DNA from: Antedon mediterranea
Taxonomy: Eukaryota; Animalia; Echinodermata
Direction of reading: 5' to 3'
Length of the DNA stretch: 64,000 nucleotides
Assembly (NCBI RefSeq): GCF_964355755.1
Contig: NC_092671.1
Coordinates: forward strand, 34,358,304 to 34,422,303
Shown: one piece after another, positions 1 to 64,000 of the stretch
Position numbering within the stretch: the first letter of the stretch is position 1
How the letters are laid out: the number at the start of each line of letters is the position of its first letter
The notes under the pieces: model-generated
Told to the model about the DNA's origin: nothing
Seen by the model: the letters and a program-made list of their open reading frames with translations, nothing else
The model's database searches: none
Made by a program: the position numbers and the translations under genes

Positions 1-1052
1 GAAGGAGGAGAGGTTGAAGACTTGGAGGACCACGAAGAGAACGCTAACGACGAAAGGGCCATGCTGTTGAATACAGAGTGGTACGTACAATATAGCTTAT
101 AATGATGATGAATGAAGTAAAGTTGTAGTAATAATATAGGCTGCGCTAAACTAGGCCTATTTTTTTTTTTATTATACTGTATTATTAATATCATTAATTT
201 AATTAATTAATATAATTTATAGGCCTCTATCTCGCTAAGGCTAGTACTAGTAGAGGCCTACACTTATCCCACTTAGTAGACCTAGCTAGGCCCTAGTAGT
301 AGTACTACTAGGCCTAGGCTACACTGCAGAGTACTAGCTTTAGTCTAATAGGCCTAGGTTTATTTATTTGCTATTGATTCGCCTTTATCATTCATAATTG
401 ATTCAATGTTGTAAAAAAATCTTCATACAGTAATTAATAAATAGTAATGGCAATGCTGCAACCCCTGTCACATCATATATAACTGTAAAAACAGTGTATC
501 TGACATTCCTTGTCATTCAGGTGTATGTGTAAAAATTGTGTACCAATGCCAACAGCACGAGAGTCCATTTGCTGCCAGGAAATCGCAAAAACCAGAGAGA
601 AAATGGAGAAAGTGGAGATGAATGAAGAGTGTTTAACACGCCATCCAGGATTCAGAGAAGTCTGTTTAAATGAGTGGTGCTACAAGTAGCATACCTTTCA
701 TATAAACAGCAGTATGGCGCAATGGCTGCTTTACCCCACACTAATGAAGAGTAAGTTGAGCTGTTCTATGCATACGAATACTAGGTGCAATATGCTTTCA
801 TTCCATTTTCTTGTATCTTGTTGAACATATTGTATTTTCACAGGTAATTTGTTATAACCTGTAATTTTTAACAATGCTTTCACAGGCAGTATAGACATGT
901 TGCATACAGGAACCTGGTGAGATTCTGTTGGGGCTACCTTGGTAGGGAAAATAGAGTTGTTCTCCCGTCATGTGCAGTGAAGAAGAACCTTCCCAAACCC
1001 AGAAGAAGATGGCTACACAGGCTTTAAATTAGGCAATATTGCAGATATTTAA
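1..1052 (+). pseudogene. KolX-like Cys-rich protein (P2X7 C-terminal/ballast-like domain), frameshifted
   Basis: Exons about 1-80, 521-751 and 887-1052 read WCMCKNCVPMPTARESICCQE...CLTRHPGFREVCLNEW/LQVAYLSYKQQYG...YRHVAYRNLVRFCWGYLGRENRVVLPSCAV...GYTGFK. Frameshifts near 680 and 985. Confidence 0.8.
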
Positions 1053-3504
1053 TTTTTTTTCAAGTTGTTTATATGCTGTTTATATACGTTTTACACTACA
1101 TTACTGTATATGAAAGAAGTAAAAAAGTAACGGAAGACAATGCTATCCCTTGTTTATAATACGTTTTACAGAACATTACTGTATAATATGAAAGTAATAA
1201 AAAAGTAACAGAAGACAATGCTATCCCCTGTTTATACTGTATATATTTATAAATTAAAATGAAAAAAAAAGTAAAAAAGACAATGCTATCTCTTGTTTAT
1301 ATATGTGCTACAGTAAATTATGGAAGTAAATTGAAAAAAATTGTGGCTCTTGCTCTTGAGTCTTGCTCTACTTTGCAAACCATTAATCTGAAATTGCAAC
1401 ATCTTTATCTGGCCGAACGAAGGTTGAGCACACGGGTGGTGGTGGTGAACTTAATTCAGGAATTGAATCTGAAGAATTTTTCTTGCTACTACTGCACAAG
1501 TATAATGGTTCTGAAATAAGCACGTCAACATAAGCTGTGGTTACAAAATAAATGCAATTGTCAATAAATGAACAAAGTCATTAAACAAAATAGTATACAG
1601 CTTATCAATCAAATTTGTTTGGCTTACCAAATGTTGCATCTGTCAATAATCTTTTAAGTGTGTAGCCACCACTTTTTGCTCTTGGAAACACCAGCGAGAA
1701 CCGTTCATTTCCATCTCTATCTTTTGCTGCTGCCCTGCCAGAATGTTCATTGTAGTGTAATACAGCGAGTATTACCTAAGATACAAAATTGGATATTTGA
1801 TATTTTTATGTAAACTTTTAATATGCTACACCAATAGTAAGTGTAAGGATAAATGACAATTATAGTAGTAAGTACCTGCTTAACATGCCATTGTAGTCTA
1901 GTAGGAAGGAGGGGTTACCGTGCACCCCCATGATGTATTTTTTTAATGTACATTTTTGTATTCCTGAAGATATGTAATTAACATTTTTTGATGTTCCCAA
2001 GACGAAATATTGTCCCATGGGTTTTTTTTGGGGCCATTTTGGTGGCCATCTTGGATTTATCAAAATCATAAATATAGACGGTACTTGACAAAGACTGATC
2101 ATAGAGGTCTGATTTTGGTCTTAAATTGTTCAGAATATGCACATTTCTATGTACTATAATGAAAAGTTTTTGTTCAAAGTGGCCGTAAATACCACTTTTG
2201 ACCTTTGACCTTGTTTTTACATAAGGGTCATATCTTGGTAACCCCTGGTCATAAAGATTTTATTTTTGTCTTAAATTGTTCATAATATCCATATTTATAT
2301 TCGCTTTAATGGAACATATTTTTGAAATTTGACGGGAAATATCATTTTTGACCTTTGACATTATTGCATAACGATTTTCGCAATAATTTAGGTTATTTTT
2401 GTATTCGACCTATATCTTGACAACGAGTGATCATAGAGGTTTGATTTTGGTCTTATATTGTTCAGAATATGCACTTTCCTATGTACTATAATAAAACATT
2501 TTCATACAAAATGACCGGAAATACGACTTTTGACCTTTGACCTCGTTTTTACATAAGGGTCATATCTCGGTAACCAATGGTCATAACGATTTTATTTTTG
2601 TTTTAAATTGTTCGGAGTATCCATATTTATATTAGCTTTAATGAAACATATTTTTGAAATTTGATGGAAAATATCACTTTTGACCTTTGACATTATTTCC
2701 ACCCGAGGGTCATATCTCGGTAACCCCTGGTCATAAAGACTTTATTTTTGTCATAAATTGTTCAGAATATCTATATTTATATAACATTTAATGAAATACA
2801 ACTTTTGACCTTATTTTCACTTGAGGGCCATATCTCGGTAACAAATTTGTTTTGTCTAAGATTGTTCAAAACATACATATTTCTATCCACTCTAATGAAT
2901 ATTTATTTAAAACAATGATCATAAATGTTACTATCAATTGTCACATTTAACACCTTCCACAGAATTCTCATACAGTAAGATTTTTTCTGTTTTAAAGTAA
3001 AAATAAATTTAAAAGATGTAAATAAAATAACAACATGCTGAGAAAAAGGGAAAATTACAGACTTTATAAAAGACTTTTGAATATACATGCTATCCACTCT
3101 AATGATGATTTATCCTCAAAAACTGACAATAAATGTCATTTTTTACCTTTGACCCCTATTTAAATATAATTTACATATAATGCGAGAATTCTTAACAATT
3201 CTCAAATTAGAAAAAAGTATCTGATAAAAAATTTAAAAAAAGTGTCTGATAACACGTTTCATTACATAATTATTCATAATTAAAGGTGGCTACTTTTAGG
3301 TCTGCAAACAACTTTTATCCAATAGAATGTGTTTATTGTCCAATTGGAAGAGACAATAACAAAATTAATGTCAACATCTTCATAATCTTAATTTATTTTG
3401 GAAACAGTACTGATAGACGGCTACAAAAATACATTCTAATCAAATTCTATTCTTCATTAAATAATGGAAAATTTAGGGAAAGAAAAGGGGATAATTGTAT
3501 TTTA

Positions 3505-3905
3505 CACGTGGATGGTATTCTTGACATAACACTCGATCTGAGGACAGGGACCTTCCACCCATATACACCAAACCAATACGCCATTATATGTACATGGTGA
3601 AAGTAATCATCGGCCATCAATTACGCAATATACCACTAGCAATAAATAAACGACTCTCAAACATCTCATCCGATGAAAATTCGTTTAATGCAGCAAACAA
3701 TAGTACCAAGAAGCACTTAGAAATAATGGATATGAACATGAGCTACACCTGAACAAGCAACCAAAAAGAAAATCCGAAACAGAAACATCATTTGGTTCAA
3801 TCCTCCGTACAGCAAGAATGTAAAGACCAATATCGGACCCAAATTTTTACATTTAGTGGATAAGTGTTTCTCACAAGGCCATAATCTCCGAAAGACTTTT
3901 AATGT
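3505..3905 (+). mobile_element. Penelope-like retroelement fragment, frameshifted
   Basis: Translations LDITLDLRTGTFHPY, YVHGESNHRPSI, RLSNISSDENSFN and RNRNIIWFNPPYSKNVKTNIGPKFLHLVDKCF, typical of the PLE RT thumb/linker. Confidence 0.8.
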
Positions 3906-4450
3906 TGGCATTGATTGCTGGTGGTATCTACATTATCTAAGGTTACGCACGGTATAGTTATGATCGAACTTTAGAGGATCTGCCAGGGCCAAGGCAGGGT
4001 ACAGATAGTTTGTAATAGGTTGGTATTCCTTACAATGTGCTAAATCATATAACATTGGTTGCTGGTGGTATCTACAATATCTAAGCTAGACTAGTTGGAG
4101 GAAGAGGGTCTCTAGTCAAAATTTAGAGGGGTCTGCCAGGGCCAAGGCAATGTACAGATAGTTTGTAATAGAGGTCATTTGGTATTCCTTACAATGTGCT
4201 AAATCATATAACATTGGTTGCTGGTGGTATCTACAATATCTAAGCTAGGCTAGTTGGGAGAAGGGGGTGGTTAGTCGAACTTTAGAGAGGTCTGCCAGGG
4301 CCAAGGCAGTGTACAGATAGTCTGTAATAGGTCATTTGGTATTTCTTACAATGTGCTAAATCATATAACATTGGCTGCTGGTGGTATCTACAATATCTAA
4401 TCTAGGCCATTTGTGGGAAGGGGGGTCTCTAGTCGAACTTTAGGGTGTCT
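3905..4450. repeat. Tandem repeat, about 3.5 units of 144-159 bp
   Basis: GCTGGTGGTATCTACA.TATCTAA recurs at about 3918, 4061, 4220 and 4378, with CTGCCAGGGCCAAGGCA in the first three units. Confidence 0.85.
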
Positions 4451-4933
4451 GGCACTTGCGGTGCAGCAGACAATTAGTCTGTCGTTACCCATTTAGTATT
4501 GTATGAACACAACTTGTTCATTTGGCATTAATTTTGAGTGGTACCTCACTCAGCTATGCTATCACCATTTGTAGGCCCTCCCTCGGGGGGTCTGGTGGGC
4601 CTATTGCAGAGGACAAAATGTTTGGTGATATGATATTGGTATATAGGATGCAAATGGGCATCCCATGGTGGTGAAATTAGGTGGTATCTCTCTCATCTAA
4701 TTGGTGCCGATTTGTTAGCACCTTTCGTGTCCCCCGGTATAGACGCAGCAGGGGGTACCCGGCAGACTTCCATTTACATTGACTTCAAGTGACCGCCAAT
4801 TAACACACTTAAATAGTCAGATATTGGTACCTAGCTCATCTAACCAAATGTATCTGGGCTGCCTGTCTACAGCCATTTACTGAGTATTCAGTACAGTAAT
4901 ACAATAAATACTAAGTGGTCAGAAGATGCTACT

Positions 4934-5445
4934 AATCAATCAATCAATCATTCGATTTATATAGCGCCATTCCAACAGTCATTGCTCATGGTGCTACCAA
5001 AAATATCAGAAAATGTGAGTTTTGAGTAGTGACTTAAAGGTGTTCAATAATGATGTCTGTTTAATGTTCAAAGATAGGTGGTTCCAGAACCTACTGTAGG
5101 TCCAGCAATACTGAAAGTCCGATTTCCCAACTATGTTTGCGCCTCTGAATGTCCAGTAGCACCTGATGACTAGATCTTAGTTCTCGCTTTCTCTTATTGA
5201 TTGTCGATCATTCTGAGAGGTATTTGAGAGCGCAACTATTTATGAATCGGAGCACCAGCAGGATCTTAAATTGAACACGCAACTCCACTCCAAATACGAT
5301 CGCCTCGGTCTTTTCATTAAGCTTGAGGAAGTTTAAGCCCATCCATGTCCTAATCTCAGCAGTGCATGCTTCTAAACGTTTTACGGCGGTCAGAATCTCA
5401 GTCTGACGGGGCTTGACAGAAACATAAATTTGTATATCATGAAGT
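4934..5445 (-). mobile_element. L2/CR1-clade LINE 3' fragment with internal deletion
   Basis: ORF reads DIQIYVS...RLEACTAEIRTWMGLNFLKLNEKTEAIVFG fused to RVQFKILL. The 3' end is GCGCTATATAAAT followed by a (TGAT)n tail. Confidence 0.8.
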
Positions 5446-8400
5446 TGACCAGAAATATATCCTCTATACATTTGACCTTAGAGGGTTAGATGAAGGCACT
5501 TCCTCTTATTTGGAAATTTCCTGATGTAGGCCGTGCCAAACTGTCATTTAATCATTAAAACAAGATATCACACTAGTATGAATGAACTACAGGGGCATGG
5601 TGACAGGACAGTCTGGTCATGCAGTCCTATTCTTCCAGCCCATCTTATTGATCTAGTTGAGAAAACGACCATGGAGTTGAAAGAGTATGAAGATGATGAA
5701 CAAGAAATTGAATTTGAGGTGGACGATGACTGAACATCTATTGCAGTAACTTGATAAATGGGTTTTGAATGAGTAGTTATGTAGACCTACATATACATAC
5801 AGTAGTTTTATTTTGAAAACAGAAACATTCTTACTATATAAGAATTCTGTGAAAATTGAGGTCCTCACTCCTGGATATTCTGAACAATTTATGACAAAAA
5901 TAAAGTCTTTATGACCAGGGGTTACCGAGATATGACCCTCGGGTGGAAATAATGTCAAAGGTCAAAAGTGATATTTTCCATCAAATTTCAAAAATATGTT
6001 TCATTAAAGCTAATATAAATATGGATACTCCGAACAATTTAAAACAAAAATAAAATCGTTATGACCATTGGTTACCGAGATATGACCCTTATGTAAAAAC
6101 GAGGTCAAAGGTCAAAAGTCGTATTTCCGGTCATTTTGTATAAAAATGTTTTATTATAGTACATAGGAAAGTGCATATTCTGAACAATATAAGACCAAAA
6201 TCAAACCTCTATGATCACTCGTCAAGATATAGGTCGAATACAAAAATAACCTAAATTATTGCGAAAATCGTTATGCAATAATGTCAAAGGTCAAAAATGA
6301 TATTTCCCGTCAAACTTCAAAAATATGTTCCATTAAAGCGAATATAAATATGGATATTCTGAACAATTTAAGACAAAAATAAAATCTTTATGACCAGGGG
6401 TTACCAAGATATGACCCTTATGTAAAAACAAGGTCAAAGGTCAAAAGTGGCATTTACGGCCATTTTGAACAAAAACTTTTCATTATAGTACATAGAAATG
6501 TGCATTTTCTGAACAATTTAAGACCAAAATCAGACCTCTATGATCAGTCTTTGTCAAGTACCGTCTATATTTATGATTTTGATATATCCAAGATGGCCAC
6601 CAAAATGGCCCCAAAAAAACCCCATGGGACAATATTTCGTCTTGGGAACATCAAAAAATGTTAATTACATATCCTCAGGATTACAAAAATGTACATTAAA
6701 AAAATACATCATGGGGGTGCACGGTAACCCCTCCTTCCTACCCTACTATTGTATGAATACCCAAGCATTTTGGGTGTGAAATGTAGTATGGTTCCATGGA
6801 ACGCCTCTACTCCTGATGTTGAGCATGTGGACTTAATTTCTGAACATCCTTTCGTAGATGAGTATTTTCTAGCAGATCGCACAGCTTCTCACAAGCGTGT
6901 TGAAAATGTACACAATTATTTAAAACAACAGTACTAACAAATTATTAGTGATTTTAAAATGCAAAAAACAAATTAGTACCTGGTTGAAGCCATTTTTTTT
7001 TCTGGCATCTGGTATGGATGGGTGCATGTAGATATTCTTTAAAATGCTATTGAATCAGTTGAGCTTTATTAATTATTGATACAGTAGGCCTACATCCACT
7101 GTTGGGACCCCGACACTAAAGGCAACAATGAGATTTGTTTGGATAGAATAATGAAAATAGGCCTAGGGGCAGGGACCTACTAGACTAGGCCTAACTAGTA
7201 ATGGGAATGAATTCTTACATCCTGTCTCCGGCGTTTGACAGAACTTGTCCTTTTGCGTTTCTCCGCAGTTTCACTATTTTTATTGTTTCTTATGGTCGGG
7301 ACTGCATCGGCCTTTAAGTTTTAGCGTGGATGGTAGTCCCAATTTTCTTTTCATCATACAGGACGACTCAAAAAATCGTTTTCCACAAAGTGAACGCTGC
7401 ATATTTTAGAATATTCATTAGGGCCTAGCTAGGCCTGGTTAGGCCTAGGAAAATCGGCTCTAGTAAACTGGACAAAACGAATCCACTGGCGTCTTATTCT
7501 GGGGTTTTTTGTAAATAAAAAAAAACTTACATCATCGTTTGAAGTAAGAACACAACCACCAACGACACAATTGACTGGCATAATATCGGAAAATAATGTA
7601 AAACTTCGATGAAAATATACTCGCTCAATAGAGATACAATACAACACAATAAGATGGAGGAGATACTGTGGTGTACCACATGCAGCGCGACGGCGCGGTG
7701 CACTCTGACCGAATTTCGGACGACTACAATTAGTGACGTCACGAACTGATTGGAATGTGACATTGCCGATTTTTAGGATTTCGTCACTCACCTTAAAATT
7801 TCCTCTATTAAACATCGTTAAATATCACTTTTTTCATAAAATTTTGCAAAAAATGTTAAATATATCAATATATAGTTGTATGCAGAACGTATTTTGATGA
7901 AAAAATGCTACTTTTAAAACGTGTCATGTGATCTTTAAGATTCTTAGCAAATGTGGCCAAAGCTTTAACAAACATTTTAACAAATCCAAAACGGATGCTT
8001 TGGATGTCAGATTGCCTGGTAGGCCTATATTTATTACGCAATTTTCCACTCAACAACCCAAAAAGGAATTTTTTAAATACATGCCAGATATGAAAAAATA
8101 TGCGGTTTTGAATCCCTACATATGTCATAGCAGTTTTTGTAATTTGTTAATTTATCACATACGGATACCTTTTTATAGACTACATGACAAATCAGTGTTT
8201 TACGACAATTTATGGGTGCCAGATTTAGGGTAAAAGAATGCCAGATATTAGTTAAATTATGCCATATTTATTAGCATCAGATGGCAGGTGCCAGAAGGGT
8301 CACAGTTATGCGAAAAAACATAATTACGACAAATTTTGTCACATTGCTTGCTGCACGCTTTTGTAATCGACTTTATAGAACAAATGAACTTTCCAGCTAT

Positions 8401-8558
8401 GGTTATCATCACTTAGCTTACTGATGTTTATTATTTCTAAAGATTCATTTCCCACCTGAATATTAGAGATTGGAAAGGTGTATATACGTAAATAGCTAAA
8501 TTCATGGTGACAAATGTATGCAAAGATTAAACCTTGCATTACTTTGTACTATTTACAG

Positions 8559-11500
8559 AATTGAATAAAGCAAGACAAGAATATATAAGTGCTCTTGCAG
8601 AAAACATTGTAACAGATATTTTGCAGGATAAAAAAGAGAAGCAAAATGAGGTTAGAACAATATGATTAAGATGATCACAACTATACATTTAAACAATACT
8701 TTTGAATCAATATCTTATTGTCTTCTATTTATTATGCTATGGTTTGCAATATACAGAGGTTAAGAGAAGATGACAAGAAAAAACAAGAAAATAAAGTGAG
8801 TGGCACCATTGCTGAACCAGAAGAAGCAAGTCCAATAAATTCCTCACACAAAGGTATGCAGTCTCTTTTTTCGGCCTTACCATGTTTTAAGGTAAATCTC
8901 TTATTCAGTAGTCTTGTGTGGGTTGATTGATATCACCACACAGGTAGGTAGAATTGCAATACAGATTTTGTCAATTTGTTTTAAATAATTTTTTTTTAAT
9001 GTTTATAATATAATGTGCATAATCTTCATCATATCTCAAGTAATGTCTATTGTGTTTAATGTCCTGCAAAATAGGGGTTTGGCTGTAGTGTTAAAGCATT
9101 ATTTTCACTCCTTTCTTTAATGGGAAAAGTGTCCCCTTAATAGGAATGTTCCCTGATTATGTGTGTCCCAAATAAGTTTACCTGTAGTTAAAAATAATGA
9201 GTGCACACGTTAAACAACTTATTTATAAACATTCAAATGTCTCCATTTCTGTTTTTCTGTTCGATAGAGAAAAAAGGTGAAACATTGATTGAAAGAGTCA
9301 TAAGAGCTGTTCGGAAAAAATTCATGAGGGTTTTGCCGATGGAAAGAAAAAAAGAAAAACATCAGGTTCAAAATTCAAAAGAATTTTACAAAAGAAGAAA
9401 AAATTGATAACAGGAGGTGGAAATCTAGAACGTACCTAATACAGTTGACAAACATTTGAACATTGCCTCCTCCATCCTTCGTTTTGGTTTATTTAGTGTG
9501 TACATAATAAATGACTTCCCTAATTTCAGTTTAAATCGTTTATGTAATGTTTTTAGAGAGAACAATTAATATTAAATCTGTGGTATCAGTATTACAATTA
9601 TGTAGCAACTTGTTTAAACAAAAATTGTTTGCAGCAACATGTTAATCACCTTAGAACCTACATCGTGCTAAATGTACACAACACTTTATATTTATACAAT
9701 GTATTAAATAAATGTATATTTGATTCGATTGTTATTACATATTAAATGAAGAACCCTGGTGCTTAACTATCCTTTGGCATTGATCTGTCACTTAATCTAA
9801 TATCAATCAATTTCATGTTGTAATTGGTTATTTTGCTTATTGTATTCCCATTTTCTTTTTTACTGTATCTTTATTGTATTTTGATTTTGCTTATACAGAA
9901 ATCAAGAGAAATGGGGAGCAATATAGAGGAACATGAAGAATTTGGTAAAGTTGAATGGAATTATACATCTATTTTAAATAGAGTAGTTAAACAATAATTA
10001 TAGCAAGATTAAATCATTAAATGTATGTAAGTACATGTGAATAGGATATGTATCATATGTATAGTTTAATTTAGCATATTCATGCAATTCATTATCCACA
10101 AGTTGAGAAGTTATGAGTAACTTTATGGTGTGTATAAAATATAATTATTAGGAAAGACATTACATGCTTTAAGCATTCCATTATGAATATTGTTTAATTA
10201 AAAATTTAGCATCTTTACATGTCGACCATGCTACACCGATGACACAGGATGTTCAAGACGCGGTTCAAGACGAGGTTATGGCACGCCTTATAAACATCCT
10301 TAAAAAAAAGGAAAAGCATGAACAGAATACAATGTTAGAAAAGAGTGAAGAGTTACAAGAGACAATTGATGATCTGACTCTCAGCATCTGGGATTTTGCA
10401 GGACAAGATCTTTATTACATTACTCACCAGGTAGTCACGGTCATATAGGCTGTATATTTTTTTCTTCAAATTATTAGCCCTCGTTTATTTATTCATTTTT
10501 TTTATTTCAGACAGGAATTCAAAATTAGGACAACTTTATTCATTCATTGTGCAAAATAAATTTAAAATGCCAGTGCAGGCCTAGTTATAACTAATGCTGA
10601 TTTTATATAGTTCATGTGATATATTGCCATCCATTAAAACTCAGTAGTTCCTTAAAATTTGAAATATTGAATTGAATATTGAATATTAAAGCAGGCTAAA
10701 CTCCTATTTATACAAAAGTGAAACTTATAAAAAACATATATATAAACTGAACAGGCTCAAATATCATTTCAGAACAAAAATGAATATGTTTATTTTTTGT
10801 TCATGCGATTGTTTACATGTTTGATACAGTATTCAAATTAAGATTATGTGTAATTATTACCTAATTAGTATTTATATTCAGTTGATTTATTTTTTCTTTT
10901 TATAGATGTTCTTGGTATCCCGTGCAATTTACATCATCTGTTTCAATCTCTGTCATGACCTCAATGCACCATCTAGAGTAGAGGTTTTTCATAGAGATAA
11001 TGGGAAGGTACAGATATTTCAAACAATAATTAAATAATAGTCTCTATGCAAACTAAATTTATTTAAAGTTATTTTACTTTGAGATTATATTTTTAATAAG
11101 TGAATTTAATATTCGAGTAAGATTAACTAGCTTTAATAACTTAACTAACATGAATTGTAGTGATTATGTGTAATGATAAGATATAAAGTAAAAGTGATAC
11201 AATTATTTTTTTTGTGAATTTGTTTAAACCATATTTACTGTATCTTGCATAAGTTTACGGGGAAGTTTAGTATTTGTTATTATAACTTTATACAATTATG
11301 TAACTATTGTTTAACATTGCATAGATTTCAGATGCTGACCACTATATGACCAACTTGGATCGTGTGCTTTTCTGGTCACATTCAATCTACTCAAATGTGA
11401 CCAGTACAACAGACAATCCAGTGTCAAACCTGAAACAACTTTCACCGCCTATATTTATTGTGGGCACTCACAGAGAAAGTCTGCCAGGCAATGATGAAGA

Positions 11501-14500
11501 GAGACAAGTTCTTGTGAGTATGATATTTACGCTTCTACCATTAGGAATCAGCATGGGCAAACTTTATTTACATTATTTCTATTAAACATATAACTATTTT
11601 TTACATCCATATTGGTATTTTGTAGACTGATGAAAAGTTTTCACTATTAAAGCAAGCTTTTAAGGGGAAACCATATGCAGGTCACATTGTGTTCAAGTAC
11701 TATGCCATTGATAACAGTATCAGGTCACCATTGGATAAGTCTATTGTTGAGCTTAGAGATCATATCACAGAGGTGGCTAAGAATGAACCATATATGGGGG
11801 AGAAGATGCCATTAAAATGGTTGAATTTCTTGCATGAAATTGAACAATTACGTCAAATTGAACACTCAATTACCTTCAAGCAGGTAAGTATAATTTATGT
11901 AACTACATCATAAGGGATGAATATACTACCCTGTGGAGGAAAAATAATTTTGGGAGATTTGATTAAGTATTGCTTTTGACATGATCAGCAAAAAAGAGAT
12001 AAGAATGGTTTATAATCCAGTTCTCCACTTTTTGTAACAAAATCTAGGTCAATGAGCTGTTTCCAGTTCACAGGTCATTTAGCAGCATGCAGCACATTTA
12101 CCTCTGTAAGTTGGAACAGAGGCAAGGAATAAAAAGAGCAAACAAAATTGTAATCAAGCATGTTTGTTTCCATGTGTGATGATGTATTTTGTTCACTTCC
12201 TTTTCAGAGTTACTTATTTTTTTAGTCAACATTTTCTTTTTGTTGGTAGGTACCAATTCTCTAAATATTTATGTATTTGATTTTATATGTTGCTTATATT
12301 TGAATTGTGTATTTAAATTTCAGGTAACAAAACTAGCTTCCAAGTGCCATATCACTAAACGGGATCAATTGTTTGCTATGTTGCATTTTCATCACGACCT
12401 TGGAAACATCGTTTACTACGGAGAACGAGATACACCGGATAGCGCCCTCAATGATATCATCATTATAATACCGCAATGGTTGATTTTCATTTTCAAGCTA
12501 GTTATCACAGTTAAAGATCCTTCAGATCAAGTATGAGATTTCGTGTATTTAATTCTATTTTATTATAGTACTGTACTTGTGTTGTAACACAAAGGTTTGT
12601 TTCTGCGCAACATACATTTAACAAGTGCTTAACTCATAGGTTCACCTAATATATTTTGGCTGATATATCTTTTAGTAATTATCAGTCAATATTGTTAAAA
12701 CATAATTTCCAGCAGCCTAATAATACCATTTATTGTTTCAATATTTTTTTCTTGTATAAGTAATTTGTATACTATTTAAACTCTATTTTACATTATTTTT
12801 AATCTTGTTTTGTAGTGGGCAGAGTTTAGAAGCTCTTGGAAAAAACTTGATGAAGAGGGTCTCCTAGAGGTGAGACTACTTAGACGTATGTGGCAAGACT
12901 TTCTTGAAAAATTTGAAGCATTTTTAGAGCTGATGCAGAAGTTTGACCTACTTTGTGTCAAGACTCAAGCAATTAAGGTATACTTAGGGTAGCGGTGAAG
13001 AAAACTTCCTGCTTGTTTTGAATCATTTGGTTTAACAGAATTATGTAAATATATAGCACCAAATACAACCAAGAAGCATCAATAGTATGTTTAAGATATG
13101 CTATTATAACTTTCAAAAAGGCAACAGGTTCTGAAGACGATCGCCTCTTCTATGTGCCATCACTACTAAAGAAAGATGAAAGTGATGAAATGGTGTCACT
13201 TGGCAAATTGACAAAGTCAAAGTCTGCTGCAGATCTTTACGTTGACTTTGATGGTTTCCTACCTGAAGGACTCTACTATCGACTCGTAGTAAGAATTGTA
13301 CATTGGTCACAGCAGAGGAAGCTTGATGCGGGATATAATCCTAGGCTCTTTTACCAGCAGGTGAAAGTATACATTGATCAGAATCACGATGCAATCATCA
13401 GGATCCTACCTGAAAGAAGATCTTGTATCCAGGTAGGTTTGCAACAAGTGTAGATGCATGTTTTTAAATCCTAAACACGAAGTTGTAGGACAGAACATCT
13501 AAAATTATTTTCTTTAAATTTGAAACTCTAAACTTAATAGAAGTAACAATTTTAATACTATGATTTTGTTATATAATTCTTTATTTTATATTCGCTAAAA
13601 ATATTTTAATCAGAATATGACCTATTTTATAATGAATTATACTTTCCATAAAGGTAAAATACCATTTCTGTAGTCTACTTGGTTATTAGTAGTATGATTT
13701 AGAAGCTTCCGCAAAAAAAAACCTACTTTAGAAATTTAACAATAATTAAGTAATTGACTTCAGTATCTAATACAAGCTTCTTGACATTTTTTCTATATAG
13801 GTGGTAATTTACAGACTTAAAGTTGGCGGTGAACAGCTTGAACCACCGCCACGTGTCTGCAAAGAGGTATGTGTTGGATTACAGCTCTTTTTATTTGAAT
13901 GTTCTAGAGTATAAATTTGAAAGTATTTTAACAATAAAAAAGTAGACTGCAAATAAAGCCATTTTGTGTGTATTTTAGCTTAAACTTAAAACCAAACAGT
14001 AATATATTAAAGATGTATTGTCCCCCTGAAAAAAATTTTTTTTTCAATATTTTTGTTGAATAGGCCATTTTAATTGCACATAAAAGTTATTCACTTTGAC
14101 CTCAATTTGGATTGAAAAAAATAATTTTTTACACGGGAAAATCGCAATTTAATGCAAAAATTAACCAACCGGAAGCTATTTGTCTGGAAGACAAATGTGT
14201 TCCGGTTTAATTTAACCCTTGACCTGAGTTAGCTCATAAATATTCATATTGTATGGATACATCGTGTGGATGATGATGCTTTCAAAATCAACAGCCAACA
14301 ACGATAGCAATGCATGCGTGCGAGAGAGTCGAGTAGTGATGCGAGACGAATCTTGAAGAAAACACGAAAACTATAGCTAGCAGAATGCTAAGTTAGAATT
14401 ACAGTTGGTAACTTTGATGTTGAATCTTATTCATTTAGGTGAGTTTTTGTTTCGCTAACAGGAGAGGCCTAGCTAGGCCCGAATTTGCTGCTACTGTACT

Positions 14501-17500
14501 ACTAGTCTACTACTACTACTACTAGCACTGACAGTCTCGAGTAGCCTAACTGCTGCCTACTTCTGTCTCTAGAAGTAGAGTGTAGTAGGCCTAGGCAGTA
14601 CACTGCTAGCTAGGGCTACAGTAGACCAGCACCAGAAGGGATGTATTTTTCTTTTAATCATGATGAATAGGTTTAATTTTTAAAGATTTCAACTATCTAT
14701 TCGGCAGTAAAAATTAAAAAAAAAAGAAAATCTAAATATTGTTTTGGATGTTTTACTGATGCAATATTTTAAAAATATTTTCTGTATCAAATGCAAAAGG
14801 TTCAAATTAACATTCCGCAAATAAACATTTTATGCAGATATTTTGACACAAATTTCTTTTTTTTTTTTAGGTTGATTGATTGAACAATAAGAGCAAGTAG
14901 TGAGAAACATAAAATGTATCGTACAGTGGCAACATTCACAATTTATTGAAACGTTTCTTACTATTAAAATGACACTTTGTAATGGATGTGAGTGATCTTA
15001 GAAGACTATAGCTGTCGTAATTACTGCCACAATCAACACATTGATAATTAGTAGACAAATTGACACAAAAAACAATACAGGAATTCAATAAGATATACTG
15101 TATATATATATTTTATTAACTCCTTTTGCACTGTAATATTTACAGTAAAATTATGAAGTGTAAGTAAATTTGAAGAATTTATCCTGTGTACTGTTGTAGT
15201 AGTTTTTTTTTTATTATATAATATACTGTACATATAATACAAAAAAAATTATACAATATTTTACAAGCTGGACCAAGAACATATTGGCCGAATGCAGCAG
15301 GAGAGTCAGAAATATTTTGCCTGCAATATCCAATCATATTCCAATACCGAGTCTATCATTGTTGTCTTTGGGTGACCTCTGTTCCAGTCTTCATCAGCTC
15401 AACGTCTTTAAAAAAAGTAAAAGCAAAGTATGAAAATCTGGAAAAAATAGATCATGCATATTTAGTGCAAAATTGGGCTAGTGAAATTGCTTACTTTGAC
15501 ATAGTCAAATAAGTATACTACCTTTCTATGGTAATTAAAACACATTACTTATAATGTTATAACTTATAAAAAGAGAAAATAAATATTTGACTTACTACAG
15601 TACAGAGAACATTTGTATGTGTTGTAAAATGGCTAAGCTGGCTTTTCCCCTCTGTCTACTTGTACAGTGCTGCTGGAAGGTTCTCAATTTCAGGCTTGTA
15701 TTGCAACCATTTTCCCTGAAAAAATGTTTGTTTTATTTTTCATCATAAAAATTAGTTAAATAAGCTTCAACTGTAAATATATATGGTACAGCAAGCTGGC
15801 TGTATTTTCGGAATGTAGCATTGATGGCATATAGCCTAGGCCAGTCTATGAAGAGTACAATGTATAGGGCCTAGCTGGGCATCTTCTGCAGGGACCCGAT
15901 TGTCACAGTCTGCTTGCTACTAGCCTAGTACTGTAATATGCAGCAGCATGTATTAATTATTCTAGGCCTAGCCCTGAACGGAAAAAATCCCAGGCTAAGT
16001 TAATTAATTTACCTTCCTGTTATTATTGCGTTATATATATTATTATATTTAAAATAACCGTCTAGGCCTACTTACCGACAAATTAACAGGTCAGCTTTAC
16101 ATACGATCAGGCCAGGGAAACCATGGAGTAAAATTCTTTACTCCATGGGGAAACCCACAGTCGAGTCGCGTCGATCTCTGGTGGTGTTGTTGTACATACA
16201 ACGTGCATCGTCCATTGTTAGATCAGATCTCTGCTGTGTGGATGCTCATTAACATATCATGCATATGTATGAGTTAGCTCTACCGGCCTAATTTCTGAGC
16301 CGATGAGTTCGAAAAAATGGTAAACTTATTTTGATTTTTTTATAAGCGAAATCAATATTTTTTTCGGATTTTTTTTCGGTGGAAGTGAATAACTTTATGT
16401 TAACTACAAAACGGTCTATTCAAAATTTGATTTTTTTCATCTTTATTTTTCATTTTTTGGGGGACAATACATCTTTAATGCATTATCTTGTATTTCTGAT
16501 TTACAGGTACATGAACTCATTGAAACAAACCTACGAGACATTGGCGACAAATGGATGAAACGTATTGTATTTAAATTCTGTGTTCTGTGCAACGTTTGTC
16601 CTATGGAAAAAGTACACTTGCACAAACTTGAAGAATGCCTAGGGTCAACGCCTCGATGTGGACCAGATGGTGGAATGAATACTAGCAGAATCAGACGTTT
16701 GTTTGGAAAGGAGGAAGCAAATCCAGGTACAAAAAAATAAAGAAATAATTACCTAGTATCAAAGGAGAAAGTAGCTGGAAAATATATTTTATTGCAACAC
16801 CTATTCTCTTCCCTTTTTGGATATAAGTCAAAATGTATATATCCAAAATAATAATAAAAAAACAAAATTAATAGTTATGTTGTATGATTCCGTTAATAAA
16901 AAGAAATGAGAATCTGAGAAAGACTATTCTATACTGTATTCAAATGATATGATACAGTGTCTCATACGTCTTTCAAATTTGAAATCTACATTACAAATCC
17001 TTGGTTTAGTTTAGTTTATTCGGTTCAGTCAAAACATAACTTAGAAAAAGCACAAGACCACAATATTAATAGAATGAACCGAGGAATAACCCAAGAAAGT
17101 TTAAAAGAAAACTTATTTCCATTGGGGTCCTCTATCTTTCCATGATACAGGCAACACGTGTGACACTGAACTAAATCTATTTGTAATACTAGACACATAA
17201 TGCTATTTATGTGCAGATACAGTACTGATAAGTCAAAAATTACTTCATGAATAAAACAAAAAGTATTTGTATTATTTCAGCATGCGAAGACACCGCACAA
17301 GTAAACTCAAATGTTCCACCATTTCTGCGATTTCTTATTGGAGCGTACAAAGACATCCCTTCACCTATCCTACCATTTGATATCATGATGCAGATTTGTG
17401 TTCGCCTGGACCCTCTACGCTCAGATGAATTTAACGATTGGCGTGGTGTAGCCTGTAAGGTTGGCTATGATTGTTATATCGACTACATGAAGGATATGAT

Positions 17501-17642
17501 GAAAAGTCCTACTATGTGTGTAATGCATGGATGGTCTGAGAAAGGTTTGTCATTGGATGATTTTAATAAATGTATGATTGAGATGAATCGTCATGATGTT
17601 GTACGTTTAATTGAGGAACATCTTTCAGGTAAAGAAGAATGA
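8559..17642 (+). CDS. ROCO-family GTPase 1 (ROC-COR-death domain), 3' 14 exons; 5' part outside window
   Basis: Phase-consistent exons: 8559-8650, 8757-8853, 9268-9365, 9899-9944, 10210-10430, 10906-11007, 11325-11513, 11626-11883, 12324-12530, 12816-12977, 13121-13432, 13801-13866, 16507-16726, 17281-17642. Motifs IWDFAGQDLYYITHQ, PIFIVGTHRE, P-KW, LHFHHDLGNIVYY, YVPSLL, FLPEGLYYRL. C-terminal death domain LDP...NDWRGVA...SPT..V...W...MNRHDVV.LIEE. Confidence 0.9.
14011..16474. mobile_element. Non-autonomous Kolobok element in ROCO-1 intron
   Basis: Perfect 16-bp TIR AGATGTATTGTCCCCC / GGGGGACAATACATCT flanked by TTAA at 14007-14010 and 16475-16478. Confidence 0.85.
16122..16147. mobile_element. 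P-superfamily-like excision footprint (26-bp inverted repeat)
   Basis: CATGGAGTAAA...TTTACTCCATG flanked by the 7-bp direct repeat GGGAAAC. Confidence 0.7.
17000..17165 (-). mobile_element. LINE (CR1/L2-group) 3' tail remnant
   Basis: On the minus strand, a stem-loop-like GAGGACCCCAATGGAAATAAG...TTCTTGGGTTATTCCTC precedes AATAAA and a (CTAAA)n tail. Confidence 0.45.
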
Positions 17643-18997
17643 GCAAAGTAGAATCAACGACAAACAATTACAATGTATTTAGGGAGTTATGTAGAATCAA
17701 CATGTCTTGAACTTAAATCAAAGACACGGTTTTTCGAAAATTACTTAGATCTTGTTTAAAATAGATTCTTGAATCGAGATACATATTTTTAAAGAATCTT
17801 GATATTGAATGATACATATTATATACACAGCTTTAATATTTAAATGTATTGTTCAATTAATTATATCATACTGAAATAAAACATGAAACTAAGCAACTAC
17901 TATACAAATATTATAATTTTAATGATAATAATAAAACAAGGTACTGTAAGGCAATATACTGTGAACAATTCAACAAAAACTCATTTTTTTTGTAGACGAA
18001 ACGGTCTTGATTAAGTGAAGTGAACTTACTTCTTCAGTCCTTGAGATACCAACACTCATTTGCATAAAATAATTTGATTATGATAACTATTATGATTACG
18101 TCGTCAGGAGATTTCTTAGCCAACATCGTGTATATTATTTAAAATGCATTATATCTATATTATCAGGTTAAATACGCAAATAGTAAACATTGTATTTTTT
18201 CTCAAGGATATTATCACCCATTACTATACAGTATTGGTAAGTAATTTAACCAGTTTTTGTATCTGTAATCGTTCATAACCATTTTTTTATGTTCTATATG
18301 TTTGAATGTGTTCATTCCATTACATAATTACTGTTCTTAATAACTTGACTAAACTGTAACCTATTTTGTTTCACGTGTAGTTGTTGTACCTCAGAAACTT
18401 GTGTTTTTTATTTTTTTTAATTAAGCAAGAGAGTAATAGTTAATCCTATTGCTATTACTAAGTACAGGTTCAGTAACCAATACCTTTTAAATTAAGCAAT
18501 AGAGTATACATAACATTTAATCCTATTGCTATTACTAAGTACAAGTTCAGTAACCAATACCTTTATAATCAATAGCTTTAGGAAATTCTGAAACTTGTTG
18601 AAAAAGGTTTAATGTAATATTTACCTTTGAACAATGCACATTTTCTTAATCTGCACTTTTTACAGATTTTGTCATTTTTTTTGAATATTTTGCGTGAATG
18701 TTTGTAGTTAGGTTGCACCAACGATTTGTCTTTCAGTTTACATACCGTACGTGTATAATAACCATGCAATTTTCAAATCAATGTTAAGTGTTATTGTGTA
18801 TGAATGAAGGTTAAAAGTAAATACTCGGTTGGCAGCTGAGTTTGTTTTGCTATTCTTTAAAATTAATAATTAGTTAGTATCTAACAATTATTAATAATTA
18901 TTTTTAAAGATATTTCTCTACTAATCCAATAAAGTTTAATTCTATAAATCTTCAATTACTTGTGATTTGTTACATTGTTTGTATTATTATTATGTGT

Positions 18998-19752
18998 TTT
19001 TAGTCGCGTGGACGCGACTCTATAGTTCACTATGTCGGTCGGTCTGTCTGTCTGTCGGTCCGGTATCACTATGCGTTTTATCGCTTTTCTGTACTTTTTG
19101 AACTGTTTTGATGTCAACATGTTGTCATTTACGTGAAATTGTGCACCTCCTATTGTGAATGACGTTAGAGTTGCGCAACGTGATTTACGCGCGATTTAAC
19201 GATTTTCTCGTATTTAACATAGGTCAAAAACCAAATAACATTTAAATTGAAACTTTGCAAAAGTTTTATTTATATCAGGCGCTAACTTTCTGTTAAAAAA
19301 ATGTGTGTTTTACACAAAGTTACGCGTGCACGCGCATTTAAAATTTTTAAATGTGCAAAATTAATTTTTAATCAGCTTTCTACGCGTTTCTTGTCATTTT
19401 GAGCATGTCAAAAATTCCGATACGCGCGCAAATTTTTACGCGCGCTGTGCGCACGTAGCGTTAAATAATACTTTTTCGCGTGATTTATGTTTTTGCAGCC
19501 TTTTCTAATAGTTTTACCAACCTTTAAACAATTTCGACTTAAAATTACGTCATACGAGCACGTCAAATTGGAAAATTTGCGCACGTTTTTGATGAAAAAG
19601 TTCAAAAATTCGTCAAAATTGTGCCTTTTTAGTCGCGTGGACGCGACTCTATAGTTCACTATGTCGGTCGGTCTGTCTGTCTGTCGGTCTGTCTGTCGGT
19701 CCGGTATCACTATGCATTGTAGCACCCGACTTAATGGCTGTTGGCCTTGTTT
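18998..19752. mobile_element. Helentron-associated (HINE/DINE-1-like) non-autonomous element
   Basis: T-run plus palindrome AGTCGCGTGGACGCGACT, (GTCY)n microsatellite, head repeated at about 19627, and a GGCCTTGTTTT end. Same family as 44153-44600. Confidence 0.7.
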
Positions 19753-19977
19753 TTTTTAAATATATTGGAATAGGATTGAAATAACCAGTAAAGTTGGTGG
19801 ATTTTTCGTCCAGATGGTTTTATAATTTTTTATAGCCAGAGGCGTAAGTTAATTGCCACACGCGACCTCACAGTTATAATTCGCGGATCTCCTGGAAAAC
19901 TTCCCAACGTGTTCCGTTGAAGTTATCAGTACATAAAGCAGACGTTGAACATTATCAGAGCATGGAGTAAAGAATAA

Positions 19978-20358
19978 TTTCATTTATTTTCATTTATTTA
20001 TTTCACTTTACAAATATATAAATATAAAGTGGAGGAGCCTAAAAGAAAGCAACGCTTGCGGTGAATAGGCTCCTCAAAACAAAACAAATAAAATATAAAT
20101 AATATAACACAAGTAGAAACTCCAAAAAAACAACAATTAAACTAATATCTTTTCTCTAACACATAAGTTTAACATGTTTAGAACTAAAAAAACAAGTAAA
20201 AAATAGATTATATAAAGTATTTAAGAAATATCAAATATATCAATAATAAAAGAATTTACAAAGAACCTTCAACCAATAATAGTTTAAATTGACGTTTAAA
20301 TAAAGCACAGTTATGAGATTTTTTAAGAGATAAAGGAAGAGAATTCCAGAGTTTAGGA
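19978..20358 (-). mobile_element. CR1/L2-group LINE 3' end
   Basis: Minus strand reads PKLWNSLPLSL, then a 3' hairpin GAGCCTA...TAGGCTCC and an (AATAAATGA)n tail. Confidence 0.6.
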
Positions 20359-21420
20359 TTATGGATGTCGCCTGTGGTTTATAGACTTATTCTTGAGAAA
20401 CGGGCTCTGTTTAAAAAAGCTCGTAGAGTAAGCAGTACTTTGGCTTGGAATAAATACAAATGTATACGAAATAAAGTACGCAACGCGTCTAAGAAAGCAT
20501 ACAGTGACTCCATTTACCAATCTGTTTAGAAAGAAAGATAACCGGAAGTCATTTTGGTCTTTTATAAAAAGCAAGCGAAATTCATCTCAACTCATTGACT
20601 CCTTGTGGTTAATGGCATTACCATAAGACACCCTACTCAAATCGCCAACGAGTTCAACAAGTTGTTTGTGAGTTTTTTTACTGACTCCCCTAATTATAAC
20701 CTTGACCTTTTAGTATCGTGTGCACGCGCAAAAAAACATCGAACATCGACTTATAACTATACGTACATAATAGTAAGCCAACAACCACACAGTAGAAGCA
20801 ACAATGATATAACATGGCCTTGGCCTTGAAGTATCGTGCACGCGCGCAGCAAATAACAAATATCGTCTTGAACTATTACGTTCATTAAACAAACGAGTTA
20901 ACGTGCAAATATCGCGCGCATGAGCAGCAAATTATAATAATCCAACGCGCTAACCACGACCCTAACAGACGTATCGTGAACAAACAATTATTGAAACAAC
21001 TCAATACAATCATGATATAATGTAGTACCTCGATCAAAATTGTTTGAGTCTAGCATTAAATTTGATCTGATTTATTTTTTTACATTTGTGGCCGAAAAAT
21101 TCTCATTTTTTTTTTACATTTGTGGGCGTTATCACATTTGTGGGCGATGATCGTTTTCACATTTGTGGGCGCTGTTTATTACATTTGTGGTTGATGCGTT
21201 TTCACATTTGTGGGTGATGCGTTTTCACATTTGTGGTTGTTTTCACATTTGTGGGTGATGCGTTTTCACATTTGTGGTTGTTTTCACATTTGTGGGCGTT
21301 TTTACATTTGTGGGTTCAACAGCCTCACTTCACCAACTTTGGACATTCCATCTCTTGCCGGTTTTCGTGTTTCACGTTGTCAGGTGGAATCTTTTATCAA
21401 AAACTTCGCAGCTAATAAAG
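20359..21420 (+). mobile_element. CR1-type LINE ORF2 fragment (pre-RT region), interrupted; continues at 44073-44156
   Basis: Reads LFKKARR...WNKYKCIRNKV...KSFWSFIKSKR...IANEFNKLFVSFFT and FRVSRCQVESFIKNFAANK, then resumes after the giant transposon as ASDPDGVSVRMLKLACPVIIPAITHIF. Confidence 0.8.
21080..21320. repeat. Subterminal ACATTTGTGG repeat array of an inserted DNA element (insert about 20700-21320)
   Basis: About 10 copies of (C/T)ACATTTGTGG at 18-33 bp spacing, ending GGGTTCAACA (rc TGTTGAACCC). The insert interrupts the CR1 ORF. Confidence 0.6.
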
Positions 21421-22836
21421 CACCCGATTCTGTAACTGTTACCATGTATATATATGGTTCACCGTTGCGCAGTTGTCAAGCATGTACATGGATACTGTCT
21501 GTCATTGGTCACCAGTGACGAAAGTTATCAAGTACATGCATGATGATATTGCTCTTGTTGCATGTTGTTATAATACAATCGCATTAGAGCGCTGCTGACG
21601 TCAGACAGCTACCAGTTAGCAGACGGATTTTGTGTACGGAGTTTATGTAATGTTAAATTTTTTTTTAAATATTTACACAACAAATTCAAAATTCCACGTT
21701 TACATTTTTAATTTATATATCTAGTATATTTTTTTGTTAAAGGATCACATTTTTATAGGTAAAAAAAGTGACGTAAAATAGTTCGTGGCAGGTGGGGGCT
21801 TAGCCTGCTGCGTCACACACTCTCTTGGCCCAACTAGGCCTGAATTTGAAGGGTGCTGGTCAATTCGTACCAGAACCAACTACTACCCATTTAATTGCCA
21901 ACCCGGCGAATTCGGGCGTCGTACCCAAATGTTAGGTCTTACTTTGGCTAGCATAGGCTATCCCCCACCCGCTAATTACAAGCCGCCTAGGCCTGGAAGT
22001 ACAGTATCTAGGCTAGTAGTAGGGGATAGTAGGCTAGGCCAGGGCTAATACTCTAGCTAGGGGAGGTCCCTCTGGACATACCCGGCCGCGACAGTAGGCA
22101 TAGTGGTGTGGGTACTTTCGTTGCCATTTTCCGGGCGGGGGTGGGGTGTACTATAGTATAGGCATGTTAGGCCAGCTAGCATACCCACTCCATTTCGTAA
22201 TTAATAGTCATACATACCTGCAAAAGACCCACGGCGCGTAAGCAACAATTTCCTAGGTGCGGATGCAATTTCTTCGGTGCCTATTGCAGTTTGAGACCAC
22301 TTGATTCTCATACCATCATACATTGTTTTTTAAATGTTTTAGAATGGCATCGAAGACCTTGCATGATTATTTATTAGACCAAGATGTACAGTATGTATGG
22401 TGCGTCATAACGTTATCTTTTCTATAAATGTTCCAATAAAATAATATTTAGCATGGCACTTAATTACGCTGTTATTTGGTCTTTGCTTCTCCTCCACCCA
22501 CAATCATAAATTATGTTAGCATTAACTTATTGGTTGCTAAAATAGTAGATAGTAGTACAGTAGTACCAAACTACATGTAACAATTGAGGGAATAAACAGA
22601 AAGAAAGAAGAAAATACCAAACTGCCTGTTCTTGTCATCTTGTATTTTATGTACTCAAATGGCAGAAATAAAAAGTAAGTCATTAAAGTTGCCATTAAAA
22701 AAAAATAAATGTACAGTACCAGTTTAAAAAGATAACTTATGCATATACTTAATAATCAGGGGCGGACGCAGGGATGTTGCCCCAGTTGCCCGGGCAACAC
22801 CCATAATTTCATACTAAATGTTTTTTTCTGCCACTA

Positions 22837-23153
22837 GTGAGTGAGTGGCCGAGCGGTTAAGACAGTGGAACCGTAATCACGTAGCCATAACATCGGCAGG
22901 GGTTCGAGGCTCACTCACTCCATGGTTCTGGTGGTAGAACGAGTCTTCTCGGATAAGGACTATAAACCGTAGGTCCAGTGTACACAACTTGCTCGTGTGC
23001 ACTTTAAAGAACCTAGTACATCTTTGGAGACGAGTAGGGGGTTACCCCGGTGTAGTAGTACATCACAGCCACTGATCACCAACTGGGCCCTCTGGGAGAT
23101 CAGTCTTTGACTGAAGAGGTCACCCAGTATAAAGATAAAACAAACAAATAAAC
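22837..23153 (+). mobile_element. tRNA-derived SINE with Deu/Nin-like core
   Basis: A box TGGCCGAGCGG and B box GGTTCGAGGCT. Core TCGGATAAGGACTATAAACCGTAGGTCC...TTAAAGAACC...GAGTAGGGGGTTACCCCGG resembles the Deu domain. (AAAC)n tail. Confidence 0.8.
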
Positions 23154-24129
23154 TAAAATTTAGATCCCACTTCATCATAGGCATATATTAACCATATTAA
23201 CGTCGTTATAGAAGTCCATTGTTGGAAGTCTATGTAAATTGACTGACTGCAGCGTAAAATTAACCGCGCACAATTAACGACGGTCAGTGGATTTTTTTTT
23301 TCATTTCTCTACGACCGTAAAATTAGGGCGAATTTCCGTAGTAATTTACAAACCTGTGGCGTAAATGCTTGGTTTCTATTATGGCCCTGGACTCTTGGGC
23401 AACCCTCTTAAAATAGTCATGCCACCACCCCTGATAATTACCTATTGGGTCTAGGCTTGTTGTCACCTGGAATTTTGCCACTTGGCCTTTAGCAACCCAA
23501 AATATTGCTACCTGGCCTAAAAATCCAGGTGGCAACGTGCCAGAACCTGACTACTAAATGCAAACTAATGTCGAGAACTTGTGTGTTCAGTTAACTGCAA
23601 ATAGTCTCAACGCAGAAGATCATTGTCTTAATTACTCAGTATTGGTTTATATTTTGATACTTTTTTGTGTGACATTAGTATTGTTATGTTTCGTACACGC
23701 TAAAGACACTACAACAGTACACTGGTACAATAGACACGACTCAGTCAGGTGTGGATTCCAAGTGAACGAGGCATTTATTAACAACAGCCTATTATACTAT
23801 TCTACCCACAATATCAATGCGCGTAGACCAATCACCCATGTCTTAATACACGACAAGTATAATACTGGTAACTGGTTGTAAAGTTAAACATAAAAGACAC
23901 TTTCCCTGCAATTGTTGACGTTTTGTAAAAAATATGCATATACTGTATATTACTTTAAAAAAGTTGTATAGGCCTAGTTGGTAAACAGCGGTAACATACG
24001 AACATCGTACGCTTCAGATCTTCACTGCTTAAAAATGGAAGAAAATTATTGTAATAGGCCAGTATAGTATTTAATTTAACATGAAAAGCAGCTTAAAATA
24101 GATGAAAAAAAAACAAAAAAAATGTAAAT

Positions 24130-27100
24130 TTAAATCCTCAAATGTTCTGGAACATTTGCTTCTGGCTCCCAGGTAAGTTTTTTGAAGCCAACCCACTTTA
24201 CTTGGTACATAAATTGTCCTTTCTTCTTTTTCTTTTTTAATATTTTTTCAAATGCATAAAATCCTGAAAAAAAAAAAGAAGCAATTTTTACAAGCATGAA
24301 AATAAGTTAAACAAACTGTGTCTCCAAAACAATATTTGATTATTATCAGGGTTGTAATTATTATGTCTCTGCATCTTACCTTCTTTCAACTCAGTTTTCT
24401 TACTGGTATGCCCAATCTCCGAACAAATGTTTGCTAAATCTGTATTTTTTTCTGGGAAAAAAAACAGTTAAGCATTAATTGTTAAAAAAACATTTTCTTG
24501 GGGTTCCCTACTCTCTAATTTGAATGTATGTGCTATTGCTACAGTATTTAAAAAATGTATTTGAATTTAATTATGCACAAGGACACTTTATTGAGTAAAA
24601 ACTTAGTCTAGTGTATATTGTTGTGTTAAGGTCAATTAACTGTCAAATAATTTTTTTAATTTTATTTTTTTTAAAGCACTATAACACTGTATTGCTCATA
24701 GGTCATTCCATATCCTGTCACGTCTTTAACACAATTGTATTCATTGTATGTGTTGCTGTTTTAAATTTAAGTAGGTTTGCTAAATGTGTTACTCACCAAA
24801 ATCAATTAAAACTTCGTGAGGCCTAATGGTACCTTCAATTTCAGCTGTGGAAGAATTATGTTCATTGTGAAGAATATCACAAAGAAAAGTAAATACTGTA
24901 TAAACATTTTGATTCACACTAAATACACATTTTTAATGTATCAACAAATATAACATCAAATATCAAGTAAATGATGTTTAACTTACCATCAGCAATAACT
25001 GTTTCATTTTCTGTTACTGTGGATGAATAAATTGCAATAAATTTATATTTTATTCAATGACTATATCATATAATAGACTCGAACACCTTTCTACAACAAA
25101 TTGTTTGGTTGCATTAAATATCAAGTAAATGATGTTTAACTTACCATCAGCAAGAACTGTTTCATTGTCTGTTGCTGTGGATGAATAAATTGCAATAAAT
25201 TATATTGTATTCAATTACTATATCATATAATAGACTCGAACACCTTTCTACAACAAATTGTTTGGTTGCATTAAATATCAAGTAAATGATGTTTAACTTA
25301 CCATCAGCAAGAACAGTTTCATTTTCTGTTACTGTGGATGAATAAATTGCAATAAATTTATATTTTATTCAATGACTATATCATATAATAGACTCGAACA
25401 CCTTTCTACAACAAATTGTTTGGTTGCATTAAATATCAAGTAAATGATGTTTAACTTACCATCAGCAAGAACAGTTTCATTTTCTGTTGCTGTGGATGAA
25501 TAAATTGCAATAAATTATATTGTATTCAATATGCAGATGTAGTTTATAGTGAAATACAGTAGTACTGTTTACCTATATTATTTAAGAAAACAGTTGTGTG
25601 CCTTAATATACTATATATTAACCATGCACAAAATGTTAAATTAGATACTGACTATAGAATTTCAAATTCAAAGATATTGTAGATCTCTTAGATTTAAATA
25701 TCATCCAAAAAACTACTTTCTGTCATGACTGCAGATGATTAATTGACATACACTAGAATTGCAAAATTAATTTTCACAAAACCAAAATCTGAAAGGCCTC
25801 TAAATGTTTATTAATTACTGTAAATGTTCTTAAGCGATTAATGTTTGCTTTTTTTACAAATGGAGGTACAAGTTAGGTGGCATGCTGATTAATGAAGGTA
25901 AACTGTGGTATGAAATAGTTTGATAATTCGAAAGTTGGATATCATTGATGCATGCGACTGTGTGTCAGTCAAATTTTCTGAAACACATTTATTTTAGTTA
26001 AAACTTGCCTTCAAATTTAAGGTGATTGCTCTTTTCAATAATGCTTTCAAGTTCTTGGTAAGTGTACCTTCCTATTGGCTTAAAGCCAATAGGATCGAGG
26101 CCACAAACCCGCCACTTTCCGTTCATCACCTCCTTGTAAGGCACCCTATCTTTCCCTGATGCTTGTTCTGAAAAAACATCCCAGAGTTTAACAATTTAGA
26201 GTGAAGTGTAAATTTGTAATAATGAGTGTACATATAAATTATTAATACAGTAATAGTTTGATAAAAACTCTAGATGATTGGTATAGACATAGGATACTTT
26301 ATTTGTCAAAAATGTAATATTTTTTAAAAGATAAGATGTTAAAATACATTTAAAATTCTTGTAAGAAAATATTAAAATACATTAAATTAAATATGAAAAT
26401 TGCAATATTCAAAATACTGTGGATATCGCATTAATAATATAAAATAATTTAAAATACGTTTGACTTTGATAACATTTTTGATTCAAAACATCCTTTATTT
26501 TTAAAAATTGTGAACTTACTGAATTTGTTATTTAACAGCTCCTGCACTTCTCGTCTGAGCTTTTTCTTCTTATTTACTTGTGTTGCATTTGGACCTGTAT
26601 GGATTAAAATCAGATTGTAAGCATAAATATAAATCATGTTTTTACAGTATGTACTTGGACTACTGTGTTTAACACCATTCATTAATATATGATATAATAT
26701 AAGTGTCAGATCAGAGTGTACTGTATTTAATAAAGCAGTCATGTTACAATTATTATTTAAAAAATCTTTTTGTATTTAACATTCTGTGTTTCATCAATTA
26801 TTTAGGTAAGTTGAATATCTTGGTTGAAGTTATTTATTCTCATTATTTTATATACCCGTAGATATATAATTATTTTACTTACCATTACTAAACGATAAGA
26901 ACTTGGTTGTAAGCTGCTCCCGCTCCATGAAATAATTACCCTCCTCTGACCCAAAGGAGAATATTGTGTCGTTGTTTGGATGCAAAATAACAGCAATACA
27001 CTGGCATCCAAGGTTCACCATTTCTTGTATCTATGTACATTGTCATAAATATAATTATTGTTGGTAATTAGTACACAAAAGAACAGAAATACACATGTCT

Positions 27101-29147
27101 CGACTGGCCTTATTAACTGTACAAAAGATAATAAAAATAAAACATTTACTATGAAAAATATAAAGTAAAATCAATATTACACTATCTATAATTAGATAAA
27201 AAAAAAAATTATAGCAAATTTAAAATTTCTTGATTAGCAACATTTCATTATAAAACGTATGCATGGTTTGATTTTTCCGTTGTAAATCTGCTACAATGCT
27301 TACTTTTGTCAAATTTATGATGAAAGAGGTAATTTTAATTAAAATAATATTAATTTTTTTCCAATTTTAAAGTCTTTATATAAAACTATATTTAAAATGT
27401 TGTAAAAATGGTGCAGTCAATTCTAAATAAGTTTAACTTGCATTGAAAGAAGTTACACATTTTCAATTTATTGTATATAAACTTGATTTTTGCATCAAAT
27501 TTAAGTTTGTTATCGATTTGATCATCTAAATGCTTGTATGTTTTAACTTCTGATAACCTTTAATTGGGGAAGCAAGTACTTATATTAAAAAGCCAAGCAA
27601 TGCACATTGCAGGAAAATTAATTTTACTAACTTTCTTTTCAATTTCCTTGGTTTTTCGTGCTATTGCAATTTTATTCTGGCCTTCTGTCATTTGCGATGG
27701 TGTTGTTGGCAGTGGCAAAGCCAGTCTTGCCCGTTCTTCATAACTGGCAGATTCATTGGACTGTTTTAGTTCCTGCCACTTTTTTAGGCCACTCACACGA
27801 CAATCGGTATAAGTTCTGCCTTTGTCGAGTTCTAATGAAATACATAAAATATATTAATTTGATATAATATAAGTTTAAACTTTTACGGGTATATCATGGG
27901 ATTTTATCTGGCTCTTTTCTATTGTATGTCCATTTCATGTATGTACAGTATTTTGCCAAATCAAATCATACTATTACAATCTATATTCACCTTCCTTTAT
28001 GTGTTCAGACATGAACAGCTGGTGGCCCGTTTGTTTTCTTATTCTTAACTTTTCCTTGCAAGGACGTTTTTTTCCGGACAATTTTTTTTTGTAGTTGCCA
28101 ATCCAATCCTATAAGAACATAATATAATATATAGTATTAATTGTTTTCCTTTTGTTCTATTTCAAATTCTAATAATAATCGTTATACTCTATACAAAAAA
28201 CTAGATACAGCTTGAATATATTATTACAAAACAAACTCAATATTTTATAAACAATTGTAATATATTTTTTTTTATAAAAGTGGAACACACAGATCACCGA
28301 TTCACCAAACTAAATCAAAGGCCTTTTGGATGAGTTTTGAGCTTTTGGCATGAGTGTTGGTGATTATGTTTGTTGAAACTACAATCATTTTAAAACAATC
28401 AGTAGCAATAAAAAAATAAAAATTACTTATTTAACCTCTCTATTAAGCATTCCAGAAAAACGATCAACAATAAAAAAAAGCATTTATAGACATAAATGGC
28501 ATTAATAATATGATTAAGAGACATATTACATTATAATTATCCTACTTACTTTTACCTGTTCTTCCAACAAACCAGTTTTTTCAACTGCTTTTGCTAGTAA
28601 CACCTTCTGTCTGTCACTCCTATAACTTGACATACCCTTCTCATATAAAGCAATGAGAACCGATTTGTTTTTATCTCCAATTTGCCTTCGGCTTCGCTTA
28701 GTACACCTAGACCTAGGCAGAAGGTAGAAGTAGTAGTGTATACACTTTAATTAAAAGAATGCCTAGCTAGGCCTAGTAAGTAGTATTAATATAACCATGG
28801 AGTAAAGATTACTCCAGGCATGATATAACTATTTTTTACAAATATATAAATATAAGGCCTAGGCTAGGTCTACATTGAAAATTGTTCATAATAATAATAT
28901 AGTGTTTGTCATCAATTCAAGATGACATAGGCCTAGGCTACACTACAACACGTGCTGCTGCTTTATAGATTGTGTCACAGTGTATTTTAATAGAGCATTT
29001 TTAGGGTGTAAAATGAATGGTCGTTTTTATGTATAAATGTCTGAGCCTTGACTCTATAAATAGATAGTACTAGGCCTAGGGCCTAGCCTATGCTATGATT
29101 ATCTAGGCTAGTAGGCCTAGCGATACCTACCTTTCAATCTCATTCAT
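24130..29147 (-). CDS. Transposon accessory protein: homeodomain-like + HMG-box-like + C-terminal chromodomain, about 417 aa, 14 exons
   Basis: Exons 29147-29131, 28712-28550, 28108-27991, 27831-27632, 27030-26883, 26594-26520, 26167-26009 (GC donor), four 30-nt exons, 24844-24797, 24451-24380, 24263-24130. They total 1254 nt with no internal stop. Motifs KTGLLEEQVKDWIGNYKKK; RKQTGHQLFMSE...KKWQELK...YEERA; YAFEKILKKKKKKGQFMYQVKWVGFKKLTWEPEANV. Confidence 0.85.
24950..25530 (-). repeat. Tandem 157-158 bp repeat, each unit carrying a 30-nt coding micro-exon
   Basis: Exons 25489-25460, 25331-25302, 25174-25145 and 25016-24987, each CCACAG|(A/V)T(E/D)NETV(L/I)AD|GTAAGT. Confidence 0.85.
28796..28822. 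mobile_element. P-like excision footprint
   Basis: CATGGAGTAAAGATTACTCCA(GGC)ATG flanked by the 7-bp direct repeat ATATAAC. Confidence 0.6.
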
Positions 29148-29527
29148 TGAAAAACAAGGTGATGTGTATAATAAGTGTAAAAATCTGTAAAATTCGTAGA
29201 AAATAATTATTCTGTACTAAAGTAACTCTTGTGTGTGGTAGCTGTTTGTGTAACAATTGTTTAACTGGGTGTTTAGTGGCTTCTCTCAGAGTGCTGAAGT
29301 GACGGCAGATAAAGATATAGGGCCTAGGCGCGCCAGGTGTAAGATATCATCCTCCTGTCATCCATCAATCCATCATCCATCCCCACCGTACCACCCAAGG
29401 CCCATACCATAGTTTTGTAGAGCTAGTGTGTAAAGAGGGCGCTTTCCGAATGACAAGTTTCCAAGTTTCCACCAATTAAATTGTCGCGTTGCGCCCCTAG
29501 CTAGCTAGCATCATGCATGCAGCTTAA

Positions 29528-29811
29528 GCCGATTTTCCACTAGGCGAATTTGTTCGCGCGAATCGAACGCGCCAGCTTGTACGCATGTGTATTCATGTTT
29601 ACGTCTTCCAAATCCTTCTCTACGCATGCGTATTAGCTGACGCCTTCGATTCGCGCGAACAAATTCGCCCAGTGGAAAATCGGCTTAAGCCGATTTTCCA
29701 CTGGGCGAATTTGTTCGCGCGAATCGAAGGCGTCAGCTAATACGCATGCGTAGAGAAGGATTTGGAAGACGTAAACATGAATACACATGCGTACAAGCTG
29801 GCGCGTTCGAT
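29528..29811. mobile_element. Two inverted copies of a ~160-bp MITE forming a palindrome
   Basis: GCCGATTTTCCACT..GCGAATTTGTTCGCGCGAATCGAA TIRs with TTAA flanks. The second, inverted copy starts at 29689 and is cut at about 29811. Confidence 0.8.
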
Positions 29812-29813
29812 AA

Positions 29814-29996
29814 AGCGTGGTTCCCACTAGCGACGCAACACAAGGACGTAACGCAACGCAAGTGAATTGACCAATCACAAGCGATGGCTTATTCGCTTGT
29901 GATTGCTAACTGTCTATAACTAACTTCGCTTGTCATTGGTTAAAACGCTTGCGTTGCGTTTACGTCCTTGCGTTACGTTCTAGTGAGAACCAAGCT
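29814..29996. mobile_element. PIF/Harbinger-like MITE
   Basis: TIR AGCGTGGTTCCCACTAG / CTAGTGAGAACCAAGCT with TAA on both sides; internally palindromic. Confidence 0.7.
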
Positions 29997-30644
29997 TAAG
30001 ATAGATAGATAGATAGATAGCTAGCTAGCTCATCATGGAGGTATCTATTTTTATACCTCCATTGCTAGCTGATGATTCTCCCCAACTGAGATGTATAATA
30101 TTGATATTGTAATTTACTTTTTGGAAATATTTCCTTTTTCATTTTAAATATTTTATCCTTCACAGCACCAAGATTAGAAGAGATGTGCCACGTCAGTATC
30201 AAAGTACATACTGTACTCTTTTTTTATTCGTATTGATGAATTGCCACCCAACCAATAGGCCTACATGGATATTGTAAAATACATCTAACAATAACAGACA
30301 GATCCATCTATCTCTTAGTCTTATAAATAGATGTATCTCAGCTCTCCAAACTACTGCTGCTATAAATTCCCAATTGACAATGACATACTGTGCAGGGGGT
30401 TTGGAAAGGCTTCAATATAATTAGCGATGGCCTACTGCTACTGTACACTGTCAACATTGTCATTAGACAAGAAATGGAGGCACAGTTTATCCACCAGAGG
30501 GCTGGTGCTAATACAATCTATCATCCTCTCACTAGTAATGTATCAACCAGGGCTAGGCCTAGACTATTCCAGTAATTTAAAGGGGTTGCATTTAAATGAA
30601 AATGTTTAAAAAAAGATAACATTTTAGTAATTATTAAAATTAAC

Positions 30645-33600
30645 CCATTTTGTAGATATCAAATTTCATTTGGTATTGATTGTAGGATTTTCACAACTTA
30701 TTTTGCTTGTTCTAGTTGGGCACACTATATTATGTGTTATTGTATATTTTTTACAGAATGAGATGGTCCAGTGTAATATGAGTCAGTTGTTTATTTGTAC
30801 AATATGCAGGAGAGATCTGAGGCTAGAGAAGAACCAGTTTTCTGCTGATACCATTCATTTATATAAACAAACCAATGTTTTCCTAATATTGAACTACAAC
30901 AGACAAAGGAATGATTAACATAAGGGTTTTACAATACATTAGGCTGTATTTTATTGAAAAATCCACTTAAAATTGTTTTTAAAACATCTTCATAATGAAT
31001 GACAACATGATGTAGCCTACTTTTTTACAATCACAAAAGGCATTGGATTTGTGAGACCTAATAATTGAAGAAAAATGTTTATTGGGAATATTTTTTATTA
31101 TAAGGCTAATATTACAAATATGGTGGTATTTAATGTTGCCAAACTATGTATTAGTGTAATGTGTTATAATAAAAATAAATACTATATAAATCACATTAAA
31201 ATAAATAAATACAATATCAAACGCCTGGCACAGAATAAATTCTAAATCGCCTGATACTGAAAATTTGTTAATTAAACTTGATAAGATGAGAAACACTGAC
31301 GAGATCTAATAAGATCGAAACAGTACTGTCTGCAGATTGGATATATACAGTTTAGAATTTGTTTTGAGTTTTATATATAATAAATAATTGAAAAAGCAAA
31401 TGTATTGTACGTATATGAATGTGGGTGTGTAGTGTACATGTACCGTATAGTATGTATTTTATATTAAAGTATACAATGTCCCTACACTGATCCTATATGG
31501 TTTTGGTTGGTCATGCAAATCATCTACAAACCAACTTATACTGTACTAATTATGTTACAGTAAGTAATGTGATGTATTAGGCCTAGTCACGTATTAAAAA
31601 ATCATAATGCATGAAATAATGCTAATATTGTTTGATGAAAAGGTGGGAAAAAGTGTTTAATAACATTGTTATGATATAAATAATAAAAAAATATGATATA
31701 AATATGACCATATTATCTTTATATTGACTATTTTTGATAATCATACCCCTTTAAAGTCATTTGTATTTCAACCTATATTATTTCTTTTGTATTAATATAG
31801 TGTATGTTATGTATTGTTTGTCTTGTTACATTTTGTTAATGTTATGTATTCTTATTATCTGCCTAACCAATATTAGTAATAATAGTTTATATATATATAT
31901 ATGTATATATATATAAACAATTCAGGCAAAGAACATTAATTCTAAACCGCCCGGTGATAAACTGAAATTTTAATTAATTAATTTGAAATATGTATATATT
32001 AATATGTATATATATATATATATATATATAACTTTCTTTCGCAAATAAAATGTATTATAAAAAATCTAATATAAAATGTCAGACCAGCTAAGTATTGCGT
32101 TTCAATTGCATTTTTTTTTTTAGTATAGGCGAATTATATATCTTTTTCTCTAAACAAGTGAATGATACCACATTTAGAATTAAGGTTTCTGTGTATGCAT
32201 TACCAAAATAGTAATTATATTTCAATGCACTTCTGCTTTTTGTTTTAAGATTTTTAAATGATTATTAACTATACATTAAATGGCAGGTTTTTAAAAAAAA
32301 AACGTTTTAAAAGTTAATTGTAGTATTTTGGTCCAGGATGAGGTGAAGTGTGTGTGTGGCACCAGAATTATTTTTTTCTGAAGAAAAGAAGTAAGCAGAT
32401 TCGCTCCAAACAATAGGATTCACATACAAAATCATTATTTTTCCAATATACATAGTATAACAGTATACTTACAGTACATAAGGTAAACTCGAGCAGAAGA
32501 ATAACACACATAAAAACCATATTCATTTTTTCGTCGAAAAGTGCCCTCTCTAGTTTCATATTAATAAATTAACTATTAATAAAAAAATTAATGGGTAATA
32601 TGAACATATTTTAAACATTAATGGTGGAAATTGGCTCTACTCCTAACAAAGCTTCATATCACCGAAATTCAACAACGTAGTCAACGCACTTCAATAAATA
32701 TCACAATTTAACAATCGTAATTTGGGAGGGCTGGATTTTGGTTAAAATCATATACAAAAAACATCGAGAAAAAATATTTTTCGTATTCAAAAACATTTGA
32801 AACTTCGTATATATGTTCAATATAGGTTGCTCTATCCACAGAAAATATTGCATACCCAACAGTAGTTTTTTTATGTTTTTTTTTTCTACAAAACCGTCAT
32901 GAAGTCGGAAAAATGAGTTGGAATTGTATGTACTTTCTTAAGTGCAAATTTTGTAACAACGTAAATTATAAAAATCGATTAAATGACTTGCTATTGATTT
33001 TCTTTTACATTATGGATGAAGTAACCTATATTGAACATATATACCAGGTTTCAAATGTTTTAGAATACGAAAAGTATTTTTTCTCGATGTTTTTTGTATA
33101 TGATTTTTAACCAAAATCCAGCCCTCCCAAATTACGATTGTTAAATTGTGATATTTATTTAAGTGCGTTGACTACGTTGTTGAATTTCGGTGATATGAAG
33201 CTTTGTTAGGAGTAGAGCCAACTTCCACCATTAAATGTTTAAAATATGTTCATATTACCCATTAATTTTTAATTAATAATTAATTTATTAATATGAAACT
33301 AGAGAGGGCACTTTTCGACGAGAAAATGAATATGGTTTTTATGTGTGTTATTCTTCTGCTCGAATTTACCTTATGTACTGTAAGTATACTGTTATACTGT
33401 GTACAGTAGGCCTGTATTGGAAAAACAATGATTTGTGTATCTTCTTGGGATTTGTTTGAAAGCGAATACTACACTTCTTTTCTTCAGAAAACATCTCATT
33501 TTACCAACAAACCCCAACCTCCAACACACCAGACCCTCCTGAAATCTACATAGTACATTATAAGCCAAATTAACCGTTTTAACTTTTTTTTTATTAAAAC

Positions 33601-34725
33601 CAATCTGCCTCAAGAATATATATATTTTTTATAAACAAATCAGGCAAAAGAACAGTAAACCATAATTACAATAATAAATAATAACATAAAGATTGATAGG
33701 AATTGTAAGTAATATTAATGAAATTAAAGTGCATTAGTTTAAAAAATAAAACCAAAAAAACTTAACTACCCTTCATTTGAATAAATCCCCCGGGGCTGTT
33801 TATTCGAGGGAGGGAGAAGGAACGTTTATGCAAAATTATGTTCTTTGGGAGGGGGAGGGGAGGATGGGGTTGTTATATGAAGAAGGCTTTTATTCAAAGC
33901 AGTCAATTAAAAAAAGTTCAGTCATATAAATATAATGTTAACTACTATTTTGGTAATGCATACACATGATAGAATTATGTTCAGAAATCTAAATTCTAAA
34001 TGTGGCATCATTAACTTGTTTAGAGAAAAAAATTATAATTGATGGGCTACACACAAAAAAAATGCAATAAATACTTACAATTATTATTAATATTTGTTAT
34101 ATAGGCAAAAAATATATAAATAATAATACTTAACATTAACACAATTATTTAACAAGTTAAGTACCGGTAATACTGTACATAACACTGAACTATAATACCA
34201 AAGGAATATATGAGTTAAATAAAATACAATGGATTTCAACGGCTATGATTATCCAAACATTTTTTTATATATAAAAATAGCACATTATAGTTCGGCAACA
34301 TTTATTTTTTGGTTAGATAACAAACCGTATTTGGAAATAGGCTATAACAAAAGATGTTGCAGATGTTGTAAAACCAATTTTAAGTGGGGTTTTCAGATAC
34401 ATTACACAAAGACAATTATTGTACTAAATCATGATTTTAATAATGCATTTATTAGTTATCAACCTTGACGTTAATATTAGGAAAACATTGGTTTGTTTAT
34501 ATAAATGATCAATGATATCAGCAGAAAACTGGTTCTTCTCTAGCCTCAGATCATTCCTCCTGCATATTGTATAAATAAACAACTGACTCATAAACACTGG
34601 GCCATCTCATTCTGTAAAAAATATACAATAACACATATAATATTGGGCCCTACTTGAACAAGCAAAATAAGTTCTGAAAATCCTACAATCAATACCGAAT
34701 GAACACAAATCACCAAAATGGATTA
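30645..34725. repeat. About 4.1-kb imperfect inverted repeat (foldback) centred near 32925
   Basis: Arm pairs about 30645-30890/34472-34725, 31700-31870/34080-34260, 32095-32220/33940-34070 and 32370-32830/33020-33490 (innermost near-identical). Confidence 0.85.
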
Positions 34726-35203
34726 ATATTATTAAATTACAAAATATTTCAATGTCAAACTGTTATTGATTAAGCGTAATATTAATACTGGGGTTTTTTT
34801 TATCTACTGTACAAATCAATGTAGAATTGCATTACAACTAAACAATACAAATTTTCAATTTTGTAAAACAAAAAAATGTTTAATCATTGTATGTATACGA
34901 AGAAGTAATGTGTTGTTTAATAAACATTGTTAATAATTTGGTTGAGTATCTAAAAAATAACTTGACAAGCAAAATGCTGTTTGTGAGTTACTGTGATTTT
35001 ACACCAGTGGATTTTATTGCCCAGTGTCATTTGAGCCATATGTTGTAACTACAGTACAAGTCTGACCCATCAAGAGGTTGGTCTAACTGAAATACCTTGA
35101 ATAAGCCTCTTAAGTTTGACCTTGATGACCCTTGAAAGCTACCAAGAATTCCCAATGGTTTAAGCATATTTTAAAAAAGGTTTATAAATGAAGTTACACT
35201 AAG

Positions 35204-35231
35204 CATGGAGGTATAAAATAATACCTCCATG
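35204..35231. mobile_element. P-like excision footprint
   Basis: CATGGAGGTAT...ATACCTCCATG flanked by the 7-bp direct repeat CACTAAG. Confidence 0.7.
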
Positions 35232-36372
35232 CACTAAGCCTACCTACCATAATATAACATTTAATCAAAGAAATTAGAACAATGTAGTATAATTTGGGAT
35301 TTAAATGATGTAAAATAGATGAAGAAAATAAAACTATGAATAGGCAATTTTGATGATTAATAAGTATTCACTTTCAGTTTCTTTAAGGTGATAATTAGGC
35401 AGTGAATTTGTCCATATATTGTACCATAACATTTAATCTAATTACAAGGTTTAAGTAAAGGTGAAAAACTACTGTTATGGCAGAAAAATTGTACCATGTA
35501 AAGAGACAGCCCTACCAACAACAATAAAAATAACTATTCTTAGATTAACAGGTATAATATAAAGCAAATTATAGGCCTCCATTATATATACTTTCAACAT
35601 TTTTTACCACAATCGCTGTAAAAGTATGTTATAGATGAAAATGAAATTAACACTATAAAAATATATAATAATGTTCTTTTGTGTCTCACTCGCTCCTTTT
35701 CTTTCATGTCATTTTTCAAATTAATATTATAAATTATTTGTCATATGCCTACTGTACTGTAAATCATTGGCATCACAATAATCTGAATCATTTGATCTCT
35801 TTCATTTTTTATCAAATAAAAAGATATTGTATTATAAAGCAATTCTAAAAACATATTTTAATAATAATAATATACTGTACTTTATTTTCACATGGAAACA
35901 CTTGAATCACCCAATGGTGTTTTTCATCAAGGCCATACAAGCCCATACATAAGTACAGAAAATTAGCAAAATGAATAAAAGAGAAAAAAATAAACATAAA
36001 GGGTAAACTAAACCCCACCGGACACCAACCCGGTATTTTTAAACAATGTTTCGGGATAACAATTAACACAAAATTTATGTATTTAAACTTAATTTAAAAA
36101 TATTGACATTAGAAATACATTTAAGATTATCTGGAAGGTTATTCCAAAGCTTACTAGCATGAAATGATAGACTTTCAACATTTTTTACGACAAAATCACA
36201 TCAAAAGTATAGTGCTGTAGATGAAAATACAATTAACACTATAAAAATATCATAATGAACATAGAATTACAGTATGAAAAGGTAATATCCATTAATACAC
36301 CCAATAATAAGTATGTAGTAATAATTGCAATGATTATTGTTCCTTTTTAACCTTGTTAAATGTAAAGGCATT

Positions 36373-36620
36373 TGTAAGGAAGAGATGGCAAAAAGAGAGA
36401 TGTTTTTGTTGTCTGTGAAGAAGAAATATTTTGGTAAAACAGACTTTGTAAACAAGTAAATCGTGCAAGCAAAACCATAAAGTATAATGCTTGTAGTAAA
36501 CAAAGTGTTATGTTATACTTTACTATATTTTATTTGAATTTTAAAATTTAGCTATGCAGTATATCATTCAATAAGAAGAGGCAAATCTTAATTAGTGAGG
36601 AGATAACCCTAGACCTAAAG
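36373..36620 (+). repeat. Inverted, multiply deleted copy of the 3' part of the KDZ transposase gene
   Basis: Pieces match the reverse complement of about 38310-38157, 37864-37776 and 37552-37365, in colinear order, including intron sequence. Confidence 0.85.
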
Positions 36621-37068
36621 ACTAACAATAATATGACAACCCATTTATTGATGTTGTATAATATAAATACACGCAATATAAATATATAGAGTACCAAGGT
36701 CCTGTAGGCTTATACTCTTCATACATAATTGCAAAAAATAAGTCGATTCTAATAATTTTAGCATCCCGCTATAAATCCCAACATACATTTCGCGCGGATT
36801 GATATTAATAATAATAATTTACCATAAAACGGACATTTAAAACAAGGAACGACCTGGATTAATGTTTTTAAAGTAATATATATGCATTATTTTTACAAAA
36901 CGTCACAAATTGTAGGGAATGGGTCTTTAAGGAAAAAAAATTATCGCAATAGCCCATATGTTATTATGCTGTTTAGTTTTATTAAAACATGATAAAGCAA
37001 CTTTAAAAAACATTAACCAAACCTGGACGCATGTGCATGACTTGATGTAACACCAATATCTTTACAGG

Positions 37069-40000
37069 TTATTGTATATTATCACTTTCAACTCCATCAG
37101 AGGAACTAGCAATACTTTCAAAATCAGATTCATTCTCTGAATTACTTGTGTCAGAAAGCAGGGATTCTTCACTGCTGGAAGAATATAAGTCTGAATAGAA
37201 TGATTTATTTAATTCAGTCAAGTAGAAAGATGGAAGCATTGGTAAATCTATGTATTCCCTGAACAAATTTGAAAATTGAATAAGATTGTCTTCAATCTTC
37301 ATTAATTCGTTGGTGACTTGGGCAATCTTTCCACAAGATCCTGTTGTTTTAAGTAGTTTTACTTTGATGTCTAGGGCTTCGTGCTTCGCTATACAATGGT
37401 CAATGACCGACTGCATTTCAATCTTTACTAGGGTTATCTCCTCTTCTGCCCTGCTCTTTAAATCATTATTAGTTAAGATTTGTCTCTTCTTATTGAATGA
37501 TATACTGCATAGCTAAATTTTAAAATTCAAATAAAATATAGTAAAGTATAATATAACTAGAAATTACAAATGGATTCTTATTATTACTATTAATTATATA
37601 AAGTAAAATGTGATTTTAATTTTAAAATATTTGGTGTTTACTGTACATAACCATAACCGGTAGTTTATTCTAATTAAGTGATTATTGTTAAACAGTATTT
37701 CAACCTCATATTTACCTCAGATGCTGTTGCATTGTTGTAAAACATTCCATTAGGATCTTTAATATATGCAAATACGACACTTTGTTTACTACAAGCATTA
37801 TACTTGGAAAGTAGGCCCCTTAAGTTTTTGCTTGCACGGTTTACTTGTTTACAAAGTCTGTTTGCCACAGCTTGACCATCTAAATTGTAAAACAAAATTG
37901 TATTTTAATTGTAATACTCATTTTCACCTATATTGTGTAATCTAAATAATAACCCACTGCTCAATCAATAATCAACAAATTCCTTTAAATTTAACTATCT
38001 GAGGTTAAAAAGTAAAATGTTATTTTGGATATTGCACGGTAGTAGAAAAAAAGTAAAGGACCAAAGAAATTATAGGTCAATTAGTACACTTTTCCAACAT
38101 AATCAGCTGACAAATTGGATTTGAGTATAATAAAGTATGTTTGTGTATTATTTCAGTTTTTACCACAATATTTCTTCTTCACAGATAACAAAAACATCCG
38201 TTCTTGTGCGCATGCCTTCATTTTTCCTTTGATGTTTTCGATTTTCTTATTTGACATGGATATTTCAGCAGCTTTGAATTCCATCCCATCACTCTTCCAT
38301 CTCTTCCTTACATTATTCTCCTTCTCCATAGAAGAGACTGCATCCTCCATGCTGAAAGTATAAATTGTAGAGATAATTGAATGATCTTTACTTTTTTATG
38401 TGTCAAACACACTCAATATAATAAACAATACAACATACCTTTTGTATACATCTTGAAATTCTGAATCGGTAGTTGTCATACTTTGCCTAAACAAGAAAAA
38501 TAATTTATTTTGTCTAATTAATTTGGCAACATTTCCAAGATAATTCGAAAATTAAAATAATGTTCCAATCAACTTTTATGCACACACTCACAAACACACA
38601 CTCTTTAAAAAAACTCTTTGACTACTAAAGACTAGGCAATTTTGTGGATTATGCATGAAATACATACTGTACGTTAAAAACAACTTAAAAAAGCATACCT
38701 GAGCTGGGAAAGACTTTTCAGTTTAGATACATATTTTTCTTTCCAATTAGCTGAAAAGATTAACAATTATATATTATACAAACATAATATAATACCTTTA
38801 TTTCTGTTTAGAAACAAATTTAATATTTTTTTTGGTAAAAAACATACAGTACATAAGAGCAATTAAAAAGATTACAATAACATATCCTATATTTAAAGTC
38901 ATACCCTTATCTATCTGGACATTTGAACTCAATGCCATCTTTTCATCCTCCTTCCATTGCTCAATTACTTCAGGTGTAACATCTGTTGAAAACAATATGT
39001 ACACTGTTATGACCATGAAGTAGTCATGTATTTAATTTAGTATTTCATATTAATAAAACAAATAATAATTTCACTAAATAAGTTTTTACCTGTGGCTACA
39101 CTTCCTTTTTGTAAATTCAGCTCCTTTACTGCTTCATTTAACACATTAGATGCCTTTTTAAATTTCTTTAGTAACATGTTACCTGTGTTTGATCAAAAGA
39201 ATCAATAATAAATTAATGCAAAATGTTTTAACATTCTTATGAATTCTTATGAATGTAGAAGTAATATAGTATACATACCAATATTTTGTCGTTTCCGGCC
39301 AGAATAATGTAACAATGCATCCGTCAGCAAGTCAACTCTGTGTGATGGTGCCATTTCCTTGGTAATTTTTGAAAAATTCCGCAGGTATGACCAAAGACGT
39401 TCGATTCCCTCCCCATCAGTAAGACCAAAACCATTCAAACGTCGAGGGTTGTATAATACCTACGTTATAAGAAATTTCTGTTAAAAAATATTTTGTTTTT
39501 TTCTTGTGTTATTGTGTTAATAGATTGGTTGATTTACCTGACATGAACTTTTATGACCATAGCAATGGAAAATAGGTATTGCCATATCAACATTTCTTAA
39601 AAGTTGATCTTGCTTCTTCTGTAAAATGAAAACATACAAATATATTATATACATAGCAATTTTAACAAGGTCAGAGTTATTTAACAAAAATTAGTATAAA
39701 TTGTAAAAATACATGCCCAACTACTATGATCAGAAGATTTGAGTATATCCTGTTGTCTACTTTAAAATTTCATATATTATAATTACATTAACAACAATCA
39801 ATATAAAAAACAACTGACCTTAAGGTGTGATGATAAAACACATGCAATATCATAAGTCAAAAGCAGCCTTTGGTCCTTCACACATGCTTCATTGTACAGC
39901 TTTTGTAGTAGGAGCATCGGGTAGCCAAGTCTAAATAGAAGAAAGTTGTTTAAAATGTAAAGTAACTGAGAAAAGATATATTGAAAATTCTTAATGATTA

Positions 40001-42542
40001 CTTTTAGTAATTTCAGTAGCACTAGGTAGAGCAACACAATTGTATTTCTAAGAGAAAAAAAATATATTAAATATAGTCCAAAACTAATAGTGGTAAAAAA
40101 TAAAATACTTATTTACATTATATTCGCAGCCACAGTCTGCCCAAAATGTATTGCGTTGTACAATCTTGCCAAATTTTTTTTTATATTCAAGTTTAAGGCA
40201 AAATAAAGGGTAGCATTGTCGGTTGCTTCTTTTTCCACTATAGATCACCTCATGACGGTGCATAACATAGTGCTGTTTTGTTGCATTCACCGATTTTACT
40301 ATGCTATACTAGGTTTTTAGGTTCCGGCACCCGGACAAATTTTAGGACAGGTTAAAATTTTGTTCTCTGCATTAATACATGGCTACCATGGCAACTGGGA
40401 ACATAGTGTAAACATAGCATGAGATTTAAACACACCTTTCTCCATACCGCATGTTTATAAATTTGATGGGAAGTTCATGTCGACAAACGCTACCAAAAAC
40501 ACCAGTTACATCCATTTTGGTTTTTTTTGATCTGGATCGAAGGAGGTTAGCAGCTTTAAAATTATTACATTCCTGTACACAAAAGTATAACATGTGATAA
40601 AAAATTGGTTCAGTTATGTATATATCAAGTCAAAGTAGTTATAGCTCTATCTACTGTACCTGTTTTTTTGTATGGTCATTGTAGTTTTCGACAAATTGAT
40701 TGGATTCTTCATCTTCCAAGAAAAATTTTGTTTTGTACCTTGGTGGCTCCAAACTTTTTCCTGCCTTCCTCCTTCTAATAAGACCAAAATTTGCATCCAT
40801 GGAAATAACTTTTGTTCCTTTACCCTAAGAAAAAAATTCTACATGTAATTAAAATCAATTTATTTAAATAAAAGCAATTGAGTTGTAATTTAAACAAAGT
40901 ATTATTAATAAAAGTGCGTACCTTAGGACAAGCATAACACAATGTACCATCATCTATTGCTTCATCTGGCGTAGTAAGTTTGTAATAGGCATGGTGAAAT
41001 TCGAATAGAGTTTCTTTTTTAGCCAAAAGTTTTAATTTGTTGGCCTACCAAATGGAAACAGCAAAAAATAGCAATTAAAATTAATATTATGAACTACTAT
41101 GAATTAATTGTATGAACTTTGAAAATTAGCACAAAAGAACACTTTACCTCAAAATCCTTTAAGTGATTTGTTTGAATAATCGCTTCACAGAAGGATTTAG
41201 ATGAAACATGGCACTCAAGTTTACAGGTTCTCATCAGTTTCAAAAGGTCTAATGAGTAACCCACAGTAATGTTTGTAGATGTTGCTGGCCAAAGGTGGCA
41301 ATGTAAAAAAAAGGTATATTCTGGTTGGCACGAACAAATTTCAATTTGCAATTGATGGCATCGACCTAAAGATTAATAATTATGTAATATTATTATCAAT
41401 AATACAATTTTAAAAGGTTTCATACATTCGACATTAATCAAATATATATGATAGTACAGTAATCACATTTACATAGCAATTTAGAACTGTGTTTTACTAT
41501 ATAACCAATTTGGTTAGAGTAAAACACAATGATATAGAATAGGAAACATTTAATAATAATGATAAATGACATTTACATAGCAATTTAGCACTGTGTTTTA
41601 CTAGTATAACCAATTTGTTTCATACATTCAATATTAGTCAAATATATATGATAGTACAGTAACCAAAATAATCATTTGTGGCATACTGTATTAAAATGAA
41701 AATGTGTACAATACAAATTACCTTTAGCATCAAAAACAGTGACATATTTCAGCAATTTTACACCACAATCAACATGGTTTGAGTATATGGTCTTTATGGT
41801 GTCAGATTCATATCGGACAAATGTACCAACCTAAAATTAGGAAAAAACAAATTGAACATTTTAAGGTTTTTATATTTTGTTTTGTTATTTGCATATAATT
41901 TTTTTGCAAAACTTTACGCTAGTCGTAACTATTTCCACTTAGAAAGTACAAATTATTTAATTTTAATTTGTATTCACATGTATACCCTGCAAAAATAATA
42001 AAATTATTAGTTCATTCCAATTATGCGAAAGTAGATTTATTGTCAGCATTGTTTTTTTTAGTTTCTTTCTGTTTAAATGTAGAAAAAAAAGTGCCACCTA
42101 CTTTCCAAACCTCGGGTACATGCAATATCCTAAATCTGTGGGCTTCTTCAATGCATTTGTTGCAAAAGTATATACAAGGACCACAGTCTAAACATCTGTA
42201 AACCTGTTCCAAAGAAGATTTTTGGCATTGACAGCATTTAGCATTGTGCAGAGGGATCAATGTTTCCAATAGTGCTACATCAATCCCATCTCTAGCATTT
42301 TGCCACGCCTCGATCTCTCTTTGTTTTTCAGCATAATGTTTACTAGGGCCAGTGTTAGTACTAGTAGACGCTTGAGGGTGTTCTTCATCTGTTACTGGTA
42401 AATCTATGGGTACATGTATGCGACATTGTGGTTGTGGAATGTTTGTAGGCCTAGGCCTATTGCCACTAAGGTATACCCTTCTCGAACGAGATCTACTCGT
42501 GGTAGTTCTCACTCTTACAAAAAGCCGTTTTGATTTAACCAT
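37069..42542 (-). CDS. KDZ (Kyakuja-Dileera-Zisupton) transposase with N-terminal CxC cysteine cluster, about 16 exons
   Basis: Exon 1 is 42542-42102 (CCQC...YRCLDCGPCIYFCNKC...H...H). Later motifs: CSC...LWPAT, CYACPK, SMDANF, CNNFKA, TGVFGSVCRHE, NMRYGER, YDIAC, PIFHCYGHKSSCQ, GFGLTDGEGIERLWS. Acidic tail and stop at 37069. No stop seen in the exons I translated (1-10 checked in full). Confidence 0.9.
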
Positions 42543-42769
42543 ACTAGAAAAAAAAAGATTATTATTAGTTAGACCATGTGAGAAATTTTGGGAGAAAGCA
42601 TAGTGGCATGCTGTTAGATTACTATGATGGGTCATTTTAATATCAGGGCAATAGCCAATACACGTCCATGCAACTCTGGAAATCTCGGAAACAAAAACAG
42701 GCCTCTCATCGCCGATCGGTGTGTTTTTCCAGAAAATTTTCTTCACACTATTATTATTATTATGCAAAC

Positions 42770-43640
42770 CTGGTTACCTAGCTCCTAGCTAGGCCTAGAA
42801 CTTTGGTTAGGCCTACCTAGGCCAACATTTTTGCAGGGTGTTTTTTTTTTTGGGTACGAGTCATCAAAATAAAATGTGGGTACGAGTCAGCTAAAATAAA
42901 ATTGAGGTGCTGGTCTAGGGCTAAGCCTAGCTAGGCTAGCTTATTCCCCCCTACTAGGCCTACGTACGAGTTGGAATGGTCGATGATGATGGGCCGGCCG
43001 GGTACACGGGTTGATCTAGCCTGGCCCTAGGCATGGGCCGGAACCTCTAGGCCTAGTTATAGTATATAAAGTAGGGCCTACTACTACTAGCTACTAGGCT
43101 AGGGCGGCTAGGCCTACTAACTAGCTAGCTAGTAGGCCTAGTGCTATAGTAGGCCTAGTAGTAGGCCCTTCTAGTCTAGCTAGTAGGCTAGGCCTGCCTT
43201 TTAGGCCTACTAGCCTAGGCTTGGCCTAGCTAGCTAGGGCCTACATCCTCAGTCTAGCTAGCCTAACTAGTTAGTCTAGGCCTACTACTAGCTAGTAGGG
43301 CCTATAGCCTACCCTACTCTTCTAGGCGCACCTAGCCTAGACCCCTAGCTAGGCCTAGTTAGGCTAACCCTGTGGCCCCTACCCTAGCCTAGCTAGGCCT
43401 AGCTAGGCTAGAGGCCTACCTAGGCCTAGCTAGGCCTACTAGCCTAGCTAGGGCCTAGGCCCTAGTTTAGGTAGTAGACTACTTCTCCCTAACCGAGTGC
43501 TGGCAGTAAAACACTTACTTTGTAGCCTGACTAGCTAGGCCTGCCTTTATAGCGTATCCAAGGCCCTACACGGTGGTGTATGTAGGCTTGTATTGTAGCT
43601 AGTAAGCAGTAGTAGGCCTAGGCCTAGGCCTAGTGTAGAG
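42770..43640. repeat. Low-complexity CTAG/AGGCCT-rich tract upstream of the transposase
   Basis: Dense irregular TAGGCCTA, CTAG and TAGTAG motifs; similar tracts at about 220-360, 14465-14625, 21945-22060 and 29070-29120. Confidence 0.85.
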
Positions 43641-44152
43641 TAGTAGTAGAGCGTGCCGGAGCGTGCCATGCATCGTGTCCCATCATAGCGACCCCTGCGA
43701 CCACATAGGAAAATTTGCGATAATGCGCATGCTCAAATCACCATAAATATTTGAAATTATTATGACTTTTTGATAACTAAAAAATATATAATTTACTTTA
43801 AAAAAATATATTCTATACTTGCTTAAAATTCAATATTTATAAAGTTTTTAAAAACTATTTTAATAAACTCTTAAAATACATTAGCGTTTATTCACAATGG
43901 CGAAACATCGTCTGCTATTGGTTCTGGACGACTATGTTTAATACACAGGACAAGTATGTACTTAATAACTTTCGTCACTGGTGACCAATGACAGACAGTA
44001 TCCATGTACATGCTTGACAACTGCGCAACGGTGAACCATATATATACATGGTAACAGTTACAGAATCGGGTGAATAAAGCTTCTGATCCTGATGGTGTGA
44101 GTGTTCGGATGCTTAAACTCGCTTGTCCGGTAATTATTCCGGCTATCACACA

Positions 44153-44600
44153 TTTTTAGTCGCGTGGACGCGACTCTATAGTTCACTATGTCGGTCGGTC
44201 TCTCGGTCTGTCGGTCTCTCTGTCGGTCCGGTATCACTATGCGTTTTATCGCTTTTCTGTACTTTTTTAACTGTTTTGATGTACAGACAATTAGTCGCGT
44301 GGGTGGACGCGACTCTATAGTTCACTATGTCGGTCGGTCTGTCTGTCTGTCGGTCTGTCTGTCGGTCCGGTATCACTATGCGTTTTATCGCTTTTCTGTA
44401 CTTTTTGAACTGTTTTGATGTAGAGACAATTAGTCGCGTGGGTGGACGCGACTCTATAGTTCACTGTCGGTCGGTCTGTCGGTCTGTCTGTTGGTGCGGT
44501 ATCACTAAGCGTTTTATCGCTTTTCTGTACTTTTTGAACTGTTTTGATGTACAGACAATTAGTCGCGTGGACGCGACTTATGACTGTTGGCCTTGTTTTT
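44153..44600. mobile_element. HINE-like element with three tandem ~135-140 bp head units
   Basis: AGTCGCGTGG(GTGG)ACGCGACT starts at about 44158, 44293, 44432 and 44561, with (GTCY)n between; ends GGCCTTGTTTTT. Confidence 0.75.
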
Positions 44601-44759
44601 ATACAAGGGTATTTTACCCCGACCCTATGCATGAAGTACATTTTCTGAAGGCGTAGACTGGATAAGTATGTGAACTAATATAAAGATTAGATTAAATTAT
44701 TCTTTTCACCTTATACACCCCATGTGAACTGGGTGAACGTTCACGTCCTCGCTCTCTCT

Positions 44760-45135
44760 TTATTTAAGAGGCTTCCAATCAGCCTCTGAATTTAAAAGGC
44801 TTCCAATCAGTTTGGATATAGGTAATACTGAGGCAAGCCTCTCTTTGAATCAATGTACACACATTGTTTTGACAATGAAATTAATCTATATTTGTTTAAA
44901 TGGGCGGGGAGGCGAGGATTATTAATGAACAATCGTGATTTTGTTGTCACCAAACGTTAGAGGGATACACTTACTCAACCGAGGAATGTTTGTTATGGCG
45001 TAAAGGTTTGTTCATTTGCATGTAAACAATACGTAGTCAGATTCATGATATTTCAACGAGGCGAGTATAAATAAATCTTTTCTATATGGTTACAATCGGA
45101 AATTAGTGAAAACACGAAAATAAACAAAGTCAAGG
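44760..45135 (+). promoter_or_regulatory. Candidate ROCO-2 promoter / non-coding first exon
   Basis: Two CCAATCA boxes (about 44775 and 44803), a GC box GGGCGGGG (44902) and a downstream donor AAG|GTACGA (45134). Confidence 0.3.
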
Positions 45136-47936
45136 TACGAAAAAGTTTGTGTAATAAGTCGTATTTAAGTTGTAGGCCTATTCGACATAAGCTTTCATTT
45201 CATTTCATATTATTTTCTCCCTACACTCACTAAGAGACAATCGACCATTACTGTGGGTAAACATCACAGAATCGACTAGAATAAAGTATATACTGTAATT
45301 GACAACTGTGTAGACGAAATGAACCAAAACGGTTGTTATAACTTGTATTTTGTCAATGCTTGATCAACCGATACTACAAGATTAACTCCAATAAAGAATG
45401 AAATTTTATTGGTTTTGTCTGCCTTGTTTATTTCTCGAATGCACTCTCTACATGATACTGCATCCCTCTACTCATCAAATTTGGGTTTGAGTTTGTTTGA
45501 TTTAGTGACTTAATCTTGGTTTTATTCATGTTTGTTATGTCTTTCTGTCAGTCAATTGTCTTGTTAGACTGATCACACAAGGATTAACGTGTCTTATATA
45601 GGCCTAGGTTTTCTGTCTTCTTGCGTGATCAACAAATATATACAGTTTTTTTCTTGGAAAATAAGATTTCAGGTAAGTATTTTATTATCTTCATACCAAA
45701 GTGTATTCAATGATCTTGTTACTTTGCCATTTAATTTTCAAAATTATGCCAATATATTTAAATGTGGTAATTATGAGCATGCGTATTGCTAAAATCAAAA
45801 AATGACAATTGATACTATCCACACGCATTGAGAGAAAAATAGCAAAAGTCAGCCATTAAGATTGGTAAAACGTGACAGTTTCTCTGACTCAAAAGACGAT
45901 TGAAACGACCATTATGTGTAGTGTGCCAAAAAAAAACCACACACATAGTTGTTGTACAGTAACTTTATCAATGCTAAATCACCATGCAATTGAGTACAAT
46001 ATATCAATAGGCAATTGCAACTAGTATTTGAATAAGTTAGGCAATTTGTCATAGAGTTGCATTCATTGTATCTGCCTTCTTGTTCATTTCCAGTGAAATA
46101 TGTACACGCATCTTCGTGTATTTGTTTAATAGGTTCATTGTATAATATTGTTACTGGATTTCTCATGATATTTTTTAAGTGATTTTTCTATAATTATCTG
46201 TTTGCGCGTAGCATTCCTGTACGAGACGTATTTTGTCTTCCTGTTCAATCCTTTATAACTCTCCATACGGTTTGACTTTTTGGATTGATAAAGTTTGTAA
46301 TGGGCAAGTGACCTTTACAGTTACTTTTTCTGGCTGGTCATTATATTATCGTGTTTACTGTTATTTCGATATGCTCTTTATAAATAATAAGACAAGTATG
46401 CTAATAATTATTATGAAAAGGTATTGGGAGTACAATGTTAACACAGGGTTTCTCAACAGTTTTTTTAGTGGGCCCATTGTATTCGTGTGAGCCAGATACA
46501 GCCTAGCGTCATTAGTGCCGTCAAATGGGCCTGCGTTTATGTACAATAACCGCTTTTTCTGTATTTTTTTAAGCTGTAGCTCAATCGTGGGCCGTAACTC
46601 ATGGCATCAAATGTTTACACTGAAAAGAAAAAAGGAAGGTAATAATATTGTGATCAATAATATATCTATTATCTTGATCATGTTATATTTTCTAATAATA
46701 TATATCTAAGGTCTATTATCCTTTATAATTTAAAAATAATTAATTGATATTCAGAAATTGAATTGATTTGGAAATTGTATTATCAGTAATTATAGTTACT
46801 AGAGGGTGAGTGTAGACGATGGTTCTCGGAATGATAATGACTCGGGTAAAAAGGTTTTAAAAGGACTTCTTGTACGTTTTCTGTCGAAAATTATTGTTAT
46901 TGAAATTGCTTGACATTCGTACAACTAAACCTACTCTGTTTCGCAGTGTCTTAGATGATTAATAACATTTTAAAGTATAGTATTATTATTCAAAGTGATT
47001 TTTTATTGGGGACGTTTTGGGCGTTTATTCAAATAAATACCATCCTAATAATTAATACATTATTTAATTTAAACATCTTTTGAAACTAATTTCCGCGACA
47101 GAGTTGGCCGTTTCGAGAAGGAAGACGTTTTAGACGGCTTGCAACATGGGCAGACGTATCCCGGGCCTAACAGGACACAGTTATTCCTGCCAGCTTACTC
47201 AATGAAACTCGGCTATCGTGATTTCACTCGATTTTAAACAAAAGGTCTTATCATCAGATCTTCCTATGTAATTCTATAATACAATATACTCCGATGCTTT
47301 ATATTTAACTTGATCTTTATTAATTTGCAGTATAATTTTTATTTTTTAACTACTGTACCTTCACACGCGCGGTCCGATCCGAAAGTAAACAAAAAACTAA
47401 ATGGCTATAGCTCCTAACGGCCAACTTAGTTGAAACCAGGAAGTTGCAAGATGAACACCCGTGAACGATGAACTCATTGTGAATCCGGAAATTACTTGAA
47501 CCGCGCACAATTGAAGTTGAATTGAAAATCTACGGATGAAATCAGAAATTTGGTTCCATATTTCTTAGGAAGATATTATAAAGGAACAATATCGTAATAG
47601 TGGAAACTAATGTTATCAATTCTACGTTTCGCGGTACATCTGAGATAGATAAGGTAGGTAACCAAGGCGGAGATTTGTCCCGAAGTTTTTTCATTGTGCT
47701 CGCCTATGTCAGAATTAACCATAATTTATATATAGATGACGTATTGTAATACATCCAAACAATGTAAGCAAATGTGTTGCTATCATTTACACAATGTCAA
47801 AATGTTAATTATAAATATAGAATAAGACAAAGAAAAATGAATAAACATTAAAATTTAATTTGATGAATAAAAGAAAAATGATGGTTATTCAGACTTACGT
47901 AAACATGTTAATTAAACTTAATACTTTATTTTACAG

Positions 47937-50900
47937 TGAAATCTTGACAGACGAGACTGAGTTAGAGTAAGTATAAACTTAAACTAAGTTTTCAATTTAA
48001 TAATTAAAATCATGAATTTAAACAATGCATAACTATTCTGGCATTATTTATGTCAACATGTTTAATTAGCCTTAATACTCTTTTTAAAGAACTGACGGAT
48101 ATAAACATAAACATAAACTTATTATGTAAGCACATGGAATTTAATTTTAACACTTCGTAGAACATTTTTAATAGTACACATGAATGGACTTATCAAATAA
48201 AAATTGCATTATAGAAAACTTGTGCTATATTGATTTACATTTCGGTCTTTCAAATAAATGTAATAATTTAAAAAAAGTTAATATATTATTACTTTTTAAA
48301 AACACAACACGTATCGAAGGAGTTAGCTTTAAAAGACAACTTGACCGAGGACCATATTTTTACAACGTATTGGATATACATATGATTACAGAACAATCGC
48401 GAGATTAAGGATATCGTCGCACGCGCTCGCCGTACAGCCGTTTTCACTGTTGTTAACATACAAGATAGATAGGTACCGTCACTTCAATTGCTAATTTGAC
48501 CTGTATTAGCCTTAAATATGCCAAAATGTTTAGTTTTCTTAAGTATTTTGAAGAAACACTTCAATATCCAGATAGGCAAAAGAAACAAGAAAAAAATTCA
48601 ACATTTATATTTTTTACGATTTATTTAGAAAGTGTGTTTACTAGAAATGTTCGCGCTTTGTGAGACTTAAAATATGGTCCTCTGTCAAGTTGTCCTTTAA
48701 TGCCTCGCTTTTGGAAACATAGATAATCCGGTTGAGTATTATAGTATAAACAAGTACTAAGAAGAATTTACATTATTTATATAAGCTTACTAATAAAACC
48801 TTAATAATTTGTTACAGTAAATGGAATAGACAGCTAGAGTAAGTATAAACATAATTATCTGTATATTAATGCCATGCCAAAATGTAAAATGTATTACGTA
48901 ACAGTGGTAAAATACATAACAATTCAATTATTTCACGAGCACAAAGAATAATAAATGTATTACAAAACAATTGGAAAACAATGAAGTATAATGAAATTTT
49001 AATTTAATGGATTTTTATAATATAATTATGGTTAAGACAAAGCATAACAAAATCAAAATTGCATTTCTACACATCAGAAATTGGGTAGTGAATTCCTTAT
49101 ATTTTTAAAAAGCATAACTACATATAGAATGATCAGGTTTTAAATAATAATAGAGCAGTATATTGCAGAATTATTAAGACATTAATATTATGTAAGCTTA
49201 CTATTAAATCTTAATTATTTTACAGAGAACAGAGAAGAAAGAGAGAGTAAGTATAAACATACTATTGCTAATGGTTTGCCATGCTAAAACGTGAAATTGA
49301 TTACGTAAAACTTTAAAATACACTTTACAATGAAATATAATTTATGAAGGGGCTTGTATTAGGACCAAGACAAAGTATAACAAAATAAAGATTTCATTTC
49401 TTACACCTTGTGTATAAGCCAACTGTATAAACTAACTTAATATCTATTTACAAAAACAATATAGTAACCTACTACTTGTAAAATAATAATAAATCAATTG
49501 TTTTCAGCCTAAATGCCTCACTTTCAATCAATCAATAATCAACATTTTTATTCCATATTAAAAAAAAACATATACAAATACAATAACAATGATAATGGAA
49601 TGAGATACAAAATAAGCACAAGTGCATTAAACATGTAACCATACCAAACTAGAACAAACACTAGTACCAAAAAAACCTAACTTAAATATTTTTATTGATA
49701 TAATGTTGCTTCAATCTCTGCTTAAACAAACTTAATGTGGGGGATTGTTTTATATAATATGTTACATTCCAAATATGTGTTCTTGATAAGATATACATTG
49801 TTTTAGTTGTGGACAATAGTTTGACCTGTTTCTATATTTGAGTAATTATGGAATGCCGGGCCAAATCAGTGATTAAATGATGCTGTTAATAGATTATTGT
49901 TATATCTGTGCATCAATATAGCAGCATGGTTGCTAATAAATATTAGAGCAGATAATTTAAACAACTATTTGTCAACATACTATTGAATTTTTTATTTATT
50001 TTTTTTACAGAGAAGTGAGACAGGAAAAGTAAGTAGAATATTGCTTTACTATCCAATAACATGACCATATAGAATAATCAGGTTTTTTATAATAATACAG
50101 CAGAACATTTTGTGGAGAATTATTAAGACATTAAAATTTATGTAAGCTTACTATTAAATCTTAATTATTTTACAGAGAACAGAGAAGAAAGAAAGAGAAA
50201 GAATAAACATACTATTGCTAATGGTTTGCCATGCTAATATGTAATATGTGTTATGCAACATTTTAAATTACAAGTAGTATAATGAAATATAATTGTCATT
50301 TACTGTAGTAAATTGTATCTTTAAAATAATTTTCAATTTATTTTTGTTCTAAGTTCATGACATATTTTTAAATCATAATAAAGTCAAGGTTTAGTTTAAA
50401 TGCACCATATAAGAAAAAAATATAATAACAGGTAAAGTTTAAAAAAATTAAGACAATTTATAATTATGTATGTTTAATATAACGTAATGAATATGAATAC
50501 TTGTTTATCTTATAGAAAATGGGAAAGACTACGAGAGTAAGTATATTTACACGATATAGTAATTTACCATGTGAAATGTGAAATTTGTTACGAAACACTA
50601 ATGACATTGATTATGTAGAAGACATTACAAGTATATATGTTTTACTATTAAGACATTAGGTTTAAATAAATCACTAACAAAACTTAATATTTTTTGACAG
50701 AGAAACAAGTAGACTGTTAAAGTAAGTATATATATTATTTTTAATCTTTTGTCTTTAGACTTTGTGGCCAAGGATTGCCAATAGTAAATTAATCACTGTC
50801 CTATCAGATAGTTGGTAATCCCCCTGATGCAGGGCTATTTTGTGAACCAGTTCACCGAGGTAACCCCATTCTCTTCTCGAAAATGAAGTGGGTTCTAATT

Positions 50901-53900
50901 GGTAAAAATAATAGGTAAGACATAATTTTTTTAATGCAAAAATCATATAATACGTATAGTAAAATGAATACAATGTAAATGAAAATTTTATAATTTAGTT
51001 AGACACCAGGTGAAAATGCATACACTTAATGGAGAAAGAGTAATTAATGGGAGACACCAACTAAAGAGAAAACAATCGTAGTAGTAGTAGTTCAAAACAA
51101 AAGAAACACACTTTTCCACTTTATTTTTAATAGGGTGAAGTTTTGGTCAGTGACTGATGAACTTTCAAGTGAAATTAAAGTGAATGATTTTCAGATGCTG
51201 AAGATCGCCCTATATGACATAATCAACAACAAAAAGGAATTAAAAGCAGCGTCAGCTAATAGTTTGTTCAGACTATTACATTCAGAGGGTTACGTTGAAA
51301 TTAGTTGGTTTGTGGAAGTTGATTGTGATCTGCTATTTGAATTATTTGAGTTAACAGGACTTCAAAGACTATCTCAAATATTATCCAAGAACTATCGTAA
51401 GCAGAAGCAGACAAATATAATCACAGGCTACAGACGAATGCTAGTTAAACTTGGCAAATCATTAAATACTCAACAAGTTGAAATCCTTGCGAAGCTCTGC
51501 AATATTAGAAAAGTTGATTCAAAAAATGCGTGGAATTTAATTAGCAGATTGACTCAAGGCAAAATTGAAGACACTATAGAATCGTTGACAGCATTTGAAG
51601 CTCTTTTGAAAGACAAACAAGATTTGAATCATGTACTTACTATTGTAAAATCATTTGGTAAGTATATCTTTTTTAGCAGCATCGTTCTATTTCAATCAGA
51701 ATATCTTACTCTGGGCCAACTTTTAAACGCAAAATGTTCTGGTTTTTTTTATGAATGTTTTTAATATAAAAAAAACTGAAACAGTCATGATATCATAAAT
51801 GGAAATTTACACAATTCATTTCTAACCTGGCTCTAGTCTTACAATACAATTACAATTGTAATATTTGTTTTGATTTTAGAAAAATACTATAATACGCCTA
51901 ATAATATTTTTTTTTTCAGTGCAACAGAAAAAACTGAATGATGGTAAGAATAGTAGCTAAGCAGTAAATGTAATATTCAATATTGATCTAATGAGAATAG
52001 TGTCTGATAAGTTTGTTATATTTTGTAAATCGTTTATTTCGAATTAAAAATTATTTATTTGTACACCATGTTCCTTGACTGCATGTTATATTCTCCTTCA
52101 CTAAAAGTCATCTTATTCTAATATCATACATGTACTGCATATCTAAAAAATCCGAAACCACACACATGTAATTCCTAACCAAGTAGTGCATGTGTATTTA
52201 CATAATGTATGTCTTTTAAACATAATAATAGTTCCTCTTGAGGTGTTGGCTAGAGGGCAGGAGGCTAATGATGCATTTCTTGATGCCATACAAGAAGGAA
52301 GTAAATCTATATACCAAACACGTCTAATGCTTGTAGGACAAGAGCGTGTTGGTAAAACCAGTTTAACCAAAGCACTCACTGGTCAACCGTAAGTAGGCCA
52401 AAATTCATTAAATTCAGAACAACAAGAACAATAGTTACATTAACAATTATTTTTAATTAATTATAGATTTATTTTAAAACAGAGCCTGCGTATTTAAGAA
52501 CAATAGTTACATTAACAATTATTTTTAATTGATTATAGATTTATTTTAAAACAGATATGTTTCTTAAAATAATACATTGAAGGTTCATAGGAACACCTAA
52601 GAAATTGGGCAAAGATCATTAACGCTTGATGCATGACCAACCTTCGGGACTAGTACAATGGTAGCAATCTTCCATGTTTTGGCAAATATTTCCTTTACGT
52701 AACGCAGTGTCTCTTAGTAAAATGAGAAGCTAATTCAGTGTAAATTGATTTTTAGTTTATGTTACTCAGTTCATCATTCGTAACAAGTGGTACATATAAG
52801 TGTTGACTTCATTATAAAAATTAAATGATTTAAGTAATAACAATCCATCTGATTACACAAAATTAAAAGCTTGTATAAAGGTCACGGAGTTAGACCTAAT
52901 AGGCCAAATATGTTAACAGCGTGTCCTTTTCCTACACTGTATTGTTTAAATATTTTGAATGACTTTTGTATTGCTTGAAATAATATGTTAAAAGTTTGTG
53001 TCATAAAATGTGTTTAAGTTGTGATATGTAGTAGAATGTGTTTCAGATATAATACCACTTGTAACATTTATTTAGATTTGATGCTACTGAGGAAGTGACT
53101 GACGGAATTGAAGCATCATTGTCATGCACAATTAGTGTTAAGCATACTACTAACTGGAAACCAAGTCAAATTAAAGGTATAGTACATTCACATTCAGAAA
53201 TAAATATCTTAAATTAAAAATTGAAATTCCAAATAAGAAGTACGGATATGAATAGCCTCATTCATCCAAGCAGTATTAATTTTAGAAAGATATCAATCTA
53301 ATCATTCAACCTAAGTCGTGAAACACTGTTTACTAAACAAGTAAGTGTAGTGGATTAAGGAAGTTTCAAAGGGTAGGCCTAATCATTACTGTAGGTAAAC
53401 AATATCTGTATTTATTTTTTTATTTAAAAACATATTTATAGATACTAATATGGTCCTGTTCGTATAATGAAAATAAAATAGAAAATGAAAATTATAAAAA
53501 TGATTCTTCTATTCAACTATACTGTACAACTATAATAGAAAGTTGTATTGTGTTTCAAACCATTGCACCTAAAACACTAAGTGAACTATTCATGAGCATT
53601 CATTTAAGGAGGATTAATGTTGAGATTTTTCTAAAAGATCCATGTCAAAAACCATTTCAATGTTATTACTTACATGTATATATTTTGTCCATTTTAACAC
53701 GCTATAGCATAACCTCTGAGTTTTTTTTATAATTTGTTTAAAAATGTGCAGCTTCTGTAACCTCAGTAGTTTCTCAAAACATAATACAGAATTGGGTTGT
53801 ACGTTTATAGAGTAAATTTAAAAACGTTTTACTGAGTGTATCAGCTAATTTTGTATTTAATTGGCGTATATTAATGAGCATTCCAGTTTCACGGATTTGA

Positions 53901-56900
53901 ATTCCTTAACTACTTGATTCATGTCACATGGGCATTCAGAGATACAGAAGAGCGTAAAGTAACTAGGTAACCATTCATAATGACAATGTATGCAAAGATT
54001 TGCATTGCTTATATTCGCAGCAAAGAATGAAGTACGACAAGAATATATAAGAGCTCTTGCAGAAAAAATCATAACTGACATTTTGAAGGATAAACGAGAG
54101 GATCAACATGAGGTTAGAACAATGTGATTACGATTATTAAATGTAAACAATGCTTGTATCATTATGTTATCTGTTGTATTTATGCTAATTATTGTTAAAA
54201 TATGCCATTGTTTGCAATATTATACAGAAGTTAATGCACCATGGAAATGCAAAACAAGAAAATAAAGAAGTTGGCAGTGTTGCTGAGCCAGAGGAAGATA
54301 ATCCAATAACGTATTTAACTTCCTCACATGAAGGTATGAAAACTCGATTAATACAATACCATGTTTTAAAGTCCATCTGGTTACATATATTGAAGAACAA
54401 AGAAATAACAAAATTTACGATGGTTGGCAGCAACACATAAAACTGTTGGTAGGTAGAATTGCAATACGGATTTTGAATTTTATCCTTACTGGGAGTCCTT
54501 ATTATTAATACTCTGTCTTGTAGTACTTGATTTTATTCTGGTAGGAATGTATTTACATTATTATTGCATGTTGTTGTTGCTGCTGCTGTTTGTTTTTTTT
54601 TTTTGCTGTTTTTTGTTATTGTTTTCTTTGGCGTTGTCACTAACCAATTGTAAAGAGTTATAACTATTTTTCCAAATATTATTTCTCATTTCTCATACGA
54701 TATTTATTAAATATTAATTTACAAATAAATTGTATCAATAGTTAATAATTTGTGCAGACATTAAACACATCCATACATAACATTTAAATTTCTATTAGAG
54801 AGCACAAGTAAAACATTGAAAGAAAGAGTGGTAAGAGCAGTTAGAGAAACATTCAGAACGATTTTGACAATGAAAAGAAAGAAGGGAGAACAACATCAGG
54901 TCTGTATGCCTTCATTTTTAGTCGCGTGCAACGCGACTCTACAGCTCAATATGTCGGTCGGTTGGTCGGTCGGTCGGTTGGTCGGTCGACACTAACTTGT
55001 ATATGGCCTTGTCTTGATATCAGTTTCATCTAGCTAAGTCAATATATTACTTATGGCCAGGACTCGATGTGGTTATGTTTTTCACGATGCGCAATCAAAA
55101 ATTACGCGGTCTACGCACGATTTAATGAAATCACGTTTGTAATCATATCTTCACAAACATGAATCACAATTAAATAAAAGTTGGTACTCATAAATTTCAG
55201 ATCATATTTCATTATCATCATAATTATGACAATACAATTACGTGCGTAGCGCATATAACGCACGCGTACGCGCGCTTAAAATTTTTCAAAATTGTCAAAT
55301 TTATTTTCGATAAAATTAGAGTACGTTTCAGGCAATTTTAAGCGTTTAAAACATTGCAATGAGTGCGCAGATTTTTGCACTCGCACTGCACGTAAAACGT
55401 TAATACGCACTCTTTTTCCCTATTTGATTCACTTTCAAACTAGAAATTACGTTATACGAGCACGTCAAAGTGACAGGCTACGCACGTGTAAATTAAAAAA
55501 ATATAAATGTTTTTAAACATTTTCCACATTTTTAAACATGTTTAGCAATTTCGGTCGGCCGATTGGTTGGTCGGTCGGTCGGTGAACACTAACATGAGCA
55601 CGCAACTACAGCCATGTATATGGCCTTGTTTATTAACAGTTTCAGTTTATTTAAACATTATATAAACAAGTTGAACTTTCGATTAACCAATTGAGTACTT
55701 GATAATTAGTTTATCGAAAGTTAAAATGGTTTATACAATATTATTTTGAAACCAGATGAAATTTTTCGAGAATTTAAAAATTGTTCAGATTAAGGGTTTA
55801 GACAGAACAAATACTTTAAAAAATGTAATAAAAATTAAATTGTTTTGTATCAGTTTTAGGTGTCAACTTGCACCTAAAAACATTGCTGCTTGAAACAGCT
55901 TAGCCTTCAAATTCCACATCATGTCAATGCAACATTATATATTATTATATACTGTTTTATTAATCAGGGTATATACTAATGCATACTTTAAACATTATTA
56001 TTTCATTTTGTAACAGGTTATTTTGCTTATTTTGTCATCTTTGCCTTTTTTACTTGTACTGTATATTACTATATTGATTTTTGTTATACAGAAATCAAGA
56101 GAAATTGTAAGAACTAGATGGCACGCTCGCTTCGCTCGCGTACCATCTAGGTCGTGCCCACAGATGGTTCTCGAATACACAGTATTTCCAGCGAGAAAAA
56201 AATGGAGATTTCAAATGTACGTACCGCAGGACTATAATACATTGTCGTTTACAGAAACGAATAAATATACACAATGATTTATGTAGTCAACCAAAATTAG
56301 CACCCTGGGAATTACTTCCGAGAGAGAAACAAAATGAGTCAAATTTTTTTATTTGGACTCATTTAAACAAACCCAATTTGTGTTTTGTATGTAACATTAA
56401 GGGTTGAGGGATGGGGGAAGAAGATAGGTACAAAGAGGAAACATTTTAAAATATATTCTTATCCACTCAGTAACGAAATATTGTTTTTAATGTTTTATAG
56501 GCCTATAAATAATATACCACTAAATACAGTAAAACATTTACGATTTAATACGGTACTTTGTTAAAACTCTCACTGTCATAGTCGATTGAAATAGTAAAGT
56601 ACATGTAACGATACACCACTACGACGTTTATATATTTTTAAATTATTAATTAATACAAACGTTGAGAAGCAACTGTCAGTAATAACGTTTATTTATTTGT
56701 ATATTATATGTTTATAATCTAACAGTAGGGCCTACCCACACTCACAGTAATAAAGTTTATTTGTATATATTTTTATATTACATCTAACAGTACCAACACT
56801 CACAGTAAGAAATTTGCGATTTAAATTGGGATCAAAAGTGGTTAATACCTTAACAGTATTGTACAGCATTGCAATACTATTTATGTTTATTCTCCAAGGG

Positions 56901-59900
56901 GGCCCATAAATCTAAATCTATACCTCTATGGTTAAACCAAATAATTTGGAATGTTTATTTGTATATTATATGCTTATAATCTAACAGTAGGGCCTACCCA
57001 CACTCACAGTAATAAAGTTTATTTGTATATATTTTTATATTACATCTAACAGTACCAACACTCACAGTAAGAAATTTGCGATTCAAATTGCGATCAAAAG
57101 TGGTTAATACCTTAACAGTATTGTACAGCATTGCAATACTATTTATGTTTATTCTCCAAGGGGCCCATAAATCTAAATCTATACCTGTATGGTTAAACCA
57201 AATAATTTGGAATGTTCCATTCATCACAAATCAATACATTTGTAAAAACGTATATTAAATGTATCAAAATAGTATTTTTTAAAGAAAATCGGCCTGTCTT
57301 CAACATTATGATGCTGTACTCGAACTGTTCAACCGGTTTTCAGCTATTAAAAACAATTATCGTAGGAGGAGATAGGAAAATGCGAAGCCTCCTCGCATTT
57401 TTGTGGCGGGTATTTTTCAAGATGGACATCCATTAGACAGTGTATACCACGATCGGAAAACACCCCTATTTGGGGCAAATCGTTGAACCTAAATTCGTTT
57501 TAATCGTCAATAACTAATTATCTAACTTAATTTAATTAGTAAACAGGGTTACATCAGGTGGTTAAAATCAGTACCGAAAGTACGAACCAACTTTATATAC
57601 CATCGAGTAAAAATTCTAGAAGTAAGGCGCGATTTACCGAATTTTGCCCTTACGTAAATTTATATATAGAAGAAACAGGAAGATGATAAATTTGGTAAGG
57701 TGTAATGGAATGTGCAATGTATGGCTTCATTAAGTTGTTGCTTTTTGTATTTTCTATATCTTGATTTTGGTTACAAAAAAAAGGAATAGTAAAAAATAGG
57801 TATGATTTATTGGAATTATACATTACGACTAGATGGCACACGAGAGAAGCGAGGGTACCCATAGATGGTACACGAGAGAAGCGAGCGTACCCACAGATGG
57901 TACACGAGAGAAGCGAGCGTACCCACAGATGGTTTTTTATATTTAAACTCCTGTAAACAAACCCAATTTGTGTTTTTGTATGTAACATTAGGGTTGAGGG
58001 ATGGGGAAGAGGACGTTTACAAAGAAGAAAAATGTTTAAATATATTCTTTATCCACACTCAGTAACGAAATATTGTTTTCATGTTTTATAGGCCTATAAG
58101 TAATATACCACTAAATACAGTAAAACATTTGCGCTTTAATACTTTGTTAAAACTGTCACTATCATAGTCGATTGAAAAGTACATGTAACGATGCACCACT
58201 TCGACGTTTATATTTTTTGTAATAATTAATTAATACAAACGTTCAGAAGCAACTGTAAGTAATACAGTTTATTTGTATATCATGCGTCTATAATCTAATA
58301 GTGTATACCATGATCGGAAAACAGCCCTATTTGGGGCAACCCGTTGAACCTAAATTCGTTTTAATTGTCAATAACGAATTATCTAACTCAATTTAATTAG
58401 TAAACAGGGTTACATCAGGTGGTTAAAATCAGTACCGAAAGTATGAGCCAACTTTATATACCATCGAGTAAACATTCTGGAAGTAAGGAGCGATTTACCG
58501 AATATTTCCCTTACGTAAATTTAACTCGTTGAATATAATATTATATCAAGTGTATACATATCAGTAAAACGTTCATGTCGGCAAGTTATAGGTAAAATAA
58601 TATGGGCGTTTAGTTTATACGATAGTGAAAGACATTCCGTTTCGAAAATGCTGTATTTATTTATTCTTTACATTAAACAGCACTTGGTGCATCTTCACAA
58701 ATGACGCATGATACTCAAGAAGATGTTACTGAACTGGTTGTAGACATGCTTGAAGAAAAGAGAAGATCTGCAGAAAAAAACGTGTTGAAAGAGAGTAAAG
58801 ATTTACAGGAGACAATTGATGATCTGACTCTGAGCATTTGGGATTTTGCTGGACAAGATCTTTATTACATTACTCATCAGGTACTATAGTAATAGACCAT
58901 TTTAATATGTGTTCTTCACATTATTAGACATAATTTTAGATCTAGTTGACAAGAGATAACCATTCTTATATTACAATACAGAACTAAAAAACAAACAATA
59001 TAAATGTAAAGGTTGATATCTATACTATCGTGTATATAACTTATAATATGTAAACAATAATAAGTATTGTCTGGTCTGGCAATTTAAACATAACAGAATA
59101 TAAAAACTAAAGGTCGTCGTATACTATGGCTGATTAGCCTAAAGTCGATAATTGACTCAACTTTTTTTTAAATGACACAAATTTATAAAAAATATATCAT
59201 TAATTTTTTATTTATATTCACAGTTAATTACAATTTTGGTCGGTCGACAAATTCTACTTTTTTAATCAATATCAATATAAATTTTGAAATTATATAACTA
59301 TATTGGCAGAAAAATCAGATATATCAATTAAACAGAAATAAGAGAATTAAATTTAAAATGGTATGGGTTTTTTTTAATTTGATTGTTTATATGTTTATAA
59401 TCAAAATAATATGATATGCCTCAGATTATGTGTAATTAATATATTTATTCATTTTATAATTTCTTGGTTTTGATAGATGTTTCTGGTATCTCGTGCTATT
59501 TACATCATCTGTTTCAACCTCTGTCATGACCTCAATGCACCATCAAGAGTAAATGTATTTCACAGAGATTATGGAAAAGTAAGTAAGATAATCTAAACAA
59601 TAATTTGAATAATGATTTGATTTTTATAAATTCATTTTTAGTTGTCTATTTAGTTTTTGGGAGTAATCTGTGCCACGATGGTAATGTTGAGTTCAACTAT
59701 GCCTTTCACGACATCTTCAGCACACACAACATATTTAAATTAATCTATGCAAACAAAAACTTAACTGAAAGTTACATATTTGACCTAGATTACATTTTCA
59801 ACAACTTAATTTAATTTAATTATATGTAGTGATATTAATTAGTTTATCGAGTTGTAATTAACATACCGTAAGTACCATACCGTAACATATATTTACTGTA

Positions 59901-62900
59901 TCTAAGGAAGACATGTATTATATTATTTTTATGAATTAGTTTAAACCATAGACAAGTGTATTATTTGTTATTCTAATATTTTTGTGTATTTTTTAAACTT
60001 GTTTAGATTTCAGATGCCGACCACTACATGACTAACTTGGACCGTGTAGTTTTCTGGTCACATTCAATCTACTCACATAATACCACTGCCAGTACCACAA
60101 CAAATGCAGTGTTAAACCAGAAACAGTGTTCACCACCTATATTCATTGTGGGCACTCACAGAGAAAGTCTTCCTGGCAACAAGGAAGAGAGACATGCTAT
60201 AGTGAGTATGATTTATCAATTTAATACCCAGTCAAAGAAATATTTTTTTAATATGTATTACTATCAAATTATATAGTTATTTTTTTTTAAAGTAGACATT
60301 CATATTATTTTTTGTAGACTGAAGAAAGGTTTTCAGTAATAAGGAAAGCATTTAAGGGAAAACCATATGAACGCCACTTTGTGTTCAAGTACTATGCCAT
60401 TGATAACAGTGTCAGGTCACCATTGGATAAGTCTATTGTTGAGCTTAGAGATCACATCACAGAGGTAGCTAAGAATGAACCGTATATGGGCGAGAAGATG
60501 CCATTGAAGTGGTTACATTTCTTGCATGAAATTGAAAAATTACGTGCACAGAATGAACACTCAGTTACCTTCAAACAGGCATGTATACTACCTCTGTATA
60601 TCATATCATTCAAATGAAAGATGCATTAACATGTAGAAGAGGAACAACACATTTGGAATTTTCGATTATAAATACAAAATGCTTTTTTCATCAAAACAAA
60701 CATTAAATAAAAGAATGGTAAATTCAGCACAAAATATATGTCAATTACAGTATATGTGAGTTACATATATTATGTATGCCGCATACATTAATACAAAATC
60801 AAAGTCAGAATAGAGAAAGAAAAGACCTACAGTAGGTATACCATTTAGGATTGTTGCCAACAATAAAACAATTTAGCTTTTTCAGTTCATTTAATATAAC
60901 TATTGTAAAGCTTTTTTGTGTCCAGGTGTGATTATTTTTGTATTTTTCTTTCATTTTTCTACTTATTGTTCATATTTATATATTACTTATCAATTTTTTT
61001 TATCTTATACTTTTGTTTCTGTAGGCACCAATTCTCATAATTTGTGTTATGATTTGTTTGTATTTCATTCTATTGACCCTTTTTTCAAATGTCAGGTAAC
61101 CAAACTAGCTTCCAAGTGTCATATCACTAAACAGGATCAATTGTTTGCTATGTTGCATTTTCATCATGACCTTGGAAACATTGTTTACTACGGAGAACGA
61201 GACACACCAGATTGCGCCCTCAATGACATTATCATTATAATACCGCAATGGTTGATTTTCATTTTCAAACTAGTTATCACAGTTAAAGATCCTTCAAAAC
61301 AAGTATGAAATTTAGTTCAATTTTTTTTTTTCTGTGTTTCAAGTACAGATATTGGTGTGTTGTTTCAGTGCAACATGCATTTGATCATATGTTTTTAGCG
61401 TGGTAGTATTTCATTAGTTAACAATTAAAAATAACTATTTCAAACTAATTGTCAGCATTTTTTGCAGTTAATAGATATATATTTACAGACCATGCCTATT
61501 GATTTAAAAAAAAAATTGTATTTATATTTTATCAATATCTTGTTATCTTTATTTTCAATATGGTTCAAAATATTAAATAGGACGACCACTGTTATTTTAC
61601 CAAGTATTTCCCTCAGAAACTGAGCACTTAAGTGTATTTTTTTAGTATGCAGAGCTTAGAAGCTCTTGGAGAAAACTTGACGAAGAGGGTCTCCTGGAAG
61701 AAAGATTACTTAGACGTATATGGGAAGAATTTCTTGAGATATTCGAAGCATTGTTAGAGCTGATGCAGAAATTTGACTTACTATGTGTCAAGACTCCATC
61801 TACTCAGGTAAAGACAGGTTGATAGCAGTTAGTATCAAATTGTTTTTTCCGGTTGTTTCTGTATCAATTTACATAATTGTTTGAAATCGCCCAACCAGTA
61901 TCTGTGCAATATTGTAAACCTTTCGTTAGTCTCCTCATAGTTAATTTTAACAACAATTAATTTTATTATTTGAAATTGTTACAAAAGATAACAAGTATTG
62001 AAGGCAATCGTCTCTTTTATGTGCCATCACTGCTGAAGAAGGATGAAGGTGACGAAATGGTATCACTTGATAAACTGACAAAGTCAAAGAATACTGCGGT
62101 ATTTTACGTTGACTTTGATGGTTTCCTACCTGAAGGACTGTACTATCGACTCGTAGTGAGAATCGTGCATTGGTCACAACAGAGGTCACATGATGAGAGA
62201 TATGATCCTAGACTCTTTTACCAGCAGGTGAAGGTATACATTGATCTAAATCATGATGCAATCATCAGGATCCTACCTGAAAGAAGATCTTGTATTCAGG
62301 TAGGCTAGGAGTGTTTGCAGCCAGTGTATTACAAGTATGCCCTTAAAATCCTAAAGGTCAAATTTTCCATACTTAGTCCAAGAATTATCTTTCCATAATC
62401 ATGACATTTGTTTGATAAAACAACTTTCATTCTGAGGCACAAGTTCTCATATAAGTTAAAGTGTTAAACATGAAAAAAGAAAATTAATAAAACAGACTTT
62501 AAATACCTCTTGTTTTAATCAAGTTAATCACTTTCATAGAAATTAAAAAACACCAGAAAATTAATGTTTCAGTTATAAAAAGATACATTAAACGGTTAAA
62601 TCAAACCAAAAACCCACTGTCTGGCAGCCAATTTGACTATTTGTTGTTTTAAACTACAGTTAAAATAATTTGTTTTAGGGCCAATTTTTTGACAAAATGA
62701 AAAAATATTACATGTCATTAAAATGGCTTATTCAACAACAAAAATTAAACACAATTTTCAGGGAACAATTTTTTATTATTATTATTATTTATTTATTTTT
62801 AATTTAAATTGTTAAACAAATCCTGAATATAAAATTGTTATTACAATCAAGTAAATTTGTTTTTATTCTATTACACTGTAGGTGGTTATTTACAGACTTA

Positions 62901-63870
62901 AAGTTGATGATGATAAAGAGCTTGAACCATCACCGCGTGTATGCAAAGAGGTGAGTGATGAATGTTGTATTCCAACTTCTTCAATATGGTGAGAGAGTAT
63001 CTATATATAAATTATGGTTAATTCTGACATTGGCGAGCACAGTGGAAAAGCTTCGGGACAAATCTCCGCCTTGGTCCTTGGATACCCACCTTATCTATCT
63101 CAGATGTACCGCAAAACGTAGATTTGATAACATTAGTTTTCACTAATACGATATTGTCCATTTCTATCTTAGGAAGATATTATAAAGAGTTTTATAACAA
63201 ACTTTATTATTTCATCGGTAGATTTTTAACTTTACGCGCGGTAGAAGTCATTTCCTGGTTTACGGTAAGGTGTAAACCTCGGTTTAATACCTTTAGTAGA
63301 GCCTCTTTATTTGATTTAGGTATCATTAACACATGGAACTCATTACCCTTTCACATTGTTTCAAGCCCAACACTTAACACTTTCAAGCAAAAATATGACA
63401 CACACATAAACAGTAGGAGAGGAGGCAGCCTCTACGAGTAAATACAGTTTGACATTATCCCGAAAGAAACTTTCCAGATTAAACGCATATTGGTCTTGTG
63501 ACGCATTATTGATAAATTAAATGTATCCTGATGTTATGGCTAGGTTATACAAAAAAATGCATGCTGTAACAGGCACAGCAGATCTCAAGCCATGTTTAAG
63601 TACATAACTAGAATTGAGTAAAATGAATTAAGTAGTGACCAAAAATGTGCTTCTGATTATAGATGATACAGCTCCTCAAGAAAAACTTAAAGGACATCTG
63701 CCAAAAATGGATGAAACATGTTGCTTTTAACTTATGTGTTCTATCCACCGATCGTTTGGAGAAGGTCCTCTTGCACAAACTTGATGACTGCCTAAAGTCA
63801 ACTGGATGTCGACATCATGATCGAATGGATAATTCCAAAATTAGGCGTTTGTTTGGAGAGGAAATTTCAG
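47937..63870 (+). CDS. ROCO-family GTPase 2 (micro-exon helix, tandem DED-like, ROC, COR; 3' end outside window), possibly disrupted
   Basis: Six micro-exons, then 51134-51657 (two DED-like units), 51920-51943, 52232-52388 (RLMLVGQERVGKTSL P-loop), 53076-53176, 54021-54112, 54228-54333, 54799-54899, 56092-?, 58681-58880, 59477-59578, 60007-60201, 60318-60578, 61096-61302, 61646-61807, 61988-62299, 62882-62950, 63663-63870. Exon-for-exon paralogue of ROCO-1. Start codon unresolved. Confidence 0.85.
48333..48696. mobile_element. Kolobok-type MITE
   Basis: About 27-bp TIR A(A/G)GACAACTTGAC(C/A)GAGGACCATATTT flanked by TTAA at 48329-48332 and 48697-48700. Confidence 0.8.
49525..49960 (-). mobile_element. 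Degenerate CR1-group LINE 3' fragment
   Basis: Minus strand reads HAAILMHRYNNNLL...HNY...ISYQ...IWN, with an AATAAA and (TGAT)n tail. Confidence 0.45.
54915..55632. mobile_element. HINE-like element (second family)
   Basis: TTTTTAGTCGCGTGCAACGCGACT palindrome, (GGTC)n tracts and a GTATATGGCCTTGTTT end; the core is related to 19150-19600. Confidence 0.7.
56112..58525. mobile_element. Helitron/Helentron-like insertion, two related copies with an internal ~265-bp tandem duplication
   Basis: Starts ACTAGATGGCAC...GTACCATCTAG (hairpin); second copy starts at about 57828. Both end GTAAGG...CCTTACGTAAATTT. 56690-56955 is duplicated at 56955-57215. Confidence 0.65.
63285..63440 (+). mobile_element. 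CR1 LINE ORF2 C-terminal fragment
   Basis: Reads IINTWNSLPFHIVSSPTLNTFKQKYD. Confidence 0.65.
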
Positions 63871-64000
63871 GTACTGCTTAAAATCACTCTTAAAACAAAA
63901 ATATTTTAAATACCTGTAGGGCAAAACGCCATCCGGAAAATATCCATGACTTTCTATTACATGTCGAGGCTAAATACAGAATTAAACGTCCAAGTTAAAG

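Follow-up and report, generated by a model that had tools for sequence, protein, structure and literature searches.

The 64-kb stretch of Antedon mediterranea DNA analysed here (the window) contains, at positions 21421-44072, a KDZ element of 22.65 kb. We read it, with a probability of roughly 80%, as a complete two-gene transposon, likely of the cut-and-paste type, in which the second gene is a conserved component and encodes a predicted dimeric helper that would bind DNA and chromatin. On the strength of its sequence, gene 1 is a CxC1/CxC2-KDZ transposase of a widespread animal clade (Table 1); gene 2 is the most interesting part of the element.

Table 1. The KDZ element, its genes and its insertion site, in window positions
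Feature	Position	Strand	Remarks
Target LINE, ORF2-like fragment, left part	21321..21420	+	
TSD, left copy	21414..21420	+	AATAAAG
TIR, left	21421..21537	+	117 bp; starts CACCCG; terminus shared by related elements
Gene 2, accessory protein	24130..29147	-	417 aa, 14 exons
Gene 2, exons 1-7	29147-29131, 28712-28550, 28108-27991, 27831-27632, 27030-26883, 26594-26520, 26167-26009	-	
Gene 2, exons 8-14	25489-25460, 25331-25302, 25174-25145, 25016-24987, 24844-24797, 24451-24380, 24263-24130	-	
Palindromic repeat	29522-29811		adjoins the MITE-like insert
Nested MITE-like insert	29814..29996	.	flanked by TAA duplication; presumably Harbinger-like
Nested TIR insert	32451..33401	.	TA duplication at its borders; highly repeated in reads
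Inverted, internally deleted copy of transposase exon 14-16 pieces	36399..36594	+	79-97% identity; downstream of the transposase stop codon
Gene 1, KDZ transposase	37069..42542	-	877 aa, 16 exons, no internal stop
Gene 1, exons 1-8	42542-42102, 41830-41722, 41365-41148, 41044-40922, 40824-40660, 40572-40436, 39930-39819, 39618-39538	-	
Gene 1, exons 9-16	39459-39279, 39182-39090, 38982-38905, 38750-38699, 38486-38439, 38351-38164, 37879-37716, 37512-37069	-	
TIR, right	43956..44072	-	117 bp; ends CGGGTG; a diverged copy in reads stops at the same base
TSD, right copy	44073..44079	+	AATAAAG
Target LINE, ORF2-like fragment, right part	44080..44152	+	cut off at 44153 by a multi-copy repeat

Ends of the element and its target site

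The first-pass annotation had proposed a discrete element with TIRs of this length, one mismatch between them and a 7-bp target-site duplication (TSD), and the TIR and TSD coordinates agree with this, giving a discrete element with defined ends. The two TIRs are 99.1% identical, the single mismatch lying at TIR position 109, and the chance of finding the heptamer at a fixed site is ~9e-5 under the local base composition. The 7-bp length is read from one copy, the element described here. As the base after the heptamer is C on both sides, an 8-bp TSD is formally possible; it is disfavoured because it would require asymmetric ends as against the perfect TIR ends, because the junctions of other copies in the reads lie at 21421, and because CACCCG opens related elements after varying flank bases (seven left ends). 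A TIR/TSD search of related long metagenome loci found no complete element with both intact ends; locus L008 has both, the right one short of its last 7 bases.

The target had been described as a CR1 ORF2 that reads straight across the empty site. The reading frame stands: with the two LINE parts joined, the reconstructed empty site is in frame across 57 codons, and uninterrupted LINE homologues in the reads carry the heptamer once, in continuous sequence (4 of 4 read runs). The whole ORF2 does not, the target piece being a fragment of ~180 bp bounded by other repeats. Since the empty-site peptide matched none of three reverse-transcriptase-containing proteins, the label CR1, which we presume, goes back to a motif.

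The transposase and its place among KDZ elements

Both genes lie on the minus strand and are open, with canonical splice sites and one GC donor in total, just as the earlier description of two co-oriented, apparently intact multi-intron genes had it. A read run presumed to be RNA covers intron positions as well. The 7.9-kb spacer and the subterminal regions gave no match to the collected homologue proteins that would indicate a third gene, which is a weak test, and neither tRNA nor Rfam families were found within the element.

The gene 1 protein comprises an N-terminal Cys/His cluster, CxC1/CxC2, a catalytic core and a long helical C-terminus. Its KDZ identity, first proposed from motifs, is borne out by Pfam profiles: five consecutive exons match PF18758 (KDZ) collinearly (profile 4-213 of 217), two of them above the curated cut-off of 26.6 (34.4 and 43.7 bits), while exon 3 supplies the N-terminal CxC cluster of KDZ transposons, with 28.1 bits for CxC2 (cut-off 27) and 25.4 bits for CxC1. 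CxC1 scores above CxC2 in two of three full-length transposase homologues, and P0035 also favours CxC1. The motifs SMDANF (aa 305), YDIAC (aa 424), HCYGH (aa 453) and DGEGIER (aa 477), with the catalytic residues D307, D425 and E479/E482, are conserved among the aligned homologues, and gene 1 scores 838 bits against the transposase-homologue profile. Over aa 310-543, the AlphaFold model of an amphioxus homologue (core 53% identical) resembles DDE transposases and integrases (Tn5: Z 9.1, rmsd 6.0, 223 aligned), and ISCth4 came top in a structure search with it (E 0.019).

In a transposase tree of 38 rows, which holds no labelled Kyakuja or Zisupton standards and whose fungal rows are unlabelled, the animal proteins group in a clade of their own (98/96), which supports the suggestion of a poorly described animal KDZ lineage. 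The best fungal matches to the transposase core were from Puccinia (131 bits) and Melampsora (122 bits), with E values for the transposase of 7e-51 and 3e-61, respectively, and the one Trametes protein retrieved scored lowest (62 bits). An assignment to an animal Kyakuja, which had initially seemed quite probable, was given less weight because the transposase scored best against these rust-fungus proteins, which are Dileera-like.

Dileera (Zisupton-1_PGr of Puccinia; Cryptococcus KDZ1-3) has a CxC1-type KDZ transposase, a type that the Antedon element probably shares, and, in the excerpted description of Cryptococcus KDZ1-3, TIRs (139-241 bp) as in the Antedon element, together with extra ORFs. 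Its TSD is 8 bp, in contrast to the 7 bp found here, although TSD length is a weak marker, since 4-8 bp are reported in excerpt for Cryptococcus KDZ2/3. Two Puccinia elements start with GAC where the Antedon element starts with CAC, and a helper gene of the Antedon type is not described in the Dileera lineage. Unlike Dileera and Kyakuja, the Antedon element carries no TET/JBP gene. Kyakuja has, in the accessible part of its description, a 7-bp TSD and 5'-CA..TG-3' ends (PMC12730594), both of which the Antedon element shows in its one copy; Kyakuja-1_LB and Kyakuja-2_LB are without TIRs, whereas the Antedon element has them. The claim that the element is unusually large is not borne out: its size is ordinary for KDZ, given that the 15 fungal Kyakuja-1 consensus sequences compared span 9.3-25.2 kb, and two Dileera elements measure 13.3 and 17.1 kb. 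Fungal Kyakuja elements may likewise carry an HMG-domain gene.

Zisupton (fish, nematode, Cryptococcus KDZx1) likewise has the KDZ catalytic domain and TIRs and is large and multi-exon in animals, but its TSD is 8 bp, as against 7 bp with symmetric ends here. Its transposase, in the excerpts available, carries SWIM with CxC4 or CxC7; in the Antedon element SWIM and CxC4/CxC7 gave no match in 13 of the 16 transposase exons (all but three short ones), nor did they in four homologues. The separate helper gene is a further difference.

The accessory gene and its proposed role

The identity of the gene 2 product was absent from the first-pass annotation. The protein has a homeodomain (aa ~12-75), an HMG box (~80-141), a MADS-like dimer domain (~146-218) and a GTF2I I-repeat (227-293), followed by a repeated acidic linker and a chromodomain (~374-416). 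Residues 1-323 are identical to NCBI XP_071941110.1, a model that ends ahead of the chromodomain exons; these C-terminal exons are backed by the homologues P0092 (83%) and P0061. The I-repeat gives a full-length, weak match to Pfam GTF2I (profile 1-72 of 75, E 2.2e-4; 21.9 bits, below the cut-off of 27) and has sequence matches to GTF2I domains in the PDB. Among the other gene 2 homologue matches, GTF2I is present in 62 of 80, many above the cut-off, and Chromo in 14 of 80. The structural model (pLDDT 84) has its best fold matches in GTF2I domains (Z 11.9 and 9.7). Homeodomains (Z 8.4) come next, then HMG boxes (Z 7.7), and MEF2 figures among the weak Foldseek rows. A homodimer prediction for aa 140-296 gives 0.68, as against 0.00 for the best control (pLDDT 80-81), and the runs agree in at least 85% of contacts; 17 of 29 eukaryotic dimers and none of 30 monomers attain the mark set for this score, and the value may reflect a likeness to MADS dimers of known structure.

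The two genes are paired elsewhere too. In the soft coral Dendronephthya, 10 of 18 gene 2 loci are numbered beside a KDZ locus, and so is the gene 2 homologue of Branchiostoma belcheri (LOC109484857/8), adjacency in both cases being read from RefSeq accession numbers and not from DNA; in three amphioxus gene models, GTF2I and/or Chromo is fused to KDZ or CxC domains. At the long metagenome loci, helper domains lie downstream of KDZ in 9 of 15, on the opposite strand in all nine, and the left ends of paired loci start with CACCCG where found. Within the data examined, no adjacent partner was seen at 6 of the 15 metagenome and 8 of the 18 coral loci. Orientation varies, the genes being in tandem in the Antedon element and convergent or divergent elsewhere. 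The animal KDZ clade is seen from corals to teleosts, and the gene pair is also present on contigs L015, L055 and L056, which are AT-rich (25-27% GC), have compact genes and are possibly non-animal. The literature covered, mostly open-access papers judged from abstracts and excerpts, yielded nothing on a pairing of KDZ with gene 2 and nothing that derives the I-repeat from a transposon.

In the mechanism we propose, the transposase, with an RNase H-like fold (D307, D425, E482 or E479), would pair the CACCCG ends and insert with a 7-base stagger. The helper would dimerise via its MADS-like domain, bind and bend element DNA through its homeodomain, HMG box and I-repeat, read methylated histones through its chromodomain, and assemble or target the transpososome; for these helper steps taken jointly we see about an even chance. 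The analogy is with two-gene PIF/Harbinger elements (transposase plus Myb/SANT protein, in the excerpts available) and with CACTA (TnpA/TnpD), which also combine a transposase and a separate DNA-binding protein within one TIR element. In both, the second protein helps to assemble or target the transpososome. Their transposases, TSD lengths and helper domains are unrelated to those of the Antedon element, and the likeness is one of analogy only.

Tentatively, gene 2 could instead encode a transcriptional or anti-silencing regulator that binds the promoters of the element or TIR-proximal DNA and switches transcription on or holds it down. Anti-silencing genes are carried by other transposons (PMC12730594, in excerpt), and the four folded domains of gene 2 are all transcription-factor domains. 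At L008, moreover, the helper first exon adjoins the right TIR and ~300 bp separate the transposase start from the inner left-TIR piece, an arrangement that suits end-driven promoters. However, no activation domain has been recognised in gene 2, and a chromodomain is equally compatible with insertion targeting.

Relation to the TFII-I family

At its N-terminus, vertebrate GTF2IRD1 has matches to two adjacent domains of gene 2, the MADS-like domain and the I-repeat, in unchanged order. We built a profile from helper-type proteins only (36 of them). On three five-repeat proteins, one of them named GTF2IRD1, it scores 40.0, 37.6 and 32.9 bits at the N-terminus, immediately ahead of the first I-repeat, whereas the best of 500 shuffles reaches 3.3 bits; in P0137, the fourth protein with five repeats, no MADS-like match was obtained. 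Gene 2 and the TFII-I family (GTF2I, GTF2IRD1, GTF2IRD2) have in common that a MADS-like domain in the N-terminal part precedes an I-repeat. TFII-I-type proteins differ in having five I-repeats and no homeodomain or HMG match and in being host genes, whereas gene 2 has one repeat and extra domains and lies within a transposon. We class gene 2 as related to this family rather than as belonging to it.

Given that the match in GTF2IRD1 keeps the order of the two domains, the TFII-I family likely stems from a helper gene. We infer this direction, and consider it somewhat more likely than not that the TFII-I genes of vertebrates go back to a transposon gene of this kind, which would have kept the MADS-like domain and the I-repeat, multiplied the repeat and lost its other domains. 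The known transposon link of GTF2IRD2 is its C-terminal hAT/Charlie8 part, not the I-repeat (PMC10641963, in excerpt). Taken together, we lean towards a widespread, undescribed KDZ lineage with CACCCG ends and a 7-bp TSD, in which a homeodomain-HMG-MADS-like-I-repeat-chromodomain gene is a standing component and of which GTF2I, GTF2IRD1 and GTF2IRD2 would be the domesticated form.

That the transfer ran from host to transposon, with KDZ capturing an ancient host gene of MADS-like domain and I-repeat and TFII-I descending from the host copy, appears unlikely. The shared-module tree (59 rows) leaves room for it: it is unrooted and star-like, does not separate a TFII-I sister group and has unsettled bootstrap support, so it says nothing on direction. 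Gene capture by KDZ is also documented for TET/JBP (PMC12730594, in excerpt). Nevertheless, the named invertebrate homologues of gene 2 are multi-copy, patchy and KDZ-linked, no single-copy invertebrate TFII-I orthologue occurs among 81 homologue matches (names for 20), and the possibly non-animal contigs carry the gene pair as well. It is quite improbable that the Antedon copy has become inactive, a mere relic, or that gene 2 is a passenger picked up in this lineage only. Nested in the element are two MITE-like inserts and a piece of the transposase in inverted orientation, and the reads contain few copies of it, several of them diverged; against this stand the open frames of both genes across 30 exons, a single TIR mismatch in 117 bases and the recurrence of the pairing in different phyla.

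It is plausible that the Antedon element is young and possibly autonomous, as its near-identical TIRs, its two open genes and the other insertions in the reads suggest. The other-copy junctions in the reads speak for past movement only, a second copy with both ends was not found, and the two nested inserts also weigh against this view.

For the animal KDZ clade, from corals to teleosts, a two-gene architecture is now defined with exact ends, and the Antedon element provides an apparently intact copy that can be assayed. Among the proteins of invertebrates and fish, many that go under the names 'GTF2IRD1-like', 'HDX-like' or HMG are likely products of transposon genes. If the direction is true, human neurodevelopmental transcription factors, the TFII-I genes of Williams-Beuren syndrome, would come from the accessory protein of a transposon and not from its transposase; such a domestication would explain the origin of the I-repeat and make the N-terminal dimerisation region of TFII-I a MADS-like fold. 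This descent is testable via phylogeny, synteny and structure.

Element ends and target site

The two-gene element is a real, well-bounded KDZ transposon. Both of its ends bear out the first-pass annotation, which had read 117-bp terminal inverted repeats (TIRs) with one mismatch and a 7-bp target-site duplication (TSD), AATAAAG: the repeats start with CACCCG, and the heptamer immediately flanks the element on both sides (chance of a match ~9e-5). Removing the element along with one heptamer joins the flanks into a single 57-codon reading frame that includes a KASDPDG motif; in LINE ORF2 this motif lies ahead of the reverse-transcriptase domain. The reading that the first-pass annotation saw across the empty site is LINE ORF2-like, and its CR1 label is putative. 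The target is a ~180-bp LINE piece with other repeats at its borders. Left-flank-matching contigs, possibly paralogues, run on as uninterrupted LINE in 4/4 read runs. The ~139-bp repeat listed in the table cuts off the target LINE fragment.

With a C next to the heptamer on both sides, the TSD could formally also be read as 8 bp if the ends are taken as asymmetric. However, this is opposed by contigs of other insertions joining at 21421 (one further flank each in the first and second sample), by a diverged copy terminating at 44072, and by seven left ends from two related families in the metagenome loci, all of which show CACCCG after varying bases. The 7-bp length, as read from this one copy, is Kyakuja-like (7-bp TSD, CA..TG ends), in contrast to the 8 bp of Zisupton and Dileera, while two Laccaria Kyakuja families lack TIRs, unlike the present element (accessible parts of PMC12730594). 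Any animal rows in the KDZ tree figure of that paper may bear on the proposed lineage. The element had also been called unusually large, but its length is ordinary for the KDZ group.

Inside the element lie nested MITE-like inserts and an inverted transposase fragment. A related element on metagenome contig L008 (5117-22140) has both ends visible; a ~4.5-kb insert splits its left TIR, and its right TIR lacks the last 7 bases.

Features of the window (window positions)
Feature	Position	Strand	Remarks
KDZ element	21421-44072		22,652 bp
Gene 1, transposase	37069-42542	-	16 exons, 877 aa
Gene 2, putative helper	24130-29147	-	14 exons, 417 aa
Inverted, internally deleted pieces of transposase exons 14-16	36399-36594	+	with intron bases; ~500 bp beyond the stop codon
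Tandem units in gene 2	24954-25530		four of ~157 bp, each giving one 30-bp in-frame mini-exon
GC donor, gene 2 intron 7	26008		NCBI model concurs
Gene 2 homeodomain	28550-28712		PDB 2da4 weakly matched, E 0.78
Another TIR element	1894-6748		528-bp arms at 98%; internal subterminal repeats; no convincing TSD found
~3-kb segment, two diverged copies	10265-13415; 58715-62282		79-91% in blocks
~139-bp repeat	44153-44570; 18996-19134; 19637-19775; 54931-54988		very high-copy, tandem, microsatellite core

Transposase and proposed helper protein

Both multi-intron genes are stop-free and apparently intact, as had been annotated. Gene 1 has GT-AG introns, and of its 13 exons scanned against Pfam, five match KDZ in order and one matches CxC2/CxC1, supporting the proposed KDZ identity. 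An exon 9 query returned 59 proteins, headed by the crinoid Anneissia (80-82%) and followed by ribbon worm, amphioxus, corals, mussels, sea star and teleosts; full-length homologues align over the entire gene 1 model at 31-36%. A profile search yielded 83 proteins, including 13 fungal or unnamed non-animal rows. In a 38-row tree, built without labelled Kyakuja or Zisupton proteins, a branch (98/96) separates the 25 animal rows from all others, and gene 1 clusters with Anneissia. The highest fungal scores belong to Puccinia and Melampsora proteins; in these fungi, the main KDZ associated with TET is Dileera (PMC12730594). The structure model of an amphioxus homologue resembles DDE transposase and integrase cores with middling but consistent scores (Z 8-9). 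A read-through transcript reaching the inverted fragment could pair with transposase RNA as a hairpin.

Over residues 1-323, gene 2 exactly matches an NCBI protein from the likely host, the crinoid Antedon mediterranea. That protein's model stops short of the chromodomain; the C-terminal exons find support in a closely related protein (83%) and in a homologue from Anneissia. Pfam recovers the chromodomain (E 5e-8) and a full-length, sub-threshold GTF2I repeat (E 2e-4). An exhaustive search found 81 proteins; among the other 80, GTF2I occurs in 62, Chromo in 14, and Homeodomain or HMG in many, and all four N-terminal helper domains are present in 40/81 by custom profiles built from 36 of the same proteins. 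The structure model (pLDDT 84) resembles GTF2I domains, homeodomains and HMG boxes, with a weak likeness to MEF2. A homodimer of residues 140-296 is predicted, with helix 152-170 and strands 173-184 at the interface (0.68 versus 0.00 for the best control); this is the geometry of a MADS dimer, and the score may stem from that likeness. ESM Atlas holds unnamed clusters of this architecture in cnidarians, molluscs and chordates. P0092, a related gene 2 copy, has five of the mini-exon peptide repeats.

In the mechanism we propose, the DDE enzyme would cut and paste the element with a 7-base stagger, and the dimeric helper would, with a probability of about one half, bind and bend element DNA, read histone marks and assist assembly or targeting. 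Somewhat less probably, the helper may instead regulate transcription of the element. Present activity is plausible.

Conserved pairing and a likely link to TFII-I

The pairing of transposase and helper is conserved. In Dendronephthya, 10/18 listed gene-2 loci are numbered (RefSeq) adjacent to a listed KDZ locus and 4/18 more lie 2-11 RefSeq numbers away on a contig of matching length, while 4/18 are without a near KDZ partner among the incompletely listed loci. The pair also occurs in Branchiostoma belcheri, as LOC109484857/LOC109484858, and domains of both genes are fused in three amphioxus gene models. Among 80 metagenome loci, 15 intron-rich ones extend 10 kb 3' of the transposase; helper domains lie downstream in nine, always on the opposite strand, and six have none. 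Gene orientation hence varies, and the pair nonetheless persists. The AT-rich contigs L015, L055 and L056 carry a transposase with a helper-type gene. L015 (1-12425), possibly of non-animal source, has long inverted arrays of ~68-bp units at both borders, a gene 1-clade transposase, an HMG/MADS-like/I-repeat-like gene and two further ORFs without Pfam matches.

The two-gene variant is apparently undescribed so far. Outside Repbase, Dfam and most subscription papers, no literature description was found of a KDZ-helper pairing or of a TFII-I origin from a helper; the passages compared come from, among others, 10.1101/2024.08.15.608186, 10.1101/2025.05.19.654958, 10.1101/2020.06.13.149070, PMC9297572, PMC10546077, PMC12062965, PMC8700633 and PMC12428995. 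Neither 'HMG' nor 'homeo' occurs in the available text and supplement parts of PMC12730594. GTF2IRD2 has been linked to hAT via Charlie8, with the I-repeat region taken as its non-transposon part (PMC10641963, in part).

Four of the proteins from the gene-2 search carry five I-repeats apiece, and one of them bears the name GTF2IRD1. A MADS-like profile made solely from helper-type proteins matches the N-termini of three of these directly before the first I-repeat (40.0, 37.6 and 32.9 bits; 500 shuffles peak at 3.3 bits). Thus, helper and TFII-I-type proteins share two adjacent domains in the same order. P0067, a 993-aa Anneissia protein, combines a homeodomain, four I-repeats and C2H2 zinc fingers, which looks like an independent I-repeat multiplication parallel to TFII-I. 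HDX may be a second derivative: PDB 2da4, weakly matched by the gene 2 homeodomain, is human HDX, and the coral gene 2 homologue P0149 is named 'highly divergent homeobox-like'.

In a tree of the shared module, three TFII-I-type rows group together (100/100); the tree is unrooted with an unresolved backbone, so we infer the direction from helper to TFII-I. That the helpers form a broad, multi-copy family tied to KDZ, and TFII-I a vertebrate one, favours domestication of a helper gene into TFII-I. The two-gene KDZ element is likely to be evolutionarily linked to the TFII-I transcription factors.

What the first reader, a model, noticed from the sequence alone, without database searches (positions are those of the whole stretch)
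24130..29147. Hidden 14-exon transposon cargo gene fusing homeodomain, HMG box and chromodomain
The ORF track shows only scattered fragments of it. Fourteen small exons splice in phase into a stop-free ~417-aa protein: homeodomain-like (TGLLEEQVKDWIGN), HMG-box-like (TGHQLFMSE...KKWQEL...YEERA), a middle domain, an acidic repeat linker and a clear chromodomain (YAFEKIL...YQVKWVGF..TWEPEANV). Known: fungal KDZ elements travel with HMG and TET/JBP genes, and chromodomains steer chromovirus integration. Inference: a DNA-binding, DNA-bending, histone-mark-reading partner that targets insertion or counters silencing. I know of no description of this three-domain accessory, so it is the best candidate for a new system here.
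Basis: partly seen in the sequence, partly recalled or inferred. Interest (0 to 1): 0.92.

Follow-up and report, generated by a model that had tools for sequence, protein, structure and literature searches.

The report
TFII-I-like helper gene in KDZ transposon
A 22.7-kb jumping gene of a marine animal carries, beside its cut-and-paste enzyme gene, a second gene predicted to be spliced into a protein with several DNA-gripping parts and a histone-mark-reading part that likely helps the element move, and this protein shares two parts with the vertebrate Williams-syndrome transcription factors (TFII-I family), which may descend from such a helper gene.

Summary
Fourteen minus-strand exons join in frame into 417 aa. 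A public protein model uses junctions 1-9 identically, and a crinoid homologue aligns end to end, chromodomain included. No RNA reads confirm splicing. (1) The gene lies inside a complete 22,652-bp element with 117-bp terminal inverted repeats, a 7-bp target duplication and an open 877-aa KDZ transposase. (2) The "middle domain" is two domains: a predicted MADS/MEF2-like dimer domain and a TFII-I (GTF2I) repeat, and both match vertebrate GTF2IRD1-type proteins. (3) The family is widespread in animals. In a soft coral, 10 of 18 listed loci have an accession within two numbers of a KDZ transposase (chance about 0.6% each). The chromodomain is optional (14 of 80 homologues). Best reading: a heritable helper gene of animal Kyakuja-like KDZ transposons, likely a dimeric DNA-binding and bending partner with a swappable chromatin-reader tail. 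Its function is untested. Ten literature searches found no description; unchecked notes of this scan report the same family elsewhere.

The parts
21421..44072 (.). Complete KDZ DNA transposon, 22,652 bp, ends CA..TG
21414..21420 (+). Left copy of the 7-bp target-site duplication (AATAAAG)
   Evidence: two random 7-mers of the window are identical with probability 0.0002
44073..44079 (+). Right copy of the 7-bp target-site duplication
21421..21537 (+). Left terminal inverted repeat, 117 bp
   Evidence: one mismatch to the right repeat
43956..44072 (-). Right terminal inverted repeat, 117 bp
37069..42542 (-). KDZ transposase gene, 16 predicted exons, 877 aa, no internal stop; CxC1/CxC2 cluster and KDZ domain
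   Evidence: model; Pfam on exons PF18803 E 1e-6, PF18758 E 6e-9 and 6e-11
24130..29147 (-). Helper gene, 14 predicted exons, 417 aa
29131..29147 (-). Exon 1 (ATG micro-exon, 17 nt)
   Evidence: used by P0001
28550..28712 (-). Exon 2: homeodomain helices 1-2 and start of helix 3
27991..28108 (-). Exon 3: end of homeodomain, start of HMG box
27632..27831 (-). Exon 4: rest of HMG box and long helix of the dimer domain
26883..27030 (-). Exon 5: beta-hairpin and helices of the MADS/MEF2-like dimer domain, homologous to the N-terminus of GTF2IRD1-type proteins
26520..26594 (-). Exon 6: first helix of the TFII-I repeat
26009..26167 (-). Exon 7: rest of the TFII-I repeat; GC donor
24987..25489 (-). 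Exons 8-11 (25460-25489, 25302-25331, 25145-25174, 24987-25016): four 30-nt acidic linker exons inside a 158-bp tandem repeat
   Evidence: one contig lacks three units; P0033 has five
24797..24844 (-). Exon 12, linker, least certain
   Evidence: in frame; absent from P0033
24380..24451 (-). Exon 13: helix before the chromodomain, shared with crinoid homologues
24130..24263 (-). Exon 14: chromodomain with three aromatic cage positions (Y376, W397, F400) and stop
   Evidence: Pfam PF00385 E 5e-8; alignment; cage assignment recalled from HP1
36399..36594 (+). Inverted, internally deleted copy of pieces from the 3' end of the transposase gene

Best explanation
The gene lies inside an intact 22.7-kb KDZ transposon and belongs to a widespread animal family that likely moves with KDZ transposases as the element's own helper gene; its predicted protein would pair up through a MADS-like domain, would grip and bend the element's ends with its homeodomain, TFII-I repeat and HMG box, and would tether the transposase to marked chromatin through the chromodomain. 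SHOWN: element ends, both open reading frames, the five domains, many near-identical copies and accession adjacency in a soft coral. PREDICTED: splicing of exons 10-14, the fold, the dimer. INFERRED by analogy (recalled): the division of labour of Harbinger's Myb/SANT protein and CACTA TnpA with their transposases, HMGB-type bending in RAG and Sleeping Beauty complexes, and chromodomain-guided integration of chromoviruses.
For: Element: 117-bp inverted repeats with one mismatch, 7-bp duplication, both genes open. Linkage: in Dendronephthya gigantea 8 of 12 loci of one helper family, 2 of 5 of a second and 0 of 1 further locus have an accession within two numbers of a listed KDZ protein; chance 0.006 per locus. 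Helper copies there are about 100% identical within a family and about 40% between families; partner transposases are 94-100% within and 54-56% between. Domains: profile of 36 homologues against PDB gives I-repeats E 5e-21, a homeodomain E 6e-14, TFAM HMG box E 1e-10, HP1/CBX chromodomains E 2e-7. The model (mean pLDDT 84) matches the I-repeat at Z 11.9 (rmsd 5.5, 93 aligned), homeodomains at Z 8.4 (2.8, 60) and HMG boxes at Z 7.7 (3.3, 62). Dimer of residues 138-222: score 0.66, best of 3 controls 0.00, runs agree in at least 94% of contacts, pLDDT at least 74; on eukaryotes this mark was reached by 17 of 29 solved dimers and 0 of 30 monomers. Reader tails: full aromatic cage in 12 of 16 aligned homologue chromodomains (read by eye); weak Tudor (P0059) and PHD/CW (P0067) hits in the same place.
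Against: No spliced read. The public model P0001 ends before the chromodomain. Only 14 of 80 homologues show a chromodomain (many are partial models), and the KDZ-linked coral proteins scanned show none, so chromatin targeting cannot be the core function. Adjacency is read from accession numbers, not DNA, and comes from one species; no matching numbers appeared among the few Anneissia and Branchiostoma records listed. The dimer pass may be from memory of MADS structures: only 1 of 7 eukaryotic dimers without an older solved relative passed. No repeated motif stood out in the terminal repeats; the commonest words near the ends are low-complexity CTAG-type runs. The passages read on mobile Cryptococcus KDZ elements name only a transposase. 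The anatomy fits a transcription regulator equally well.
Confidence: 0.55

Rival explanations
1. The helper is the element's own transcription or chromatin regulator. It would bind the promoters inside the element, read repressive histone marks and keep the transposase expressed (or limit it), without entering the transposase complex.
For: All five domains are known from transcription or chromatin proteins. TFII-I binds promoters and recruits activators or repressors (PMC8155576, passages). Fungal KDZ elements carry TET/JBP genes proposed to counter silencing (PMC12730594, passages). The element holds an inverted copy of transposase sequence that could feed silencing.
Against: No enzyme or activation domain was found beyond an acidic linker whose length varies from one to five units. 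Helper and transposase families appear to pair up in the coral, which suits a physical partnership, though it suits promoter specificity too.
Confidence: 0.33
2. The gene family is real and KDZ-borne, but this copy makes only the short form (exons 1-10 plus intron read-through, as in P0001), so the chromodomain fusion is not expressed here.
For: NCBI model P0001. Exons 8-13 are symmetrical and skippable. A paralogue from the same species, P0003, is modelled without a tail.
Against: Donor 10 is identical to donors 8, 9 and 11 and scores in the top 1%. Exons 13-14 are open and match P0002 and P0005 collinearly. P0033 joins repeat, exon 13 and exon 14.
Confidence: 0.15
3. Passive cargo: a host gene captured by this element with no role in its life cycle.
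For: Giant KDZ elements of brown algae carry extra genes of unknown function (PMC12477816, passages). Some homologues look host-like or fused to other domains (P0008, P0013, P0019).
Against: The same four-domain core recurs in cnidarians, an annelid, a mollusc, echinoderms, amphioxus and teleosts and sits next to KDZ numbers in two separate coral families. No single-copy ortholog pattern was seen.
Confidence: 0.07
4. The gene belongs to a separate 13-kb element nested in the KDZ transposon, bounded by the inverted pair 23893-23961 and 36865-36928.
For: 69-bp inverted pair, 83% identical, flanks the gene and excludes the transposase. The left one is very abundant in reads.
Against: The flanks are not an exact duplication. 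The arms are much less alike than the outer repeats. The interval contains pieces copied from the KDZ gene. Coral homologues sit beside KDZ genes.
Confidence: 0.05

Closest known systems
Kyakuja elements of the KDZ superfamily (fungi; Kojima 2025, PMC12730594, passages read)
   Same: KDZ transposase, 7-bp target duplication, CA..TG ends, a second gene inside the element.
   Different: Animal host; 117-bp terminal inverted repeats (the two Laccaria families described have none); the second gene is a five-domain DNA/chromatin binder, not TET/JBP. Placement in the Kyakuja clade was not tested.
Cryptococcus KDZ1-3 (PMC12810828, passages) and giant Ectocarpus KDZ elements (PMC12477816, passages)
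   Same: KDZ plus CxC1 transposase, long terminal repeats (139-241 bp in Cryptococcus), large size, nested insertions.
   Different: 4-8 bp duplications in Cryptococcus; no homeodomain, TFII-I or chromodomain helper named in the passages read.
Vertebrate TFII-I family (GTF2I, GTF2IRD1, GTF2IRD2; Pfam PF02946)
   Same: I-repeat preceded by a homologous N-terminal domain: a profile of the middle domain scores 32-39 bits on 3 of 4 multi-repeat proteins, against at most 3.6 on 1000 shuffles.
   Different: One repeat instead of five or six; extra homeodomain, HMG box and chromodomain; encoded in a mobile element. GTF2IRD2 is known as a transposase-capture fusion (bioRxiv 10.1101/2020.05.07.082677, passage), which is a different event.
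HDX, highly divergent homeobox (PDB 2da4; identification of 2da4 as HDX is recalled)
   Same: Best homeodomain match of the family profile, 55.5 bits against 32.3 for the next. NCBI names one coral copy 'highly divergent homeobox-like'.
   Different: HDX is a host gene listed as an orphan without invertebrate orthologs (PMC2211742, passages). No reciprocal search or tree was run.
Two-gene DNA transposons: Harbinger/PIF (Myb/SANT partner; mentioned in PMC12730594) and CACTA TnpA (recalled)
   Same: Transposase plus a separate DNA-binding protein in one element.
   Different: Unrelated domains and a different transposase superfamily.
HMG-domain genes beside fungal KDZ elements
   Same: HMG box beside KDZ. 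The HMG-plus-dimer region is nearest to unnamed or HMG-named clusters commonest in Basidiomycota (scores 0.90-0.91, 158-169 of 256 features), a lead only.
   Different: Those clusters are 132-275 aa with no common Pfam family; neither homology nor linkage to KDZ was tested.

Membership tests
KDZ superfamily (element) | KDZ transposase domain PF18758 | tested here: met
   two exons above the cut-off, 36.5 and 43 bits against 26.6
KDZ superfamily (element) | CxC cysteine cluster before the catalytic domain | tested here: met
   CxC2 28.9 bits (cut-off 27), CxC1 25.4 (cut-off 26.9) on one exon
KDZ superfamily (element) | Defined ends with target-site duplication | tested here: met
KDZ superfamily (element) | Present-day transposition | not testable with these tools
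   both frames open and repeats nearly identical; no empty site seen among the loose ends listed
Kyakuja subgroup | 7-bp duplication and CA..TG ends | tested here: met
   against PMC12730594
Kyakuja subgroup | No terminal inverted repeats (as described for two Laccaria families) | tested here: not met
   117-bp repeats
Kyakuja subgroup | Transposase clusters with Kyakuja in a tree | not tested
Zisupton / Dileera | 8-bp duplication | tested here: not met
   only length 7 matches with the CA..TG ends; an 8-bp reading needs ends offset by one base
TFII-I family (protein) | I-repeat PF02946 | tested here: met
   E 2e-4, 21.9 bits, below the cut-off of 27 for this protein; 60 bits with a family profile built without it; Z 11.9 to 2eje
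TFII-I family (protein) | N-terminal ('leucine zipper') domain before the repeats | tested here: met
   profile hits residues 25-99 of P0032, P0037, P0038; none in P0078
TFII-I family (protein) | Several I-repeats in tandem | tested here: not met
   one repeat; a relative of the family, not a member
Homeodomain proteins | Three-helix fold with W48 and N51 in the recognition helix | tested here: met
   Z 8.4, rmsd 2.8, 60 aligned; W62 nearly invariant; numbering recalled; no Pfam hit on this protein itself, 14 of 80 homologues hit
HMG-box proteins | Three-helix L-shaped HMG fold | tested here: met
   Z 7.7, rmsd 3.3, 62 aligned; family profile to TFAM E 1e-10; this copy is divergent, 18.4 bits to its own family profile; 20 of 80 homologues hit Pfam HMG models
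Chromodomain (HP1/Polycomb type) | PF00385 above cut-off and three cage aromatics | tested here: met
Chromodomain (HP1/Polycomb type) | Binds methyl-lysine peptides | not testable with these tools
   needs a binding assay
MADS-box / MEF2 | Helix, beta-hairpin, helix dimer fold | tested here: inconclusive
   Foldseek to MEF2 chains: probability 0.82-0.96 but E 0.4-0.6, rmsd 3.3-4.1 over 65-69 columns; model topology and dimer interface fit
MADS-box / MEF2 | Sequence match to SRF-TF (PF00319) | tested here: not met
   no hit on P0001 at E 10 or on 80 homologues at E 0.01 among the families shown

The most novel reading that the evidence does not exclude
Animal KDZ transposons carry an ancient, undescribed helper protein (homeodomain, HMG box, MADS-like dimer domain, TFII-I repeat, exchangeable histone-reader tail) that aims integration by reading histone marks. 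Vertebrates domesticated it twice: the dimer domain plus repeat became the TFII-I/GTF2IRD1 family and the homeodomain became the orphan gene HDX. The TFII-I 'leucine zipper' is then a MADS-fold dimer domain.
Probability: 0.3. Interest if true: 0.9.

Novelty: new variant of a known kind. Interest (0 to 1): 0.72.

Why it matters
It defines a two-gene, 20-kb-class KDZ lineage in animals with an apparently intact copy that can be rebuilt and tested. A chromatin-reader partner on a cut-and-paste DNA transposon would give a direct test of mark-guided integration outside retrotransposons. It also offers a concrete origin for two vertebrate transcription-factor families that lack known invertebrate counterparts, TFII-I (Williams-Beuren syndrome) and HDX, and a structural prediction for the TFII-I N-terminal domain. 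The direction of descent is not shown.

Tried and rejected
No whole genome is held, so copies in this genome could not be counted. RNA: no RNA holder listed; the three runs laid are contigs that cover introns and show no joint at any predicted splice junction; this is no evidence on expression. An empty-site or other-flank junction at the right end was not among the 18 loose ends shown of 565. Depth is higher over the terminal-repeat bin (365-440 against mostly 10-95 over the transposase in X2 and X4), but the tool warns this is no copy number. Word-index searches found only P0001. Single exons 2-6 gave no Pfam hit. The alignment-free model was poor (pLDDT 44) and Foldseek found nothing with it. 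A splice-site scan for a third gene in 21421-23900, 29200-36950 and 42800-44072 gave no convincing exon chain. No tRNA gene in the window and no Rfam match in 21000-45000. A tree of dimer domain plus first repeat (43 of 46 rows; 3 lacked one of the domains) puts the three vertebrate proteins in one branch (100/98), apart from the teleost helper-type proteins, but deep branches are open and there is no root, so it names no donor. Read differences are too few for dN/dS: 10 of the 40 listed are exonic, 5 silent and 5 replacing, none a stop; 49 more were not shown. Binding to the transposase was not modelled; the one job went to the dimer. A nested 13-kb element and passive cargo were considered and ranked low.
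Full report
OBSERVATION. Fourteen exons join into one open frame. My first model gave 413 aa; moving the exon-13 acceptor 12 nt upstream, to a pyrimidine-rich site also used by the public protein P0033, gives 417 aa with a single terminal stop. Twelve introns are GT-AG and one is GC-AG. Scored with matrices trained on the transposase gene alone, 10 of 13 donors are in the top 2.5% of background, four of them copies of one repeat. P0001, which its source labels an Antedon mediterranea (feather star) protein, is identical over residues 1-323 and so uses junctions 1-9, but it then reads into intron 10 and lacks the chromodomain. Exons 8-11 are units of a 158-bp tandem repeat. One contig of run X1 lacks three units and P0033 has five and no exon 12, so exon number varies between copies. 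No run on record as RNA holds the region and no splice joint was seen. Splicing is therefore predicted, not shown.

THE ELEMENT. Upstream on the same strand lies a 16-exon, 877-aa, stop-free gene with CxC2/CxC1 and KDZ domains. Both genes sit between inverted repeats at 21421-21537 and 43956-44072, 117 bp with one mismatch, ending CA..TG and flanked by a 7-bp direct repeat (chance identity of two 7-mers 0.0002). The element is 22,652 bp and lies between two paralogous Roc-COR-death-domain genes. Kojima 2025 gives 7-bp duplications and CA..TG ends for Kyakuja, without terminal repeats in the two families described, and 8 bp for Zisupton and Dileera. I call it Kyakuja-like; no tree was run.

THE PROTEIN. 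An exhaustive search gave 81 representatives including P0001. Of the other 80, Pfam at E 0.01 shows the GTF2I repeat in 62, an HMG model in 20, a homeodomain model in 14 and a chromodomain in 14; no KDZ or CxC domain appears among the families shown. The closest, P0002 from the crinoid Anneissia japonica, aligns with my model from homeodomain to chromodomain (33%, E 9e-68). A profile of 36 homologues finds, in PDB, eleven entries named as TFII-I-family repeats (best E 5e-21), a homeodomain (2da4, E 6e-14), TFAM HMG boxes (E 1e-10) and HP1/CBX chromodomains (E 2e-7). The alignment-based model has mean pLDDT 84 and matches I-repeat, homeodomain and HMG folds. The order is homeodomain (about 11-70), HMG box (82-136), dimer domain (150-214), I-repeat (226-293), acidic linker, chromodomain (376-417). 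The chromodomain keeps three aromatic cage positions (assignment recalled from HP1), as do 12 of 16 aligned homologues.

THE MIDDLE DOMAIN. Residues 150-214 fold as long helix, beta-hairpin, helices. Foldseek lists MEF2 MADS domains (probability 0.82-0.96, E 0.4-0.6) and the Atlas lists MADS clusters and TFII-I for this region at TM 0.36-0.46, under its bar. A profile built only from helper-type proteins hits the N-terminus of 3 of 4 multi-repeat TFII-I-family proteins at 32-39 bits, against at most 3.6 on 1000 shuffles; one of them, P0037, is elephant-shark GTF2IRD1. Two copies of residues 138-222 score 0.66 against 0.00 for the best of three controls, with an interface through the long helix and the first strand. 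The tool's counts for eukaryotes are 17 of 29 solved dimers and 0 of 30 monomers, but only 1 of 7 dimers with no older solved relative, so likeness to MADS dimers may explain the pass.

DOES IT TRAVEL WITH KDZ? Named homologues come from octocoral, hydrozoan, sea anemone, annelid, scallop, crinoids, sea cucumber, amphioxus and teleosts (20 of the 80 were looked up). In the soft coral Dendronephthya gigantea one cluster spans 12 listed loci (15 of 16 members listed), with near-identical proteins on different contigs. A search with one transposase exon gave 59 KDZ proteins; I listed ten of their clusters, five from this coral, the largest cut at 15 of 19. Eight of the 12 helper loci have an accession within two numbers of a listed KDZ accession and 11 within six; in a second family 2 of 5 are consecutive; one further locus is not near any. 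Chance is 0.006 within two and 0.014 within six. That accession order follows gene order is my inference, supported by equal contig lengths in the listings. No such match appeared for the few Anneissia and Branchiostoma records listed. An earlier unchecked note places a broken relative beside a CACTA transposase, so linkage to KDZ may not be exclusive.

HOW IT LIKELY WORKS. A dimer would carry two homeodomains, two HMG boxes and two I-repeats, suited to holding and bending two element ends, with two reader domains on flexible acidic tethers. The tail is exchangeable: chromodomain in 14 of 80, weak Tudor in P0059, weak PHD/CW in P0067, and an unidentified domain in the coral families. That suggests repeated selection for chromatin reading but shows it is not the core. 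I put 0.55 on a transposase partner with optional targeting, 0.33 on a self-regulator or anti-silencing factor (the two can coexist), and little on passive cargo or a nested element. That the gene is a KDZ-borne helper at all I put above 0.9. No step of the mechanism has been measured.

EVOLUTION. The helper shares both the N-terminal domain and the repeat with vertebrate TFII-I proteins, in the same order. Its homeodomain is closest, among solved structures, to 2da4 (55.5 bits against 32.3 for the next), which I recall as HDX, an orphan in the human homeobox census. The tree does not resolve direction: vertebrate sequences form one branch among many, deep nodes are open, there is no root. The wider spread and simpler layout of the helper form favour an element or invertebrate origin, but that is inference.

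WHAT IS IN PRINT. Ten full-text searches found no paper describing this helper or a transposon origin for the I-repeat or HDX. I read passages of PMC12730594, PMC12810828, PMC10546077, PMC12062965, PMC2211742, PMC8155576, PMC12477816 and bioRxiv 10.1101/2020.05.07.082677; a term search of PMC10027918 returned no occurrence of six terms; all other papers were seen as listings only. Iyer 2014 is not held, Bohne 2012 was not requested, and Repbase and all supplements were not seen; an annotated second gene could be there. The public databases already hold the family as uncharacterised or 'GTF2IRD1-like' proteins. Three unchecked notes of this scan describe the same family in other genomes; they are leads, not support.

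VERDICT. Real gene, real element, a helper family not found in print. New variant of a known kind (two-gene DNA transposon; KDZ with accessory gene). Interest 0.72.

Noticed in passing
window 8500-17640 and 48000-64000, + strand: Two tandem paralogous intron-rich genes with Roc, COR and death or DED domains flank the element; the KDZ element sits in the spacer between them.
   Followed up: partly
window 36399-36594: Inverted, deleted copy of pieces of the last three transposase exons (with some intron), about 470 bp past its stop; read-through RNA could fold back on the transposase message.
   Followed up: partly
window 23893-23961 and 36865-36928: Inverted 69-bp pair, 83% identical; the left one is extremely abundant in reads and the right one starts after TTAA, like ends of a TTAA-targeting miniature element (family assignment recalled, untested).
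   Followed up: partly
window 23921-25853: In run X1 this 3' part of the helper gene is covered by unspliced contigs at depth 93-134, lacking three linker repeats and ending in a foreign sequence, while the rest of the gene is at 13 or less: an amplified fragment or an unrelated transcript; unexplained.
   Followed up: no
window 1894-6748: A 4.9-kb element with about 870-bp terminal inverted repeats (98.5%) built from 150-bp and 330-bp subrepeats.
   Followed up: no
window 29522-29997, 30618-34748, 32374-33491: Nested palindromic or inverted-repeat insertions between the two genes of the element, one a perfect 250-bp palindrome.
   Followed up: no
window 21800-22400: GC-richer, CTAG-rich stretch like those upstream of the two genes, followed by one possible short + strand exon (22343-22399); maybe the remnant of a third gene or promoter.
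   Followed up: partly
window 22835-23130: Looks like a tRNA-derived SINE by eye; ARAGORN and Rfam gave no hit.
   Followed up: partly
window 41417-41665: Intron 2 of the transposase contains a short repeat of very high read depth.
   Followed up: no
window 7432-7824, - strand: THAP-domain fragment, E 6e-4, possibly another DNA transposon remnant.
   Followed up: no
proteins P0008, P0019: Helper-type domains fused to C2H2 zinc-finger arrays; P0008 (crinoid) has four I-repeats, an independent repeat expansion parallel to vertebrate TFII-I.
   Followed up: partly
protein P0010: A sardine homologue is named zgc:113176 by NCBI, suggesting a named teleost gene of this family that may be domesticated.
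   Followed up: no

Follow-up and report, generated by a model that had tools for sequence, protein, structure and literature searches.

Tandemly copied, likely coding heptad micro-exons that may add a charged helix to the death-effector domains of a crinoid ROCO GTPase

Ahead of the tandem death-effector-domain (DED) exon of a ROCO gene of the crinoid Antedon mediterranea lies an array of six micro-exons which, in the reading that we prefer and to which we give a probability of roughly 55%, are coding, stem from tandem copying of a short exon together with its flanks, and add a charged helix of up to ~44 residues that continues helix 1 of the first DED (DED1) of a Roc-COR GTPase. The gene, here called ROCO-2, was analyzed within a window of 64,000 nucleotides (the whole stretch of DNA considered; positions 34,358,304 to 34,422,303 of contig NC_092671.1, assembly GCF_964355755.1), in which all positions below are counted. 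On this reading the locus captures exon birth and death in the course of growing a protein helix, with old, young and dead copies lying within 3 kb of each other.

The array had been picked out in a first-pass annotation made from the DNA letters alone, and the coordinates given there for the six live units and for a seventh, dead copy proved to be exact. They are as follows (P0002 and P0003 are the RefSeq protein models of ROCO-2 and of a 98%-identical duplicate, respectively):

47937-47966 (+): micro-exon 1, 30 nt, phase 2-2
48818-48838 (+): micro-exon 2, 21 nt, phase 2-2
49226-49246 (+): micro-exon 3, 21 nt; its homologue is used in P0003
50011-50028 (+): micro-exon 4, 18 nt; its homologue is used in P0003
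50176-50196 (+): dead duplicate of micro-exon 3 (seventh copy), acceptor intact, donor altered at +2 and +6
50516-50536 (+): micro-exon 5, 21 nt; its donor is used in P0002, and the unit is missing from P0003
50701-50721 (+): micro-exon 6, 21 nt; used in both P0002 and P0003

As annotated, the live units measure 30, 21, 21, 18, 21 and 21 nt (132 nt altogether), are all in phase 2 and carry TAG or CAG acceptors and GTAAGT donors; both departures from 21 nt (18 and 30) are multiples of three. They are followed, in order, by introns of 851, 387, 764, 487, 164 and 412 nt, and a YTRAY branch-point-like motif is found within 30 nt of the acceptor in five of the seven units. The exons of the array are 77% purine and 37% GC, the introns 53% and 25%. 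Units with such splice sites number six in the region 47800-50800, compared to a maximum of one in 2000 second-order Markov simulations. Joined to each other and to the DED exon (51134-51657), the six units leave a single frame open, as had been claimed, with five stops in each of the other two, and the frame stays open in all 63 ordered subsets of the six; a stop-free frame arose by chance in 4-7% of within-exon base shuffles (P 0.04-0.07). Among the four joints listed for 48710-51400 in contigs assembled from sequencing runs, none deletes a whole unit. Run X5, guessed to be a source of RNA, was dropped, its coverage of repeats and introns being that of the DNA runs and no splice joints appearing among those listed for it.

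Comparison of the units with each other supports their origin by tandem copying of a short exon plus its flanks, accompanied by birth and death of units. The seventh copy is indeed the duplicate of micro-exon 3 that it was said to be: the two are identical in 20 of 21 nucleotides and in 82-92% of the flanks, and the copy has kept its acceptor and lost its donor, with T>A changes at both +2 and +6. The dead donor is read from the assembly, contigs of the sequencing runs breaking off at 50179-50212. Homology of the flanking introns, which had been claimed for the array at large, is clear beyond the splice signals only among the units at 48818, 49226, 50176 and 50516; it is weak for the unit at 50701 and not significant for those at 47937 and 50011. 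Between the old live units identity amounts to 9-10 of 10 positions in the splice signals, 71-85% in the flanks and 12-15 of 21 positions in the exons, figures that rest on small numbers, the flank values being inflated by gapped alignment of AT-rich sequence. In the 21-mers, differences are fewer at third codon positions (13/42) than at first positions (23/42), unlike what selection on residues would produce; what selection appears to keep is the splice sites, the multiple-of-three length and the charge rather than the exact residues.

Downstream of the array, the gene continues with the following features:

51134-51657 (+): tandem death-effector-domain exon, entered in phase 2
51920-51943 (+): micro-exon of 24 nt in phase 1, located between the DED and Roc exons; four of the five RefSeq loci, all but P0003, contain the peptide it encodes
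52232-63870 (+): Roc-COR exons of ROCO-2, with an open frame up to the window end
56107-57669 (+; region 56092-57694): insertion of ~1.55 kb that splits a coding exon and whose removal as a new GT-AG intron would keep the frame

The DED exon matches the A. mediterranea RefSeq protein XP_071941111 (P0002) at 100%, and ROCO-2 has four related RefSeq loci in the same species. Pfam assigns to P0002, whose exons map to the window, a Roc domain (57.2 bits, cut-off 27) and a COR-A domain (55.9 bits, cut-off 35.3), and by this order, a Roc followed by a COR, ROCO-2 is a ROCO GTPase; the architecture consists of a tandem DED, Roc and COR, plus a Death domain in full-length paralogues. The DED exon in the window scores 21.7 bits, under the Pfam cut-off of 35.9. 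A profile search launched from the tandem DED recovered proteins above the Pfam cut-off for DED, a Foldseek search with the model of a paralogue placed the tandem DEDs of caspase-8, cFLIP and MC159 in its top ranks (best E 0.014, probability 1.0), and the Atlas clusters nearest to the ROCO-2 DED are DED as well, such that the tandem DED is likely a divergent member of the family. The matches to caspase-8, cFLIP and MC159 stand at 13-19% identity, with none at E <= 0.001, and the ROCO-2 module differs from these proteins in being fused to Roc-COR-(Death) and preceded by a predicted helical lead. From the domain architecture alone, we infer an immune or cell-death role for ROCO-2.

Counting from the DED exon, 953 codons (at least 2,859 nt) stay open until the window ends, provided that a GC donor at 60579 is used and the 1.55-kb insertion is bypassed. 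The GC donor (60579, +, CAG/GCATGT, with GTAAGT at the equivalent position of ROCO-1) is spliced in P0002, whereas P0003 reads on into a stop. The exon split by the insertion is whole in P0003, and a GTAAGA just ahead of the insertion together with an AG at its far end would permit its removal in frame at the cost of two codons; intron gain from inserted sequence is a possible account of region 56092-57694. At this exon RefSeq uses a cryptic donor and skips the exon, and it ends ROCO-2 early, without the Death domain, by reading through the donor at 62951. The exon after that donor (63663-63870) is intact, and the Death-domain exon would lie past the window. ROCO-2 is therefore best described as worn, yet not evidently dead.

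That the six units are coding micro-exons is likely. P0002 joins micro-exon 5 to micro-exon 6 and the latter to the DED exon, taking its start from the intron at 50487, and P0003 joins the homologues of micro-exons 3, 4 and 6 to the DED, omitting micro-exon 5; micro-exons 1 and 2 are used by no RefSeq model. Since P0002, P0003 and apparently P0006 begin in intron-like sequence, these models are at least partly computational. In contigs of sequencing run X1, position 49116 reads G instead of A and position 50012 reads A instead of G, as P0003 requires (the latter change yields the Lys found in P0003), indicating that the duplicate locus includes the array. X1 differs from the window at 51204 in seven of seven contigs and is probably not the haplotype of the assembly. 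In a more distant paralogue, ~68% identical over the DED and represented by P0005 and P0007 (its isoforms X2 and X1, respectively), two 7-residue blocks precede the DED exon in the same register as the ROCO-2 units. Both obey the rule E/K-x-x-R-x-x-E/K/D drawn from these units, with shuffle P values of 4e-4 over the last 14 residues and 7.5e-5 over the 23-residue lead, a rule derived post hoc from four ROCO-2 units and read here against exon boundaries deduced from the paralogue's protein only. NCBI generally lists alternative isoforms only where there is transcript support. A charged lead (at least seven E/K/R in the last 14 residues) is present in four of the five subfamily loci, compared to none of 34 more distant tandem-DED hits.

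The leads of the models are 3-28 residues long, compared to up to 44 in the ROCO-2 array, and most models look 5'-incomplete; overall, the RefSeq models of the crinoid DED-ROCO subfamily appear to miss their true N-termini. The first-pass annotation had proposed a comparison with ROCO-1, which could be made in part, from the protein model P0004 only, and gave a lead of three residues. Judging by the protein models, the paralogues appear to differ in lead length chiefly by having gained and lost units in the genome. Homologue searches returned five A. mediterranea loci only, and none of the proteins found is transcript-derived and carries the full array.

The peptide encoded by the six units comprises 44 residues, of which 26 (59%) are charged and 24 are E, K or R, with a net charge of 0. 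Opposite charges exceed like charges at spacing i+3 (11 vs 6) and equal them at i+4 (8 vs 8). AlphaFold renders the lead of P0005 as a single helix (residues 3-37) that runs into DED helix 1 (pLDDT blocks 67-94) and the lead of P0003 likewise as a single helix (residues 2-41, pLDDT 79-91) in a model whose mean pLDDT is poor overall (56.8), both predictions being of these paralogue leads and not of the full six-unit peptide. AlphaFold often renders charged tails as helices. By its composition the peptide looks like a single alpha-helix rather than a coiled coil, with mixed salt-bridge spacing. The original proposal of a coding, charged N-terminal helix with about one heptad per exon gains support from the RefSeq junctions, the in-register heptads of the paralogue and the AlphaFold helices.

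As to where translation starts, the first pass had reported no in-frame upstream ATG exon, a statement that we correct here: there are three in-frame candidates, at 46601, 47863-47905 and 50883. The features concerned are listed below:

45560-45672 (+): candidate non-coding upstream exon with a CAG/GTAAGT donor of 12.7 bits, the top donor score; the position 45560 is arbitrary
~46574-46638 (+): candidate start-codon exon with ATG 46601, which keeps the frame of the array by way of a phase-2 donor at 46639
50750-50881 (+): high-copy interspersed repeat in the last intron; 100-104 contigs have other letters at 50777/50812
50883-50914 (+): alternative in-frame ATG exon with a phase-2 GTAAGA donor at 50915 (8.6 bits), which would bypass the array

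The candidate exon at 46574-46638 has an acceptor of 7.8 bits (third of the 100 AG sites in 45720-47940) and a donor of 6.7 bits, and a frame begun at 46601 reads through the entire array, but by chance 23 of 72 comparable upstream donors have such an ATG. What we take to be a hAT-like end lies nearby, at 46444. The likeness of this candidate to the start of P0005 was too short to count. The ATGs at 47863-47905 belong to the unspliced frame ahead of micro-exon 1 and lie in sequence resembling intron ends, and an acceptor at 47893 was rejected (-1.0 bits, with sequence like the intron ends of other units). Into the 50883-50914 exon there is no usable in-frame acceptor from the array, those at 50759, 50833 and 50851 yielding stops or frameshifts. 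The ATG at 50883 adjoins the edge of the repeat (whose loose ends are 50750-50763 and 50867-50881), other copies of which differ there, and the exon is possibly a repeat-derived alternative start. The upstream exon at 45560-45672 has no ATG after its last stop in any frame, and splicing of its donor at 45673 straight to micro-exon 1 would turn the array into 5' UTR with two short out-of-frame uORFs. A motif scan of 44600-45672 revealed two CCAAT boxes and one GC box at 44775-44907 (+), a putative promoter of ROCO-2. Translation starting inside the DED exon, the outcome singled out in advance as fatal to a coding array, fits poorly with the gene, as the first in-frame ATG of that exon falls after helix 1 and P0005 lacks that Met; an upstream start would thus be required.

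These start sites bear on the reading that the array is a relic, the units having been coding in an ancestor and ROCO-2 now starting downstream (at 50883 or at the DED Met) or using only the last units, with most of the array left untranslated or unspliced. Such a fate would suit a locus in which one unit is already dead and the gene itself shows wear (the GC donor, the split exon and the truncated RefSeq model), in which an in-frame stop precedes the best-scoring upstream donor (45673), whose direct splicing leads to uORFs, and in which an in-frame ATG is followed by a phase-2 donor of 8.6 bits at 50915. However, that ATG borders on a high-copy repeat whose other copies differ there, the RefSeq models bypass its exon, and an in-frame candidate ATG exon is available at 46601. 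The splice signals argue in the same direction: a full GTAAGT, a YAG and an uninterrupted frame persist in all six live units, whereas the donor of the dead copy is gone at a flank identity of 82-92% to its parent. We consider a relic unlikely.

Splicing and pairing offer two further accounts. The first-pass annotation had suggested that the length of the helix is varied by splicing, with cassette units skipped in combinations so that one gene yields many lead lengths and thereby tunes signaling. The frame survives in 63 of 63 subsets, the residues of the exons diverge fast, and the LRR exons of brown-algal ROCO genes are reported to be alternatively spliced (in the accessible part of PMC11378527). 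P0003 omits micro-exon 5, yet this unit is spanned by an X1 contig, assigned to that locus solely by its depth, which is similar to that of the contigs with P0003-type letters, and no change is listed for the exon or the splice sites. Nevertheless, X1 is probably not the haplotype of the assembly, P0003 skips many exons elsewhere and may be computational, and the donors are uniformly strong, as expected for constitutive micro-exons. The only isoform pair seen (P0005 and P0007) differs by two residues in a Roc insert and not in the lead. Altogether we regard regulated skipping as distinctly unlikely. The third account likens the units to the tails of chicken BG proteins, with heptad exons that pair two chains in a coiled-coil dimer and so pre-organize the DEDs; four of the six live units are 21 nt long, Trp, Leu and Val recur at unit positions 2, 5 and 6, and BG genes also have some 18-nt exons (according to the accessible part of PMC5938342). 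Yet if heptad, as used in the first pass, is taken to mean a coiled coil, the sequence gives it no support: hydrophobic residues fill 7 of 15 a/d positions in the best register, DED residues included, and 2-6 in the others, and no regular seam results. Micro-exon 3 lacks any hydrophobic residue, the register is thrown off by the 18-nt unit with its six residues, and charged residues make up 26 of 44, all of which makes a dimerizing coiled coil highly improbable.

Under the preferred reading, that of coding micro-exons extending DED1 helix 1, a short phase 2-2 exon would have been copied in tandem together with its flanks, and units would be free to come and go without a frameshift because every one of them is phase 2-2. 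Each 7-residue unit would add ~1 nm, or two turns by helix geometry, and nearly keep the helical register. The helix would most likely remain monomeric, held by salt bridges, and serve as a spacer or docking arm that extends from DED1; such an arm may set the spacing or the access for DED-DED assembly. A bolder version, in which skipping of heptad micro-exons alters the helix in steps of ~1 nm and tunes the nucleation of DED filaments by a crinoid ROCO immune sensor, with isoforms that vary from cell to cell or upon challenge, strikes us as very doubtful. If splicing does vary the helix, it would represent a new way of tuning death-fold assembly; without splice variation, the array is of modest import, if a neat example of how a gene can be built.

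We compared the array to known systems, as they are described in the accessible parts of the papers cited. Chicken BG genes, which belong to the butyrophilin family, contain 21-nt heptad exons, some of them 18 or 24 nt, at 13-36 per gene (PMC5938342, PMC4046983), and ROCO-2 is like them in belonging to a multigene family, here a putatively immune-related one, with tandem 21-nt split-codon exons and occasional units of other length; unit numbers vary between BG genes and probably do so among the ROCO-2 paralogues. In BG, however, the units form a C-terminal cytoplasmic tail after an Ig-V and a transmembrane domain, are in phase 1 by the paper's split-codon description and place hydrophobic residues at two fixed codons per exon, giving a coiled coil, whereas ROCO-2 has six phase-2 units, without such residues, at the N-terminal end of a soluble protein with DED, Roc and COR domains. 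In P0002 and P0005 the Pfam matches are confined to Roc, COR, Ras and Death, with no Ig-V as in BG. The resemblance is probably convergent, with no homology suggested, and it suggests a separate origin of the heptad-per-exon design of bird BG genes on an intracellular death-domain GTPase of an echinoderm.

Brown-algal LRR-ROCO genes share with ROCO-2 the ROCO family, an N-terminus built of one repeat per phase-2 exon by exon duplication and a candidate immune role, but their units are 72-nt LRR exons that form a binding surface and are reportedly alternatively spliced, in contrast to 18-30 nt and a charged helix before tandem DEDs (PMC11378527); by Pfam, neither P0002 nor P0005 contains an LRR. 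The classic micro-exon genes are the MEGs of Schistosoma (PMC10526429), which likewise have runs of short exons, mostly multiples of three, with longer introns in between; they encode secreted proteins and consist mostly of micro-exons, whereas in ROCO-2 132 nt of micro-exons precede conventional exons that encode intracellular domains over at least 2,859 nt, and a hydrophobic lead is not visible in the five RefSeq loci. By the features tested, ROCO-2 is thus not a BG, a MEG or an LRR-ROCO. Single alpha-helices (SAH), which are often misread as coiled coils (PMC5347031), come close in being rich in E/R/K (24/44 here) with a net charge of zero, no clear hydrophobic seam and a long predicted helix; the ROCO-2 lead departs from them in being short, without enriched i+4 pairing and fused directly to a DED helix, its own helix being a prediction (PMC5347031). 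In the literature searched, which excludes most subscription journals, heptad micro-exons ahead of a DED-ROCO were not found, and the accessible part of PMC8195603 contains nothing on a DED-ROCO. An analogy to troponin T was dropped when the literature search gave it no support.

Several further observations were made on the protein family and on the window. In the more distant tandem-DED hits (n=34), the module is fused to NACHT, caspase, NHL or Roc-COR and is sometimes C-terminal to COR. The 10 named among these 34 are all from crinoids (8 Anneissia japonica, 2 A. mediterranea); we regard the shuffling of tandem DEDs in crinoids as a lineage-specific expansion. The 3' exons of ROCO-1 (XP_071941109, P0004) occupy 8558-17642 (+) and code for a Death domain at the C-terminus; the exons for the DED and the early part of Roc precede the window, behind an intron of >8 kb that contains a large inverted repeat (1901-2771 and 5874-6741, 98.5%). 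A Cys-rich ORF at 42021-42773 (-), presumably akin to CxC/KDZ transposon proteins, has no Pfam match at E 0.1, and likewise an ORF at 37069-37512 (-). The window also holds a perfect palindrome of 250 nt at 29562-29811 and an imperfect one of 1.1 kb at 32374-33491, as well as a second micro-exon array on the minus strand (24987-25489), which consists of four near-identical exon-like units of 30 nt with CAG/GTAAGT splice signals, repeated with a period of ~158 nt and open in a single frame.
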